From the NCBI GenBank assembly GCA_965221955.1, contig CBDCTA010000003.1, forward strand, positions 1 to 64,000: a stretch of DNA of 64,000 nucleotides. The letters are read 5' to 3'. Positions within the stretch are counted from its first letter, which is position 1. Every line of letters begins with the position of its first letter. The position numbers were made by a program, and so were the translations under genes. Shown here one piece after another: positions 1 through 64,000 of this stretch. The DNA comes from Gammaproteobacteria bacterium. Lineage in GTDB: Bacteria > Pseudomonadota > Gammaproteobacteria > UBA4575. The notes beneath the pieces were generated by a model. That model had not been told where the DNA came from. It was given only the letters and a program-made list of their open reading frames with translations, and did not search any database.

Positions 1-1
1 C

Positions 2-3000
2 GTGGCGAGTGCAGATCTTGAATTAACTAAGCTGGTCGACAACGCAACTCCTAGTGTGGGCGCCAACGTCAACTTCACCGTCACCGTAAGCAACAACGGT
101 CCAAGTGGTGCGACCAATGTGGCGGTTCTGGATCAACTACCGGCTGGTTACACCTATGTGAGTGACACACCGAGTGTCGGTACCTACAACAGTGGTACCG
201 GCGTGTGGACCGTGGGTCCCTTAGCCAATGGTACGAATGAAAGCTTAGTGATTACCGCGATCGTGAATGCGGCCGGACCGTATGACAACGTTGCACAAGT
301 GAGTGCCAGTGATCAAGTCGACCCAGATAGTACACCGAACAACAATGTTGCGACCGAAGATGATCAAGGTAATGCATTGACCACACCGGTGGCTGGAAGC
401 GCTGTGAGTGTTGCAAAGCAATGTGTACCAGATACGATAGTTATTAATATGCCATCGGTGCTGACCATCACTTTGGGAAACACTAGTGTTGTGGACGCAA
501 CTTTAACTGCAGATTTACTAGATAATATGCCTGCAGGTATGAGTGCATTATCAATTAATGCTGCAACAACTTGCCCAGGAGCAATCGATATTAGTAGCCC
601 TAATATAGTTCGTTATCCTACGGGTTCAATTATTCCGGGTGGGGGTTGTGATATAGCAGTTGATGTGACTTCTACTTCTCAAGGAACAGCAACGAACACA
701 ATTCCTGTAGGGGCATTACAAACTAATTTAGGCAACAATTTATTACCAGCATCAGACGACTTAACAGTAATTGGTGATCCACTTGGGTTCTTCTATTGCG
801 AAGATACTGGGCGAGTTGTTCCTGGTGGTAGTGTAAATTTCTCAGCAGCGGGTGCAGGCATCGTCACGTTGCTGGAAGATGGTTCAAGTGGAAGATATCA
901 GGCCACCTTTAATGGAACAGATACTTACACAATGAATATCACTGTTCCGCCTGGAACCACATTAAGTACTACAAGACCTGTTGACCCTGCTAACTATGTG
1001 TCACCAGTTGCAGCACCTAACCCTACAATACTAGGAAGTGATGCAGCCGGTGGTTTCTTAAATGACTTTACTGTGGCAACAAACACACCATGGTTTGATG
1101 GTTTTGATTTTGTTGCTGGTGATCCGATCATTTTAAATAACAATATCCCATTAACAAACTGTGCTTCATTGGCAGCACCAGTGTTATTAACCAAAACGGC
1201 AAATCCTGGCCAAGTAGCTATTGGTGATGTTGTTCAGTACACATTGAATTTAGAAAATAATTCGAATTCACCTTTTTCAAATGTAGATGTGGTAGACCAT
1301 ATTCCTGGTGGCTTTAGTTATGTAGAAGATTCGGCATTGCTAATTATGGCCGGGCCAGATGCAACGCTAAATACAAGTGATGATGATGAAGTGGCTATAA
1401 CTGTTTCAGGTTCTGATCCAATTACTTTTGAAGATATTAATATAGCAGTTAACGAGTCTATACAAATTCGTTACTTATTAAGAGTCTCAACTGGTGTGGT
1501 TGAAGGCGAGTATGAGAATACTGCACAAGTGTTAGGCGCAGGTGCGGCAGCAATTAGTAATGTGGCGAGTGCTACCGTTAGTGTTGTACAAGATCCGATT
1601 CTGCAAAGGACGACTATCATCGGTAAAGTTTTCAATGATCGTGATGAAGATGGATGGCAAGACAGTGCACATGCGACAAAAGTAATCATTAAGAGCGAAC
1701 ATTTTGGTTGGGATGGTTATGAACTTGGTGCGGTATATGGACGGGGAAGTGAATTTGATTCAATAGAAGAAAATCAAGTTCAAGTGCGAATGCCGTTAGA
1801 TTTACAAAGTGACAATAGTTTTGTTATCGAAAGTGCTGAAGGAACGGTTATTAAAGTTGACCATGATGGCAATGTGGTTGAAGAACATGTTAATGAGAAA
1901 GCACAAGGCTTAACTGCACAAGAACTAGTTATTAGTAGTGAGCGTGATGGTGATGAATTAGTCATTACAATTACTAACCACGGTATACAAGAAGCTGGAA
2001 TACCTGGTGTACGTCTTGCAACCGTTGAAGGTTTGATAGTTGAAACGGATCAATATGGACGTTATCACCTAGCGGATATCGATGGTGGTCGTTGGGAACG
2101 TGGACGCAACTTTATTATTAAAGTAGATCCAGCAACTTTACCAGAAGGTAGCGTGTTCACTACCGAAAACCCACGTGTGCTGAGAATTACTCAAGCGTTA
2201 ATGAGTAAGTTCAATTTCGGCGTGAAGTTGCCTGCTCAAGATATCGAATTGATGAGCCGAGGTTATGGTGCGGCAAAACGTGTTGAGCGTGAAGTTGAAG
2301 TTGTAGAGACACGCGAAATTAAAGATGTGATTGATCCAATACATTTTGATTCAGGTCGTGCACTTATCACTAAGTACGCGTTGGAAACGTTACAAGCAGA
2401 AATTGATCGCTTAAAGGATAAAGAAAATGTTGTTGTTCGTGTTGTTGGTCATGCTGATAGTAGGCCTCTATCAGTAAAGACAAGACAGAAGTTTGGTGAT
2501 AACTATGGATTAGCAAGAGCGCGTGCAGAACAGGTTGCACAAATTTTGCAGAATGAGCTTCAATTAAGTGATGAGATGGTCTCTATCATTGAATATGGAG
2601 CCGATAGGCCTATCGCATCTAATGATGATGAAGAAGGTCGTGCTAAGAATCGTCGAACTGAGGTTGATGTAGTTTACAATGAACGTTATACCAAGACTGT
2701 TGTAGAAATTGATTACACACCAACACCGAAGCCAATTATAAAGCGCGAAGCAAAAATCCCTAATGGTGGAGCGATCTGGGCAGTCGAAGATCCGGCAACT
2801 ATGGATCCACGTTTGAATGCAATTGCACAAGGCGGGATCACTCTTGAGTATGGAAAAATTAAGAGTCCGGTTAACTTTACACTTTACAGTAATTATCTTG
2901 CATTTATCGATCGCTGGGAATTATCTATTTACGCGAGTAATGATCGTGACTTGATCAAACCAATTTCTGTGCTTGCTGGAAACAAGTTTGCCTTCACTGA

Positions 3001-6000
3001 CACGCTAGAGTGGCAAGCACAAACGTTAGATGAGAAGCACTTTAAAGCAGGCGAAAGTTTGTCATATGTATTGCGTGTGTTTGATAAGCAAGGGCGTATG
3101 GATGAAACAGTTCCGCGTGCATTAACCGTAACAGATGAGTTAGTCATAAAAGTAGCAAGACGCGAGTTAGAAGAGCAACAAGCTGAAGTCGCACTCGCAA
3201 GTTATGGTGAATCAAACTTGCTTCGCCAAACTATTCCATTAGCTGGATCACGCGTACGTGTAAACGGTGTAAATCTTGATGAAGATTACACAGTTACAGT
3301 TAATGGTGAGAAAGTTATCGTAGATGAAGAAGGTAAGTTTGTTTTAGAGCAACACTTGCCGATAGGTCAACACCAGATGCAGGTTGAAGTTACAAATGCT
3401 AATGGCCTTGATTTTGAACGTACGCTTGATGTGGATGTGACAGGCAAATATATGTTCATCGTTGGTTTAGCCAACTTAACGATTGGTGAAAATGATTTGT
3501 CTGGAAGTGTTGAGCCATTAGGTGATGATGATCACTTTGATGAAGAAGTCTGGGTAGATGGTCGTGTTGCTTTTTACTTGAAGGGTAAAGTTAAAGGTAA
3601 GTATTTAATTACTGCGCAATTAGATACAACCGAAGATGAATTACGTAACTTGGGTGATCGATTGGAAGAAGAAGACCCAACTGAAATCTTTAGGCGTCTA
3701 GATCCAGATCGTTATTACGCAGTTTACGGTGATGATTCTACGACGATTGATGATACGGATAGTCAGGGTGCGGTTTATTTACGCGTCGATTGGGACAAGA
3801 GTATAGCATTGTGGGGTAACTACAATACTGATCTTACCGGCACAGAGTTCGCACAATACAATCGCAGCTTATACGGAGCGAAGTTAGAACATCGTAACGT
3901 TGCTACAACTTCGTTTGGTGAGCACAAACATGAAGTGCATATATTTGGTAGTGAAGCACAAACCGCTGCTGCGCATAATGAATTTATTTCAACTGGTGGT
4001 TCGCTTTACTACTTGCGTGATACCGATGTGGTACAAGGTTCAGAAAAAGTTTGGGTTGAAGTACGTGCTAGGGACACAGAGCAGTTAGTAGAGACCTTTA
4101 CACTGGAACATGGGCGTGACTTTGATATTGATTACATTCAAGGTCGCATCATTCTTACCCGCCCATTAACGCAGTTTGATTTGGGATCTGGTCCCTCGAT
4201 TATTCGTGACACACCTCTAGATGGCAATGATGTGTACTTACTAGTGGATTATGAATATAGACCAGATGTCTTTAGTGCAAATGACATCACAACGGGTGCG
4301 CGTGGTAAAGCTTGGCTGAATGAATACCTTGCATTGGGGGGAACCTATGTGGACGAAAAGCGCGATGGTGTGGATTATGAACTGAAAGGTACGGATATAA
4401 CCTTACGCGCAGGTAAAGGTACCTACTTAAGACTTGAATATGCTGAATCAGATTCACAGCAAGCAAGTAATAACTTTATTTCTGCCAATGGTGGAATAAG
4501 TTTTACAAAACAAAACACTTTGGCTGCTAATAGTGATGGTGAGGCAAAAGGTATTGAAGCGCGCGTGAACTTTGCTGAGCTAAGTGATCAAGAAGGTTAC
4601 ATCATGGGTTGGTGGAAAGATCGTGATGCAGGATTCTCATCTACCGCACGGTTAGATGATGGTATTGAAACCATCGATACAGGTATCGAAGCGAGTTGGC
4701 AAGCTTCGGACCGCTTAGTATTGAGTGCACGTGCAACGAGTCTTGATAAGAAAACTGAAAGTGAATTCTCAACGGTGAGTATGCAAGGTAACTACGAAGT
4801 GAGTGACAGATTAAGTGTAGGTTTAGAGCTGCGTCATGAAGATGAAAAAGACGATATTTTAAATACTGATGGTGAGGCAAATTTAGCAGGCGCAGAAATA
4901 CGTTATGACTTGAATGAGCATACTGAAATTTATACCAGTGGCCAATTTGTAATTAATGACAAGGGCGATTATGAAAGCAATGCGTTGGGAGCTGTAGGTA
5001 TTGAAAAACAAGTCAGTGAGCGACTAGCACTTAAGACTGAACTTACAACAGGTGATCGTGGTGATGCCGTGGTACTAGGTATGGAATATGACGTTACACC
5101 GAATTTAAATATTAGTTTAGATGCTGGCTTTGGAAGTGGTGGTACTAGTCAAATAGGAACCAATTACACAACCGCAAATGGCTTGGAACTTTATGGTAGT
5201 TATGCTACGGATCCAGATCGTACGGATAGTGGTGAGGAAATTTTCACCCTTGGTTCACGTAAAAATTATGGTAATGGGCTCTCTATATATAGTGAGAATC
5301 AGTTTGGTGAAGGTGAAGATCAACAAAGTATTGCGCGCACATACGGACTGGATTTTGATCTTACAGATGAGTGGCGATTGTCTGCATCAGTACAAAAGAA
5401 TGATATTGAAGATGATTTAGGAGATATCGATAGACGAGCAGCAACTTTGGGAGCATCTTTCAAGGGTGATGATCTTAAATTTGGGTCAGTGCTTGAATAC
5501 CGTGAAGATAACAACAATCAAACTGAAGAAGATGCGACACAATGGATCACTTCTAACACAATCGAATGGCAACAAAGCGAAAGTCTGCGATGGTTAGGTA
5601 AAGTTGAATTATCAACAACTCATAGTAATGCGAATAAGAGTGATGAAGCTAAATATGCTGAACTTGATTTAGGCTTTGCTTACCGCCCTGCATTTAATGA
5701 TCGACTTAATATTTTAGGTAAGTATACGTTTATTTATGATCTTGCGAGCAGTGGTCAGGATACTTCGCTAGCAGATCAACGAAGTCATATTTTTGCAGTG
5801 GAAGGTATTTATGACCTCACTAAGAAATGGGAAGTCGGAGCAAAAGTGGCTCACAAGACAGGTGATACACGTATTTCTCGTGGCGAAGGTGCATGGTTTG
5901 AAACCGGTGCACATTTAGCGGTTGCGCGTGCACGTTATCACATGCTGAAAAAATGGGATGCATTGTTTGAATATCGTTGGTTAGAAACAGAAGAGCGTGA

Positions 6001-6157
6001 TGACAGTAAAGACGGCGCATTACTTGGTGTCTACCGTCATGTGGGCAAACATATGAAAGTCGGTGCAGGATATAACTTTACTGACTTTGATGATGATCTG
6101 ACTGATAACGACTATGACTCGAATGGTTGGTTCTTTGATATCACTGGAAAATACTAG
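2..6157 (+). CDS. Giant DUF11-repeat / OmpA-like domain outer-membrane protein with C-terminal beta-barrel (5' truncated by window)
   Basis: Open frame from window start. DUF11-type repeats (ADLELTK..VTVSNNGPSGATNVAVLDQLP; LLTKTANP..VQYTLNLEN), SdrD-B-like DRDEDGWQD/GIPGVRL, OmpA-C motif (IHFDSG..VGHADS..RAEQV..NRRTEV), amphipathic beta strands ending in aromatic residue (FFDITGKY). Confidence 0.85.
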   Translation: MASADLELTKLVDNATPSVGANVNFTVTVSNNGPSGATNVAVLDQLPAGYTYVSDTPSVGTYNSGTGVWTVGPLANGTNESLVITAIVNAAGPYDNVAQVSASDQVDPDSTPNNNVATEDDQGNALTTPVAGSAVSVAKQCVPDTIVINMPSVLTITLGNTSVVDATLTADLLDNMPAGMSALSINAATTCPGAIDISSPNIVRYPTGSIIPGGGCDIAVDVTSTSQGTATNTIPVGALQTNLGNNLLPASDDLTVIGDPLGFFYCEDTGRVVPGGSVNFSAAGAGIVTLLEDGSSGRYQATFNGTDTYTMNITVPPGTTLSTTRPVDPANYVSPVAAPNPTILGSDAAGGFLNDFTVATNTPWFDGFDFVAGDPIILNNNIPLTNCASLAAPVLLTKTANPGQVAIGDVVQYTLNLENNSNSPFSNVDVVDHIPGGFSYVEDSALLIMAGPDATLNTSDDDEVAITVSGSDPITFEDINIAVNESIQIRYLLRVSTGVVEGEYENTAQVLGAGAAAISNVASATVSVVQDPILQRTTIIGKVFNDRDEDGWQDSAHATKVIIKSEHFGWDGYELGAVYGRGSEFDSIEENQVQVRMPLDLQSDNSFVIESAEGTVIKVDHDGNVVEEHVNEKAQGLTAQELVISSERDGDELVITITNHGIQEAGIPGVRLATVEGLIVETDQYGRYHLADIDGGRWERGRNFIIKVDPATLPEGSVFTTENPRVLRITQALMSKFNFGVKLPAQDIELMSRGYGAAKRVEREVEVVETREIKDVIDPIHFDSGRALITKYALETLQAEIDRLKDKENVVVRVVGHADSRPLSVKTRQKFGDNYGLARARAEQVAQILQNELQLSDEMVSIIEYGADRPIASNDDEEGRAKNRRTEVDVVYNERYTKTVVEIDYTPTPKPIIKREAKIPNGGAIWAVEDPATMDPRLNAIAQGGITLEYGKIKSPVNFTLYSNYLAFIDRWELSIYASNDRDLIKPISVLAGNKFAFTDTLEWQAQTLDEKHFKAGESLSYVLRVFDKQGRMDETVPRALTVTDELVIKVARRELEEQQAEVALASYGESNLLRQTIPLAGSRVRVNGVNLDEDYTVTVNGEKVIVDEEGKFVLEQHLPIGQHQMQVEVTNANGLDFERTLDVDVTGKYMFIVGLANLTIGENDLSGSVEPLGDDDHFDEEVWVDGRVAFYLKGKVKGKYLITAQLDTTEDELRNLGDRLEEEDPTEIFRRLDPDRYYAVYGDDSTTIDDTDSQGAVYLRVDWDKSIALWGNYNTDLTGTEFAQYNRSLYGAKLEHRNVATTSFGEHKHEVHIFGSEAQTAAAHNEFISTGGSLYYLRDTDVVQGSEKVWVEVRARDTEQLVETFTLEHGRDFDIDYIQGRIILTRPLTQFDLGSGPSIIRDTPLDGNDVYLLVDYEYRPDVFSANDITTGARGKAWLNEYLALGGTYVDEKRDGVDYELKGTDITLRAGKGTYLRLEYAESDSQQASNNFISANGGISFTKQNTLAANSDGEAKGIEARVNFAELSDQEGYIMGWWKDRDAGFSSTARLDDGIETIDTGIEASWQASDRLVLSARATSLDKKTESEFSTVSMQGNYEVSDRLSVGLELRHEDEKDDILNTDGEANLAGAEIRYDLNEHTEIYTSGQFVINDKGDYESNALGAVGIEKQVSERLALKTELTTGDRGDAVVLGMEYDVTPNLNISLDAGFGSGGTSQIGTNYTTANGLELYGSYATDPDRTDSGEEIFTLGSRKNYGNGLSIYSENQFGEGEDQQSIARTYGLDFDLTDEWRLSASVQKNDIEDDLGDIDRRAATLGASFKGDDLKFGSVLEYREDNNNQTEEDATQWITSNTIEWQQSESLRWLGKVELSTTHSNANKSDEAKYAELDLGFAYRPAFNDRLNILGKYTFIYDLASSGQDTSLADQRSHIFAVEGIYDLTKKWEVGAKVAHKTGDTRISRGEGAWFETGAHLAVARARYHMLKKWDALFEYRWLETEERDDSKDGALLGVYRHVGKHMKVGAGYNFTDFDDDLTDNDYDSNGWFFDITGKY

Positions 6158-6166
6158 GGACTTAAT

Positions 6167-8827
6167 GTGAAAGAAATTGGAATAAATAAAAATTTTACGA
6201 TTTTACTTTTGGCGCTAATAGTATTGCCAGTCAATGTTTTTTCAGCAGCATTAGATTGGGATGTGAACACATGGCCTGCTCCTGTAGGAGGCGTTCCAAC
6301 CCTAACACAAACTTATACAATTGGCGGTGGTGATGTCATAGTGACAATTGCGGGAGACACTGGGGCTTTAACAACAACTGCCACGGGTACTGCAGCTTCT
6401 CCACAAACCAATACACGAAATACTGGTGGAATTGTTCCGGCTGAAAACAGTTTATTGCTACGAATGGACTTTCCTGAGGGTACACCTGCCGTCAATGAAC
6501 AAGAAGTAACCGTAACGTACACCTTTACACATCCTGGTGGTGTAAATATTCCTCAATTCCAAGTTTTTGATGTTGACACTTCTAGTTCAAATCAATTTAC
6601 AGATGTTGTGATTGCAACAGGGGTTTTAGCAACAGGTGGAAACATAAATCCTACATCTATTGTCAGTGGCACTGCTAACACTAATGATGGAATAAATACA
6701 GCAACTGGAACGGGTGCATCTGGGGGAACTTCAGGTGCAGGGAATGTCACATTTGGTTTTGGTCAAAGTGGTGTGAGTTCGTTTACTTTCACATATAGAA
6801 ATAATGCACCCAATACAGCTGGCTCCCATCTTCAAGCAGCATCTATTCATGACATCAGCTTTTTTGTAGCTCCAACAGTTAATAAAGTTTTTAGTCCTAA
6901 TGTAATTACAAGCGGAGACGTGAGTACATTAACGCTTACACTGGGCAATAATGAAGCCACTCAAGCGACATTAAGCTCCGATCTTATAGACACTTTTCCA
7001 GCAGGCGTTAGCGTTGCTTCTCCAGTGAATATTGGAGGGACATGCCCAGGAACTGTAAATGCATCAGCTGGAGGAAATACGGTCACTTATGCTAGTGGTT
7101 CAATCATTCCAGTCGGTAATTGCACAATTACCATTGATGTAACCTCAAATTCACCAGGTTCTTATACAAATACAATTGATATTGGAGACTTGCAGACGAA
7201 CTTTGGAAATAACACGGTTGCAACTAGTGACAACTTAACGGTAAATGCCATTGCAGCTCCTGCATTAACCAAAACTTTCAGTCCGAATCCGATTAGCGTT
7301 AATGGGTTGAGTACATTAACCATCGCATTAAGTAACACTAATACTTATGCAGCAACATTATTATCTGCTTTAGTAGACACTTTACCTACTGCAGGAAATG
7401 GAGATGTAGTAGTAGCTGCTACACCAAATATTGGTGGAACGTGTAATAGTGCAAATGTAACTGCAGCTCCAGGCGCAACTTCAATAACCTATGCTAGTGG
7501 CGCAACAATTCCATCAGGGGGTTGTACCATCACAGTTGATGTGACGTCAGCAACAGCAGGAACCCATACCAATACAATTCCTGTGGGAGCACTGCAAACT
7601 GATTTGGGCAATAACCCTAGTGCAGCATCAGATACTTTAACGGTCAATTTAACTTCACCCCCAACTGTTGCAAAATCTTTTGCTCCGAGCACGATTTCTG
7701 CGGGCGGCTCTAGTCAATTAACCATTACTTTAGGAAATATAAATGCAAGTGCGATAACGTTATTAGCAAACATGGATGACAATTTACCAACTGGAGTCAC
7801 AGCCACTTCTGTTGATACAGTGGCCACAACTTGTGTGGATGCATCAGTTGATATTAGTAACAATGCACGTGTGCGCTATATAAGTGGAGCATCCATTCCT
7901 TCAGGTGGTTGTAATATTGTGGTGAATGTAACATCAAATACGCTGGGAACAGTGACGAATACAATTGCTGCTGGAGCATTACAAACGGATGTTGGAAGTA
8001 ATGCTAGTTCCGCAAGTGATAATTTAACAGTGAATGCAGGTGGTGGTTCAGCAAGTTGTCCTTCGGGTCAGACATTATCTACTGCAAGCCCTAATCCCAG
8101 TTATGCAAGTGCGCAAACTAATGTTGGTGTAACCAACCCAAATAACGCACTTGGTGTTTATAGTGGTGCAGGGTCAGCTGCAAATAGTACTAATTCAGCA
8201 AATCTACGGAATAACGACATACTACGATTAGAGTTTGCAGATACACTAGCTCAAAACTCGTCTGTAATTTTATCTTTAGCTAGAGATAGAAATGGTGGGC
8301 TTGTAAATATTGCATTCTCTGATGATGGAATTAATGAAGATGTTTCAGTAGGCACATTTGGGAGTGGAGGATCACTAGGTGGTGGAACAGTTGATGTCTT
8401 GACTCATTTAGCACTCACAGTACCTGGTGATGGATTCCGTTTTTTAATTATACGTAGAATAAGTAACCGTAATTGGGTGGACGGTGCAAGCTACGACCAA
8501 ATTTGTGTTACACCCCCTACCGCAGATTTGAGCATTACTAAAGACGATAGCAGTTTGACCTACACGCCAGGAGGCACAGGTACATACACTATAGTGGTTA
8601 CCAATAACGGACCTGATGATGTAATTGGAGCAACGATAGCGGATAATTTACCAAATGGCGTGTCGATGACCGCGCCATGGACGTGCACACCCTCATCAGG
8701 TAGCTCTAGTTGTAATACTGCGCCGAGTACGACGGATCCAATTTCTATCGATGTGGACATCATTAACGGGGATTCGATAACAGTGACGGTACCGGTTCAG
8801 TTTTCTTCAGATATGAGTGATTACTAG
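6167..8827 (+). CDS. Secreted DUF11/Ig-like repeat protein (putative adhesin or fibre subunit)
   Basis: GTG start 9 bp after upstream stop, signal peptide, three ~130-aa Ig-like repeats (TKxFxP..LTxxLGN..TC..C..TNTI..LQT) and C-terminal DUF11 (ADLSITK..YTIVVTNNGP). Confidence 0.8.
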   Translation: MKEIGINKNFTILLLALIVLPVNVFSAALDWDVNTWPAPVGGVPTLTQTYTIGGGDVIVTIAGDTGALTTTATGTAASPQTNTRNTGGIVPAENSLLLRMDFPEGTPAVNEQEVTVTYTFTHPGGVNIPQFQVFDVDTSSSNQFTDVVIATGVLATGGNINPTSIVSGTANTNDGINTATGTGASGGTSGAGNVTFGFGQSGVSSFTFTYRNNAPNTAGSHLQAASIHDISFFVAPTVNKVFSPNVITSGDVSTLTLTLGNNEATQATLSSDLIDTFPAGVSVASPVNIGGTCPGTVNASAGGNTVTYASGSIIPVGNCTITIDVTSNSPGSYTNTIDIGDLQTNFGNNTVATSDNLTVNAIAAPALTKTFSPNPISVNGLSTLTIALSNTNTYAATLLSALVDTLPTAGNGDVVVAATPNIGGTCNSANVTAAPGATSITYASGATIPSGGCTITVDVTSATAGTHTNTIPVGALQTDLGNNPSAASDTLTVNLTSPPTVAKSFAPSTISAGGSSQLTITLGNINASAITLLANMDDNLPTGVTATSVDTVATTCVDASVDISNNARVRYISGASIPSGGCNIVVNVTSNTLGTVTNTIAAGALQTDVGSNASSASDNLTVNAGGGSASCPSGQTLSTASPNPSYASAQTNVGVTNPNNALGVYSGAGSAANSTNSANLRNNDILRLEFADTLAQNSSVILSLARDRNGGLVNIAFSDDGINEDVSVGTFGSGGSLGGGTVDVLTHLALTVPGDGFRFLIIRRISNRNWVDGASYDQICVTPPTADLSITKDDSSLTYTPGGTGTYTIVVTNNGPDDVIGATIADNLPNGVSMTAPWTCTPSSGSSSCNTAPSTTDPISIDVDIINGDSITVTVPVQFSSDMSDY

Positions 8828-8923
8828 TAGGCTACCAATCAATATTTGAGTAAATTTTACCCATTTTGTGTTGTTGCCCTAGCAAGCCTTCTATTTCACA
8901 ATAGCGACAGTTCGTTGTAGCGA

Positions 8924-8953
8924 AGGGCTCTGTAAGAAACAGGGCTCTTTTTC
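8924..8953 (+). terminator. Probable intrinsic terminator after the DUF11 operon
   Basis: AGGGCTCTGT-aagaa-ACAGGGCTCT stem (with G-U pairs) followed by T tract. Confidence 0.55.
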
Positions 8954-9037
8954 TATATAAATCTAATAAAAATAACTAGATAGCGGCTACTGGTCTCATA
9001 CCCTTGGCCCTAAACATATATATAAGTATAAATCCTC

Positions 9038-11035
9038 ATGGAGAATCGTCGAGAACTCGCCAATGCGATTAGAGCATTGAGTATGGATGCCGTACAGCAG
9101 GCCAATTCCGGTCATCCAGGGATGCCTATGGGCATGGCAGATATTGCTGAAGTGCTATGGAATGATTTTCTACAGCACAATCCAAAAAACCCAGCATGGT
9201 CAAATCGCGATCGTTTTGTGGTTTCCAATGGGCATGGATCGATGTTGCTGTATTCGCTTTTGCATTTGTCTGGCTATGATCTTTCCATCCAAGACTTAAA
9301 AGATTTTCGTCAATTACATTCTAAAACACCCGGGCATCCTGAATATGGGGATACTCCTGGAGTTGAGACCACAACAGGTCCACTAGGGCAAGGCATCAGT
9401 AATGCAGTGGGTATGGCCATTGCTGAAAAAATGCTTGCTTCACAGTTTAATCAAGATGAATTAAATATTGTAGATCATTTCACCTATGTATTTGCGGGTG
9501 ACGGTTGTTTGATGGAAGGGATTTCCCATGAAGTATGTTCATTAGCAGGTACTTTGGAGCTTGGAAAATTGATTGTTTTCTATGATGACAATGGAATTTC
9601 TATTGATGGTGAAATTGAAGGATGGTTTACCGATGACACGCCAAAGCGTTTTCGTTCTTATGGATGGGATGTGATTGAAAGTGTTGATGGTCATGATTCA
9701 GCACAAATCAAAAGTGCAATTGGACAGGCCAAATCAGAAGAAAATAAACCTACATTAATTTGTTGTAAAACGATTATTGGTTGGGGTGCACCGAATAAAC
9801 AAGGAACAGCCGATACACATGGTGCACCATTAGGTGATGATGAAATTAAACAGACGCGTGAAAAAATAAATTGGCAACATGCTGCATTTGATATTCCAGA
9901 TACTATTTATAATGCGTGGAGTGCGACAGAAAAAGGCGCATCACTAGAAGCACAGTGGCAAGAACGCTTTGATGAATATAAATCTAAACACCCACAACTT
10001 GCTGCAGAATATGAAAGGCGTATCGCGGGTAAGTTAATTGATAGTTGGCAAACGGATGCACAGCAAGTTATTCAAACAGCCGTTGAAGAACAGAAAACAG
10101 TTGCAACTCGAAAAGCCTCAGAATTAGCGCTTGATGGTTTTGCAAAGTTGTTGCCAGAGATTGTGGGGGGGTCTGCAGATTTAACGCCTTCAAATAATAC
10201 TTGGTGGTCTGGTTCTAAAGATCTGAGCTCAAAAAACGGAGCAGGCAATTACATCCGTTATGGTGTACGCGAATTTGGAATGTCAGCAATCAATTCAGGG
10301 ATTGCATTGCATGGTGGCTTTATTCCATACAGCGCAACGTTTTTAGTTTTTTCAGATTACGCTCGTAATGCTCTACGTATGGCTGCATTAATGAAGTTGC
10401 GTAATATCTTTATTTTTACTCATGACTCAATTGGCTTAGGTGAGGACGGACCTACACACCAAGCGGTAGAACAAACTTCTACTCTGCGCATGATTCCAAA
10501 CATGTCTGTGTGGCGTACGGCTGACACGGTAGAGTCGACTGTGGCTTGGAAGCATGCAATTGAACGTGAGGATGGCCCGACTAGTTTAGTATTTTCTCGA
10601 CAGAACTTACCCTTTATTGAGCGCACTAATGATCAAGTAGATGCTGTAGCTAAAGGTGGTTATGTATTATTTGATAGTGAGCAAGATCCGGAGCTTATTT
10701 TAATAGCTGCGGGATCAGAAGTAGGTATTACATTAAGTGCAGCGAAACAATTATCCCAGCTAGGTAACCAAGTCAGGGTGGTTTCTATGCCATCAACAGA
10801 TGTGTTTGATGAGCAAGATGATGAGTATAAAGAATCTGTATTACCTACAGCTGTGACAAACCGTCTAGCGATCGAGGCGGGGGTGTCCGATTACTGGTTC
10901 AAATACGTTGGTTTACAAGGGCGAGTGATTGGGATGGACACCTTTGGTGCTTCTGCGCCTGGGAATGTAGTGATGCAGTATTTTGGATTTAGTGAAGCAA
11001 ATATCGTTATGCATGCAAATGAAATGCTAGGGTAA
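9038..11035 (+). CDS. tkt: Transketolase
   Basis: [20 protein letters not shown] motif, [15 protein letters not shown]. Confidence 0.98.
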
Positions 11036-11090
11036 AACTAAACTTAAAAATTAATTAATATATTAAAGAGATAAAGTACGGAGAAAGGAA

Positions 11091-12095
11091 ATGGCTATAA
11101 AAATTGCAATTAATGGTTATGGGCGTATTGGTAGGAATATTATGCGTGCAATTTATGAATCAGGTCGTAACGATGAAATTCAAGTGGTTGCAATTAATGA
11201 TCTGGGTGATGCAAATACAAATGCGCATTTAACACAATATGATACTGCGCATGGAAAATTTAATGGGACAGTAGTAGTTGATGGAGATCATATTGTAATT
11301 AATGGTGATCGTATTCGAGTCTGTTCAGAACGCGACCCAAGTAAACTTCCTTGGGGCGAGTTAGGAGTGGATGTTGTTCATGAGAGTACTGGATTTTTTG
11401 CCAGCAAAGAGAAAGCCTCTGCGCATTTAACAGCTGGCGCAAAAAAAGTAATCATATCTGCTCCTGGCGGCAATGATGTAGATGCTACAGTTGTATATGG
11501 TGTGAATCATGATGTACTTAAAGCAAGTGACACTGTAATTTCAAATGCGTCATGTACTACGAACTGTCTTGCACCATTAGTGAAACCATTGCATGAAAAA
11601 ATTGGTGTAGAAAACGGCGTAATGACTACCATTCACGCTTATACCAATGACCAGGTTCTGACAGATGTATACCATAGTGATTTACGTCGAGCGCGTTCAG
11701 CAACCATGTCTATGATTCCAACAAAAACGGGAGCAGCTGCAGCAGTAGGTTTAGTGTTACCAGAATTGAATGGAAAGTTAGATGGCTTCTCAATTCGGGT
11801 TCCAACCATTAATGTTTCCGTTGTGGATTTAACATTCTTAGCATCCCGTGATACTACAGTGGAAGAAGTTAACTCAGTGATGAAATCTGCTGCTGACGGG
11901 CATGTTCTTGATTATGTAGATGCGCCTTTAGTATCGATCGATTTTAATCATGACCCACATTCATCAAACTTTGATGCTTCACTCACTAAAGTGATGGGTA
12001 CTCGTACTGTGAAAGTTTGTTCTTGGTACGATAATGAATGGGGTTTTTCTAATAGAATGTTAGACACCACTATCGCATTGATGAATGCTAAGTAA
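11091..12095 (+). CDS. gap: Type I glyceraldehyde-3-phosphate dehydrogenase
   Basis: [29 protein letters not shown]. Confidence 0.98.
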
Positions 12096-12145
12096 TCATT
12101 CAACGAGCTTAGTAATAAAAAATCATAAGAGAAAATAAGTCAGCC

Positions 12146-13327
12146 ATGAATATCTTATCCATGGCTGATCTTGATCTTGCGAATCAGCGAGTATTGATTC
12201 GCGAAGACTTAAATGTGCCCGTTAAAGATGGATGTGTTACCAGTGCGAAACGCATACAAGCAGCATTACCGACTATTCAGCATGCCCTAGATAAAGGCGC
12301 AAAAGTCATCTTGCTTTCACACCGTGGTCGTCCCGCCGAAGGAAAATTTGACCAAGAGCAGTCATTGCAACCAATTGCGGATTACTTAGTTAGTGAATGT
12401 AATCTTAAAGTGCGGTTGGAAAAAGATTGGCTATCCGGGGTTGAGCTTAATGCTGGTGAAATAGTCTTGTGTGAAAATGTACGTTTTCAGGTGGGAGAAA
12501 AAAGCAATGACGATGAGCTTGCAAAAAAAATGGCAAGCCTTTGTGATGTTTATGTGATGGATGCATTTGGCACTGCTCACCGTGCACAGGCTTCTACTCA
12601 TGGTGTAGCTAAATTTGCCCCGATAGCTTGTGCGGGCCCACTGTTAAAGAAAGAGTTAGATTCGTTGGAACAAGCTCTTTCGAACCCCAAGCGTCCCATG
12701 GTGGCAATTGTTGGGGGTTCAAAAGTTTCAACTAAATTGACTGTGCTGGAGACCCTGTTAGATAAAGTAGATCAACTTATTGTTGGTGGCGGTATAGTGA
12801 ATACCTTTTTAGCGGCAACAGGAAAAACCGTGGGTAAATCACTTTATGAAGCAGATTTAGTCGATACTGCAAAATCACTGATGGCAAATGCGCAGGAAAA
12901 AAATACTCAAATTCCGTTACCAACTGATGTGGTATGTGCCAAAGAGTTTTCTGAAACAGCTGAAGCAGTCGTGAAGTCAGTAGATGATGTAATTGCTGAC
13001 GATTTAATTTTAGATATCGGTCCGAAATCAGCTGAACAACTCGCTACTTTAATGCAGGATGCGGGTACAATTGTATGGAATGGGCCAGTAGGTGTATTTG
13101 AGTTTGATGCTTTTGCAAATGGTACAAAAGTGATGGCAAAAGCCATTGCAGATAGCGCTGCATTTTCTATTGCGGGTGGAGGTGACACCCTTGCTGCGGT
13201 AGATAAATTTGGTCTTGAAGAAAAAATATCTTACATCTCTACAGGTGGTGGCGCCTTTCTTGAATATTTGGAAGGAAGAGCTTTGCCTGCTGTTGAAATA
13301 CTAAAAGAGCGAGCAAATAGTCAATGA
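12146..13327 (+). CDS. pgk: Phosphoglycerate kinase
   Basis: [34 protein letters not shown]. Confidence 0.98.
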
Positions 13328-13337
13328 GTCTAACCTT

Positions 13338-14822
13338 ATGAGTCTTGTAACCGAAATTCGTCAGCGTAAAACCATATTGCGACATACTAAGATTATCGCA
13401 ACCTTGGGGCCTGCTACGGATAGTGAACAAGTGATGAGTCGTTTAATGGATGCAGGCGTTGACTTAGTTCGTTTGAACTTTTCACATGGCACACACGAAG
13501 AACACGCATGGCGAATTAAAACTTTACGTAAGCTTAGTAAAGAAAAAAGCTATGAAGTAGGTGTGCTGGGTGATTTACAAGGTGCCAAAATCAGAATTGG
13601 TATCTTTAAAGATAAGAAAATTAATTTAAATGTTGGCGAATCTTTCTGTATCGATACAGAATTGGCGTTAGGTGAAGGTAATCAAGAAAAAGTAGGAACT
13701 ACCTATAAAGGCTTAGCTGGAGATGTTGGTCCAGAGGATATCTTGCTCATTGATGACGGACGCATTGTTTTAAAAGTAGATAATGTTGATGGAGGCAAGA
13801 TAAATTGTATTGTTGAAATGGGTGGGGAGCTCAGCAGCAACAAAGGGATCAACCGTAAAGGCGGAGGTTTATCTGCCCCTGCACTTACCGACAAAGATCG
13901 TGAAGATATTCAACATGCTGTTAATTTTGACGTTGATTATATTGCTATTTCATTTCCACGTGATGCAGAAGATATAAAACTAGCCAAACAAATTTTTAAT
14001 GATGCGGGCGGTAAGGCTGGCATCATTGCAAAAATTGAACGTGTAGAGGCATTAGAATCCATCGATGAAATTTTAGATGTTTGTGATGCGATCATGATAG
14101 GTCGAGGGGACTTAGGTGTTGAAATTGGCGATGCAGAAGTACCAGGCGTGCAAAAGTCATTAATTGACATGGCACACGAAAAAAATCGTATCGCGATTAC
14201 GGCAACTCAAATGATGGAGTCCATGACTTATAGTCCCATTCCAACTCGTGCAGAAGTGTCTGATGTTGCCAATGCGGTTTTAGATGGAACCGATGCAGTG
14301 ATGTTGTCAGGTGAAACTGCGGTGGGAAGTTATCCTGTTAAAGCGGTGCAAGCGATGAATCGGACCTGTTTAGCTTCTGAAAGACGCGCACTAAAAAAGA
14401 TGTTGGGTCAGCGTGAGCGCGCGGAGACTGTTTTTGGTCGCGTGGACGAAGCAATTGCGATGTCGGCGATGTATACCGCCAACCATTTAGATGTAGCTGC
14501 AATCGCAGCGTTAACTGAATCAGGTTCTACTGCACTATGGATGTCGCGTGTGAATTCCGCTATTCCTATATATGCATTGTCACGAGTAGAAAAAACCTTA
14601 CGTAGAGTAACGCTATATAAAGGTGTATATCCTGCAAGGATAGAACTAATCGGGCGCACTCATCCGGAAGTGAATAAAGAAACTATTGATGTGCTACTCG
14701 CTTGTAGCGTGGTGCAGGAAAATGATCTAGTCATTATTACTAAGGGTGATCTTGTGGGCGTGGATGGAGGGACCAATGCCTTAAAAATTGTTCGAGTTGG
14801 TCACTTAATTGATCCTCAATAA
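13338..14822 (+). CDS. pyk: Pyruvate kinase (PykA type)
   Basis: TKIIATLGPA, RLNFSHG, AKIER, RGDLGVE, DAVMLSGETA. Confidence 0.97.
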   Translation: MSLVTEIRQRKTILRHTKIIATLGPATDSEQVMSRLMDAGVDLVRLNFSHGTHEEHAWRIKTLRKLSKEKSYEVGVLGDLQGAKIRIGIFKDKKINLNVGESFCIDTELALGEGNQEKVGTTYKGLAGDVGPEDILLIDDGRIVLKVDNVDGGKINCIVEMGGELSSNKGINRKGGGLSAPALTDKDREDIQHAVNFDVDYIAISFPRDAEDIKLAKQIFNDAGGKAGIIAKIERVEALESIDEILDVCDAIMIGRGDLGVEIGDAEVPGVQKSLIDMAHEKNRIAITATQMMESMTYSPIPTRAEVSDVANAVLDGTDAVMLSGETAVGSYPVKAVQAMNRTCLASERRALKKMLGQRERAETVFGRVDEAIAMSAMYTANHLDVAAIAALTESGSTALWMSRVNSAIPIYALSRVEKTLRRVTLYKGVYPARIELIGRTHPEVNKETIDVLLACSVVQENDLVIITKGDLVGVDGGTNALKIVRVGHLIDPQ

Positions 14823-14892
14823 TAGTTAAAATAGCCTTAATTAAATTTCATAATTTTGATAATAGAAAATAGGCCTTATCAGGAGAATAAGT

Positions 14893-15918
14893 ATGAATGT
14901 TCAAGAATTAAATAAAATAGCCAGTGCAATGGTAGCACCTGGACGTGGAATTTTAGCCATGGACGAAAGTCATCCTACCTGTAACAAACGCTTTGAAAGT
15001 CTTGGGATAGCGACGACTGAAGAAATGCGCCAAGCCTACCGTGATATGTTAGTAACCGCACCAGGTTTGTCAGATTATATTGGTGGTGCCATTTTATTTG
15101 ATGAAACCATTCGCCAAAAAACATTGGATGGAACACCGTTTGCAGAATATTTAAGTAAGAACGGGATTATTCCAGGTATTAAAGTTGATGCTGGTGCAAA
15201 AGTTTTAGCGGGGCATGAAACGGAAAAAGTTACCGAAGGCTTAGATGGCTTACGTGAACGTTTTGCGGAGTACTATGAACTAGGCGCACGATTTTCAAAA
15301 TGGCGTGCAGTCATCACTATCGGTGACAACATTCCAAGCTGGGCATGTATAGAAGCTAATGCACATGCGCTAGCACGTTATGCCATGTTAAGCCAAGAGG
15401 CAGGCATCGTGCCTATAGTAGAACCAGAAGTACTAATGAATGGTGATCATAGTATTGAACGTTGCTATGAAGTTACCGAACTCGCGCAAAGAATTACCTT
15501 CCAGCATCTTAAAAATCAAGGTGTTGCTCTAGAAGGAATGATTTTAAAACCATCAATGGTAATTTCTGGAGACACAAATAGTAACCGGGCCGATGTGCAA
15601 ATGGTTGCTGAACAAACCATTAAATGTTTACTTGCCTCAGTACCTGCTGCAGTACCAGGCATTGCATTTTTATCTGGTGGTCAGTCTGATGAAGAAGCCA
15701 GTGCACATTTAAATGCCATGAATGCTTTAGGTATTCAATTGCCTTGGGCGCTTACCTTCTCTTATGGTCGCGCTCTTCAGCAAACAGCTATGAAAACATG
15801 GAATGGTAAAACTGAAAATGTTGAAGCAGCACAAAATGCATTGTTATGGCGTGCTAAATGTAATGGTTCTGCAGCGCTCGGTAAGTATTCTGATGCGATG
15901 GAAAAACAAGCCGCATAA
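14893..15918 (+). CDS. fba: Fructose-bisphosphate aldolase class I
   Basis: GILAMDES, PGIKVD, KWRAV, VPIVEPEV, LKPSMV, FSYGRALQ. Confidence 0.97.
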   Translation: MNVQELNKIASAMVAPGRGILAMDESHPTCNKRFESLGIATTEEMRQAYRDMLVTAPGLSDYIGGAILFDETIRQKTLDGTPFAEYLSKNGIIPGIKVDAGAKVLAGHETEKVTEGLDGLRERFAEYYELGARFSKWRAVITIGDNIPSWACIEANAHALARYAMLSQEAGIVPIVEPEVLMNGDHSIERCYEVTELAQRITFQHLKNQGVALEGMILKPSMVISGDTNSNRADVQMVAEQTIKCLLASVPAAVPGIAFLSGGQSDEEASAHLNAMNALGIQLPWALTFSYGRALQQTAMKTWNGKTENVEAAQNALLWRAKCNGSAALGKYSDAMEKQAA

Positions 15919-15932
15919 ATCTTATTGTTTTA

Positions 15933-15977
15933 AACATGTAGGGAAGGGTTTCTTCCCTACATGTTAATTTTTCTTTT
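15933..15977 (+). terminator. Intrinsic terminator of the tkt-fba operon
   Basis: Perfect 14-bp stem AACATGTAGGGAAG-ggttt-CTTCCCTACATGTT followed by T-rich tail. Confidence 0.85.
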
Positions 15978-16028
15978 CCCGCCCTAAAAGTCTGTAACGC
16001 ATAAATACCATACAATTCTACCCGCATA

Positions 16029-16045
16029 CGCACTTTAATAGTGCA
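16029..16045 (+). promoter_or_regulatory. Putative NtrC binding site upstream of glnK-amtB
   Basis: CGCACTTTAATAGTGCA resembles the NtrC consensus TGCACCA-N3-TGGTGCA; further TAGTGC half-sites near 16092 and 16119. Confidence 0.55.
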
Positions 16046-16187
16046 TATGCATGGTAATGGCCGCATAGCGTTGGTCTTTAAATTTCTACTATAGTGCAAT
16101 CGCATTGCAAATTATTTATAGTGCTCAACTGAATATGGGCTTGCCAAGCAGCCTAATAATAAGAATTAAAATCAGTTTAAATTGTAA

Positions 16188-16550
<363 letters not shown>

Positions 16551-16583
16551 CAATAAGAACAAAGAAATAGGAAGGTAAAAATT

Positions 16584-17882
16584 ATGTATCTGTTAAAAAA
16601 TAAGTTATGGCCGCTTAGCTTATTAATTTTTATTCTACCGAATATAGTTTTAGCAGAAGGAATAGTTGACAGTGGTGACACCTCATGGCTATTAACGTCT
16701 ACTGCACTAGTGCTTTTTATGACTATTCCTGGATTGTCGCTTTTTTATGCGGGTTTGGTACGCAGTAAGAATGTTCTTTCTGTACTGATGCAGTGTTTTG
16801 CGATTACCTGTATGGCTTCATTAGTATGGTTAGTGTTTGGTTATAGCTTAGCGTTTGGGAATGGTGGAGGATTAAACGATTGGATTGGGGGTTTATCTAA
16901 TATCTTTTTATCCGAAGTGATGCGTGAGTCTTTAAATGGAACCATACCTGAAACCGTTTTTGTTATGTTTCAAATGACCTTTGCAATTATTACACCTGCA
17001 TTAGTTGTGGGTGGTTTTGCAGAGCGTATGAAATTTTCATCTATGATGTGGTTTTCATTGTTATGGCTAGTAGTTGTTTATCTTCCAGTTTGCCATTGGG
17101 TCTGGGGCGGTGGCTGGTTAGGTGAAAAAGGTGTACTGGATTTTGCAGGTGGCTTAGTGGTTCACATTACTGCGGGTGTGGGTGCTATTGTTGCGGCCAT
17201 GGTTTTAGGCAATCGAAAAGGTTTTCCACGTACTGCAATGCCACCTCATAATTTAACTATGTCTGTTACAGGTGCAGGAATGTTGTGGGTAGGTTGGTTT
17301 GGATTTAATGCGGGTAGTGCGGTTGCTGCAAATGGCGATGCCGGAATGGCAATGCTCGTTACACATATTAGTGCTGCAACAGGATCGTTAGTTTGGATGT
17401 TTGCGGAATGGGTGAAATACGGTAAACCCAGTGTGCTAGGTATAGTTACAGGTATGGTTGCAGGTCTTGGAACCATCACGCCTGCATCAGGTTATGTCGG
17501 TCCTATGGGCGCATTAATCATAGGCGCTTCTGCAGGTCTTGTTTGTTTTATTGCAACCAACTTTATTAAGCGTGCATTGAAAATTGATGACTCATTAGAT
17601 GTTTTTCCTGTTCATGGTGTAGGTGGTATTTTAGGCACCATCTTGGCCGGTATATTTGTTGCAGAACAATTTGGCGGAGCGGGATTTGCCGAAGGGATGA
17701 CTATGGGCTCTCAAGTAGGTGTACAGGTTGTAGGTGTTGTTTCTGTTTTAGTTTGGACAGCCGTTGCGACTTTTGTCATTTTACAGATTGTTAAATTAGT
17801 TGTTGGTCTGCGTGTAGATGACCAACAAGAAACACAAGGTTTAGACATCACCCAGCATGAAGAGACGGGTTATAACATGTAA
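16584..17882 (+). CDS. amtB: Ammonium transporter
   Basis: FQMTFAIIT, DFAGGLVVH, GWFGFNAGS, DDSLDVFPVHG. Confidence 0.97.
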   Translation: MYLLKNKLWPLSLLIFILPNIVLAEGIVDSGDTSWLLTSTALVLFMTIPGLSLFYAGLVRSKNVLSVLMQCFAITCMASLVWLVFGYSLAFGNGGGLNDWIGGLSNIFLSEVMRESLNGTIPETVFVMFQMTFAIITPALVVGGFAERMKFSSMMWFSLLWLVVVYLPVCHWVWGGGWLGEKGVLDFAGGLVVHITAGVGAIVAAMVLGNRKGFPRTAMPPHNLTMSVTGAGMLWVGWFGFNAGSAVAANGDAGMAMLVTHISAATGSLVWMFAEWVKYGKPSVLGIVTGMVAGLGTITPASGYVGPMGALIIGASAGLVCFIATNFIKRALKIDDSLDVFPVHGVGGILGTILAGIFVAEQFGGAGFAEGMTMGSQVGVQVVGVVSVLVWTAVATFVILQIVKLVVGLRVDDQQETQGLDITQHEETGYNM

Positions 17883-17894
17883 GCTAATGGACGA

Positions 17895-18118
17895 TGTGCA
17901 GGGATGCACAAGTGTCGTGTGAGACAGGATGTCGGGAGCGACCGCGCGAATAAGAGTAACAACAGGGATGTTGTTATAGTATAAAGTCAGATTGACATAA
18001 ATGTATCGCAGGTTGGAAATTTCAAATCATATATTTAAAATGTCCGCTACGACCGCCATGGATGGTGGAAGTTCAGAATATGCAGGAGCAATTTTCTGTC
18101 GACCCAAAGCGGAAATTT
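17895..18118 (+). repeat. Cluster of A(N)GGA-loop hairpin elements plus an interrupted ~32-bp palindrome (CsrA-site-like composite repeat or possible sRNA)
   Basis: Hairpins TGTGCA-GGGA-TGCACA (17895), GACA-GGA-TGTC (17923), TAACAACA-GGGA-TGTTGTTA (17957), CCGCCA-TGGA-TGGTGG (18053), TGC-AGGA-GCA (18081); collinear with 28463-28659. Confidence 0.75.
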
Positions 18119-18806
18119 ATCTCGCTAAGTTAAAAACATGTTTTATGATTGGTGAATTATTTTTTAAGGCTTCATCTTTAGATGCTATAAAAATAGGCTC
18201 ATTCACTAAGCTTTCTAAGTCCTCTTTATTATTCATTGCCTCATCATGACTTAGATTTTTTCCGTTTAACACAATGGCAGTCAGTTTTAATTTACGGTTT
18301 TGTATGGCTTCTACGGTCAATAAAATATGATTTATACAGCCAAGTTGATCATTTGCGACAAGTAATACTGGAAGCTCTAGTGATTCCGCGAGATCGGCAT
18401 TGAGTCCGCCTTCACATAATGGAGAGTAAAAACCTCCAGCACCTTCCGCAATTAAAAAGTTATTTTCATTTATTTTGTTTAAACATGCTTGTTTGGTTTG
18501 TTGCACACTGATGGGTTGGTTAACTAAACGTGCTGCGCGTTGTGGTGATATAGGAGGCTCAAAACGATACGGACATATTTCTGATAAGGGATGTTTGTTT
18601 TTTATCGCTTCATAATATTGTGTTGCATCACTGGGGTGTAATATTCCATCTATAAGCTCGCAGCCAGATTCGATTGGCTTACGTGGCACTACATCAACAC
18701 CTCTTTTATATAGTTGAGCAACAATTTGAGCACCTATGTAGGTTTTACCGACATCTGTATCGGTGCCGGTTATGAACAAGCCTTTATATGTTGATTGAGA
18801 ATTCAT
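18117..18806 (-). CDS. bioD: Dethiobiotin synthase
   Basis: FITGTDTDVGKT, KPIESG, EGAGG, LGCINH. Confidence 0.96.
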   Translation of the reverse strand: MNSQSTYKGLFITGTDTDVGKTYIGAQIVAQLYKRGVDVVPRKPIESGCELIDGILHPSDATQYYEAIKNKHPLSEICPYRFEPPISPQRAARLVNQPISVQQTKQACLNKINENNFLIAEGAGGFYSPLCEGGLNADLAESLELPVLLVANDQLGCINHILLTVEAIQNRKLKLTAIVLNGKNLSHDEAMNNKEDLESLVNEPIFIASKDEALKNNSPIIKHVFNLAR

Positions 18807-18833
18807 CTATTAAAACAGTTAGTTATAAATTAG

Positions 18834-18878
18834 TTGACAAACATACCGTCTGGTATGTATAACATACCGATCGGTATG
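18834..18878 (+). promoter_or_regulatory. Sigma70 promoter overlapped by two TetR-type operators
   Basis: TTGACA (18834) -18 bp- TATAAC (18858); palindromes ACATACC-gtct-GGTATGT (18841-18858) and perfect CATACCGATCGGTATG (18863-18878) directly upstream of the TetR gene. Confidence 0.85.
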
Positions 18879-18898
18879 GTATAAGTGATAAAAAAGCC

Positions 18899-19513
18899 AT
18901 GTCTTCTACAGCTAAGAATACAGAACAAGAACTCGCTACACGACAAGTAATTTTAGAAGCGGCCTATGAAGAGATTCATGCGCGTGGTTTTCAAGGTGCA
19001 AGTTTGTCTAAAATTTTATCTTCTACCAGTGTGACGAAAGGCGCTTTGTATCATTACTTTCCAACAAAGCTCGCTTTGGGTTATGCCGTTGTTGATGAAA
19101 TACTAGCGGATCATATTCAACAGCAATGGGTACAGCCTTTGTTGCAAGCAGATGATCCAATTACTGCTTTTGAAAATATCATCATGCAAACGGGTGGGGA
19201 AATTACAGAAGAAGATATTCAATGTGGTTGCCCGTTAAATAATCTAGCACAAGAAATGGCGCCAATAGATGAAGGTTTTCGATCTCGTGTTGAAGCGGTA
19301 TATCGATCATGGCGAAAAGGAATTGAAAAAGCATTTTTGAATGGTCAAGAAAACGGATTCGTTAGAAAAGATCTTAATGTTGTAAGTGTTGCAACGATGA
19401 TTGTTGCAAGTTTAGAAGGGTGTATGGGGTTAGCAAAGAATGCGCAAAGTAAAAAGATGCTTTATCAGTGTGGGCAAAGCATTATCGACTATTTAGAAAG
19501 TTTGCGAGCATAA
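18899..19513 (+). CDS. TetR/AcrR family transcriptional regulator
   Basis: N-terminal HTH (ILEAA..RGFQGASL..VTKGALYHYFPTK), GCPLNNLAQE C-terminal motif. Confidence 0.93.
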   Translation: MSSTAKNTEQELATRQVILEAAYEEIHARGFQGASLSKILSSTSVTKGALYHYFPTKLALGYAVVDEILADHIQQQWVQPLLQADDPITAFENIIMQTGGEITEEDIQCGCPLNNLAQEMAPIDEGFRSRVEAVYRSWRKGIEKAFLNGQENGFVRKDLNVVSVATMIVASLEGCMGLAKNAQSKKMLYQCGQSIIDYLESLRA

Positions 19514-19522
19514 GGGACAGAC

Positions 19523-21862
19523 ATGTTAAGTAAGTATTCAGAATTTATTCTACGCTGGCGATTTTTGGTTGTCATTGTAAGTTTGATTGGCGCATTTATT
19601 CTTGCATCCGGTGGAAAGAATTTAGTATTCACCAACGATTATCGTTATTTCTTTAGTGAAGATAACCCGCAATTACTTGAGTTTGAAGCTTTACAAGATA
19701 CCTATACTAAAAATGATAATGTCTTCATCATGTTGGAGCCAAAACAAGGTGATGTATTTAATCAAGAATTTTTACGTGCATTAAAGGAGCTCACTGAGCA
19801 ATCGTGGCAAGTTCCTCATTCTATACGCGTTGACTCAATTACTAATTTCCAACATACCTACGCTGAAGGGGATGATTTAATTGTTATCGACTTGGTTGAT
19901 GACACAGAGAGCCTTGATCTAGAGAGTTTAACTTATATTCGTGAAGTTGCATTAAACGAGCCATTGTTAGTGCGCCGCTTAGTGTCACCTTCTGCTGCAG
20001 CTGCAGCGGTAAACATCACCATTGAGCTACCAGGTAAGAACGAAATTACGGAAGGGCCTGAGGTGGTTAATTTCACTCGAGATATGGTGAAAGACTTTGA
20101 ACAAGCTCATCCGGAGATTGATGTGTACACCACTGGAATTGTAATTATGAACAATGCATTTCCAGAGGCCAGTATTAACGACATGAAAAATCTCATTCCG
20201 TTTGCGTTTGTAGCAATCATCATTGGCTTGTTTTTGTTTTTACGCAGTGTGACGGGGACTGTTTCAACACTCATAGTGATAATTCTTTCCATAATGATGG
20301 GTATGGGTACAGCTGGTTGGTTAGGGTTTAAATTAACACCACCTTCTGCTTCCGCGCCAACGATGATTTTGACATTAGCGGTTGCAGACTGTGTCCACTT
20401 CTTGACGACATTTTTAAATTCTATGCGTAGTGGGTTAGATAAATCTTCAGCAATTAAAGAATCATTGCGAGTCAATTTTTATCCAATCTTTTTAACTTCT
20501 TTAACCACTGTAATCGGTTTTCTAAGTTTAAATTTTAGTGATGTTCCGCCTTTTAGAGACTTAGGCAATATTACTGCGATGGGTGTGACATTTGCGTTTT
20601 TCCTATCCGTGTTCTTTCTGCCTGCACTCGTCTCTATCTTGCCAGTTAAAGTTAAACTAGGGACAGATAGAAAAACAAAACTTATGCAATATATTGCAAA
20701 TTTTGTAATTGTAAAACGCAAAACATTATTGTGGAGTATGGGTTTAATAATCATTGCATTTATCGCAGTCATACCACGTAATGAGATTAATGATCGGTTT
20801 GTTGAATACTTTGATGAGACGATTGAATTTCGTCGTCACACTGATTATGTAACTGAAAAAATTTCTGGCTTATATAGTATTCAGTTTTCTTTAGAGGCAA
20901 AAACCTCAGGTGGGATTAGCGAACCTGTTTTTTTGCAAAAAATGAACCGTTTTACGGAATGGTTGCGTGAACAACCTGAGGTAATGCATGTAAACACGAT
21001 TTCAGATACTTTTAAACGTTTGAATAAAAATATGCATAGTGATGATTTATCACAATATAAATTACCTAATAATCGCGAGTTAGCTGCACAGTATTTGCTC
21101 CTATATGAGTTGTCACTGCCTTATGGCTTAGATCTGAATGATCAAATTAATATCGATAAATCATCTACACGTATTTCTACAACTCTGGAAACACTTAGTA
21201 CAGAGCAAATGCTTGACTTTGAAAAAAGATCAAGAGAGTGGGTAGAAAAAAATGCACAAGAACTTACTATGATTGCTTCTAGTCCAGCAGTTATTTTTTC
21301 ACATCTTGCCGTGCGAAATATCGATAGCATGATCATTGGCACGTTAGTAGCATTAGCGATTATATCGATCATTTTAATTTTCGCATTGCGATCACTAAAA
21401 CTAGGGCTAGTTAGTTTGATCCCTAATCTAACACCTGTGGGAGTCGCTTTTGGGTTATGGGCAATTTTTGATAGTGAAGTTGGTTTGGCCTTGTCTATTG
21501 TTGCCGGTATGACGCTCGGCATTGTTGTCGATGATACCGTGCACTTTATGAGCAAGTACTTACGCGCCAAACGAGAGAAAAATAGCTCGGCAACTGAGGC
21601 TGTACGATATGCATTTGAAAATGTTGGCACAGCATTACTCGTTACTACTATTGTATTAGCAGCCGGATTCTTAGTTTTATCTATGTCTGCTTTCGAACTG
21701 AACTCAGCAATGGGTTTGTTAACTGCAATTACCATAATAATTGCACTAATCATTGATTTCTTATTTTTAGCACCATTGTTGATTGCATTAGAAGGTGGCG
21801 GTAATGAACAGGAGAACCGAGATGAACAAGAGTTGGAATCTGATTTGGCAACTGCTAGTTAG
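19523..21862 (+). CDS. MMPL/RND-superfamily transporter
   Basis: Two repeats of TM bundle plus periplasmic loop; LAVADCVH, LTSLTTVIGF, GIVVDDTVHF. Confidence 0.92.
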   Translation: MLSKYSEFILRWRFLVVIVSLIGAFILASGGKNLVFTNDYRYFFSEDNPQLLEFEALQDTYTKNDNVFIMLEPKQGDVFNQEFLRALKELTEQSWQVPHSIRVDSITNFQHTYAEGDDLIVIDLVDDTESLDLESLTYIREVALNEPLLVRRLVSPSAAAAAVNITIELPGKNEITEGPEVVNFTRDMVKDFEQAHPEIDVYTTGIVIMNNAFPEASINDMKNLIPFAFVAIIIGLFLFLRSVTGTVSTLIVIILSIMMGMGTAGWLGFKLTPPSASAPTMILTLAVADCVHFLTTFLNSMRSGLDKSSAIKESLRVNFYPIFLTSLTTVIGFLSLNFSDVPPFRDLGNITAMGVTFAFFLSVFFLPALVSILPVKVKLGTDRKTKLMQYIANFVIVKRKTLLWSMGLIIIAFIAVIPRNEINDRFVEYFDETIEFRRHTDYVTEKISGLYSIQFSLEAKTSGGISEPVFLQKMNRFTEWLREQPEVMHVNTISDTFKRLNKNMHSDDLSQYKLPNNRELAAQYLLLYELSLPYGLDLNDQINIDKSSTRISTTLETLSTEQMLDFEKRSREWVEKNAQELTMIASSPAVIFSHLAVRNIDSMIIGTLVALAIISIILIFALRSLKLGLVSLIPNLTPVGVAFGLWAIFDSEVGLALSIVAGMTLGIVVDDTVHFMSKYLRAKREKNSSATEAVRYAFENVGTALLVTTIVLAAGFLVLSMSAFELNSAMGLLTAITIIIALIIDFLFLAPLLIALEGGGNEQENRDEQELESDLATAS

Positions 21863-22622
21863 CATTGTAGTAGTCAGTGCAAGCCCACTTGTCTGGGCGG
21901 AAACACCTGAGGAGAAAGGGTTGGCAATTGCCATTGCAGCGGATGAGCGTGACACAGGCTTTGAAACCATTACTGCCGATATGATTATGACTTTACGAAA
22001 TCGTCAAGGGCAAGAAAGTACGCGTTATATACGCACACGCACTTTAGAAGTAGAAGGCGATGGTGATAAAACATTATCGATTTTTGATCGACCTGCAGAT
22101 GTTAAACACACAGCTGTGTTGACTTATAGCCATGGACTAGAACCAGATGATCAATGGCTTTATCTTCCTGCATTGAAACGTGTAAAACGCATTAACTCGA
22201 GAAACAAATCGGGCCCATTTGTGGGTAGCGAATTTGCGTTTGAAGATTTAGGCTCACAAGAAGTAGAAAAATATTCTTATAAATACCTTCGTGATGAGTC
22301 TTGTGGAGAATGGGAATGCTATGTAATCGAGCGTTATCCTGAATACGAATATTCTGGTTATACACGTCAAGTGGGATGGATCGATAAAGCTGAATATCGG
22401 CCAGTTAAAATTGAATTCTATGACCGTAAAAATACATTGTTAAAAACATTAACCTATAGTGGTTACCAAGAATATATTGATTACTATTGGCGTCCAGATG
22501 AAATGTTTATGGAGAATCATCAAACTGGTAAAACAACTACGTTAAAATGGTCAGACTATAAATTCAAAACCGAAGTGGCCGAGCGTGATTTCAATCCTAA
22601 TGCATTACCAAGGTTGCGATAA
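21822..22622 (+). CDS. Outer-membrane lipoprotein-sorting (LolA-like) periplasmic protein
   Basis: DDQWLYLPALKRVKRI, FVGSEFAFEDL; start moved to ATG 21822 (RBS AGGAG at 21810, signal peptide ending VWA). Confidence 0.88.
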   Translation: MNKSWNLIWQLLVSIVVVSASPLVWAETPEEKGLAIAIAADERDTGFETITADMIMTLRNRQGQESTRYIRTRTLEVEGDGDKTLSIFDRPADVKHTAVLTYSHGLEPDDQWLYLPALKRVKRINSRNKSGPFVGSEFAFEDLGSQEVEKYSYKYLRDESCGEWECYVIERYPEYEYSGYTRQVGWIDKAEYRPVKIEFYDRKNTLLKTLTYSGYQEYIDYYWRPDEMFMENHQTGKTTTLKWSDYKFKTEVAERDFNPNALPRLR

Positions 22623-22635
22623 ATAAAAAACAAGA

Positions 22636-23862
22636 ATGAATGCTACCTTTAAACTAGCCCTGCATGTTTTTATGCGGGGCTTGCTTTTGCTGATGATCAT
22701 TTCTCAAACTATTTATGCTCAAGATGGTTCACCTGGATATTGGTCAGGCTATGTTTCAGGACAAGCACGTGGATTTTGGCAAAGTCCTCAGTTTTCGGAC
22801 CAACGTGATGGTGATATTTCGATCGCTGCAGAGCCAGAATATTATAAAGATTGGGATAATGGTTTGCGTGCGATCACGTTCAAACCTTTTGTGCGGCTTG
22901 ATTCGACAGATCCAGAACGTACACATGTTGATATACGTGAAGCTCATTACTTACATGTAGTGGGGGATTGGGAATGGCGTGTGGGTGTTGCAAAAGTATT
23001 TTGGGGGGTAACGGAGTCACAGCATTTAGTCGACATTATTAATCAAACCGATTTAGTAGAAAACGTAGATACCGAAGACAAGCTTGGGCAACCGATGATT
23101 GAAACGACCTGGTTGCAAGATTGGGGAGCGTTACAGTTTTATATTTTGCCCGGCTTTAGAGAGCGCACATTTCCCGGGCGCCATGGGCGTTTACGCACCG
23201 GCTTGGTTGTCGATACTGATAAAGAAGAATATGAATCTGGTGCAGAAGAATATCATGTTGATTGGGCAGTACGATTAAAAACGCAATTTGGTCCTGTAGA
23301 TTTAGGGTTGTCACATTTCAACGGTACCTCACGTAATCCTGAATTGCGGCCCACACTCAACTTCAACGGTGGAATCGAGCTCATTCCTTTTTATGGATTA
23401 ATCGATCAGACCGGTTTGGATTTGCAAGCCATCATTGGTAATTGGACCTGGAAATTAGAATCTATCTTGCAAACCAAGAAAGGTCGTGACTTCACTGCAG
23501 CAGTGGGTGGGTTTGAATATACGTTTTATGGCGTTTCTGAAAGTGGTGCAGATTTAGGGATCTTATCTGAATATCATTTTGATGATCGCAAACAGGATGC
23601 GCCCACAGGATTTCAAGATGATATATTTTTAGGTGCGCGTTATGTGTTTAATGATGCACAAGATACGGAAATTTTAGCGGGTGGTTTGTATGACTTTGAC
23701 TTTAGCAGTAAAAGTTTTCGTGTGGAGCTGCGACGTAGATTTAGCGATAGCTGGAAACTTGAAAGTGAATTACAAATGTTTGGTAATGTAGATAGCCAAG
23801 ATCCGTTACATAATTTCCATCGTGACGACTATCTTCAAATAGATTTCGCCTATTATTTTTAG
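22636..23862 (+). CDS. Putative outer-membrane beta-barrel protein
   Basis: Signal peptide, VFWGVTES..LVDIINQ motif, alternating beta strands, terminal YYF. Confidence 0.75.
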   Translation: MNATFKLALHVFMRGLLLLMIISQTIYAQDGSPGYWSGYVSGQARGFWQSPQFSDQRDGDISIAAEPEYYKDWDNGLRAITFKPFVRLDSTDPERTHVDIREAHYLHVVGDWEWRVGVAKVFWGVTESQHLVDIINQTDLVENVDTEDKLGQPMIETTWLQDWGALQFYILPGFRERTFPGRHGRLRTGLVVDTDKEEYESGAEEYHVDWAVRLKTQFGPVDLGLSHFNGTSRNPELRPTLNFNGGIELIPFYGLIDQTGLDLQAIIGNWTWKLESILQTKKGRDFTAAVGGFEYTFYGVSESGADLGILSEYHFDDRKQDAPTGFQDDIFLGARYVFNDAQDTEILAGGLYDFDFSSKSFRVELRRRFSDSWKLESELQMFGNVDSQDPLHNFHRDDYLQIDFAYYF

Positions 23863-23871
23863 AGTAAAACC

Positions 23872-24276
23872 ATGATGAGTAAAGAAATAGAAATTGTAGA
23901 AAAGTATTTCTCTGCTTGGAACGCGCATGATACGGATGCAATTCTTGCCACATTCACAATAGACGGTACTTATAGCGACCCAGTAGGCGGCAAAAATTTA
24001 TCCGGGCAAAACTATGCAGATTATGCAAGTAGTTTATTTATAACTTTTCCTGATTTAAAGCTGGAGCTCATTGAAAATTCCGTTGCAAGTACGGGAGTTA
24101 TTGCAGCTCCTTGGTTATTGTTTGGAACTCATCAAGGACCAGTTGGCGAATTGCAAGCAACAGGAAAATCGATTGTATTGCCAGGTTGTGATTTTATAAC
24201 TGTTGAAAATGAAAAAATAAAACAAGTGATTGGTTATTTCGATCCGGAATATTTATTTGAGCAATTAAGCCCATAA
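23872..24276 (+). CDS. SnoaL-like / NTF2-fold ester cyclase family protein
   Basis: YFSAWNAHD, FPDL, GTHQG..ATGK..GCDF. Confidence 0.85.
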   Translation: MMSKEIEIVEKYFSAWNAHDTDAILATFTIDGTYSDPVGGKNLSGQNYADYASSLFITFPDLKLELIENSVASTGVIAAPWLLFGTHQGPVGELQATGKSIVLPGCDFITVENEKIKQVIGYFDPEYLFEQLSP

Positions 24277-24288
24277 TTAAGCTAGCAA

Positions 24289-25173
24289 TTATAATTTTAC
24301 TCCAGTTAACTTCTCGCATGCCTCCAAGTATTTGGCACTCGTGTTATCGATAATTTCTTGTGGTAGTTTGGGCCCCGGTGCTTGTTTATTCCAATCTAAG
24401 GTTTCTAAATAATCGCGCACATATTGTTTATCAAAACTTTTTGGACTTTCGCCTACTTTGTAGGTATCTTTTGGCCAAAAGCGTGATGAATCTGGCGTGA
24501 GGGCTTCGTCAATTAAAACAATTTCTTCGTTTTCATCTAAACCAAATTCAAATTTGGTATCGGCAATAATAATGCCACGCTCTAAAGCATATTCAGCTGC
24601 TTGGGTGTAAATTTCTATGCTTAAGTCGCGCACTTTCTCAGCGGTATCTTTGCCAACTAAATTTATAATTTCAGTAAAACTAACATTGATATCGTGATCA
24701 CCCACTGCGGCTTTAGTTGAAGGAGTAAAAATAGCTTGTTCTAATTGCTGTGCTTGTTGTAAATCTGCAGGCAGTAATTCACCACAGATAGCACCGGTGT
24801 TTTGATATTCTTTCCAACCTGAACCAATGATATAGCCACGCACGATGGCTTCGAAAGGTAATGCTTGTAACTTACGTGCAATCACAGATCTACCTTGTAG
24901 GATGGATAATTCTTGTTTATCTCGAATTACATCTTCGAGTTGAATATCACTTAGATGGTTTTTAACTTTGCTTGAGAATCGATCAAACCAAAAATTTGAA
25001 ACGGTGGTAAGTACAATGCCTTTTTTTGGAATTGGGTCAGGCAATACCACATCAAATGCAGATAGGCGATCACTGGTGACAATCAGCCAATGCTGGCTGT
25101 CGACCTGATAAATGTCCCGCACTTTGCCTTGATAGACCTTTTTTAGGCTTTTTAGGTTAGATTCAAATAACAT
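24289..25173 (-). CDS. purC: SAICAR synthase
   Basis: GKVRDIY, SDRLSAFD, ADTKFEFG, DEALTPDSSRFW. Confidence 0.97.
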   Translation of the reverse strand: MLFESNLKSLKKVYQGKVRDIYQVDSQHWLIVTSDRLSAFDVVLPDPIPKKGIVLTTVSNFWFDRFSSKVKNHLSDIQLEDVIRDKQELSILQGRSVIARKLQALPFEAIVRGYIIGSGWKEYQNTGAICGELLPADLQQAQQLEQAIFTPSTKAAVGDHDINVSFTEIINLVGKDTAEKVRDLSIEIYTQAAEYALERGIIIADTKFEFGLDENEEIVLIDEALTPDSSRFWPKDTYKVGESPKSFDKQYVRDYLETLDWNKQAPGPKLPQEIIDNTSAKYLEACEKLTGVKL

Positions 25174-25268
25174 TTCGGTATATTTGCTTGTTTTCAGCTG
25201 GTTTTATTGGGCCGTGTCAGCGAAAATGCCCGATTAATTTTTTGTCTACAAATAACTGAGGAATCACA

Positions 25269-25757
25269 ATGGCCAATCCACAAGTAAGTCTCATCATGGG
25301 TAGTGATAGTGACTGGCCTGTAATGCGTGCCGCTGCAGAGGTGCTTACTCAATTTAATGTATTGTACGAAAAGCGCGTTGTCTCTGCTCATCGAACACCT
25401 AATTTAATGGCAGAATTTTCTCAAGACGCAGCTTCTCGAGGTATTCAATGTATTATTGCAGGTGCAGGTGGTGCAGCGCATCTACCCGGTATGGTAGCAG
25501 CGAACACAACGGTGCCTGTGTTAGGTGTGCCGGTTCCAAGTAAACATTTATCAGGGCAAGACTCTTTATATTCTATTGTTCAGATGCCAAAAGGCGTGCC
25601 GGTCGCTACGTTTGCAATTGGTGAGGCGGGTGCGGCGAACGCTGGACTGTTTGCCGTCGCGCTGTTAGCGAATAACGATTCGACATTAAAAGCTAAGTTG
25701 GATGATTTTCGAGCAAAACAATCGGAAAAAGTTCTAAACGCCACACTTCCTGATTAA
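25269..25757 (+). CDS. purE: N5-CAIR mutase
   Basis: [25 protein letters not shown]. Confidence 0.98.
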
Positions 25758-25768
25758 TATTTGATTCT

Positions 25769-26905
25769 ATGATTTTACCGGGTGCTACGCTTGGCATGTT
25801 AGGTGGCGGCCAATTGGGCCGTATGTTTGTGCATGCCGCTACTGCAATGGGTTATCGCGTGATCGTGCTCGACCCAAACTCATCAAGTCCCGCAGGTGAG
25901 ATTGCCCACTTACATTTACAAGCAAATTACGATGATGCTCATTCCCTAAAAGCACTTGCACAAGAATGCGCAGTAATTACTACTGAATTTGAAAATGTCC
26001 CCGCAGAAGTATTTGAGCATTTAGAAAAAACTTGTCTCGTATCCCCTAGCGCACGTGCATTAGAGCTCGCACAAGACCGAATCAAAGAAAAACAATTTGC
26101 GCAGTCATTAGGTATTTCGCCGACGCCTTTTCACGAAGTAAATAGTGAGGATGATATTGAGCAAGCGTTTAATACATTAAGCGCACCTTTGATTTTAAAA
26201 ACTACTCGCTTAGGCTATGACGGGAAAGGTCAGGCAGTTGTAAATTCAAAGCAAGAATGTATTGAACAATGGAATGCACTTGAAAATGTGAGCTGTGTAT
26301 TAGAGAAAAAAATCAATTTAGCTTGTGAAGTCTCAGTAGTACTAGCGCGTTCATTAAGTAATGAACTCAGTATTTTCCCGATAGCAGAAAACGTTCACAA
26401 AGATGGTATTTTATTTACCAGTACAGTACCAGCAAAAGCAAGTGAAGAAATTCAAGATTTAGCTAAATCGTGCGCACAAAAAATTACAGAAGAGCTAAAT
26501 TATTGTGGCGTGTTGTCAGTAGAATTTTTTATTGATAGTGATGGTGGTTTGTTTTTTAATGAGATGGCCCCACGTACCCATAATAGTGGCCACTATTCTA
26601 TGGACGCATGTTATACCTCGCAATTTGAGCAACAAGTTAGAGCAATTTGTGATCTCCCCTTGGGTAATACCGATGCACATAGTGCGGTGACGATGGTGAA
26701 TGTATTGGGCGATCTTTGGCAAAAAAATAATAACGAACAACCCAACTGGGCCAGTATTTTATCTGAAAATGTTAAATTACATTTATATGGTAAGCATCAA
26801 GCAAGACCGGGTAGAAAAATGGGGCATTTTAATGTCCTTGCCAATCATGGTGAGGATACGTTGGCTGTTGGTAAAAAATGTTTTCTAAAACTCATATCAC
26901 AATAA
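25769..26905 (+). CDS. purK: N5-CAIR synthase
   Basis: GGGQLGRM, GYDGKGQ, NEMAPRTHNSGH, RKMGH. Confidence 0.97.
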   Translation: MILPGATLGMLGGGQLGRMFVHAATAMGYRVIVLDPNSSSPAGEIAHLHLQANYDDAHSLKALAQECAVITTEFENVPAEVFEHLEKTCLVSPSARALELAQDRIKEKQFAQSLGISPTPFHEVNSEDDIEQAFNTLSAPLILKTTRLGYDGKGQAVVNSKQECIEQWNALENVSCVLEKKINLACEVSVVLARSLSNELSIFPIAENVHKDGILFTSTVPAKASEEIQDLAKSCAQKITEELNYCGVLSVEFFIDSDGGLFFNEMAPRTHNSGHYSMDACYTSQFEQQVRAICDLPLGNTDAHSAVTMVNVLGDLWQKNNNEQPNWASILSENVKLHLYGKHQARPGRKMGHFNVLANHGEDTLAVGKKCFLKLISQ

Positions 26906-26917
26906 CATCCTAAAAAG

Positions 26918-27913
26918 ATGAAAAACTTTCCTGCATTTCGTATTCATTCTGATAAAGAAGGTACGCGCGCAGGAATCGAGCAACTCAGCATTAATGATTT
27001 ATGCGAAGGCGATGTAGTTATTAAGGTTAAGTATTCAAGCATTAACTATAAAGATGCGCTCGCAGGTACGGGAAAAGCTCAAATTCTTCGACGTTCACCC
27101 TTGGTGGGCGGAATTGATCTTGCAGGCGAAGTAGTTGAATCAAAGAGTAGAAATTTCTCTCAAGGCGACAAAGTTTTAGTAAATGGCAGTGGCTTAAGTG
27201 AAACGCATGATGGAGGTTATGCGGAATTTGCTCGTGTACCTGTCGATTGGATAGTACCTTTGCCATCAGGCCTAAGCTTAAGTCAATCGATGATTATTGG
27301 CACTGCCGGTTTTACGGCCGCACTATGTGTTCATCTGTTAGAGCAAAATAATCAACAGATAGAAGACGGTCCGATTGTTGTAACCGGAGCAAGTGGTGGA
27401 GTTGGGAGTTTTGCCGTTAATATTTTGCATAAATTAGGTTATGAAACGGTTGCTGTCACGGGTAAGAATACTTCGCATGAGTATTTATATGAGCTCGGTG
27501 CTACAAAAGTGGTTGGGCGAGGGAAAATTGAAGTTGGGGATGGTGTATTAGAAAAAACCCGCTGGGCTGGTGCGATTGATAATGTGGGTGGCAAAACGTT
27601 AAGCGCATTGGTAAGAGCAACCAAACCTTGGGGAAATGTGGTAAGTGTAGGTATTGCAGGTGGAGTGAAATTCGAGTTATCAACGATGCCTTTCATTATA
27701 CGCGGGGTGAACTTATTGGGTGTGAGTTCCTCTAATTGTCCACAACCACTTCGAAAAGAAATTTGGCGTCGTCTGGGTGAAGATTTACATCCTGATCAAA
27801 TTGCAAAAATACATTCTAAAACGATCAAGCTAGAAAATCTGACGAATACATTTGAAGAATTACTTAATAATGAAATTCAAGGAAGAGTATTAGTGAAGGT
27901 AAGCAATGAGTAG
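26918..27913 (+). CDS. acuI: YhdH/AcuI-family NADPH oxidoreductase (acryloyl-CoA reductase-like)
   Basis: YSSINYKDALA, GTAGFTAAL, VTGASGGVGS, PFIIRGVNLLG. Confidence 0.85.
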   Translation: MKNFPAFRIHSDKEGTRAGIEQLSINDLCEGDVVIKVKYSSINYKDALAGTGKAQILRRSPLVGGIDLAGEVVESKSRNFSQGDKVLVNGSGLSETHDGGYAEFARVPVDWIVPLPSGLSLSQSMIIGTAGFTAALCVHLLEQNNQQIEDGPIVVTGASGGVGSFAVNILHKLGYETVAVTGKNTSHEYLYELGATKVVGRGKIEVGDGVLEKTRWAGAIDNVGGKTLSALVRATKPWGNVVSVGIAGGVKFELSTMPFIIRGVNLLGVSSSNCPQPLRKEIWRRLGEDLHPDQIAKIHSKTIKLENLTNTFEELLNNEIQGRVLVKVSNE

Positions 27914-28460
27914 AAAAGTTTTAATCAAACGTACTTATACGATTTTGTTTTTTGTTTTTGCAGTGCTCACAAGCGCAGTCGTTTATGCAGAAAAAGTAAA
28001 TCCTCCCGCACAAATGCCTGAATTTACACAAGTGGATGAAGCTGCATGGATTAATTCTAAACCATTATTAAAAAATGATTTGCGTGGCAAAGTAGTATTA
28101 ATCGATGTTTGGACCTACGGATGCTGGAATTGCTATAACTCATTTCCATGGTTACGCAGTGTTGAAGAAAAATTTGCAGATCAAGACTTCACAGTAATCG
28201 GTATTCATACTCCTGAATTCGATCGAGAAAAAGTGCGTGAAAATGTAGTAAAAAAAGTTGAAGAATTTGAATTACACCATCCAGTGATGATGGATAATGA
28301 TTTCGCCTATTGGCGTACACTGCGCAATAAATACTGGCCAGCTTATTATATTGTTGATAAGCAAGGCAATATACGTAAAGGCTTCATCGGTGAAACGCAT
28401 GAGGGCGACCGGCGCGCTAAGAAAATTGAAAAGCTAATCGCTAAATTACTTAAGGAATGA
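27906..28460 (+). CDS. Exported redoxin/thioredoxin-like protein (DipZ C-terminal-like)
   Basis: Signal peptide, GKVVLIDVWTYGCWNC, IGIHTPEF, NKYWPAYY. Confidence 0.88.
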   Translation: MSRKVLIKRTYTILFFVFAVLTSAVVYAEKVNPPAQMPEFTQVDEAAWINSKPLLKNDLRGKVVLIDVWTYGCWNCYNSFPWLRSVEEKFADQDFTVIGIHTPEFDREKVRENVVKKVEEFELHHPVMMDNDFAYWRTLRNKYWPAYYIVDKQGNIRKGFIGETHEGDRRAKKIEKLIAKLLKE

Positions 28461-28462
28461 GT

Positions 28463-28659
28463 GCGCGCAAGAATGCACGAATATGTTTAACAATAAGAAT
28501 GTTGTTTCAAGTTAAAGTCAGGAGATTTTAAAATGACTGCTTCGAATGCCATGTATAGTGAAAGAGGAGAAATTACAAGACTGCAAGGATGCAGGAGGTA
28601 GAGCAAAGCAGGAGCAGTTGCCGAGGAGAAAATTTCTGTCTGTCAATAGCGTATATTTT
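28463..28659 (+). repeat. Degenerate copy of the 17.9-18.1 kb composite repeat with a nested 47-bp GGA twin-hairpin insert (28578-28624)
   Basis: 28548-28577 and 28625-28640 align to 18055-18100; insert contains CTGCA-AGGA-TGCAG and GC-AGGA-GC hairpins. Confidence 0.75.
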
Positions 28660-28669
28660 CTAATTGTAC

Positions 28670-29080
28670 TTATTGCGATGATACATATAACTTGCCCAAA
28701 TTATTTTTGATCAACAAAGAACAATCACTAGTAATTTTCCCGAATTGAAATTTCTTACCATCAGCTTTGAAAGTTGCGCTAAATAAATTATTTTTATCTA
28801 TCTCAAATATTTTTACCTCATCAATATTTGCAGCCCACTTTAAGTCCTCAAGAGTTGTACCCTTAAATGTCATTGTATTTTGACTAGGATTTAGACTCAC
28901 TGTCCTTTTTGCTATTTTATTTGAAAATTGGATAACTAATATTTCATTGTTCTTGTCATTAAATCTGCATTGAATTTGTTCAAATCGAGCATCCTTAGAG
29001 CAACTTACTAAGATAATTGATAATACAATTGCAAATAAACTCTTATCAACATTGAGATTAATTTGTTTGAATATATTCAT
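28670..29080 (-). CDS. Hypothetical lipoprotein (AT-rich orphan)
   Basis: Hydrophobic stretch plus lipobox (IILVS-C); 136-aa ORF. Confidence 0.65.
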   Translation of the reverse strand: MNIFKQINLNVDKSLFAIVLSIILVSCSKDARFEQIQCRFNDKNNEILVIQFSNKIAKRTVSLNPSQNTMTFKGTTLEDLKWAANIDEVKIFEIDKNNLFSATFKADGKKFQFGKITSDCSLLIKNNLGKLYVSSQ

Positions 29081-29095
29081 ATCAACGCGTTATAA

Positions 29096-29127
29096 AAATG
29101 TCCGATTTGGGTCGTAAGCAGTCATTT
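29096..29127. repeat. Uninterrupted ~32-bp imperfect palindrome (empty-site version of 18037-18118)
   Basis: AAATGTCCGATTTGGGTCGTAAGCAGTCATTT; its reverse complement matches AAATGTCCGCTACGACC/CAAAGCGGAAATTT at 18038/18105. Confidence 0.7.
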
Positions 29128-29208
29128 GTTCTTTTTAAATAAGAAAATTGTGATTACCACAATAAATACTAACATCAAGACGAGTGTTCCTATTTCACCA
29201 ATACTCAT
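29122..29208 (-). CDS. Putative 28-aa single-pass membrane microprotein (MSIGEIGTLVLMLVFIVVITIFLFKKNK)
   Basis: GGAG RBS upstream, one TM helix with basic C-tail; stop codon lies inside the palindrome. Confidence 0.5.
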   Translation of the reverse strand: MSIGEIGTLVLMLVFIVVITIFLFKKNK

Positions 29209-29268
29209 CTTTTAATTTCTCCAATCATGTCAGCAGTGAATTTCCCAACTCGTTCATTACTTTAGGCT

Positions 29269-29362
29269 ACCTAACTCTAATCAATTGCATCGTCCTTGAT
29301 GGGCATCATATTCGCGCATCTTTGTGCTTACTTCCATATGCTCACACTTTGAGTCGTTAGGC
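29269..29362 (-). repeat. attC-like site containing a degenerate GGA twin-hairpin
   Basis: Minus strand GCCTAAC...GTTAGGT (RYYTAAC/GTTRRRY), 94 bp, 9 bp after the methyltransferase stop; inner pairing is poor. Confidence 0.4.
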
Positions 29363-29371
29363 TCATCTTAT

Positions 29372-30310
29372 TTAAAGACACGCTTTACAAATTGCCTCAA
29401 TATGGCGGTGGTCTGTACCACAACAGCCACCCAATACATTTAAATTAGGCAAATATTTTCTCAATTGACGATATTGGCTGCCGAGTTCATCAGGATTGCC
29501 TTCATCTAACTCTTCGGCTTCATCGAGTTCTGCATGACTGCACTTAGATGCGTTTGCGCGAAGACTCCTTATTTTTTCTAACCAAGGCTCGCCTGTTGAA
29601 ACGATATTTTCAAAATGAGTGGGATGAGCGCAATTTATTTTATAGTAAATTGGAGAATGGTCAGTCTCTGTTTCTACTTGCAAGATGGCATCTTTCAATG
29701 TTTGACCGGTTGGAAGTTTTCCATCTGTTTCAACTGTAAATGAAATGACTGCTGGCATATTATAGTTACGTGCAGCATTTGCAATTCCTATAGCTTCTTC
29801 TACATAGTTTAAGGTTAGCGCTGTGACCATGTCTGTATCGGTTTTGCTTAACGTTTCAATTTGGTGTGAATGATAATCTTCGGCTTCATTCGTTGACATT
29901 AACTCACCTGGAACATAGCCATCACCACGCGGGCCAATGCATCCGCTAATCACCATTTTGGAGTTATCATTTTCATATTCATTTCTAAATGGCATGAGAA
30001 ATTCGATGGATTTTTGCAACATTTCTTCTAGACCTGTTTTTGAGTAACCTAATTTTTTGGCCCAGTCTAAGCTGGCCCGCCACGTGACCGCTTCCAAAAT
30101 AAATCCAACCTTATACTTTTCAGCAATAGAACAATGAGTATGGAAATATTTTTTAAAAGCTTCTTGTCCTTTGGGGTCATTGAGTAGATGAAATGCAGCA
30201 AAATAGGGTAGTTCTAAACCTTCATGAAATAACATGGTCGTTTCGATACCGCCATCCGTAAGAAATAAATCTCCAGATAGTTGAGGTAAATTATTCCTAT
30301 ATTTAGCCAT
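29372..30310 (-). CDS. Homocysteine S-methyltransferase family protein (stand-alone)
   Basis: LTDGGIET, GCIGPRGDGY, INCAHP, GGCCGTDHRHI Zn ligands. Confidence 0.93.
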   Translation of the reverse strand: MAKYRNNLPQLSGDLFLTDGGIETTMLFHEGLELPYFAAFHLLNDPKGQEAFKKYFHTHCSIAEKYKVGFILEAVTWRASLDWAKKLGYSKTGLEEMLQKSIEFLMPFRNEYENDNSKMVISGCIGPRGDGYVPGELMSTNEAEDYHSHQIETLSKTDTDMVTALTLNYVEEAIGIANAARNYNMPAVISFTVETDGKLPTGQTLKDAILQVETETDHSPIYYKINCAHPTHFENIVSTGEPWLEKIRSLRANASKCSHAELDEAEELDEGNPDELGSQYRQLRKYLPNLNVLGGCCGTDHRHIEAICKACL

Positions 30311-30387
30311 GATGGATCTCCATGTCTAAAGTTTAGATGCAAGAATAGCTAGAATTATATGCTGATCGTTGTGTATTGCTAATGAAA

Positions 30388-31617
30388 TCAGGTGAAGAAC
30401 CAATATCCGAGCATGATTGCGGCAATAATTCCTGCAAAATCAGCAAACAAGCCACAACCAATCGCGTGACGAACACGGTTAATTCCAACACTGCCAAAAT
30501 ATATGGCTAATACGTAAAACGTGGTTTCGGTACTGCCTTGAACAATGGCTGCAACGTTTGCAGCGAAGGAATCCACGCCATAGTTATTCATGGTTTCCAG
30601 CAACATTGCACGAGCACCACTTCCTGAAAAAGGTCGCATTAATGCAGTGGGTAGTGCAGCAATAAAATCTGGATTTAATCCAACTCCTACTACAACTTTT
30701 TCAACACCATTTAGGATCATGTCTAACACCATGCTGGCACGAAGCACGCCAATCGCGACTAACATGGCGACTAGATAGGGAATAATTTTTAGCGCTACAT
30801 CAAAGCCCTGTTTCGCACCATCTATAAATGCTTCGTAAACATTTATTTTGCGTAAAAAGCCCATGACTAAAAAGGCAATGATAATAAGAAATAATAGTAA
30901 ATTTCCAAGCAGGCTAGAGCGCTCCGCGAGCGAGGTAGAATTTTCGCTGAGTAAAAAAGCAAGCAATAATCCAATTAGTGTACTAAAAGCTAGCAGATAG
31001 AGAAAAACAGTTTTGTTGAATAGGTTTAGTCGCTGGATAAATGCAACCAGTAGTAAACCCGCTATAGTTGAGCAACAAGTAGCTAAAAGGATAGGGATAA
31101 ATACAGCAGTAGGATCCGTAGAGCCTTGTTGGGCGCGAAACAAAAAAATCGTAACAGGTAATAAAGTGACAGAGGAGGTGTTTAACACTAAAAATAGAAT
31201 TTGAGCGTTGCTAGCGGTTTGTTTATTAGGATTTAATTCTTGCAGGTCTTGCATGGCTTTAAGACCCAATGGCGTTGCTGCATTATCTAAGCCCAACATA
31301 TTAGCGGCCATATTCATCGTAACCGAACCAATCGCTGGGTGATCGTTTGGCACTTCTGGCATGAGTTTTTTAAACAAAGGTCGAAAGGCCTTGGTAAGTA
31401 ATTCTACAAAGCCTGCACGCTCAGCAATGGTGAAAAAGCCTAACCATAAACACAGCACACCAACTAAACCCAGAGCAATTTCAACACTCAATGAGGCCAT
31501 GTCAAAAGTAGCCTGTACTACTTGAGCAAAGATTCCATTGTTATCGTGGATGATAAGTTGATAAATGCAACTTAGAAATGCTGCGATGAAAAAGCCAAAC
31601 CAAATATAGTTAAGCAT
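30388..31617 (-). CDS. SpmA/SpmB fusion, nucleoside-recognition (Gate) domain membrane protein
   Basis: ANMLGLDNAATPLGLKAM, RPFSGSGA, GSTETTFYVLAIYFG. Confidence 0.92.
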   Translation of the reverse strand: MLNYIWFGFFIAAFLSCIYQLIIHDNNGIFAQVVQATFDMASLSVEIALGLVGVLCLWLGFFTIAERAGFVELLTKAFRPLFKKLMPEVPNDHPAIGSVTMNMAANMLGLDNAATPLGLKAMQDLQELNPNKQTASNAQILFLVLNTSSVTLLPVTIFLFRAQQGSTDPTAVFIPILLATCCSTIAGLLLVAFIQRLNLFNKTVFLYLLAFSTLIGLLLAFLLSENSTSLAERSSLLGNLLLFLIIIAFLVMGFLRKINVYEAFIDGAKQGFDVALKIIPYLVAMLVAIGVLRASMVLDMILNGVEKVVVGVGLNPDFIAALPTALMRPFSGSGARAMLLETMNNYGVDSFAANVAAIVQGSTETTFYVLAIYFGSVGINRVRHAIGCGLFADFAGIIAAIMLGYWFFT

Positions 31618-31640
31618 GTATAAAAGTTAATAGTGTGCTT

Positions 31641-31952
31641 TTAACGACCAATGGCTAAAAAGAACGGCAGCCACATGATGAGCAAGAACAGTGCAGTGAA
31701 GAGTTCTATGAATCCAATATTGCGAAATTTGATTCTTACTTCTTCATCTGACATGCGTATGCGACACATCATGAAATCAAACATTAACACCATGAATGCA
31801 AGTGGTGCTATTGCGGGTGCAACTAAGGTTGAAATGACTTTCCAACTATTTAGGTTGACGGATGTACCAGGTTCTGGAGAGAGAAATGCAATTAGCAATG
31901 CTAAAGCTATAAGAATGAGACGTAGTGCTCCTAAATCTTTAATTAAACCCAT
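31641..31952 (-). CDS. Hypothetical 3-TM membrane protein
   Basis: 103-aa ORF with three hydrophobic helices, co-oriented with spmAB. Confidence 0.65.
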   Translation of the reverse strand: MGLIKDLGALRLILIALALLIAFLSPEPGTSVNLNSWKVISTLVAPAIAPLAFMVLMFDFMMCRIRMSDEEVRIKFRNIGFIELFTALFLLIMWLPFFLAIGR

Positions 31953-32267
31953 TAGTTATAATCTTTAAATTGTAAGAAATGTAAATAACTGCAAACTAAA
32001 TTGCCAAATTTTTTCAATCTTTAGTTTGATTGTGGACCAAATTTGTCACTTTTTGACCTGCCTCAACACTTTAGCAAATCACGTAACCTTTTGTAACTAA
32101 AGCGCTTTATCTCATCGGGCGAGACGGTCCAAATTAAAATATAAAGATATACTTTAGCTCATTGATCTGTGATTTGAACCCTTTTGTAGGGAACTCAACA
32201 GAATAAGGATTTTAACACCCAAATGGATTTGGGAAGATTTTTAACTCTCTATATAGGAACTTAAACA

Positions 32268-32804
32268 ATGGAAATGAAGAAATTAGCAAAAGGATTGACT
32301 GCTGCTGCTTTAATCGCAATTACAGGAAGCACATTCGCAGCAACTCAAGGTACTTTAGGATTGACATCTACAGGTACTGTTGACATCAGTGTGGGCGTTG
32401 GAGATCAAATACAAATTACAGCTCTAGCAGACATTACGGGCCCTTATGTTCCTGGTACTGACTTCACTGGTAGCAGCCCAGCTTGTGTATACCGTAATGG
32501 TGGTACAGGTGATTTTGATGTGAGAATGACCAGTGCTAATGGTAGTGGAACAAACTTTCAGCTAAATGATGCTGGAACATTCGTAGTCTATGACGTCACA
32601 TTCAACGATAGTGTTTCTGGTGCTATTGATATGGATAACAATGTACTAAATAACACTGACTTCACTAATGCAAATACGACCTCACCAACTTGTGGCGGTG
32701 TACCTCAGTCAACTATCGCAATTACTGTTCCTGATGCGAACTTAGGTGTGGTTGCAGCTGGCACTTATGCAGATACTTTGACAATTGTTGTAGCGCCTAG
32801 ATAA
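32268..32804 (+). CDS. Major pilin-like subunit (chaperone-usher)
   Basis: Signal peptide, N-terminal extension ATQGTLGLTSTGTVDISV, Cys pair, C-terminal AGTYADTLTIVVAP; RBS upstream and terminator downstream. Confidence 0.8.
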   Translation: MEMKKLAKGLTAAALIAITGSTFAATQGTLGLTSTGTVDISVGVGDQIQITALADITGPYVPGTDFTGSSPACVYRNGGTGDFDVRMTSANGSGTNFQLNDAGTFVVYDVTFNDSVSGAIDMDNNVLNNTDFTNANTTSPTCGGVPQSTIAITVPDANLGVVAAGTYADTLTIVVAPR

Positions 32805-32832
32805 GTCTGAACGCATCAATAATTAATTTTGC

Positions 32833-32871
32833 AAAATGCCAGCAGATTATATCTGCTGGCATTTTTTATTT
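32833..32871 (+). terminator. Intrinsic terminator after the major pilin
   Basis: AAAATGCCAGCAGAT-tat-ATCTGCTGGCATTTT plus T tract. Confidence 0.85.
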
Positions 32872-32934
32872 GTAATGAGAAATTTTCTTAATCACAATGT
32901 TTTAACTGGAGTTCTATCCAAGATTCATTGTTAT

Positions 32935-33489
32935 ATGAGTCTTATTAAACTGTGTGCTATTGCGTTATTATTAATACCTATGCCGATTTATTCTGCAACA
33001 CAGGGTTCACAGGGCAATACTTCAAGTGGAACAGTTGAAATTAATATCGTAAAAAATCGAACCATTCTCATTATAGGTTTGCGAGATTTTAATTTTGGTC
33101 AATGGACCCCAGGGGATGGAACATTAACGGATAATGACAATTTGTGTGTAGGAAAGACCAATTTTGGAACTTACGGGATACGTGCATCAGGGAATGGAGA
33201 TGGGTTTGATCCAGCTGCCTTCACTCTTAGTAATGGCAGCGATCAAATTTATTACAATGTATATTGGAATGATGCGGCTACTCCTACTGGAACAAATGCG
33301 GCAAATCAACTAACTCCTGGACTAATTCAACACGGCCAAGTAGAAAGTTTTTTTCATACTTTCTTTTTTCTGTTTGGTGCTTGTTTTGAAAATGCCAACC
33401 TAGAAATAGAAATTCCTGATACCGAGCTGCTATCAAGTACTGGTGGAAACTATACTGGCACATTGACACTACTGGTCATTCCCGACTAG
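32935..33489 (+). CDS. Minor pilin-like subunit
   Basis: Paralog of upstream gene (ATQGSQGNTSSGTVEINI..LCV..GGNYTGTLTLLVIP); start moved to ATG 32935 because 32836 lies in the terminator. Confidence 0.75.
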   Translation: MSLIKLCAIALLLIPMPIYSATQGSQGNTSSGTVEINIVKNRTILIIGLRDFNFGQWTPGDGTLTDNDNLCVGKTNFGTYGIRASGNGDGFDPAAFTLSNGSDQIYYNVYWNDAATPTGTNAANQLTPGLIQHGQVESFFHTFFFLFGACFENANLEIEIPDTELLSSTGGNYTGTLTLLVIPD

Positions 33490-33524
33490 TCTTAGTCGTC
33501 AAATTCAAAAAGAGTATCTTCAAT

Positions 33525-34007
33525 ATGTTTAAGTGGCCAAGGTTTTGGTTTCTTGTTGTATTGTGGCTATTCCTCGTGCCGCATGCATTTGCTGAGATTA
33601 GAATTTATGGACTGACTGATTTTAATTTAGGTAGATGGGTATTAGGTGCAGGTCCTTTGCAGACAAACTCTAATTTGTGTGTTTCCGTTAGCCCTCCAGG
33701 TGCGCCTCTATATCAAATCACCGCTAATGGACAGAGCAGCAATAGTATTTTTGTTCTAACGAATGCGGGTAGTAATCTACCTTACCGTTTATTTTTTAAT
33801 GACAGGCCAGACGTTAATGGGGCAAGTGAGCTTATACCCGGACAAGCGCTAACTAGTTTAACGGCTAGAAGAAGAGGAGGCGTGAATCAAACTCAATGTA
33901 ACCGTCCAAATGCTAATCTCTCTATTTTGATTTCAGATGTCGATTTAGCACAAGCGTCTGCTGGACGCTATAACGGAACCATAATACTTATAGTGGGGCC
34001 AGAATAA
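33525..34007 (+). CDS. Minor pilin-like subunit lacking an N-terminal extension (putative tip)
   Basis: Signal peptide then EIRIYGLTDFNLG..LCV..AGRYNGTIILIVGP. Confidence 0.75.
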   Translation: MFKWPRFWFLVVLWLFLVPHAFAEIRIYGLTDFNLGRWVLGAGPLQTNSNLCVSVSPPGAPLYQITANGQSSNSIFVLTNAGSNLPYRLFFNDRPDVNGASELIPGQALTSLTARRRGGVNQTQCNRPNANLSILISDVDLAQASAGRYNGTIILIVGPE

Positions 34008-34052
34008 ATTCTAAAAACCTTTATGCCTAAGACGGCTTTATAAAATTAATAT

Positions 34053-36512
34053 TTATTCATTACAGCTTAAGCTGTCAACAAATGCGACACCTTGTTTAAT
34101 TTCAAGTTCAGGCAAATCAATGCGGCAAACTGCGCTACCTTGTTTAGTAATTTCCAAAGGCTTATTGCCAGAGATTTCTGCTTGTATCCAACCGTCTTCA
34201 TCTGTTACTGCATATCCAATTGCATTTGCAATTTTCACACGTGACGCTGGAGTGCCATCAGCCATTAATATGCGTGTTATAAGTACCGTAATAGGCTGAA
34301 TTTCATAGTTAATAGTTTGGACATTGCCAGGATAGAGTGTAATTTTTCTTTTAGTCTCGTCATAATGTAATAACTCATTACTTCTGGAACGGATGCCAAT
34401 TAAGTACGTGTGAAAAGCATCCAGTGGTAACACAGTTTCTTTGCCTATCTTGGTGTAGCCACGCGGCTGTCCATTTACGAAAATTTCAAAAGATTCTCCT
34501 TTGGGTTGTCCTTGAAGATTTAAAACAACACTGCTCGTAGCATTCCGGTTTCCGCCAAACGCAAATTGATCACCGTCAGATACAATATTTGTGGTTTGTG
34601 CACCACGAAAGCGTGTAAAACCACCACGATTTTCGTCATCCACAAATTCAAATTGCATATCAGCACGACCATATGAAGAGCTGCTTTCTGTGCGTAACCC
34701 AATCGTTGAGCGTTCTAAATCTTCTGATAAAAATCCACCATAGGTAAATCTTCCATAATCTTCATGTTCATGAGTGCTCGTTAATCCCGCAAACAACAAT
34801 GCACCTTGGTCGGTTTCATCATTGGTTTCTTTTACCAAATAACTAGGACGAACACTTAGAAATTGTCCTGGTTTAGTTCTTGTGATGCGTAATCCAGACT
34901 GTATGCGATAGTCGTCTTCTTCATAAGACGCGCCGAAATTGAGTTCAATCGAGTAGCGATTGCGCTGAAAAATTGGATAGCGATAATCGAGTCCATACAG
35001 TGTTCTAGAATCTTCATCTTGCTTATCGTTATATTGCGAGCGCAATGTCATTTGCCCTTTGCCTAAAGGGATGCTTGCTGAAATATTTCCTTGATTAAAA
35101 TCATTGGGTAGGATGCGTGTATCGATACTTTGATCAAATTCTGTTCGTCCTGACTCGACGGTTCGGTAATCAAAATTGAGTGCGAGATTTTCACGTCGGT
35201 ACTGCCCCAAAAAATGTAGGCCTCGCTCATTGTCTGTGCCCAGCATAATAGAATTTTGTAAAAGTAGGCCTGGAGCGAAATAACTTAAGCTGCCTTGTAA
35301 TAAATCTATATCTGCAGAATGTAGAAATTCAATGGAGCCACCTAAATGATTTTCTAAACGGTAAGCTGTACCAATCCGCACAAGTTCGCTATCTGAAATG
35401 TCGGGTAAACCACCTTCAGAGTCATCCTTTTCTAGTAAGCCAAGTTCTACAAAGTGTAGTGGTTGATCTTGTGGTGGCAAGATTGCAGTTTTAACAAAAA
35501 AATACTGCTCCTCTCGAGTGTTGCCCGTTGTATCTGTGATTCTCAATGTAATGGGGTACGATCCAGAAGGTAAACGTAAAGTATCTAATTGTTGGTTACC
35601 TGCATCATATATGCCACCGTCAATGAGCTTTCCATCTTTAAAAACTTCGATTTGGCTTCGTGAGTTTAGAAACAAATATATTTCCGTGGCTTGTGAGTAA
35701 TCTAAATCAGTACGCGTTTTGGTTGAGCTATATATTCGTGTACCTACTAAATCTAAATTATTCGTAAACGAGGTAAATCGAATATTTGAGTTAAAATAAC
35801 CTAACTCTTTAGCAATTCCAGCATTGTCATTTTGTAGCGATAAAGTTTCTACACTGAAGTCACGTGTGTCGGAATAGTCCCACTGAGTCTGAAATCGTGA
35901 TTGCCCATACGAAATGATGTGATTTGCAGCTGTTGTAAATGTGATATCACCATCTTCTCCACTAAAGCTGTTAGAAAAAGCATTTACACTTGAAAAAGAT
36001 GGTGTGTTGATTTGAGGTAAAAATTTGTTAGATACGATTCCTTGAGGTTGTAGCTGTAGACGGTTCACAAATACGTGAAGGTGAAATCTGCTTTCATCAA
36101 AAATAACTCCAGCTATGGAAGGTTGAATAACTCCGCATTCGCGTTGTAATTCTGTTAAACAAACCTCACTCGCATTCGTATTCAGTGGGCCGGATAATGC
36201 TTGGCTGATTATTTCTGGATTAATTACATGTGGAATTAATAGCGCAACTTCTTCTGGCGATGTTAATTCGATACTCTCAGGTGTATAGGTTGCAATGGTG
36301 TTGCCAATTTTCTCATTACCATAATAGATATCAATCTCAGTAGTTTGGGGCTGCACAAGATCTTCAAACCCAGGCGGTGGTGCATCTTTAACGCGAATTT
36401 TTAGCCCATCTTCAGCAAACAACATTTGTGAAGTTAGTATCATGCATGCAGTAAATATTGCACGCACAAGAATACATGCGAAGCTAACATAACGTTGCAG
36501 TTGTTTCTGCAT
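34053..36512 (-). CDS. Alpha-type (TcfC/CS1/EcpC-like) fimbrial usher
   Basis: PPPGFEDL N-terminus, FDESRFHLHVFVN, LPSGSYPITLRI, LYPGNV, TDEDGWIQ. Confidence 0.88.
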   Translation of the reverse strand: MQKQLQRYVSFACILVRAIFTACMILTSQMLFAEDGLKIRVKDAPPPGFEDLVQPQTTEIDIYYGNEKIGNTIATYTPESIELTSPEEVALLIPHVINPEIISQALSGPLNTNASEVCLTELQRECGVIQPSIAGVIFDESRFHLHVFVNRLQLQPQGIVSNKFLPQINTPSFSSVNAFSNSFSGEDGDITFTTAANHIISYGQSRFQTQWDYSDTRDFSVETLSLQNDNAGIAKELGYFNSNIRFTSFTNNLDLVGTRIYSSTKTRTDLDYSQATEIYLFLNSRSQIEVFKDGKLIDGGIYDAGNQQLDTLRLPSGSYPITLRITDTTGNTREEQYFFVKTAILPPQDQPLHFVELGLLEKDDSEGGLPDISDSELVRIGTAYRLENHLGGSIEFLHSADIDLLQGSLSYFAPGLLLQNSIMLGTDNERGLHFLGQYRRENLALNFDYRTVESGRTEFDQSIDTRILPNDFNQGNISASIPLGKGQMTLRSQYNDKQDEDSRTLYGLDYRYPIFQRNRYSIELNFGASYEEDDYRIQSGLRITRTKPGQFLSVRPSYLVKETNDETDQGALLFAGLTSTHEHEDYGRFTYGGFLSEDLERSTIGLRTESSSSYGRADMQFEFVDDENRGGFTRFRGAQTTNIVSDGDQFAFGGNRNATSSVVLNLQGQPKGESFEIFVNGQPRGYTKIGKETVLPLDAFHTYLIGIRSRSNELLHYDETKRKITLYPGNVQTINYEIQPITVLITRILMADGTPASRVKIANAIGYAVTDEDGWIQAEISGNKPLEITKQGSAVCRIDLPELEIKQGVAFVDSLSCNE

Positions 36513-36542
36513 TAGCGATGTTTGAGTTATAGGCCGAAGAGA

Positions 36543-37282
36543 TTACTTGTAGGTTGTAACCGAGTTTTTGGTTCCTATGCTCATTTGATATTCAACAGGT
36601 TTGTCGAAAGGGAGCTCTACTGACCAATTGTTTCCAGGGTATAAGCGTTTACCTCGCAAACTTTCACAATCGTCAGAATCTGTGGATGAGCTTGGACATT
36701 GTTTGCCTTCACGCAACAATACATTTGTGTTTCCTTCATTTGCAAAAGAAAGTGTCTTGCCGTCGCGTTTAACAACCAAGTTTGGTTCTGGAGTAGCTGG
36801 TTGCATCAATAAAAGCACTTCATAACCAATTAATATTTTTATTCCAATTTGTTCAGACTCTAAATCACCCACGACTGGTTTAAAAGTTACGCGATACACA
36901 CGTTCTTTATTGCCAAGTGGCTCAAGAGACACAAGACGCACTAACTTACGTCCACCTGGAGGAACAACTATTTTGTTTGGTGTAACAAGTAAACCTGATT
37001 CGCGAGGATCAGTAATCGTTATACGTTCCTCGTTTTCAGAGCCAGGCTCAGAAACAATAGCAGGAGTTATTTCTACATACAGATTTTCAGAACTCGGGTT
37101 TTGAACTTCAATGTCTTTGCGCAAAGGTTTGCCGGGTTCAAAGTGGACAATTGCATCACTCAAGATCATATTTGCAAATACAGGGGAAGCATGGGTGCGG
37201 CAAATAGCAAACAAATCATCATCGCTAAAGCCATGTGTGGAATAGAAGTCTGTAGGTTTAATTTTTTCAGTTTTATAGACAT
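36543..37282 (-). pseudogene. Fimbrial chaperone (PapD-like) with apparent 1-bp frameshift in the signal peptide
   Basis: LLVTPNKIVVPPGGRKLVRL, KERVYRVTF, NEGNTNVLL. The RBS-preceded ATG 37282 gives MSIKLKK..ALAMMICLLFAAPM out of frame with SPVFA-NMIL; could be a sequencing error. Confidence 0.7.
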
Positions 37283-37580
37283 TAGGGCACGGTCCTTGGT
37301 TATATTGTACTCATTACTCATATACACGGGATTAGAGTGTCTAATTGACTGAATTTCCAACAAAAATTGCCAGAATGCACATTTGATTGGTTGGTTGGAA
37401 TAATGCATAGAGTGATGCTCTGTAGGCGTTGAACATGAGCAGTTCATCGTCATAAGCGATGCGTTTATCTGGCCCGCAAGCTTATTTTTGCTCCCCACAA
37501 AATTTCAGATTGTGAGCATGTTTTTGCCATTTTTGCCCATTAGGCTGGATGCATTCACTACTAAATAAGCTGGAAATAAC

Positions 37581-39098
37581 ATGATTTATGGGGTGCTTTT
37601 TTTGCTCATTATGCTTGCGGTTCTTGTAGGTATTGGGTTTCTAATTTATTTACTAGTCCGAAAAATTCAACAATCAAATGTGCATGCTATGAATAATGAA
37701 AATACTGAATCTGGAAATCACTCAAGCAAGAAAGCTAGAAATATTAATGACACATTAACCATGCGAGCCGTCATCGTAGCTGTGATTGCATTGGTGATGC
37801 TGATTCCGATGGTGATGATGCAGGGAGTGGTGGATGAGCGAAACGGATTGTATCGAAATGTGCTGCATGACATTGCTAGCACCTGGGGTGGACAACAGTT
37901 GTTGCAAGGTCCAATGCTAGTAGTTCCATTTATAGAAAAGCATGTTAATCGAGAAACCACCAGAGATAAAAATGGTGAAGAGAAAATAAAAACCAAAACA
38001 ACTTATTTAACAAAATACGCAATTCATTTACCAAAAGATTTAAAAATTAATGTTGATTTAGCAGAACAACATCGCAAGCGAGGGATTTATAAATCATTAG
38101 TCTATGCAGCAGAGCTTTCGATAGAGGGAAGTTTTGATCAATTAGATATCGAAAACATGTCTGATCATATTCATCGTATTGATTGGGAGAAAGCTTATTT
38201 AGTTTTAGGTTTATCCGATACGCGCGCTATTAATGAAGTTTCTTCTTTAAACTGGAATGGAAGTGAGATTGGTTATTCACCTGGTACAAAAGTTACGGAT
38301 TTAATTAGTCATGGGTTTCACGCCAATATTAAAAGTCTGAGTTTTGCAAAAGAATCACATGAATTTAGTACAAAAATTTCAATAAATGGTAGCCAAGGCT
38401 TTCGTTTTGCGCCGTTTGGTGAAAATACAACGGTCAATATGCAATCCAGTTGGCCACACCCTAGTTTTCAAGGCATGACCTTGCCAACTCATCATGAAAT
38501 TACCGATACTGGATTTACTTCAGAGTGGACCATCCCCCATCTGGCACGAAATTATCCTCAGTCATGGGTGCTTGGAAATGCAAGTTATCATTTAGAGGAA
38601 TTTGTAGCGGGGGTAGATTTGTTTGAACCTGTATTTTTATATTCAAAAATGACACGTGCAGTGAAGTATGGAATTTTATTTATCGGCTTAACTTTTTTAA
38701 CGTTTCTTATTTTTGAGCTCACCATGCAAGCACGTTTGCATTATGTACAATATGGTTTGATCGGTGTGGCATTGGCCATTTTCTATCTAGTTTTATTATC
38801 GATTGCTGAGCACACAACTTTTTTAAATGCCTACATCATAGCGGCTTTAATTAATATTGGTCTCATCACTTTATATACCGCTGCTGCACTTAAAAATTGG
38901 TCCAGGGCATGTATTATTTTTGTGCTACTCGCTGCACTCTACACTGTATTGTATTCACTGCTGCAATTAGAAGACTATGCGCTATTAATGGGTACGATGC
39001 TGATATTATCTGTGCTGATGGTGTTGATGTATGTCACGCGGAATCTGCGCGTGAATGCATCAAATGCAGATCAGATTCCACATTTAGGTAATGGATAA
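37581..39098 (+). CDS. creD: Cell envelope integrity protein CreD
   Basis: WGGQQLLQGP, RKRGIY, SSWPHPSF, RAVKYGILFI, LHYVQYGLIG, EDYALLMG. Confidence 0.95.
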   Translation: MIYGVLFLLIMLAVLVGIGFLIYLLVRKIQQSNVHAMNNENTESGNHSSKKARNINDTLTMRAVIVAVIALVMLIPMVMMQGVVDERNGLYRNVLHDIASTWGGQQLLQGPMLVVPFIEKHVNRETTRDKNGEEKIKTKTTYLTKYAIHLPKDLKINVDLAEQHRKRGIYKSLVYAAELSIEGSFDQLDIENMSDHIHRIDWEKAYLVLGLSDTRAINEVSSLNWNGSEIGYSPGTKVTDLISHGFHANIKSLSFAKESHEFSTKISINGSQGFRFAPFGENTTVNMQSSWPHPSFQGMTLPTHHEITDTGFTSEWTIPHLARNYPQSWVLGNASYHLEEFVAGVDLFEPVFLYSKMTRAVKYGILFIGLTFLTFLIFELTMQARLHYVQYGLIGVALAIFYLVLLSIAEHTTFLNAYIIAALINIGLITLYTAAALKNWSRACIIFVLLAALYTVLYSLLQLEDYALLMGTMLILSVLMVLMYVTRNLRVNASNADQIPHLGNG

Positions 39099-39201
39099 GG
39101 GGGGTAAAATACTGCAAAATCCACTCTGCAACATGAACCATTAGTTAACAAACGTAATCTAATGCGTGTAAATTTAATTTAACTATGCGGAGTAAATCTA
39201 A

Positions 39202-39513
39202 ATGAAGCACTTGGTAGGACTTACTAGTATTTTATTATTATCCCTTTCATCAGTGGTTGTGTATGCGGGTGATGCAGAAGCAGGAAAAGCAAAATCAGTT
39301 ACCTGTGCAGCATGTCATGGTGGAGAAGGAATTAGCCCAACCGGTACATGGCCAAACCTTGCGGGACAAAAAGAAGAATATCTTGCGGCGCAAATGAAAG
39401 CATTTCGTGATGGCGCAAGAGATAATGCGCAAATGTCACCAATGGTAGCGAATTTGAGTGACGAAGATATTGCTAACCTTGCTGCGTACTATGCGTCTTT
39501 AGGCTGTAAGTAA
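39202..39513 (+). CDS. Mono-heme cytochrome c (c553/c4-like)
   Basis: Signal peptide, CAACHG, PNLAGQ, axial Met. Confidence 0.93.
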
Positions 39514-39555
39514 AAATTAGTGAGTAATTTTTACCGCGTTAATTTTTATGGGTGG

Positions 39556-40038
39556 CTACGCTGCGATATAGCGTAGTCCGCCTGCAACGATAACTACAAT
39601 CACGCCTAGCAATAAATTAATCCCGATAAACTTGCGGACTTGTGCAAGGTGCTCACTGGCGAGATGAAAATTTTCTTGTTTGACGGCTTTGCAAAGACGT
39701 CTAAAAGGTGCAAAAAACACATGCAAGAAAATTAGAATCATGATCACGCCGATTACTTGCATGACATGAATGTGCCAACCGACACGTGCCATGCCGCCAA
39801 AGTGCTCTACAATCATCCAGTAGCCGGTCGCAGGTAGGGTGATAATGCAAATCCACACCCAAAAGAAAAAACTCGAAAGTGTTCGTTTCCAAAGCTTCAA
39901 TCGCTGGGGCATTTCTAAAGCTTTCGCAGCAGCAGGTCTTAATGAGATATAGGCAAAAAACATCCCGCCGACCCAAATTACTGCAGCAATCAAATGAGCC
40001 GCTACGGCGGCAGGGAAGTAATATGGTTGTAAGTCCAT
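39556..40038 (-). CDS. CopD-family membrane protein
   Basis: HLIAAVIWVGGMFF..LRPAA, four TM helices. Confidence 0.85.
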   Translation of the reverse strand: MDLQPYYFPAAVAAHLIAAVIWVGGMFFAYISLRPAAAKALEMPQRLKLWKRTLSSFFFWVWICIITLPATGYWMIVEHFGGMARVGWHIHVMQVIGVIMILIFLHVFFAPFRRLCKAVKQENFHLASEHLAQVRKFIGINLLLGVIVVIVAGGLRYIAA

Positions 40039-40185
40039 TTGTAAGCTCTCTTTTTGTGCGCTTTGTTGTTTCGAGTGATGGACAGTGAGTCCCTATCTGC
40101 AGATAAAGTTTACTGTAAGTTTGCTGCAAATTATATGCTGATAAGCTAAAGTGCAGGCCTGATTTTAGTCAAACGAAGTTAAAAT

Positions 40186-40884
40186 ATGTCACAAGACAGT
40201 GCAGCAACGGATTGGATCGCCCCATCTATTCTCTCAGCTGATTTCGCACGGCTAGGTGAGGAGGTCAAAGCGGTTTTAGATGCGGGTGCGGATATTATCC
40301 ATTTTGATGTAATGGATAATCATTATGTGCCGAACCTAACCTTCGGGCCGGTTATATGTAAGGCCTTACGTGACTATGGTATACAGGCCCCTATTGATGT
40401 GCATTTGATGGTTAAACCTGTCGATCGAATGATTTCAGATTTTGCTGCAGCAGGGGCAAGTTATATTACTTTTCATCCCGAAGCCTCAGAGCACATTGAT
40501 CGCAGTTTGCAGTTAATCCGTGATCAAGGATGTAAAGCGGGTTTGGTGTTTAATCCTGCAACTCCTCTAGATCAACTCGAGTACGTCTTGGATAAGATTG
40601 ATATGGTGTTGCTGATGTCAGTAAATCCTGGCTTTGGTGGGCAAAAGTTTATTCCAGCAATTTTGCAAAAACTTAAAGCGGCACGAAAAGTCATTGATCA
40701 ATCTGGTTTGCCGATTCGTTTAGAAATTGATGGTGGTGTTAAAGTAGATAATATTGCTGAAATTAAAGCGGCAGGTGCGGATACATTTGTTGCGGGTTCG
40801 GCAATATTCAATACTAAAGATTATCAAGGTACGATCGCAAAAATGCGCGAACAGCTTGGTATTTCTTCTAAAGTTACTTCTTAA
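40186..40884 (+). CDS. rpe: Ribulose-phosphate 3-epimerase
   Basis: [37 protein letters not shown]. Confidence 0.98.
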
Positions 40885-40895
40885 TATTTTCTGCT

Positions 40896-41582
40896 TTGAA
40901 TAGTTCTTTAGCGCGAACGCGTTGTGTGATGTTTGATTTAGATGGCACCCTAGTCGATAGTGCACCAGATATAGCAATCAGCATGAACAAAATGTTGCAG
41001 CAATTAAATTATCCCACACATGATCTTGCACAGGTGCGTGACTGGATGGGAAATGGAGCAACGAAGCTTATTAAGCGCGCGCTTACTGCGCAGGTGGATG
41101 GCGAGCCACCAGAAGCATTATTTAAAAAAGCCCAACAGACGTTTTTTGATCTTTATGACCAACACATTAATGTTGAAAGTGCCATGTATGCAGGAGCATT
41201 AGAGGGTTTAACGATTTTGCGAGAGCAATCCTATATTATGGCTTGTGTTACCAATAAACCCAGAAGGTTTACCCCTGCTTTATTAGAGGCTTTTGGTTTA
41301 GAGCATTATTTTGATTATCTAATCTGCGGTGATGACCTTGCAGTGAAAAAGCCTGATCCTCAAGTATTGCAAAATGTGTTGCGAGAAGCCGATTTAACCC
41401 CCATGCAAGCAGTGATGGTTGGGGACTCCGCCAGTGATATAAAAGCGGCCCGCGCAGCGAATATGAAGTCATTTTGTGTCCGATATGGATATCATCAGGG
41501 CACAGGAGTTGATGCTTTGGGCGCAGACTATATAATCGACTCCATTGAGGAAGTGCCTCAATATCTACTAAATACAGATTAA
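40896..41582 (+). CDS. gph: Phosphoglycolate phosphatase
   Basis: HAD motifs FDLDGTLVDS, TNKP, KKPDP, VGDSASD; rpe-gph-trpE synteny. Confidence 0.93.
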   Translation: MNSSLARTRCVMFDLDGTLVDSAPDIAISMNKMLQQLNYPTHDLAQVRDWMGNGATKLIKRALTAQVDGEPPEALFKKAQQTFFDLYDQHINVESAMYAGALEGLTILREQSYIMACVTNKPRRFTPALLEAFGLEHYFDYLICGDDLAVKKPDPQVLQNVLREADLTPMQAVMVGDSASDIKAARAANMKSFCVRYGYHQGTGVDALGADYIIDSIEEVPQYLLNTD

Positions 41583-41595
41583 GGAAAACTTTTCA

Positions 41596-41649
41596 GTGAT
41601 CATCTCTTTACAAAAAGGAATAGCTTGGCTTTTAAGTTGGCGTAGCTAG
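41596..41649 (+). CDS. trpL: Trp operon leader peptide (MIISLQKGIAWLLSWRS)
   Basis: AAGGA RBS, GTG start, two Trp codons near the C-terminus, followed by a GTACG..CGTAC stem and T tract before trpE. Confidence 0.7.
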   Translation: MIISLQKGIAWLLSWRS

Positions 41650-41704
41650 TACGTAACTGGCTAACCTGGCGTACGCGCTGTTCTTTTTTCGATTTGGAGA
41701 TGAT

Positions 41705-43171
41705 ATGGATTCCGCACAATTTGATTTACTAAAAAGCCAAGGCTACACCTGCATTCCGCTGGTGCGCGAAGTATTGGCTGATCTTGATACCCCATTGAGT
41801 GCTTATTTAAAGCTCGCGCATCAACCGTATACCTATTTATTTGAATCGGTTCAGGGTGGCGAACGATGGGGTCGATACTCCTTTATAGGTTTGTCATGCG
41901 CTGAACGCATTAAAGTGTTTGGTAATAAAGTAGTGCACGAAATTAATGGCGAGTTTCGCAAACAACAAGTTGATAACCCGCTTGATTGGGTGCAGAAGTT
42001 TTTAAAGCAATTTCATGTACCAGAAATTTCAGACCTGCCGCGTTTCACGGGCGGAGTGGTAGGCTATTTTGGATATGAAACCATACAATATATTGAGCCT
42101 CGTTTAAAAACTGCAGCAAAACCTGACGTATTACAAGCTCCTGATATTTTTTTGATGGTGTCTAAAGAGTTAGTGGTGTTTGATAATTTAAGTGGCAAGA
42201 TATTTTTAATTGTTCATGTTGATCCAAAAGATGAACAAGCACTAGAACAGGGCGAACAAAGGCTTGATGTACTTGCAGAAAGGTTGCATCACTCTGTGCC
42301 TAATCTTAATTCAGACTCATCTTCATCTGAAGTCAAGTTCGTTTCAGAATTTTCAGAAGATGAATTTAAACATGCGGTAGATGCGACGCGTGAATACATT
42401 CGTGCAGGTGATGTAATGCAAGTTGTATTATCACAAAGACAAAGCACAGATTTTACGGTTGCACCGATCAATTTATACCGAAGTTTGCGAAGTTTAAATC
42501 CTTCTCCTTATATGTATTACATGAATATGGAGGATTTTTATATTGTTGGTTCTTCTCCTGAAATTTTAGTTCGTCTAGAAGAAGATGAGGTGACAGTTCG
42601 GCCTATTGCTGGTACACGTCCGCGTGGTAAAGATGCGCAACAAGATCATGAATTAGAAATGGAATTGTTAGCTGACCCTAAAGAGCTAGCCGAGCATTTA
42701 ATGTTGATTGATCTTGGTCGTAATGATGTGGGTCGAGTGGCGCAAACAGGCAGCGTAATGTTGACCGACAAAATGATCATTGAGCGTTATTCGCATGTTA
42801 TGCATATTGTTTCAAATGTAATCGGTAAATTAACGAACAAGCTAGATGCGGTCGATGTATTAAAAGCAACGTTTCCGGCAGGCACCGTAAGCGGCGCACC
42901 AAAAATTCGCGCTATGGAAATTATTGATGAGTTTGAACCCACGAAACGCGGTATTTATTCAGGTGCAGTAGGCTATATTTCTTGGGATGGCAATATGGAT
43001 ACGGCTATTGCGATTCGCACAGCAGTCATAAAGGATGAAAAACTCTATATTCAAGCTGGAGCAGGGATTGTTTATGATTCCAATCCTGATAATGAGTGGA
43101 TCGAAACCAATAATAAAGCGGGCGCGATGAAAAAGGCTGCTGAACTTGCAAGTTTAATTAACCAAAAGTGA
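41705..43171 (+). CDS. trpE: Anthranilate synthase component I
   Basis: LFESVQGGERWGRYS, NPSPY, RPIAGT, EHLMLIDLGRND, GTVSGAPK. Confidence 0.97.
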   Translation: MDSAQFDLLKSQGYTCIPLVREVLADLDTPLSAYLKLAHQPYTYLFESVQGGERWGRYSFIGLSCAERIKVFGNKVVHEINGEFRKQQVDNPLDWVQKFLKQFHVPEISDLPRFTGGVVGYFGYETIQYIEPRLKTAAKPDVLQAPDIFLMVSKELVVFDNLSGKIFLIVHVDPKDEQALEQGEQRLDVLAERLHHSVPNLNSDSSSSEVKFVSEFSEDEFKHAVDATREYIRAGDVMQVVLSQRQSTDFTVAPINLYRSLRSLNPSPYMYYMNMEDFYIVGSSPEILVRLEEDEVTVRPIAGTRPRGKDAQQDHELEMELLADPKELAEHLMLIDLGRNDVGRVAQTGSVMLTDKMIIERYSHVMHIVSNVIGKLTNKLDAVDVLKATFPAGTVSGAPKIRAMEIIDEFEPTKRGIYSGAVGYISWDGNMDTAIAIRTAVIKDEKLYIQAGAGIVYDSNPDNEWIETNNKAGAMKKAAELASLINQK

Positions 43172-43180
43172 ATTAACATC

Positions 43181-43762
43181 ATGATATTAATGATCGACAA
43201 CTATGATTCATTCACTTACAACCTAGTGCAATACTTAGGTGAGATTGGTGAGGAAGTGAAAGTGGTACGCAATGATCAAATTGGCGTTAAAGAAATTAAA
43301 ATGCTTCAGCCAGATCATATTGTCATTTCGCCAGGCCCATGCACACCAAATGAGGCGGGAGTTTCATTAGAAACCATTACCGCACTAGGTGGAGAAATTC
43401 CTATTTTAGGTGTGTGTTTAGGCCATCAAAGTATTGGCCAAGCCTACGGTGGTAAGATCGTTAAAGCCCAACAGGTGATGCACGGTAAAACTTCATTGGT
43501 TCATCATCACAATAAACATGTATTTGAAAAGTGTGATAACCCTTTTACTGCAACGCGTTATCACTCGCTCGTTATCGAAAAACAATCTATTCCAGATTGT
43601 TTGGAAATCACAGCCTGGACAGAAAATGAATCAGGCGAGTTAGATGAAATTATGGGAGTACGGCATAAACAATTTGCTGTTGAAGGTGTGCAGTTTCATC
43701 CTGAATCAATACTTACGGATTTTGGTCATCATTTGTTAACTAACTTTGTTCGGCAAAACTAA
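43181..43762 (+). CDS. trpG: Anthranilate synthase component II (glutamine amidotransferase)
   Basis: [28 protein letters not shown]. Confidence 0.95.
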
Positions 43763-43771
43763 AAAATAACT

Positions 43772-44791
43772 ATGGATATTCAACAAGCAATCAACACCGT
43801 AATTGAAGGCAATGATCTCGCTAGAGATGATATGACAACCGTGATGCGCACAGTGATGTCAGGCGAAGCAACTCCCGCACAAGTAGCAGGTTTACTCGTC
43901 GCATTGCGCATGAAAGGTGAAGCGGTTGAAGAGCTCACAGCCGCAGCTTCAGTAATGCGTGAACTTTCAGCAAAAGTTAATGTATCAACCGAAAACCTAG
44001 TCGATACTTGCGGTACAGGTGGTGATGCTAAAAGTACCTTTAATGTTTCCACAACCGCAGCTTTTGTCGTTGCTGCAGCAGGTGCGAAAGTGGCGAAGCA
44101 TGGTAATCGTTCTGTATCCAGTAAAAGTGGCAGCGCTGATTTATTAGAAGCGGCGGGGGTGAATTTACAATTAACGCCTGAACAAGTTGCCCAGTGTATT
44201 GAAGAAGTGGGCATAGGTTTTTTATTTGCGCCTGCACATCATAGTGCGATGAAGCATGCTATTGGCCCACGTAAAGAGTTAGGCACACGCACCATGTTTA
44301 ATTTGCTTGGTCCCCTTACAAATCCCGCAAATGCGCCTCATCAAGTCTTGGGTGTGTTTAGCGCACAATGGGTAGAGCCTTTAGCCAATGTATTAAAGTC
44401 TTTAGGTAGCAAGCATGTATTAGTGGTGCATGCAGAAGATGGTTTAGATGAAATTAGTATTGCGAGTGGGACAACAATTTCAGAATTAAAAGATGGTTCA
44501 GTCACTCGCTATAACATTGCCCCAAAACAGTTTGGCATACAGGAGAGTAGTCTTGCGGATATCGTCGCTAGCGATGTCTCACAAAGCTTGCAAATCGTGA
44601 ATAGTGTTTTTGATAATCAAGTCGGTGCGGCTTTAGATATCGTAAAACTCAATGCAGGGGCGGCCATTTACGCCAGTGATAAAGCTACGAGCTTAGAAGA
44701 AGGTGTGCAGCTTGCAGCTGAGGCAATTGCCAGTGGTGCCGCAAAAAACAAATTCCAACAATATATCGAACTAACAAAAAGTATGAGTTAA
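43772..44791 (+). CDS. trpD: Anthranilate phosphoribosyltransferase
   Basis: [29 protein letters not shown]. Confidence 0.97.
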
Positions 44792-44796
44792 AGACA

Positions 44797-45591
44797 ATGG
44801 ATCAGCCTGAAATACTCACAAAAATTATAGAACATAAAAAGAAAGAACTTGTAGAACGCAAGCTGCACATGCCACTTGAAAAATTTCAAGAAATGGCGAA
44901 AGAAGCACCTGCCCCACGTGGTTTTGAAAGAGCTTTGCGCGGTGCTCAAGCGGCAAAACGGCCCGGGGTGATTGCAGAAATTAAACGCGCTTCACCCAGT
45001 AAGGGTATTTTGCGGGAAAACTTTAACCCGATGGAAATTGCAGCCAGTTACCAAATGAATGGTGCGACGTGTGTATCGATATTAACCGACAGTGAATTCT
45101 TTAAAGGTTCTTGTGCTATTTTAGAATTGTCTCGTAAAACCTGTTGGCTGCCTATATTGCGCAAAGACTTTATTATTGATCCTTATCAAGTATATGAAAC
45201 GCGTGCAGTAGATGCAGATTGCTTGTTATTAATTGTTGCTGCACTTGAAGATGAACAAATCGCAGAACTTTATGCACTTGGCAAAGAATTAGGTTTAGAT
45301 GTTTTAGTGGAAGTCCACAATGAAGAAGAAATGGATCGTGCTCTCAAACTCGAACCAACCATGATAGGCATTAACAACCGTGATTTGCACACTTTTGATG
45401 TATCGCTAGATACAACATTTAATCTGCTTTCTAAAATACCTGGAGATTGTCATATAGTGACTGAAAGTGGTATTCACACTAAAGAGGACATTGCGCTTAT
45501 GACCGAAAAAGGTGTGAATTCCTTTTTAGTGGGTGAAGCCTTTATGGTTGCAGAGAATCCAGGCGCTAAACTGAAACAGCTGTTCTTCTAG
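44797..45591 (+). CDS. trpC: Indole-3-glycerol phosphate synthase
   Basis: IAEIKRASPSKG, LRKDFIID, GINNRDL, ESGI. Confidence 0.97.
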   Translation: MDQPEILTKIIEHKKKELVERKLHMPLEKFQEMAKEAPAPRGFERALRGAQAAKRPGVIAEIKRASPSKGILRENFNPMEIAASYQMNGATCVSILTDSEFFKGSCAILELSRKTCWLPILRKDFIIDPYQVYETRAVDADCLLLIVAALEDEQIAELYALGKELGLDVLVEVHNEEEMDRALKLEPTMIGINNRDLHTFDVSLDTTFNLLSKIPGDCHIVTESGIHTKEDIALMTEKGVNSFLVGEAFMVAENPGAKLKQLFF

Positions 45592-45618
45592 TTTACAAAT
45601 ACAAATTCGAGGTAAAAC

Positions 45619-46029
45619 ATGCCTAAACCTACACTCGACAATTCGCATCCCATCATGCGCTTTATCTTATTGATAGAGCGTATTGGTTTAGTATTGATCA
45701 CCCTTGCTACTATTGTGGCCATAGGCCAAGAATTGCATGTTATCTATCAGCAAGGACGTGTCGAACTACATGACATCTTGTTATTATTTATCTACTTAGA
45801 AATTTTAACCATGGTAGGGCTCTACTTTACCAGTGGTAAACTTCCGGTACGTTATCCAATCTATATTTCCATCGTTGCTATCACGCGTTATATTATTTTG
45901 GGAATGAAGGAGCTGAATGCGGTAGACATTGTCTGGCTTGCAGCTGCCATATTATTGTTAGCTGTTGCATCCGTTGCACTGAGATATGGATCTTCTAAGT
46001 TTCCATATAAGACGGAGCAGGCGGACTAG
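45619..46029 (+). CDS. psiE: Phosphate-starvation-inducible PsiE family membrane protein
   Basis: DILLLFIYLE, LPVRYPIYI..RYII. Confidence 0.88.
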   Translation: MPKPTLDNSHPIMRFILLIERIGLVLITLATIVAIGQELHVIYQQGRVELHDILLLFIYLEILTMVGLYFTSGKLPVRYPIYISIVAITRYIILGMKELNAVDIVWLAAAILLLAVASVALRYGSSKFPYKTEQAD

Positions 46030-46092
46030 TGAGCAGAAGGATGATTATTTTTATTCTATATAAGCGCTTTAAGTAGAAGAGGAATACGTAGG

Positions 46093-46464
46093 TTATTGAT
46101 AAATTCTATATGAGCCATATCTAATGGTTTTTTCGTTTATTCGAATGCGTTTTTTCTCTTTATGTGCCTTATTTATAGACTGATCAAGTTTAATTTTTGC
46201 ATGTTCAATTGCTAGTGTTATAGCGGAAAATAAATCTAATGAGTTTAGTTTGGTTTCGACTGGGACTTGGTTGTAAATATAAATTCTAATAAAACAAGAT
46301 ATTTCAGAGTGACTATAATCTGAATTTTTATCAAATAGACTTATTACAATTTTATGTACTTTGTCTTTATCATAGCCAAACACGCTATGAAGACGTTGCA
46401 AAATATGTTTTTTTATTGGTTCATTTAGCTTTAAACCATGTGTTTGTATATTAATTTCTTGCAA
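46093..46464 (-). CDS. Divergent HPF/RaiA (S30AE) family ribosome-associated protein
   Basis: INIQTHGLKLNEPIKKHILQRL..C.I.I..DLFSAITLAIEHAK; TTG start. Confidence 0.65.
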   Translation of the reverse strand: MQEINIQTHGLKLNEPIKKHILQRLHSVFGYDKDKVHKIVISLFDKNSDYSHSEISCFIRIYIYNQVPVETKLNSLDLFSAITLAIEHAKIKLDQSINKAHKEKKRIRINEKTIRYGSYRIYQ

Positions 46465-46563
46465 AATTTATCACCTATTAATTCAATTTTTTAAGCGTAA
46501 GTTACATAGGTTTGTGATACTAATTGAATTAAACTTAAGTAAATATTTTTAAAATATATAATA

Positions 46564-46632
46564 GCTCCAGTTATTATCGAAATAACTGGGGCAACTGGTT
46601 TAAGAAGTGCAAACAGCACTTCGGGGGGGAGT
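46564..46632 (-). ncRNA. Candidate small RNA: C-rich anti-SD-like head plus two hairpins
   Basis: Minus strand CTCCCCCCC-GAAGTGC/GCACTTC..GCCCCAGTTATT/AATAACTGGAGC; GC-rich patch in AT-rich DNA. Confidence 0.35.
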
Positions 46633-46689
46633 AGTTAATAGCATGGGAATTGTTAGCAAAATAGTTAGTGTTATGTAAGAAGTAGTAGA

Positions 46690-47175
46690 TTAGTATAAAT
46701 AGAGAGAAAAGTTTCTTTTCTGTTGGGTTTTTGAATCATTATCTTTTTGAATTGCATTAATCATTGTCTCCCATGGTAATAACACGCAGTCATATACTGA
46801 ATGTTGGTGTTTATTTTTAGATATATCGCAAAGCTTCCTTATTAGAACATCAAATGATTTATGGTCATTAATTTCATTGGAGATAAGTTTCTTGATACGG
46901 TTAAATAATAGTTGTGCGTAATCAAATGTTTGACCATTAAGCTCATCAGCCATTATAGATGCAGAGGCTTTAGTTGACGAACAGCACTTGCCTGTAAAGC
47001 TAATATTATGCAACGTGTCCTGGAATTTACTAAAATATATTGTAATAGAATCGCCACATATAAGATTTGAGCCTTGTGCTTGTTGGTATCTATTTTGAAG
47101 AGATCTCATATCGTATTTTGAAAAAAATATGTGATCTCTTAAAATTTCCTCAAATATGTCTTCTGTTCTTAACAT
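46690..47175 (-). CDS. Divergent SufU/IscU-family protein
   Basis: GSNLICGDSI, ISFTGKCC..ASASIM, DCVLLPWE (three conserved Cys regions). Confidence 0.8.
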   Translation of the reverse strand: MLRTEDIFEEILRDHIFFSKYDMRSLQNRYQQAQGSNLICGDSITIYFSKFQDTLHNISFTGKCCSSTKASASIMADELNGQTFDYAQLLFNRIKKLISNEINDHKSFDVLIRKLCDISKNKHQHSVYDCVLLPWETMINAIQKDNDSKTQQKRNFSLYLY

Positions 47176-47222
47176 CGGCTAAATATCTTTGTGAATACTA
47201 AAGCTAATTGAAATTAAATTAG

Positions 47223-47327
47223 TCATGTAAATAACAGTAAAATTAATCCAAATGTTAGCGCCATACCTGTTGTGAGTGCTGCCAACTCCCCCCACAATTG
47301 ACAGTTAAAGCATTTTTTGCAAATCAT
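47223..47327 (-). CDS. Putative 34-aa Cys-rich membrane microprotein (MICKKCFNCQLWGELAALTTGMALTFGLILLLFT)
   Basis: AAGGA RBS upstream, CxxCxxC plus C-terminal TM helix, co-oriented within the island operon. Confidence 0.5.
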   Translation of the reverse strand: MICKKCFNCQLWGELAALTTGMALTFGLILLLFT

Positions 47328-47389
47328 GTCCTTATTTCCTTTTTTCGCTAATATGTATATTAATGTGTTAATAGTGTTGTAATTCCGAG

Positions 47390-48067
47390 TTAATTAGATT
47401 GAGAAAAAAATGAGTGATTGGTCTCAGAGTTGATTAATTTATCAATCATTAATGCATCATTTAAATCAGCAACATAAAAATTAGGGTTCATGTAGATTGC
47501 TTCAAATACCCATTTCAAGGAACTTATGGCTTCACGTGTATTTTCAGCGACTAAAGCTTCACGCGCAGTTAATAAGCTTGCTTTAGCAAATGCATAGTCA
47601 AAATATGCAGCACTTGAATCATTTTGCTTATTATTATTTCCTTGATACATAATCCCATTTTTCAACTTTGAATATATAGTTGGAAATGTTGTCTTGTCTT
47701 GTAAAACATCATTGCTTACAGGTGGGTAAATAAACCAATATTCTTTTGAGCCATTGATGATTAATGGACTTTTATTTTCTGCATGCGTGTCATGCGATAA
47801 TTGATCTTTCAGCATTTCTACTTTAGTAATTGCTTTCTTGACAGAAAGAAGTGAACTCTGTGGATTAGATTCGACGTTTACAAGAGCATCTTCAGTACTT
47901 TTTAGAATATTTTCTACTAACTCATCAACACTGATGCTGTCAACTTTTGTAGGTGTGATGTCCTTGTTTATCTTTTTTATATCTGCAAATGCTGCTATTG
48001 GCAGTATGGCTATAATTAAAAAAAAGTATAAAAATTTATTGCGAATATTTGTGCTCATAATTTTCAT
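47390..48067 (-). CDS. Exported hypothetical protein (weakly YfdX-like)
   Basis: Signal peptide, helical; AKASLLTAREAL..AISSL resembles the YfdX C-terminal helix pattern. Confidence 0.5.
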   Translation of the reverse strand: MKIMSTNIRNKFLYFFLIIAILPIAAFADIKKINKDITPTKVDSISVDELVENILKSTEDALVNVESNPQSSLLSVKKAITKVEMLKDQLSHDTHAENKSPLIINGSKEYWFIYPPVSNDVLQDKTTFPTIYSKLKNGIMYQGNNNKQNDSSAAYFDYAFAKASLLTAREALVAENTREAISSLKWVFEAIYMNPNFYVADLNDALMIDKLINSETNHSFFSQSN

Positions 48068-48456
48068 TAAAGTTCTCTTGTTAGTTGCGGATTATGATTT
48101 GGTAATCTGAGTATCTTTTTGCTAGATTTTTGCTTTTTTAAGATAGAAATTTTATTTAATAATTTTTCTAACTTTGCAAATCTTCTGACTACATTTCTTT
48201 TTGCCCGAAGTGCTGCGTACTCTATAGCTAAATAGACACTATCAGCGTGAAATTCGGAAACAATTGTTGGAAGAGCGCGTGCTTGGATATGTATTTGACA
48301 AGTCACATTATTTTTGTTGTTTGATTTGAAATATCGAACATAAACTTTTTGGACTCTTTTGCTTATGTTAGAAAATAGATCGTTAATTCTATTTTCTGTG
48401 TGTCTGCGTAAATGATCTGTAATCTCTACATTGTGTGATTGAATAATAAGTTGCAT
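48067..48456 (-). CDS. HPF/RaiA (sigma54 modulation / S30AE) family protein
   Basis: MQLIIQSHNVEITDHLRRHTENRI..TCQIHI..DSVYLAIEYAALRAKRNVVR. Confidence 0.8.
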   Translation of the reverse strand: MQLIIQSHNVEITDHLRRHTENRINDLFSNISKRVQKVYVRYFKSNNKNNVTCQIHIQARALPTIVSEFHADSVYLAIEYAALRAKRNVVRRFAKLEKLLNKISILKKQKSSKKILRLPNHNPQLTREL

Positions 48457-48513
48457 ATGTTTTAGTGATTGTTGAAATTGTGTTTAGCGTAATCATCAAT
48501 CCGTTTCATAACA

Positions 48514-48612
48514 ATTCGTTTATTTTTAGGTAATACATCGGTTTAACTAGATGAGATGAAAATAATTGGGCTAAAAAAGCGGTTAGTTGCTAATACATCG
48601 GGAATATCGAAT
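48514..48612. promoter_or_regulatory. Putative NhaR/LysR operator region with direct repeat TAATACATCGG
   Basis: Identical 11-mers at 48531 and 48591 (60 bp apart) in the divergent nhaR/HPF spacer. Confidence 0.45.
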
Positions 48613-48692
48613 ATAATATACTCATAATACGAATATACCTTACAATTAAATATGAGTATTATGGCTAGGTAATATAAAAACAAAACACTCAA

Positions 48693-49592
48693 ATGCGACA
48701 TTTAAACTACAACCATCTACATTATTTTTGGACCGTTGCGCGTGAGGGGAGTATTGCTAAAGCTTCTGAAGTTCTACATATCACTCCACAAACAATTAGT
48801 GGTCAACTCAAGCTATTAGAAGATTCTGTAGGATCTGCGCTTTTTCAGCGAAAGGGGCGTGGCCTAATGTTGACTGATACGGGTCAGATAGTTCATTTAT
48901 ATGCTGATGAAATATTTTCTTTAGGCGCAGAGTTATCGCAGCGTTTAAAAAGCAAAGAGCCAGGTAAATCTCTTGAATTAAATGTGGGAGTTGTATTTTC
49001 AATTGCTAAGTTAATTGCTTACAGAATACTTGAGCCTGTACTTGAGCTCGAGGATCCTGTACGGGTTATTTGCCATGAGGGTAACCTTGAGAAACTTCTA
49101 GGTGATCTTGCAGTGCATAAATTAGACCTTATTTTATCTGATAGACCACTTCCGCCAGGTTTGCACGTAAAAGCGTATAACCATGTGCTAGGAAATAGCA
49201 CGATTTCGTTTTTTGCAGAAAGGAAACTTGCAAAATCATTTCGTAAGAATTTTCCAACCTCATTAGATAATGCACCTATGCTCATGCCTGTTAAAACTAA
49301 TGTACTTCGAAGGAGTTTGGAAGATTGGTTCGATCAACAAGAAATTGATCTGAATATAATTTCAGAATTTGACGATAGTGCCTTGCTCAAAGCATTTGGA
49401 AGTGCGGGTGTAGGAGTTTTTCCTGCACCCACTGCCATATCTGAGCATGTTGAACATATGTACAACGCAAGTTTGATTGGGACAGTAGATGAATTGAATG
49501 AATCGTATTATGCCATTTCGCCAGAAAGAAAATTAAAACACCCAGGCGTAATGTGTATTACTGAAACTGCACGGGAAGAACTATTCAATTAG
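48693..49592 (+). CDS. nhaR: LysR-family transcriptional activator NhaR
   Basis: LNYNHLHYFW..TPQTISGQLKLLE, HKLDLILSD, EFDDSALLKAFG. Confidence 0.93.
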   Translation: MRHLNYNHLHYFWTVAREGSIAKASEVLHITPQTISGQLKLLEDSVGSALFQRKGRGLMLTDTGQIVHLYADEIFSLGAELSQRLKSKEPGKSLELNVGVVFSIAKLIAYRILEPVLELEDPVRVICHEGNLEKLLGDLAVHKLDLILSDRPLPPGLHVKAYNHVLGNSTISFFAERKLAKSFRKNFPTSLDNAPMLMPVKTNVLRRSLEDWFDQQEIDLNIISEFDDSALLKAFGSAGVGVFPAPTAISEHVEHMYNASLIGTVDELNESYYAISPERKLKHPGVMCITETAREELFN

Positions 49593-49597
49593 TCATT

Positions 49598-50794
49598 ATG
49601 AAAAATTCTAATAACGCCTTTTTTGCAAAATATATTCAGCAAGAGTCTTTTGCTGGAATCTTTTTGGTAACAACGGCGTTCCTTGCGATTCTTGTGGCCA
49701 ATTCGCCATTAAATGTTTACTACCAAATGCTCATCGACACGCCGGTAGCAATTAAAGTGGGTCAATTAGAAATCTATAAACCTCTTCTGCTTTGGGTAAA
49801 TGATGGCTTGATGGCCATATTTTTCTTTTTGATTGGTTTAGAGCTAAAGCGAGAATTTATTGAAGGTGAGCTATCCGAACGAAAAAAAATTGTTTTACCA
49901 GCACTAGGCGCTCTGGGTGGAATGTTTGTGCCAGCATTAATTTATGTCTGGTTAAATTATGACGATCCTGTTGCTCTACAAGGTTGGGCTATACCAGCTG
50001 CAACCGATATTGCATTTGCATTGGGGATTTTGTCTTTATTAGGTTCTAGGGTTCCCATTAGTTTAAAAGTATTTTTAACATCATTGGCGATTTTTGATGA
50101 CGTAGGGGCTATCCTGATCATTGCATTATTTTACACGAGTAAAATTTCAATTGTAGCGTTGTTAATCGTTGCAGTAACTTGTTTAATTTTATTTGTATTA
50201 AATAAAAAAAGGATAACGGATAAAAGTATATATATTATTTTTGGCATTGTTATGTGGGTAGCAATGTTAAAATCAGGCGTGCATGCGACACTTGCAGGTG
50301 TAATTTTAGCTTTATTTATTCCATTTTATGCAAAATCAAATCAGGAAACTTCACCTCTCAAAAGTTTAGAGCAAGATTTGCATTCAACCGTTGCATTAAT
50401 AATTCTACCAATTTTTGCCTTTTGCAATGCAGGTGTTAATTTCTCGAATTTTGGACTGGAGCAACTATTACATGGGATTCCTCTAGGAATCGCACTTGGA
50501 TTGTTTTTTGGAAACCAAATAGGCATATTTTTATTCTGTTGGTTGGGGATCAAATTACGCTTAACAACACTTCCTGAAGAAATCTCATGGCTTTCCTTGT
50601 ATGGAACTGCTGCGCTCTGTGGTGTTGGATTTACAATGAGCTTGTTTATCGGCTCGCTTGCCTTTGAGGAGACAGGTGCAAATTATTTGATAGATGAAAG
50701 AATAGGAATTCTTATTGGTTCATTGGTTTCTGGTATATATGGATATTTTATTTTACGTAATAGTCTAAAACTAAATTCAAATAATGTGGGTTAA
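49598..50794 (+). CDS. nhaA: Na+/H+ antiporter NhaA
   Basis: WVNDGLMAIFF, WAIPAATDIAFALG, LAIFDD, SGVHATLAG, CGVGFTMSLFI. Confidence 0.97.
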   Translation: MKNSNNAFFAKYIQQESFAGIFLVTTAFLAILVANSPLNVYYQMLIDTPVAIKVGQLEIYKPLLLWVNDGLMAIFFFLIGLELKREFIEGELSERKKIVLPALGALGGMFVPALIYVWLNYDDPVALQGWAIPAATDIAFALGILSLLGSRVPISLKVFLTSLAIFDDVGAILIIALFYTSKISIVALLIVAVTCLILFVLNKKRITDKSIYIIFGIVMWVAMLKSGVHATLAGVILALFIPFYAKSNQETSPLKSLEQDLHSTVALIILPIFAFCNAGVNFSNFGLEQLLHGIPLGIALGLFFGNQIGIFLFCWLGIKLRLTTLPEEISWLSLYGTAALCGVGFTMSLFIGSLAFEETGANYLIDERIGILIGSLVSGIYGYFILRNSLKLNSNNVG

Positions 50795-50918
50795 CTCATA
50801 AATCTTTTATATTTGATTAAAATTGATTTGCAAAGCTTATGTAAGTTTGATGATTCTGCGTTAAATCAGATATAACAACTTGTTCCAAGTTAGTTTGAAA
50901 AGAAACATAACTGTTGAA

Positions 50919-51338
50919 TTAAATCACATTGTCGTTTTGTTCTGGGCATGTGCAAGTATTTTGATATTGGCATAAACGATAATTTCTTATGTGGGCAATA
51001 GCAATAATAATTGCACCAATTATTGTGAAAGCTTTTTCTAAGTATTTATCTAATAAATCGTGACCCAAAAATGCGACTACACACAAAATTAGTAAGCCGA
51101 TACCGCCTATCCATAATATTTGGTAACGCTTGTGGTTTTTGCATCCCATTGTAAGAGCGTATGTAGTAACCGGTACTACAGCAATTACCATCCAAATATG
51201 AAAAATCTCATCTTGTAATGGCAATGCTGTAATTGATGGGAATAAAACAACTAAAAGAGGTAATACCAAACAGTGAATGGTGCATAGTAAAGATAAACTA
51301 ATGGCAGTTTTATCTGATATTGAACGTGCATTGATCAT
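50919..51338 (-). CDS. MerC-domain membrane protein (Zur-linked)
   Basis: DKTAISLSLLCTIHCLVLP, four TM helices, AHIRNYRLC. Confidence 0.85.
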   Translation of the reverse strand: MINARSISDKTAISLSLLCTIHCLVLPLLVVLFPSITALPLQDEIFHIWMVIAVVPVTTYALTMGCKNHKRYQILWIGGIGLLILCVVAFLGHDLLDKYLEKAFTIIGAIIIAIAHIRNYRLCQYQNTCTCPEQNDNVI

Positions 51339-51430
51339 TATTTAGTCGAAACAGAACGCACTTGGCTGGGACAGATCTTACTGAAAAGCGTTGATTACTT
51401 CGTTGCAAAAATATTTTAAAAGTCTATGTT

Positions 51431-51464
51431 ATGTTACATTATAACATATGTTATAATATAACAT
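51431..51464. promoter_or_regulatory. Two tandem Zur boxes
   Basis: ATGTTACATTATAACAT (51431-51447) and ATGTTATAATATAACAT (51448-51464) match the gammaproteobacterial Zur consensus TGTTATANTATAACA. Confidence 0.85.
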
Positions 51465-51537
51465 AATCGATTTTATTGAACTATTCTTTTGATCTATTGG
51501 CTTTGATTGACAGAGTCATTTGCTTGTGTAGGAGTTT

Positions 51538-53568
51538 ATGATGCGCACTTTAGTTTTTATTGTATTACTGTCTGCAGTAAGTTTGCATGTATTCGCAGAG
51601 GATGAAGCAGCAACGAAAAAATACAATTTGCCTGTAATCATAATCGAGTCAAATTGGTTTGATGGTAAACAGCCTGATGAATTTGCCCAGTCAATTGAGG
51701 TATTGCGTGATGAAGAGCTTGAACGTAAGAAATCTAATTCAATAGGTGAGACTGTTAAGAATGAATTAGGTGTCTCTTCTACTTATTTTGCGCCAGGCGC
51801 AAGTCGGCCCATTATTCGTGGACTAGGTAGTAACCGCGTTCGAGTCCTTGAAAACGGGATCGGAGCATTGGACGCTTCCAGTCTTAGTGAAGATCATCCT
51901 GTATCGATTGAGCCATACTTTGCTGAACAAGTCGAAATTATTCGTGGTCCTGCAACTTTGCGTTATGGGCCTGGCGCAATTGGTGGTGTGGTGAATATTA
52001 TCAATAATCGTATTCCACAAACTTTAAAAACCGGTCCTTTCGAGTTAAAAGCTGGAGTGGAACATGCCACAGTTTCCGATGGTGAAACCGCTGCACTTGA
52101 ATTAAATGGTTCACACAAATCCTTTGCCTGGCATTTCGATGGCTTAACCCGAGACACAAATGATTATGAAATTGATGGGTTTGCAAATGAGGAAGAAAGA
52201 GAAAATAGAGGGCGCTTAGCAAACAGTGACGTAGAAGCGGATAACCATGGCTTGGGGGCAAGTTTTATAATGGAGAAAGGCATGATCGGTTTTGCCTATA
52301 ATCGATTTGATACTGATTTTGGTGTTCCGGGTGCTGAAGAAGGTGATATTCGAATCGACCTCAAACAATATCGTTATGACATGCTGGCACAATTGTTTCA
52401 TCCGCTCAGCAGTGTAGAAAAGATTTCATTGCGTTCTACCTACAACAATTACCGTCACTTTGAAGTGGAAGAAGATGGAGAAATCGCCACGATGTTTGAT
52501 AATGAAGAACTCGAGTCCAGACTCGAGGTTATTCATAACGTCAATAATCACTGGAAAAATGCATTTGGTGTGCAATATAACGATCGCGAGTTTTCTGCGG
52601 TAGGTGAAGAAGCCTTTATTCAGCCTCTAGATCAAGAAAGGTATGGGTTCTTTGCAGTAAGCCATTTTCACAATGACCAATGGGATTTAGAAGGCGGTCT
52701 GCGTTTTGATCGCGATGAATTTGATCCTGATAATGGGGATGATGAAGATTTTAGTGTGTACTCAATTTCATTCGGTGCGCAACGCAAATTGGCTAATGAA
52801 ATGCAGTTTAATGTATTTGTTGCACGCTCTGAACGAGCACCACAAGAAACCGCTTTATATGCAGACGGCCCACATTTAGCAACCCTCACTTTTGAAACAG
52901 GTTCTACCGATATTGATGAGGAAATATCCTACAATATTGAGATTGGTCTTGAGCAAAATAAAAGCAGTCACACCTGGGCAGTGAATGCTTATTTCAACCG
53001 TATTGATGATTTCATTTATCTTGCCGGTGTCGATGTGAATAATGATGGTATCGCTGATCGTGTGGATGAAGACGGTATGTTTGACCCAATGGGTGAGCTA
53101 CTTGCAGGGGTCTACGAAAATGAGGATGCAGACTTTTACGGCATTGAAGCTGAGTTTGTTAAGCAACTAGTCAGCAATAGTAACTACGATATACGAGGCC
53201 GTATTTTTGGCGACTATATACGTGCTGAATTTCGAGATAATGATTTTGGAGATGTGCCGCGCATTCCTGCAGGACGCTTGGGCTTAGGCTTAGAGGCCTA
53301 TCGTAATACCTGGAATGGAACCTTAGATCTTATCTATGTTGCGGACCAAAACAACGAAGGTGATCTTGAAACGGATACCGACAGTTACACCATGTTGAAT
53401 GCAAGTTTATCTAAAATATTATATGCCGGTAACTCAGATATAAAAGTATTTCTCAAAGGCGAAAACTTGTTGGATGAGGATGCTCGCCAACACACTTCAT
53501 TCACAAAAGATCGTGTAGTACTGCCAGGAAGAGGGGTAACATTTGGTGCAGCATTGATGTTTGAGTAG
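51538..53568 (+). CDS. TonB-dependent receptor, ZnuD-like zinc uptake
   Basis: ASRPIIRGL, EIIRGPATLRYG..AIGGVVN plug, ADGPHLAT, ARQHTSF, terminal MFE; Zur boxes upstream. Confidence 0.9.
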   Translation: MMRTLVFIVLLSAVSLHVFAEDEAATKKYNLPVIIIESNWFDGKQPDEFAQSIEVLRDEELERKKSNSIGETVKNELGVSSTYFAPGASRPIIRGLGSNRVRVLENGIGALDASSLSEDHPVSIEPYFAEQVEIIRGPATLRYGPGAIGGVVNIINNRIPQTLKTGPFELKAGVEHATVSDGETAALELNGSHKSFAWHFDGLTRDTNDYEIDGFANEEERENRGRLANSDVEADNHGLGASFIMEKGMIGFAYNRFDTDFGVPGAEEGDIRIDLKQYRYDMLAQLFHPLSSVEKISLRSTYNNYRHFEVEEDGEIATMFDNEELESRLEVIHNVNNHWKNAFGVQYNDREFSAVGEEAFIQPLDQERYGFFAVSHFHNDQWDLEGGLRFDRDEFDPDNGDDEDFSVYSISFGAQRKLANEMQFNVFVARSERAPQETALYADGPHLATLTFETGSTDIDEEISYNIEIGLEQNKSSHTWAVNAYFNRIDDFIYLAGVDVNNDGIADRVDEDGMFDPMGELLAGVYENEDADFYGIEAEFVKQLVSNSNYDIRGRIFGDYIRAEFRDNDFGDVPRIPAGRLGLGLEAYRNTWNGTLDLIYVADQNNEGDLETDTDSYTMLNASLSKILYAGNSDIKVFLKGENLLDEDARQHTSFTKDRVVLPGRGVTFGAALMFE

Positions 53569-53649
53569 GTAAACGGTGTAATATCGCATACTAATTTGGG
53601 CTTATCTCTAGTCTGTATGTGTATATGCTTTGATCAAAAAAATATCGAA

Positions 53650-54216
53650 ATGATTAAATTCATTTCAATGTTGGGTGTTCTCGTTGCCAGTGTTAGTTGT
53701 GAAAATCTATTTGCAGCTGAAGAGCACATCTATCCAGAATTTTCTATTCAGGTACCTGAAACATGGCAGGCAGTGGAGCTTGATCGGGAAGGTGCGTCAA
53801 AGTCATGGCTTTTTGGCAAACAAGCGACAGAAAATGAAAGTGGAGTTTCAATAGCAGTACATATACTGGAACTAGAGGATGCGAAGTTTGATTCTGAAAC
53901 CAAATTAATTTTGGCGAAAGAAAGATGGTTGAATAAAAATATCAATACCATGGGAAAATCTAAGAAGGTGTTAAACACAAGCATTATCTATGATGAAATA
54001 ATCGATGGAGAAAATTTCAGAGCAGTTAATTTCCGCAGTTTATTTGATGTGCATAATCACCCTGAACTGCAATTAAAAATTTATGGGCGTATATATTTGA
54101 CAATTTTAGATGCCAAAGTAATTACGATAAATTTTCAAGCATCAGAAATGCATGAAAGTAAGACTAAACCTGAGTTAGAAAAAATTGTTGAAACTATTCG
54201 ATTAAATAGAAGATAA
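53650..54216 (+). CDS. Exported hypothetical protein (PsbP/DcrB-like fold possible)
   Basis: Signal-like N-terminus from ATG 53650, FSIQVPETWQ, C-terminal IVETIRL. Confidence 0.55.
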   Translation: MIKFISMLGVLVASVSCENLFAAEEHIYPEFSIQVPETWQAVELDREGASKSWLFGKQATENESGVSIAVHILELEDAKFDSETKLILAKERWLNKNINTMGKSKKVLNTSIIYDEIIDGENFRAVNFRSLFDVHNHPELQLKIYGRIYLTILDAKVITINFQASEMHESKTKPELEKIVETIRLNRR

Positions 54217-54634
54217 CTCGTATAAATTCAATCATAGAATGATAAAGCATGAAGCAACATCCATGTTGCGTTGTATCATCGATCTATAGAGCCTTGTGAG
54301 AGCAGTTAACCTTTATTACTTAAGTTGCTCCAAATGATATAAACGATCAAAATTCCAAATCCTATATACATAACATTATAAAGTGCATGTTCCATGGTAT
54401 TCCTTTTCTTCATTGCTTTAGCAAATGAAAGATTGTGTGTTGACTGGAGTTATATTCCAGTGGGATTTACCCTTGTCGGGCCAAATCTGAAAAGAAGCGT
54501 AAAAAGCGAATTGATGAGTACAATTCCATGTACGCCGCCTGACAGGCGGGTCCTGATTTAGATAAGTTATACAGGGACTGTATAGCGTTATCATGTTCAT
54601 AGCAATAAATCTTCTGATTAAAAGGTAAAAAAAT

Positions 54635-55108
54635 ATGAAAACGCTTGGTATTTTTGCAGATGTGCAAAATATTTATTACACCACTCGCCAAGTCTATGGG
54701 AGACAATTCAACTACCGAAAACTTTGGGCACAATTAAGCCAAGAGGGAAAAATACAATGTGCTAATGCCTATGCAACTCAGCGTTCTGACGACAAGCAAC
54801 ATAAGTTTCAAAAAGCATTAGAGCATATTGGATTTAATGTAAAGCTAAAGCCATATATTCAACGTGCGGATGGCTCTGCAAAAGGGGATTGGGATGTTGG
54901 CATTACTATCGATGTATTAGAAGTCGCGCAGAAGGTAGACGAAATTATTTTGTTATCTGGAGATGGAGATTTTGATCTTTTGCTGGAAAAAGTAAAACAA
55001 CAATTTGAGGTTACTGCAAAGGTTTATGGTGTGCCAGGCTTAACGGCTAAAACTTTAATTGAATCCGCAACTGTCTATCATCCGATAGAAGAAGATTTAT
55101 TGTTGTAA
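54635..55108 (+). CDS. NYN-domain (LabA/DUF88) PIN-like protein
   Basis: FADVQNIYY, AKGDWDVGITID, LLSGDGDF. Confidence 0.93.
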   Translation: MKTLGIFADVQNIYYTTRQVYGRQFNYRKLWAQLSQEGKIQCANAYATQRSDDKQHKFQKALEHIGFNVKLKPYIQRADGSAKGDWDVGITIDVLEVAQKVDEIILLSGDGDFDLLLEKVKQQFEVTAKVYGVPGLTAKTLIESATVYHPIEEDLLL

Positions 55109-55117
55109 GTCTATTGT

Positions 55118-58100
55118 TTATACAGTTATGGAAAATGAGTTCACCAGATTCAGCAATTTATCCTCATCAAATGGTTTGGTCATATATTCAGACACACCAA
55201 TTTTTAAAGCTTCTTGTTTGTGTTTATCTGTGGATCTCGATGTGATCATAATGATCGGTGTTTCTGCGGTATCAGGGTTTGATCTCAAGTGATCAGTTAG
55301 TTCCAAGCCGTTCATGCGCGGCATTTCTAAGTCTGTAAGAATGATGTGCGGTACTTGTTGTTGCACTTTATCGATTGCATCTACGCCATCGATAGCAGTT
55401 TGTACTGCAAATCCAAGATCTTGCATGAACTGCGCTAGTGATTTACGCGTACTGATTGCGTCTTCAACAATTAGCGCATGTTGACGTTGGTCCGTTTCTT
55501 TTGGTCTGTTGCCAAGAATGCTTCTTTTCACAGCGTCTTGAGAAGACATATTAATAATATCGAGTAAATTAACCACGGTAGTAATACCGCCATCACCTAA
55601 AACAGTTGTGCCAAGCAAGCCAGTAATTTTTGGGATAAATCGACTAAATGGTTTGATAACAATTTCACGATTTTCTAATACGCGATCTACTAACACGGCC
55701 GATTTATTATTTAATTCATCTTGCACGATGAGTGCTGTTTGTCGTTGGACATCAATTTTATCTTCAGCATTTTCAAAAAGTATGCTTTGTAAATCAATTA
55801 ATGGATAAATGAATTGCTGATGCTGGAACATTAATTGATCGTTTTCTAAAATTACTGTGCCAGCTCCTGGGTATAAGATTTCTTCTATCCCGTGGTTGGA
55901 GATGGCTAAGGTTTGTTCTCCAGATGAAATTAATAAGGCGTGTGTGGAGTGGAAAGTAGTAGGAATTGAAAGTTCGATTTTTAAACCTTTTCCGGGGATA
56001 GAGTCTAGGTTAATTGTTCCTTTCATTTCTCTTATGTTGTCGAATACGACATCCAGTCCTACGCCACGGCCAGAAAGCTGAGATACGTTATCTTTAGTTG
56101 AGAAGCCGTGTTGTAGAATAAGTTTGATCGCATCCTGCTGGGAAAATTCACCGGACTCATTAAGCAGACCTCGTTCAATTGCAGTTTGTTTAATACGATC
56201 GGTGTCTAAGCCTCGGCCATCGTCTTCACATGTGACTTGAATGGTTTTACCTTCTTTTTTGAAGCTTAATTTAATGTTTCCTTCAGGGTCTTTGGCATTT
56301 TTTAATCGCCGTTCTGTTTGCTCAATACCATGGTCAATAGAATTCCTAAGCATATGCATCAATGGGTCGACTAGTCGATTCAATATCTCGCTATCAAGAA
56401 GTGTTTCTCCACCAATGATCTCAAGATGGGTTTGTTTGTTTAATAACTTGCATGCTTGTCTCACGCTACGGTTTAATCTGGATTCAATAGTTTTAACGGG
56501 TACCATTCTAGTACGTAGCACAGCATCTTGAGTTTGAACTAAAGTTCGCGATTGACTGTTAGATAATTTCTCTAGCTTTGAAACCGTTTCTTCAATGTTG
56601 TTTAAAAATTCGTTTGAGTCATCAGAAGCTTCTATTAATTGATTGGTAAAAGTGTGTAATTCATTGAATTCATCCATCTCTAGAGGATCAAATTTTCCAT
56701 TTGAATTATTGCTACCAAATCGAGATGAAAATCCTTTGATCTCAATCATATGTTCTAACTCTTGGATCAAAGTTTTTATTCGGTTGTTATTACTGCGTAA
56801 ATTTCTTGCAATTTCTTTTGATTGTGAAATAGATTCTTGAATCTGAGCATTCGAAATAATGTTTTCGCCTGCTTGATTGAGAATTTCATCAATTAAATGG
56901 GAGGCAACACGTAGCGAAGCTTCAACATTGGCTTCTCGGTTCGGGCCTTCGGCAGGTTTGATGTTCTCATCAATTTGTGGTCTAGATTGAACTGATGTAT
57001 TAAGAAGTAATTCATCAACCGTTTCACTATCTGACTCAGGAATTCCATGTTCATCAATTCGATTTGCCCAGTCTAATATTTGTTGGAAGACCTCAAGTGC
57101 TTGCATAGGCTCGTTACCTACACCCATTAAGTATTCAGACATTTCCTCTAAACAATCAGCAGCATCTACCAAGGTGTTTAGAAGGGCATCGTTAGGTTTT
57201 TGCGCAGCTTTAAGCAAGGCTTCTAAAATATCCTCTAAATTATGCGTTAAATTGGCTAGTCCTTTAATGCCTACAGTGTTGCCAGCACCTTTTAAAGTAT
57301 GCGCAATGCGTTTTGCTGTTTCAATTTCTTCGATAAATTCATTAGTGGTTAAATTCTGTATAGAAGTAGAAAATTCGCTTGTTTGTTGTGGAAGGTCCAC
57401 TAGTAAACTGTCAACAAGTTCTTGGGGCACATCCTCGGGGACGGCTAAGCTGATATTTTCAGGAGTTGCTTCACGCAATCGTTCCTCTTGTTGCTGATTG
57501 TCAACTTCGATATAAGAATTGTTAAATGCTTCAACAATAGCATTAAGTTCTTGTTCGCTTAATTTTATTGGCCAACAATCTTGGTTTAAATACTCAATAC
57601 AAGCTTGAAAATATTCAGAATCATCCAATGCAATAAGGTGTCCTTGCACAACATCCGGCCATATTAATAATTGTTCATGTAATGGGACGATTTTTTTAAC
57701 ATCGGTTTCTTTAATATGCATGAATATTTTATGCATATGTTGCGCAAATTTTTGTAAGCCCTGCAGGCCTACCATTTCAGCAGCAGAGCCTATGCGTTCA
57801 ATTTCATCTGCTTGAGTGTCCAAAACATTATTAAGTGTTGACAGGGATGGCTCAGCTTCGTTTAAAACAGCTAATTCTTCGCTGTGTGTTTCTTGTATTT
57901 CACTGAGTTCAGCATTAAATAAATCTAGAAATTCCAGTTGTTCAGAACTGAAGGCTTGTAAATCGATTTTTGAGTCTCGAATGCCTGACTCGTAAGCATC
58001 TGCCACGATTGTTTCTTCAGGTTTTTCTTCAGGGATTCCTTCAGATTCAATAAATAAATCCTCGATGACTTCGGCTTCAGTATTTTTCTTAAACCAGTTG

Positions 58101-58453
58101 TTATGATCTAAATAATTTGCAATTGTCTCATGTACTTCGCTGTCTTCACGATTTGATATGAATTCACTGATATACAAAGGCCATGCGCAGAGCAATTCGG
58201 TCTGCTCAAAACTAGGGATGGATCCTTGCAGAGGCTCTAAAATTTCTTGTAAGTGTGAGAAAACAAGAAGAAGCTCTTGGTCATTTGCATTTTCAGCTAG
58301 TTCACATAGCTGAACAATCGATAAATCAAATTCAAGTAATAAAGTTTGAAAGTCCTCGGCAGATGGCTCCTGCGGTTTGGTCTCAGACCAAGTCTGTATG
58401 AAACCTTCTAAGCCATCGATTATTTCAAGGCTATGTTGGACTAAGTCACTCAT
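55118..58453 (-). CDS. chpA: CheA/ChpA-like hybrid histidine kinase (Hpt, HATPase, CheW, REC)
   Basis: AHTLKGAG, FDPLEMDEF, HMLRNSIDHGIE, DDGRG, SGRGVGLDVV, C-terminal TDLEMPRMNG. Confidence 0.9.
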   Translation of the reverse strand: MSDLVQHSLEIIDGLEGFIQTWSETKPQEPSAEDFQTLLLEFDLSIVQLCELAENANDQELLLVFSHLQEILEPLQGSIPSFEQTELLCAWPLYISEFISNREDSEVHETIANYLDHNNWFKKNTEAEVIEDLFIESEGIPEEKPEETIVADAYESGIRDSKIDLQAFSSEQLEFLDLFNAELSEIQETHSEELAVLNEAEPSLSTLNNVLDTQADEIERIGSAAEMVGLQGLQKFAQHMHKIFMHIKETDVKKIVPLHEQLLIWPDVVQGHLIALDDSEYFQACIEYLNQDCWPIKLSEQELNAIVEAFNNSYIEVDNQQQEERLREATPENISLAVPEDVPQELVDSLLVDLPQQTSEFSTSIQNLTTNEFIEEIETAKRIAHTLKGAGNTVGIKGLANLTHNLEDILEALLKAAQKPNDALLNTLVDAADCLEEMSEYLMGVGNEPMQALEVFQQILDWANRIDEHGIPESDSETVDELLLNTSVQSRPQIDENIKPAEGPNREANVEASLRVASHLIDEILNQAGENIISNAQIQESISQSKEIARNLRSNNNRIKTLIQELEHMIEIKGFSSRFGSNNSNGKFDPLEMDEFNELHTFTNQLIEASDDSNEFLNNIEETVSKLEKLSNSQSRTLVQTQDAVLRTRMVPVKTIESRLNRSVRQACKLLNKQTHLEIIGGETLLDSEILNRLVDPLMHMLRNSIDHGIEQTERRLKNAKDPEGNIKLSFKKEGKTIQVTCEDDGRGLDTDRIKQTAIERGLLNESGEFSQQDAIKLILQHGFSTKDNVSQLSGRGVGLDVVFDNIREMKGTINLDSIPGKGLKIELSIPTTFHSTHALLISSGEQTLAISNHGIEEILYPGAGTVILENDQLMFQHQQFIYPLIDLQSILFENAEDKIDVQRQTALIVQDELNNKSAVLVDRVLENREIVIKPFSRFIPKITGLLGTTVLGDGGITTVVNLLDIINMSSQDAVKRSILGNRPKETDQRQHALIVEDAISTRKSLAQFMQDLGFAVQTAIDGVDAIDKVQQQVPHIILTDLEMPRMNGLELTDHLRSNPDTAETPIIMITSRSTDKHKQEALKIGVSEYMTKPFDEDKLLNLVNSFSITV

Positions 58454-58484
58454 GCGTTGTTCTATGTTTAAATTTTTCGTTTAC

Positions 58485-60740
58485 TTACGCATTAGCCGCT
58501 TTCTGAGTGTCGTTTTTTCCCTCCAACACATTTTTCAATTCTTTTGATTCAACATTTTTAACTTTCGCATTGTTTTCAGACTCTGGTAGTTTGAAGACTT
58601 TAACAGTAGATAATAATCTGTTTGAGTATCTAACTAGATTTGTAGTGTTGTTAGTTTGCTGTTTCAAGTGTTTATCCGTTGTTCTAGTACTTTCAGCAAT
58701 TTCATTAGACTGATGCACTAACTGTAAACTTTCGTCAGCTTGAGCTTTTGAGCTCTGAGTAATCTTAGCCACCGCTTTTACTAGATCTTCTGTAGACGTT
58801 TGAGTTTGTTTCATAGCGTCACCAGCATGTTGAGCTAGTTGCGTACCTGCGGCAACTTGACTAATCGCGTGATTCATAGCGGTAACCGTGTCGGTTGTTT
58901 CAGCATGAATATTATTCACTAGGCCATCAATTTCAGTTGTCGCTTCACGAGCACTTTCTGCTAGTCTTTGTACCTCGTCGGCAACTACTGCAAAACCGCG
59001 TCCTGCTTCACCGGCTGAAGCGGCGTGCATACTCGCATTTAATGCAAGGATGTGTGTTCTTTCTGCGATACTGTTAATCAAGTTCACGATTCCAGTAATT
59101 TCTTGAGAGCGTTCACCTAAGCGTTTAATTCTTTTCTCTGTCTCGCGTATAGTGTCGCGAATACTATTAATACCGTCTACAGATTTGTTTACAGCGTCTA
59201 GTGCGGTACGTGTATTGTTCAGCGCTTGGTCTGCTCGATTGTTTGCATCTACAGCATCGGAAGAAATTTTATTCATTGCAGAAGATGATTTGTTAAGCAT
59301 ATCTACAGTGGTATCGACTTGACCACGTTTTTCTTCGGCAACCGCCATGATTAGGTTAGCTTGTTTAGCCAGCATGTTAGAGACACTTGCTACATGAATT
59401 GAGTAACGTTTTACATTATTCAGTGCAGTAGAAGTTTCTTTGGTGAGCAAGTTAAGTGAGTCACCCACAGCGCCTGTTACATCCTCATTCACAGGAACTT
59501 TTACGGTAAAATCTTTTTTACTAAGTTGCGCCACAGCTCTGATTAAATCAATTACAGAATCATTAAGTTGTTCTTTCTCTTTTTCAGAATCTGATAATTG
59601 GGTTACTTTTTCGTCGAGCAGTTTGTCAAAGGACATGGATAGTTCACCAAATTCATCCTTGCGTTTTGCGCCTACACGGGCTTCTAGGTCACCATCGTTT
59701 ACCGCATGAATTGTGTTGAGCAGTTTGTCAATTGGTCTTTTTAGATTATTTGCAAAATAAAGAAGTAGGGAAACCACGATTCCAGAAATTGCTAGTAATA
59801 AAATAAGTGCGAATGCTGTAGTAATACCTGTTGATTTTTCTTGTTGTGCTTGGTTTTGGGTAATACTGAATTGAGAAGATTGACCCATTTCGTCAAACAT
59901 CGGTCCAAGCATGAAGTCGTAGAGCTCTGTATATTCGTTAGCATTTCGTTTGTTGGTTACAATGTCATCAATAATGTTTAGATAATCGTTTAAGTAATTT
60001 TCAATCTCAATTTTTTTCTGTAGGCTAAGTGAAGTGCGATTTAATTCTTTCTTAAAACTCTGTACTTCAAACTTTAAATCTTCATAAGACTCAGTTAAGT
60101 CGATAGATTGAAGAATATGTTTTTTATGTGAACGGATTTTTGCAAGAAATGTAAACAACTTCGCGTTGCTAGAATTTGAGACACTATTTTCTACAATATT
60201 GAGGGTTGCATTTGCTTTTTGACGCAACCCATCTGCATCAGTAAAGCCAACAACTTGGTTAAATTTTACAATATCCGAAAATGAAGTTTTGTAATCATTT
60301 ACTACAGATGACGATTGAGTAACCAACTCTGGAATGTAGTTTAATGGCAATCTCACTTCTTCAATAACAACTTCTTCAGTTGTAGTAGCATCGATTTTTT
60401 CTCCCAAAGCGCGTAATTGCTCCATGTTGCCTTCAAGCAAGGTTACATGTTTTGCATGTTCATCTAATGGTGCATTGTTATAGGTTTGTCCAGTAGATGC
60501 AGAAATACTTAATAGAAAGTCTTTTTCAAAACGTCTGACTTTGAAGTAGTTTTTTTGTGCTTCACCAACAAGCTGACCATATTCTACGAATAAGTTGGTG
60601 CGATTAGTTGCATCACGCTCATTTTTAATTGTGTACAAATAAATAGATGCAGTAGCTAAGAAGCCGAGTAATACAGTCACGAATAATATGAAGAGTTTCT
60701 TCGCGATTGAAATGTCAGAAATTTTATTAAAACTAACCAT
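58485..60740 (-). CDS. pilJ: Methyl-accepting chemotaxis protein (PilJ-like)
   Basis: Two TM helices, HAMP, KRIKRLGERSQEI, ILALNASMHAASAGEAGRGFAVVADEVQRLAE. Confidence 0.9.
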   Translation of the reverse strand: MVSFNKISDISIAKKLFILFVTVLLGFLATASIYLYTIKNERDATNRTNLFVEYGQLVGEAQKNYFKVRRFEKDFLLSISASTGQTYNNAPLDEHAKHVTLLEGNMEQLRALGEKIDATTTEEVVIEEVRLPLNYIPELVTQSSSVVNDYKTSFSDIVKFNQVVGFTDADGLRQKANATLNIVENSVSNSSNAKLFTFLAKIRSHKKHILQSIDLTESYEDLKFEVQSFKKELNRTSLSLQKKIEIENYLNDYLNIIDDIVTNKRNANEYTELYDFMLGPMFDEMGQSSQFSITQNQAQQEKSTGITTAFALILLLAISGIVVSLLLYFANNLKRPIDKLLNTIHAVNDGDLEARVGAKRKDEFGELSMSFDKLLDEKVTQLSDSEKEKEQLNDSVIDLIRAVAQLSKKDFTVKVPVNEDVTGAVGDSLNLLTKETSTALNNVKRYSIHVASVSNMLAKQANLIMAVAEEKRGQVDTTVDMLNKSSSAMNKISSDAVDANNRADQALNNTRTALDAVNKSVDGINSIRDTIRETEKRIKRLGERSQEITGIVNLINSIAERTHILALNASMHAASAGEAGRGFAVVADEVQRLAESAREATTEIDGLVNNIHAETTDTVTAMNHAISQVAAGTQLAQHAGDAMKQTQTSTEDLVKAVAKITQSSKAQADESLQLVHQSNEIAESTRTTDKHLKQQTNNTTNLVRYSNRLLSTVKVFKLPESENNAKVKNVESKELKNVLEGKNDTQKAANA

Positions 60741-60765
60741 GATTTATCCTTTGATAAAAAAGTAT

Positions 60766-61338
60766 TTATGTATTACTAGGGGTTGATATTGATTCAAAAA
60801 AAGCAGGTAAATTAATACAAGCCCAAACATCTCCTTCGTTTTGATAAGCGTATTGAACATATGGCCGAATTGTATTCGGTAGTGAAGAATAATCAGTAGT
60901 CATTTGACTGGACTTAAAGCTGATACTGGAGGGTAATCTATTAATAATCAGCCCAATTGCATTCTCGGCTTGATCAATAATGACAGTTTTACTGTTTGGG
61001 TTGTTGGTAGCGGTATATTTGTTGCTAAGTAAATATTCGATATCGATAATTGGAACGGCATCTCCTCTAATGTTCGATACACCAATTAACCAATCCTCTG
61101 ATAATGGAATATTATAAATTTCATTTTCTTCAAGGACTTCACAAGAAGTATTGCTATCGATGAGAAAGTTTAGGTCACCAATTGCTACGCTATAGAAAAT
61201 GGCTTCAGAGCTTGCTTGCTTGTTTTCAACAGGTTCGTTGTATGCAGACTCTAACTTCTCGATAAGTTTTGCATGTTCATCCAGCCATACCGAAGAGGTA
61301 GACTCTGTGAAACCATTAACGCTTGGATTGCTTTTCAT
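60766..61338 (-). CDS. CheW-like adaptor (PilI-like)
   Basis: IPLSEDWLIGVSNIRGDAVPIID. Confidence 0.88.
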   Translation of the reverse strand: MKSNPSVNGFTESTSSVWLDEHAKLIEKLESAYNEPVENKQASSEAIFYSVAIGDLNFLIDSNTSCEVLEENEIYNIPLSEDWLIGVSNIRGDAVPIIDIEYLLSNKYTATNNPNSKTVIIDQAENAIGLIINRLPSSISFKSSQMTTDYSSLPNTIRPYVQYAYQNEGDVWACINLPAFFESISTPSNT

Positions 61339-61700
61339 TGAATATACTGTTTAAGCTGAGAAACAATTTGATCAGCGGTGTAAGGTTTTCCGATTAAGTC
61401 TTTACCACCTTGCAGCTCTGCCCAAACGCGATCCGCTTTCTGGCATTTTCCAGTAACAAAAACGATAGGTATGTTTTTGGTTATCTCATTTGAACCAATT
61501 TCCCGACACGCTTCGAAGCCATCTTTATCATCCATGATGACATCCATGAAAATCATGCCTGGTTGCATGCTTTGTGCTTTTTCAATTGCTTCAGAACCAG
61601 AAAGTGCGGTAACTACTTGGTATCCAGCGTTTGAAACAATTGCTTTGATTTTTTCTAAGTCAGTTCTTGAATCATCAACTACTAATACTACTTTACTCAT
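61335..61700 (-). CDS. pilH: Single-domain response regulator (PilH-like)
   Basis: VVDDS, FMDVIM..DGFEACR, ADRVWAELQG. Confidence 0.88.
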   Translation of the reverse strand: MSKVVLVVDDSRTDLEKIKAIVSNAGYQVVTALSGSEAIEKAQSMQPGMIFMDVIMDDKDGFEACREIGSNEITKNIPIVFVTGKCQKADRVWAELQGGKDLIGKPYTADQIVSQLKQYIQ

Positions 61701-61738
61701 GACTATTCCGATGTATTAAATATGTGCGTAAATGTTTA

Positions 61739-62635
61739 CTAATTAAAAATACTTGTAACAACTTCTTCAAATTTGTCCTGTTCAACAGGTTTGGTTAGAT
61801 AAGAATCACAACCTGCAAGTTTCCCTTTTACTTTGTCAAACGGAGAAGATTTACTCGTCAACATAATAATGGGGATGTTGCTGGTAAAACGGTTACGTTT
61901 GATACGTCTGCAAACTTCATAACCGTCTATGCCTGGCATCACTACATCCAGGAAAATAAAATCAAAATCTTTCTTTTGTAAAAATAACAGCGCATCTCTC
62001 CCGCTTGATGCAAGTTCTACGTCGTAGTCCATTAAGCGTAACTTCATGTCGAGTGCTTTTCTTACAGGCAAACTGTCATCGACAACGAGAGCTGTGCGTT
62101 TTTTGTATTCGGGTTCTAGTTTCGGTCGTTTTCCAATAAAAGTTTCTATTTCTTGTTTGGATAGTTCACTTTGATATTTCTGAGGGCCTGTTTTTGCGGC
62201 TTCTTTTTCAGCAGGTTCTTCAATACGTAATTCGGGTGTGTATTTGAGTTCCTTAACTGTGACTTCATCGAGACATTTCAGTATGCGTGATGGGAAAAAA
62301 GGCAGTTTGGTTGAGCTGTAATTTGGATCATTAAGTGTGTTACGACTGGCGAGCAAAGTAGGCATCATGCTATGGCCATTGCCATTAATGTATTTCTTTT
62401 GCCATTCTAGTTTTGCATTTGGATCATCAGCATTTACGATTAAGATATCTGCATCATTGTCTGTGTCAGAATTAAATAAAGTATAGGTGCGTGTGCGTCC
62501 TTGTGTGATTGCAAGAATACGTTTTAACACGTTTTTATCTTTTTCTTGTATTCCGCATAATTCAACACGAAAAGCTTGATCAGTTTCTCTCAAAATATTT
62601 CCCAACTTTATTTGTGCTAGATGCATCCTTTTCAT
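61739..62635 (-). CDS. pilG: PilG-like response regulator with extra N-terminal domain
   Basis: C-terminal REC (FLDVVMPGIDGY, MLTSKSSPFDKVKGKLAGCDSYLTKP) plus ~175-aa N-terminal extension. Confidence 0.75.
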   Translation of the reverse strand: MKRMHLAQIKLGNILRETDQAFRVELCGIQEKDKNVLKRILAITQGRTRTYTLFNSDTDNDADILIVNADDPNAKLEWQKKYINGNGHSMMPTLLASRNTLNDPNYSSTKLPFFPSRILKCLDEVTVKELKYTPELRIEEPAEKEAAKTGPQKYQSELSKQEIETFIGKRPKLEPEYKKRTALVVDDSLPVRKALDMKLRLMDYDVELASSGRDALLFLQKKDFDFIFLDVVMPGIDGYEVCRRIKRNRFTSNIPIIMLTSKSSPFDKVKGKLAGCDSYLTKPVEQDKFEEVVTSIFN

Positions 62636-62966
62636 GCACCTGAAAATTTCATAGAAATAGGGTGATAATGAGACTTTAGACGCTCTTTGACCTATGACAG
62701 CAAGAACAAGATTGAATGGATATTTTTAGCTGATACAGCGCAAAATAGCTTGTTTTTTCAGCTAATATAAGCCAAATGTTAAAAGAAATATGATAGAAAT
62801 TTTTGAGTAATTAAGGTTTTTTTAATTAGAGAAAGAAGGGCCAAAAGTTCCGAATATTTGTAATAAATAACTAAAAGTTTGTTATATATTCACGATATCA
62901 GGAGGTGGGTAAATTAGTGGTAGGAAGTATTAATGTGTTAAGAATATTAATCAAATAGTTCTAGAA

Positions 62967-63545
62967 TTATTCTCCATCATATACTTCAAGTTGAACATTG
63001 TTCATCGAGTAGCCTGCAAATCCATATTCGCTGTCAACACTATCAGTTGTCATTGTACCCGTAACCCAAACTGCATCATCTAACCATTTTTGTTTGAGTG
63101 GATTAATAGATTTTACATATACAATCTGATTAGAAGGAGGTGGGGGAACATGGATGCATGCACCAAAAAAAGGTGCAAGAAGAAATTCATTAAACGTACC
63201 TTTCTCAAAATCAAATTCTAATGGTACAACGTACCCTGGGATTTTAACGTATTCACCATTTAATTCAGGGACAATAGGTGCGGCTCTTAATTTATTTTGC
63301 ATTTCTTCATAAGCCATTTGCGCTTCCTCTGTATCATCATCAATTTCATCACCAAAACCTAAATTATCAAAGAATCCATCTAACATAGACTTTTGGCTTT
63401 TTTCTAGCGACTCAAAATAGCCTTCTGGAGCTAAATCGCCCCATTCTAAAATTCGCGCCTCTTTTGCTAACAATGCACCACTAATCCACAAGATTAAACT
63501 TATAAACAAGAAATAATAAATTACATTTGAGGTTTTAAAATTCAT
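62967..63545 (-). CDS. DUF3299 (ZrgD-like) exported protein
   Basis: KIPGYVVPLE, EFLLAPFFGACIHVPPPPSNQIV; start moved to ATG 63545, which overlaps the permease stop (ATGA). Confidence 0.9.
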   Translation of the reverse strand: MNFKTSNVIYYFLFISLILWISGALLAKEARILEWGDLAPEGYFESLEKSQKSMLDGFFDNLGFGDEIDDDTEEAQMAYEEMQNKLRAAPIVPELNGEYVKIPGYVVPLEFDFEKGTFNEFLLAPFFGACIHVPPPPSNQIVYVKSINPLKQKWLDDAVWVTGTMTTDSVDSEYGFAGYSMNNVQLEVYDGE

Positions 63546-64000
63546 AATCGAACTGTAAGTCCATCTTGTAAAGTTTTTCGGTAAGCATTGATTGCAGGAT
63601 AAAGTGCTGCGAGTAAACCGCCAATAATAACTGTGATTAACATTAGCCATTGGAACCTAGTAGGGGGTTGAAGTTCAACATTAAATCCAAATGCGTTGAT
63701 TAAGAAAGGATTAATTACGATTAAGAATATATATAAAAATGCTATACCAAATAGAATTCCCAGCATGACTAATATTTCAGACTCAATAACCATTAACGAA
63801 AAAATAGTCTTTGGTGACGCACCAACCGAACGAAGAATCGCAATTTCACGTCGTCTACCATTTAAGTTCGTTACAATAATAGATAGCATTCCAAATAAAC
63901 TAGTCAAAACAACAAATCCAGCAATTACAAAAAGTGCTTTTTCGATTATTTCTACGACTTTCCATAGCTCAAGTAATGCAATGCCAGGCATTATGGCTAA
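63542..64000 (-). CDS. ABC transporter permease (FtsX/MacB type, ZrgC-like), C-terminal part
   Basis: RRREIAILRSVGAS, PAINAYRKTLQDGL; frame open to window end. Confidence 0.9.
   Translation of the reverse strand, partial: LAIMPGIALLELWKVVEIIEKALFVIAGFVVLTSLFGMLSIIVTNLNGRRREIAILRSVGASPKTIFSLMVIESEILVMLGILFGIAFLYIFLIVINPFLINAFGFNVELQPPTRFQWLMLITVIIGGLLAALYPAINAYRKTLQDGLTVRL

Follow-up and report, generated by a model that had tools for sequence, protein, structure and literature searches.

GGA-loop hairpins at gene 3' ends in a gammaproteobacterial lineage belong to a mosaic intergenic repeat family and are plausible CsrA sites

The 64,000-nt stretch of gammaproteobacterial DNA analysed here (the window) holds several short intergenic hairpins with GGA in their loops, and the question they raise is what kind of element they form and whether they could act as binding sites for CsrA. 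An earlier note on the same DNA had read them as free-standing, apparently mobile elements of 45-50 nt. Every hairpin on which that reading was built is present, those at 17895-17943, 18053-18100 and 28581-28625 corresponding to the modules that we call X, Z and W; rather than being autonomous, they are modules nested in the loops of other hairpins of the same family. The GGA-loop hairpins are parts of a lineage-restricted mosaic family of intergenic repeats that has a short nGGA(U)-loop hairpin as its building block. The module names Y, Z/Z2, W, X, c and d were coined in the present analysis, for which the whole 2.69-Mb assembly (96.6% complete) was used.

The first composite in the window begins at the stop codon of an amtB-like ORF (16584-17882), the TAA of which (17880-17882) lies within GTAAGC, the 5' end of a plus-strand Y (17879-17884). 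Set into the loop of the first hairpin of this Y is X (17891-17945, plus strand; nhmmer E 5e-17, alifold structure), a twin hairpin in which AAGT links TGTGCA-GGGA-TGCACA to a longer hairpin whose internal and terminal loops both contain GGA. The rest of Y follows at 17944-17987 on the same strand (nhmmer Y positions 15-58, and fold) and comprises the 3' arm of hairpin 1, a GAATAAGAG linker, hairpin 2 (CAACA-GGGA-TGTTG) and a tail ending in AAAGT. Farther along the plus strand lie module c (18013-18041), a promoter-like TTGGAA-N17-TAAAAT that reads into d, and the palindrome d itself (18040-18116; nhmmer and alignment A3), with arms ATGTCCGCT and AGCGGAAAT, the 3' arm being decayed. Its loop holds Z (18049-18099, plus strand; nhmmer and alignment A3 over nine genomes), in which CCGCCA-TGGA-TGGTGG is joined through AAGT to a hairpin whose loop is GCAGGAGCA. 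No terminator-like site was found in 17700-18300. A second plus-strand composite starts with a decayed Y (28461-28518; nhmmer E 4e-8) in which both loops have changed from GGA to GAA, directly after the TGA (28458-28460) of ORF 27906-28460; behind it, a decayed d (28532-28656) carries a decayed Z and an intact W (28579-28638; nhmmer E 1e-16), the latter built from CTGCA-AGGA-TGCAG, a GAGGT linker, a hairpin with the loop GCAGGAGCA and a further GAGGAG. On the minus strand, an intact Y (29274-29331; nhmmer E 2e-12, 65.7 bits with covariance model R1) stands downstream of ORF 29372-30310(-), which has the same orientation, at a distance of 41 nt. It is accompanied by a d-loop remnant (CTAACGACTCAAAG) and then the partial first hairpin of a second Y (29332-29360, minus strand, by inspection), and a palindrome d (29097-29126, minus strand; nhmmer) closes the composite. 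The same d-loop/Y junction recurs in other copies. The sites at 17944-17976, 28463-28506 and 29287-29327(-), taken earlier for partial or decayed copies of the twin hairpin, belong to a different module, Y, and decay applies only to that at 28461-28518, those at 17944-17987 and 29274-29331(-) being intact. A further match at 41165-41198 was discarded as a chance hit inside coding sequence.

An nhmmer census of the assembly returned 62 copies of Y, a pair of nGGA-loop hairpins and the most abundant of the hairpin modules at these sites, together with the twin-hairpin units Z (10 copies, or 20 with Z2 merged), W (12) and X (7), nine copies of the promoter-like module c, and 295 matches to the REP-like palindrome d that collapse into 172 unique loci. 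With 79 composite loci in the genome, the elements are dispersed, as first claimed; in these counts genes are simple ORFs of at least 90 aa, repeat copies are not independent, and contigs C14 and C23 are duplicates. Z/Z2, W and X follow a common plan: ACGAC is followed by a TGGA-loop stem of 5-6 bp, then by a linker that reads AAGT or GAGGT, and last by a longer stem whose loop is of the GCAGGAGCA type. Hairpin 1 of Y carries X in its loop, d carries Z and hairpin 2 of Z carries W, and one twin-hairpin unit occurs in several different host loops. By inspection, the stem of Y hairpin 1 encloses X in three of six copies (flanks GCGC/GCGC, GCAC/GTGC and CTAC/GTAG) and the d stem encloses Z, an automated flank-stem test not beating its control. 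Y itself has no basal stem; its variants form discrete stem subfamilies (GCGCA, GCCCA, GCATA and GTACA), and 15 of the 62 copies retain one GGA and nine retain none. Conservation of structure without conservation of sequence, as initially described, holds between the subfamilies Z, Z2, W and X and within Y; it does not hold between genomes, where each module is strongly kept in sequence (alignment A3, this genome and eight relatives).

The stems covary while the GGA loops stay fixed. Among 37 copies of Y drawn from this genome (G000), three numbered relatives and named MAG records, 91.9% of stem cells were paired, compared to 79.3±1.0% after shuffling and 10-45% in slid controls, and 56 cells carried double changes against 18.5 in the shuffles. 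None of 500 shuffles reached either value. Pairing in Z/Z2 amounted to 79.2% against 68.5±1.8% in shuffles (maximum 73.8%) over the 13 full-length rows of 20. GGA is retained in about 88-95% of the Y loops, the second loop position of hairpin 1 being U (20), G (19) or A (13) and that of hairpin 2 G (25), U (20) or A (15); it is a pyrimidine in only about one third of copies. Hairpin 1 of Z has the loop AUGGAU, and hairpin 2 of both Z and W has GCAGGAGCA. Within the family, CANGGANG has 101 sense occurrences and a single antisense one, compared to 112 in other intergenic DNA and 522 in ORFs, so that the sense copies of the family make up 47% of all non-ORF occurrences of this motif; the SELEX-core 10-mer ACARGGAUGU is found 24 times in the genome (13 in the family, eight in other intergenic DNA, three in ORFs). 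Among 937 perfect tetraloop hairpins in non-ORF DNA (stem of at least 5 bp), TGGA, GGGA and AGGA loops number 35, 34 and 31, and CGGA loops three; a looser scan for GGA hairpins was too permissive to yield any usable figure other than a fivefold density. Over the 13 pairs of the Y stems, G·T (30) and A·C (38) mismatches are balanced and give no RNA-specific wobble signal, as expected from neutral decay or from selection at the DNA level. Folding of whole spacers did not favour the sense strand, with z-scores of -1.64 and -0.03 against -4.50 and -1.96 for the other strand.

The proposal that the elements add sites to 3' regions is supported by their position and orientation. Y lies in co-directional spacers 33 times, in convergent ones 26 times and in a divergent one once, the numbers expected from spacer length being 36.6, 9.6 and 13.9 (p 1.5e-9), and within co-directional spacers 24 copies are sense and nine antisense (p 0.014). 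In 17/48 copies of Y, a co-oriented ORF of at least 100 codons has its stop between -5 and +25 nt relative to the start of the module, against 1.2% of 5000 random intergenic sites and 0/48 in the antisense-side control; three other genomes, as a partial replicate, gave 5/16, 3/9 and 0/10. Positions 2-4 of Y read TGA or TAA in 46/48 copies with a complete 5' end. At the 3' end of amtB, the element abuts the stop codon in six genomes (G000 and five relatives), in none of which a GC hairpin plus T-run terminator was found within the 330 nt inspected; eight other relatives have a conserved GC hairpin and T-run there, an ordinary terminator. G000 and a relative, G011, both keep the composite, with 76% identity across a match of which coding sequence forms part.

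Because the composites lie in sense orientation right after stop codons and replace the terminator at amtB, they would be transcribed, forming either the 3' end of the preceding gene's mRNA or an operon spacer, and many GGA motifs stand in loops on the predicted transcribed strand, as judged from gene orientation. The CsrA consensus is given as RUACARGGAUGU with GGA in a hairpin loop (PMC4347634), and the loops of the family fit it. A csrA gene is present in the assembly (92 bits, 63 aa protein). On these sequence grounds, binding of CsrA by the family hairpins is plausible, as is a role of the elements at the RNA level, to which we would assign a probability of roughly 45%. Transcribed hairpins would display many high-affinity sites to the CsrA dimer; collectively, they might amount to a distributed, mRNA-borne load that binds or titrates CsrA and, locally, to 3' stem-loops setting the ends and the stability of transcripts. 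Speaking against an RNA role are the balanced mismatches in the Y stems, the whole-spacer folding that does not single out the sense strand, the lack of a match to Rfam Csr/Rsm or TwoAYGGAY models, the many decayed copies, including that at 28461-28518, the nine antisense copies among the 33 Y of co-directional spacers, and the failure of CsrA to track the repeat. With CsrA found in 52/56 genomes of the host family and in 11/11 genera, its presence is near-universal and its co-occurrence with the repeat is therefore uninformative. A fixed, gene-adjacent orientation arises also from directional recombination systems, for example at integron attC sites, and the orientation of the repeat is thus not decisive for a role in RNA either.

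The same observations may be read as those of a purely selfish repeat of the REP/BIME or NIME kind that acts at the DNA level, its hairpins and their GGA loops being the DNA target of a mobilising or recombining protein, the fit to CsrA incidental and any transcription across the elements of no consequence for regulation. We hold this to be possible, if rather doubtful. The balanced mismatches, the 24 of 62 Y copies that lack one or both GGAs and the discrete stem subfamilies, as source lineages would give, all agree with it, and a preference for gene 3' ends with few divergent spacers is also typical of REP elements. It sits less well with a loop sequence that is fixed beyond what a hairpin shape requires, equals the CsrA consensus and is sense by 101:1, with 5' ends that meet stop codons in sense only, or with the retention of the amtB composite between G000 and G011. 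Nor does replication lend it support: Y lies 33 times on the leading and 24 times on the lagging strand, no bias of the IS200/RAYT type beyond that of the genes themselves (62% leading), and by eye the complete genome G001 shows no clean switch in strand by position.

Searches with a covariance model detected Y in 21/56 genomes of the host family, with 1-69 copies each, and in 0/149 genomes from other families of the class; the repeat occurs in five of the 11 genera of the family, and within the genus, where this genome is one of 15, Y has 5-69 copies per genome. In MAG records, true copies of Y confirmed by nhmmer lie in at least 15 loci of at least nine records labelled Gammaproteobacteria, Thiotrichales or Pseudomonadota, and a pattern scan of contigs gave at least 113 loci, most of them chance singles. 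Plasmid and phage collections held no match to 17883-18116, and viral contigs none to two consensus patterns. G001 carries tandem Y arrays with six GGA hairpins. Public assembly contigs break at the repeats, and both these breaks and the range in copy number among related genomes accord with a selfish repeat.

The family is apparently mobile, with indirect support from presence or absence at the amtB 3' end, the range in copy number and the occurrence of one unit in several loops. To that extent the mobility proposed at the outset stands; an insertion event, a target duplication or an enzyme to go with it was not found. In particular, no Y1/RAYT (PF01797), IS110 or reverse transcriptase gene, looked for as a co-occurring partner, was detected in the 96.6% complete assembly, which counts against a selfish repeat and would leave loop-targeted insertion without a known enzyme. 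Inspection of junctions at occupied sites revealed no terminal inverted repeats or target-site duplication of the MITE type; CGAC stands at both ends of X and Z, and not at the ends of W or Z2. Contig joints from four runs, considered as excisions, were rejected as cross-matches between repeat copies (17944 to 28579 is one). Two co-assembled strains, represented by the allelic contigs C14 and C23, differ in cassettes in the form d-cassette-d versus d, with 4/4 breakpoints in d palindromes, and d-bounded arrays outside the window hold co-oriented unrelated small ORFs, each separated by d'-c-d units. Loop nesting and the exact coincidence of d with cassette boundaries point to recombination activity, independently of the CsrA question, and such exact junctions are also in keeping with a selfish repeat. 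On the DNA level the family would spread and reshuffle with d palindromes as recombination junctions, and twin-hairpin units would enter the loops of hairpins.

Arrays of this sort, with cassette content that varies between strains and with sites of fixed orientation that start at or near stop codons, recall an integron-like system in which Y-c-d and d'-c-d would be the recombination sites and the dispersed copies stray sites. We find this improbable, given that no IntI was found (the best stretch with TIGR02249 scored 83 bits against a cut-off of 265, the matches resembling XerC/XerD) and that the recombinase by one array adjoins dsbC, which, from synteny, we take to be the arrangement of housekeeping xerD. 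On inspection, d is moreover a simple self-complementary palindrome, unlike attC with its long imperfect hairpin (R''-L''/L'-R'); most Y copies stand behind core genes, amtB being one, rather than cassettes, and the invariant GGA loops would be left unexplained.

Module c, a good match to a sigma-70-like pattern whose spacer is fixed at 17 nt, could instead suggest that the composites are independent sponge sRNA genes of the CsrB/RsmZ type, starting at c and ending at the d stem. In its strict form the pattern lies directly upstream of d in 34/172 loci and in the opposite orientation in 0/172, Z and W stand just downstream of it in some copies, and the six-hairpin arrays of G001 would suit a sponge; an ORF follows c in 29/34 loci against a null of 72%, which does not discriminate. 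That the composites are such genes is nonetheless very unlikely. By eye, c accompanies only three of about ten Z/W composites; a start about 7 nt after the -10 element would omit most of the 5' arm of d and so make the closing stem impossible; neither a terminator-like site in 17700-18300 nor an Rfam Csr/Rsm match was found, and the main module, Y, lies upstream of c.

If the hairpins do bind CsrA, ordinary mRNAs of the lineage would carry roughly 200 additional CsrA sites, titration of CsrA would be transcriptome-wide and not concentrated in one or two sponge sRNAs, and a repeat family would be rewiring a global post-transcriptional regulator. A more far-reaching version, which we offer only tentatively and consider doubtful, is that of a self-propagating CsrA-site cassette, a twin-hairpin unit of about 50 nt that inserts specifically into hairpin loops, builds nested multivalent sites, reaches stop codons with Y and ties dozens of unrelated 3' ends to the Csr network. 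The family provides natural test material in its filled and empty sites at the amtB 3' end, its intact and decayed copies and a canonical CsrA, and it bears on the purpose of twin hairpins with AYGGAY or GGA loops, such as TwoAYGGAY, a question since 2010.

How do these repeats compare with systems already described? REP/BIME elements number in the hundreds, lie 3' of genes and between convergent ones and are rare in promoter regions; Liang, Rudd and Deutscher in 2015 reportedly placed REP often a few nucleotides from the stop codon. The present family likewise consists of short palindromes in many copies and mosaic combinations at gene 3' ends; unlike REP/BIME, it comes without RAYT/Y1, its GGA loop sequence is conserved, its hairpins are nested and it has a sense-strand polarity. 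A search of the literature on CsrA together with REP or MITE returned nothing relevant. In neisserial NIME, according to the account in PMC1797815, dRS3 inverted repeats flank RS units and dRS3 is hypothesised to be a recombinase site. As in that account, many families of repeat units of 50-150 nt, and gene cassettes too, are bounded in strain-variable arrays by a short inverted repeat (here d) whose centre varies; sequences and host lineage are unrelated, however, RS units are not described as GGA-loop hairpins in that account, and no dRS3-targeting phage or IS110-type enzyme was found in the assembly. With the sponge sRNAs CsrB and CsrC as well as RsmX, RsmY and RsmZ, the family shares GGA in loops that match the CsrA consensus (as given in PMC4347634) and a host that encodes CsrA. 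Unlike these RNAs, the elements are not stand-alone genes and are dispersed over 79 composite loci behind protein genes. Rfam models of CsrB and PrrB_RsmZ gave no match and that of RsmY reached 12-25 bits, where 57 is the gathering score; relaxed Rfam scans of the window yielded noise only (snoRNA models, InvR, ssnA, and RsmY at 12.2 bits). Elsewhere in the genome (G000 C22:244440-244690) lies a candidate sRNA of the classical Csr/Rsm-like kind, with multiple GGA motifs and a terminator.

The closest named relative is TwoAYGGAY (RF01731), by architecture only; no Rfam family, CsrB, PrrB_RsmZ, RsmY and TwoAYGGAY included, matches the elements at the gathering threshold. The statement that no named element has this architecture accordingly needs amending, although it remains true that the elements do not match the TwoAYGGAY model: nothing in the window reached its gathering threshold (43 bits), and at E up to 10 there was no match in 17500-29700, in 17870-18130 (261 nt) or in a Z-W-Y composite. 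Over the whole genome, the model picked out one separate single-copy locus, at 36.2 bits against the gathering score of 43; this TwoAYGGAY-like RNA, located elsewhere in the genome, is full-length though below threshold and has the same loops. TwoAYGGAY is described as a basal stem that bears two sequential hairpins, each with an AYGGAY terminal loop, and binding to CsrA has been proposed for it (PMC4333381). A 2026 preprint describes it in Pseudomonadota as multicopy (median 11-23 per genome, up to 202), associated with REP arrays and including variants with extra AYGGAY hairpins, and suggests a 'mobile-element-like' expansion (bioRxiv 10.64898/2026.09.22.753630). Z in d and X in Y hairpin 1 appear, on inspection, to have the same three-way layout, with loops that are mostly A(U/G/A)GGAU. 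Unlike TwoAYGGAY, Y lacks a basal stem and Z and W have GCAGGAGCA in place of AYGGAY as their second loop; the nesting of units, the sense abutment on stop codons and modules c and d likewise set the family apart from TwoAYGGAY as described in these sources. Multicopy AYGGAY twin hairpins with a proposed link to CsrA are thus already on record there, and the family reported here is a lineage-specific, nested and stop-codon-abutting variant.

Inspection of the window confirmed hairpins in all three spacers where they had been reported: 17883-18116 on the plus strand, 3' of an amtB-like ORF (spacer A), 28461-28669 on the plus strand (spacer B) and 29097-29371 on the minus strand (spacer C). Alignment of these spacers revealed common sequence extending well beyond the short hairpins, and a BLAST search of the whole G000 assembly (2.69 Mb, 29 contigs, ~38% G+C), in which the window spans C3:1-64000, returned about 90 matching segments on many contigs. 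With ten longer seeds, the matches merged into 139 loci that cover 10.8 kb in all. Modules were delimited from printed copies and counted by iterated nhmmer, the GGA modules together forming 79 composite loci; the elements are thus dispersed, as had been proposed, and the reality of the repeat family is well supported.

The most abundant GGA module, Y (58 nt, 62 copies), opens with GT(G/A)AGC and closes with a tail that ends in AGATTAAAGT; in between are two hairpins, each with an nGGA loop, joined by a GAATA(T/A)GAG linker. Modules X (17895-17943; 7 copies), Z (18053-18100; 10 copies, or 20 with its variant Z2 merged) and W (28581-28625; 12 copies) correspond to the three copies described as clear in the earlier note. 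X, Z, Z2 and W follow a common plan, in which ACGAC precedes a stem of 5-6 bp capped by a TGGA loop, and a linker (AAGT or GAGGT) leads on to a longer stem whose loop is of the GCAGGAGCA type. Their stem sequences are unlike each other; this is the recurring twin-hairpin architecture that had been recognized, whereas the supposed partial copies of it turned out to be module Y. Two further modules are c, which is promoter-like (9 copies by HMM), and d, a palindrome made of AATGTCCGCT, a centre of 8-10 nt and AGCGGACATT (295 matches on both strands, representing 172 loci). Modules sit inside one another: the loop of the first Y hairpin hosts X and that of the second hosts Z2, Z occupies the middle of d, and the second Z hairpin carries W in its loop. 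In the complete genome of a relative, G001, Y also forms tandem arrays that repeat every 82-92 nt; two loci there (G001:C1:1359861-1360107 and G001:C1:2271040-2271278) show three tandem Y units with the 5' arm and loop of d before each. The entry point of Y in d seems to lie directly after the AG that opens the d 3' arm; a junction in which TGAG comes after CAAAG or CAATAG is common to these two arrays and several G000 copies of Y.

Stem covariation was assessed on 37 aligned copies of Y, drawn from G000, from three numbered relatives and from named MAG records. Stems were paired in 91.9% of cells (79.3±1.0 upon shuffling; 10-45% in slid controls), with 56 double-sided changes compared to 18.5 and a covariation score of 0.400 compared to 0.168, none of 500 shuffles reaching any of the three observed values. 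Counted separately over the full set of 61 distinct Y rows, pairing reached 80.2% versus 71.7±1.0. In Z/Z2 (13 full-length rows of 20), 79.2% of cells were paired versus 68.5±1.8, with 22 double-change cells versus 8.2. GGA is retained in ~88-95% of Y loops, and when the loops of the 937 perfect tetraloop hairpins outside ORFs were ranked by frequency, without any family model, TGGA came second, GGGA third and AGGA fifth, CGGA occurring 3 times. On the other hand, the balance of stem mismatches in Y (30 G·T, 38 A·C) and the lack of preference for the sense strand in whole-spacer folding count against an RNA-specific reading. Y stem variants form discrete subfamilies, and a large part of the covariation may therefore go back to source copies instead of having been fixed on site. 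That the family is REP/NIME-like and purely selfish we consider rather unlikely.

G000 encodes a single CsrA (63 aa, 92 bits), at C2:164402-164593. The motif CANGGANG, which we take to be the CsrA consensus, occurs in the repeat family 101 times in sense versus once in antisense, making up 47% of all its non-ORF occurrences. The two GGAs of the Y model begin at positions 11 and 37 and are therefore 26 nt apart, a spacing that a single CsrA dimer can bridge. High-affinity CsrA sites have been reported to follow the consensus RUACARGGAUGU and to present GGA in the loop of a hairpin (PMC4347634). ACARGGAUGU occurs 24 times in G000: 13 times in the repeat family (sense), 8 times in spacers outside it and 3 times in ORFs. 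CsrA is found in 52/56 genomes of the family to which G000 belongs and therefore does not track the repeat.

Other candidate GGA-bearing RNAs are encoded in G000. Outside the mosaic repeats, C5:52065-52230 (minus strand) resembles TwoAYGGAY; this sequence is present once and matches the Rfam model over its full length but below threshold (36.2 bits against a gathering score of 43), its loops ACAAGGAUGU and GCAUGGAUGC being carried by a basal stem. A ~250 nt intergenic stretch at C22:244440-244690 (plus strand), with 7 GGA motifs, several in ACAAGGAU- or GCAAGGAC-type hairpins, terminates in a GC hairpin and T-run. This stretch, a candidate sponge sRNA of the classical Csr/Rsm type, matched none of the Rfam CsrB, RsmY and RsmZ models. 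An isolated twin hairpin, CTACA-GGGA-TGTAG plus GCTGCA-TGGA-TGCGGC, in a spacer at C29:622150-622177 (minus strand), with a terminator further on, may be another small RNA.

With crude gene calls (ORFs of at least 90 aa), Y copies lay in co-directional spacers 33 times, in convergent ones 26 times and in a divergent one once, against a length-based expectation of 36.6/9.6/13.9 (p 1.5e-9); in co-directional spacers 24 were sense and 9 antisense (p 0.014), and no replication-strand bias beyond that of genes was seen for Y. Positions 2-4 of Y read TGA or TAA in 46 of the 48 copies with a complete 5' end, terminating an ORF of at least 60 codons in 10 of those 46. The stop of an ORF of at least 100 codons lay within -5 to +25 nt of the Y start in 17/48 copies, compared to a null of 1.2% derived from 5000 random intergenic positions and to 0/48 in the antisense-side control; widening the interval to -60 to +25 gave 29/48, against a null of 13.5% and 7/48 in the control. 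Three other genomes yielded 5/16, 3/9 and 0/10. The proposed siting at 3' ends is thereby borne out. That the elements are instead stand-alone sponge sRNA genes appears very improbable.

The 3' end of amtB provides both empty and filled sites. In 8 relatives, a conserved GC hairpin with T-run lies ~25 nt past the stop codon; G010 is one example of a genome with this terminator. In 6 genomes, including G000, Y begins within the stop codon, and no GC-hairpin/T-run terminator was found in the 330 nt displayed for these genomes, nor any terminator-like site at 17700-18300 of the window. The composites are unlike: Y-c-d(Z) without X in one relative (G011), an additional X in G000, and a Z2 unit in Y hairpin 2 in another relative (G007). 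The Z unit is near-identical between species whose amtB identity is only 76-80%.

Scanning with the Y covariance model turned up copies in 21/56 genomes of the order, which is a single family in the collection used. Y was present in 14/14 other genomes of the genus of G000 (5-69 copies, G000 itself having 62), in 2/2, 1/1 and 1/1 genomes of three further genera and in 2/16 of another; it was absent from the 13, 3, 2, 1, 1 and 1 genomes searched from six genera and from all 149 genomes representing 149 other families of the class. Among the matches listed, named records with true Y were uncultured Gammaproteobacteria, Thiotrichales or Pseudomonadota MAGs, and plasmid and phage collections gave no match to 17883-18116, nor viral contigs to two consensus patterns of the repeats. 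The elements are probably mobile.

Module c (TTGGAA-N17-TAAAAT), a putative promoter, ends 2-3 nt 5' of d; the strict pattern stands upstream of 34/172 d loci (0/172 in the opposite orientation), and these account for one in four of its 137 occurrences in G000. Module d borders arrays of co-oriented, unrelated small ORFs. Two allelic contigs, C14 and C23, are 99% identical and differ by cassettes of 1-11 kb, all 4 breakpoints of which lie within d palindromes, in the form [d-cassette-d] versus [d]. These arrays (C14:4318-8379 versus C23:10849-23271, within locus C23:7000-24500; also C5:600-6300) carry ORFs for globin, DUF2314, OsmC, Na/H exchanger, M48, HSP20, TPR and GNAT proteins and many without a Pfam match, with a d'-c-d unit between successive ORFs. 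The arrangement resembles that of an integron, but no integron integrase (IntI) was found in G000, and the recombinase beside the C14/C23 array, adjoining dsbC, looks like a housekeeping XerD. The co-occurring Y1/RAYT, IS110 or reverse transcriptase gene that had been suggested was sought in the G000 assembly and not found. With breakpoints in d on one side and the missing integrase on the other, attC-like recombination sites are an improbable explanation of the elements. In spacer C, a 28-codon ORF (29122-29208, minus strand) encoding the hydrophobic peptide MSIGEIGTLVLMLVFIVVITIFLFKKNK, with GGAG 9 nt upstream, lies between the c remnant and d, its TGA falling in the d 5' arm. Elsewhere in the window, four copies of a 125-nt direct repeat (614-738, 7088-7212, 7490-7614 and 7877-8001; 63-70% identity, three of them spaced ~390-400 nt) probably reflect a domain that recurs within one large coding region.

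We tentatively favor, at a probability of about 0.45, that the elements may be transcribed CsrA-binding 3' modules spreading at the DNA level, a reading drawn from sequence analysis. The interpretation put forward in the earlier note stands as regards dispersal, 3'-end siting and CsrA-like sites, with mobility probable; its statement that no named element has this architecture does not. The mosaic repeats matched no Rfam family, but by architecture they have a named relative, the nearest known, in TwoAYGGAY. This element was listed as a probable RNA in a 2010 report (PMC2864571) and was proposed as a CsrA binder in one from 2015 (PMC4333381). A 2026 preprint (bioRxiv 10.64898/2026.09.22.753630) describes it as occurring in multiple copies, associated with REP sequences and possibly mobile, and reports variants that have additional AYGGAY hairpins. 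In organisation, the family is similar to two other mosaic repeat families, the BIMEs and the neisserial NIMEs (PMC1797815).
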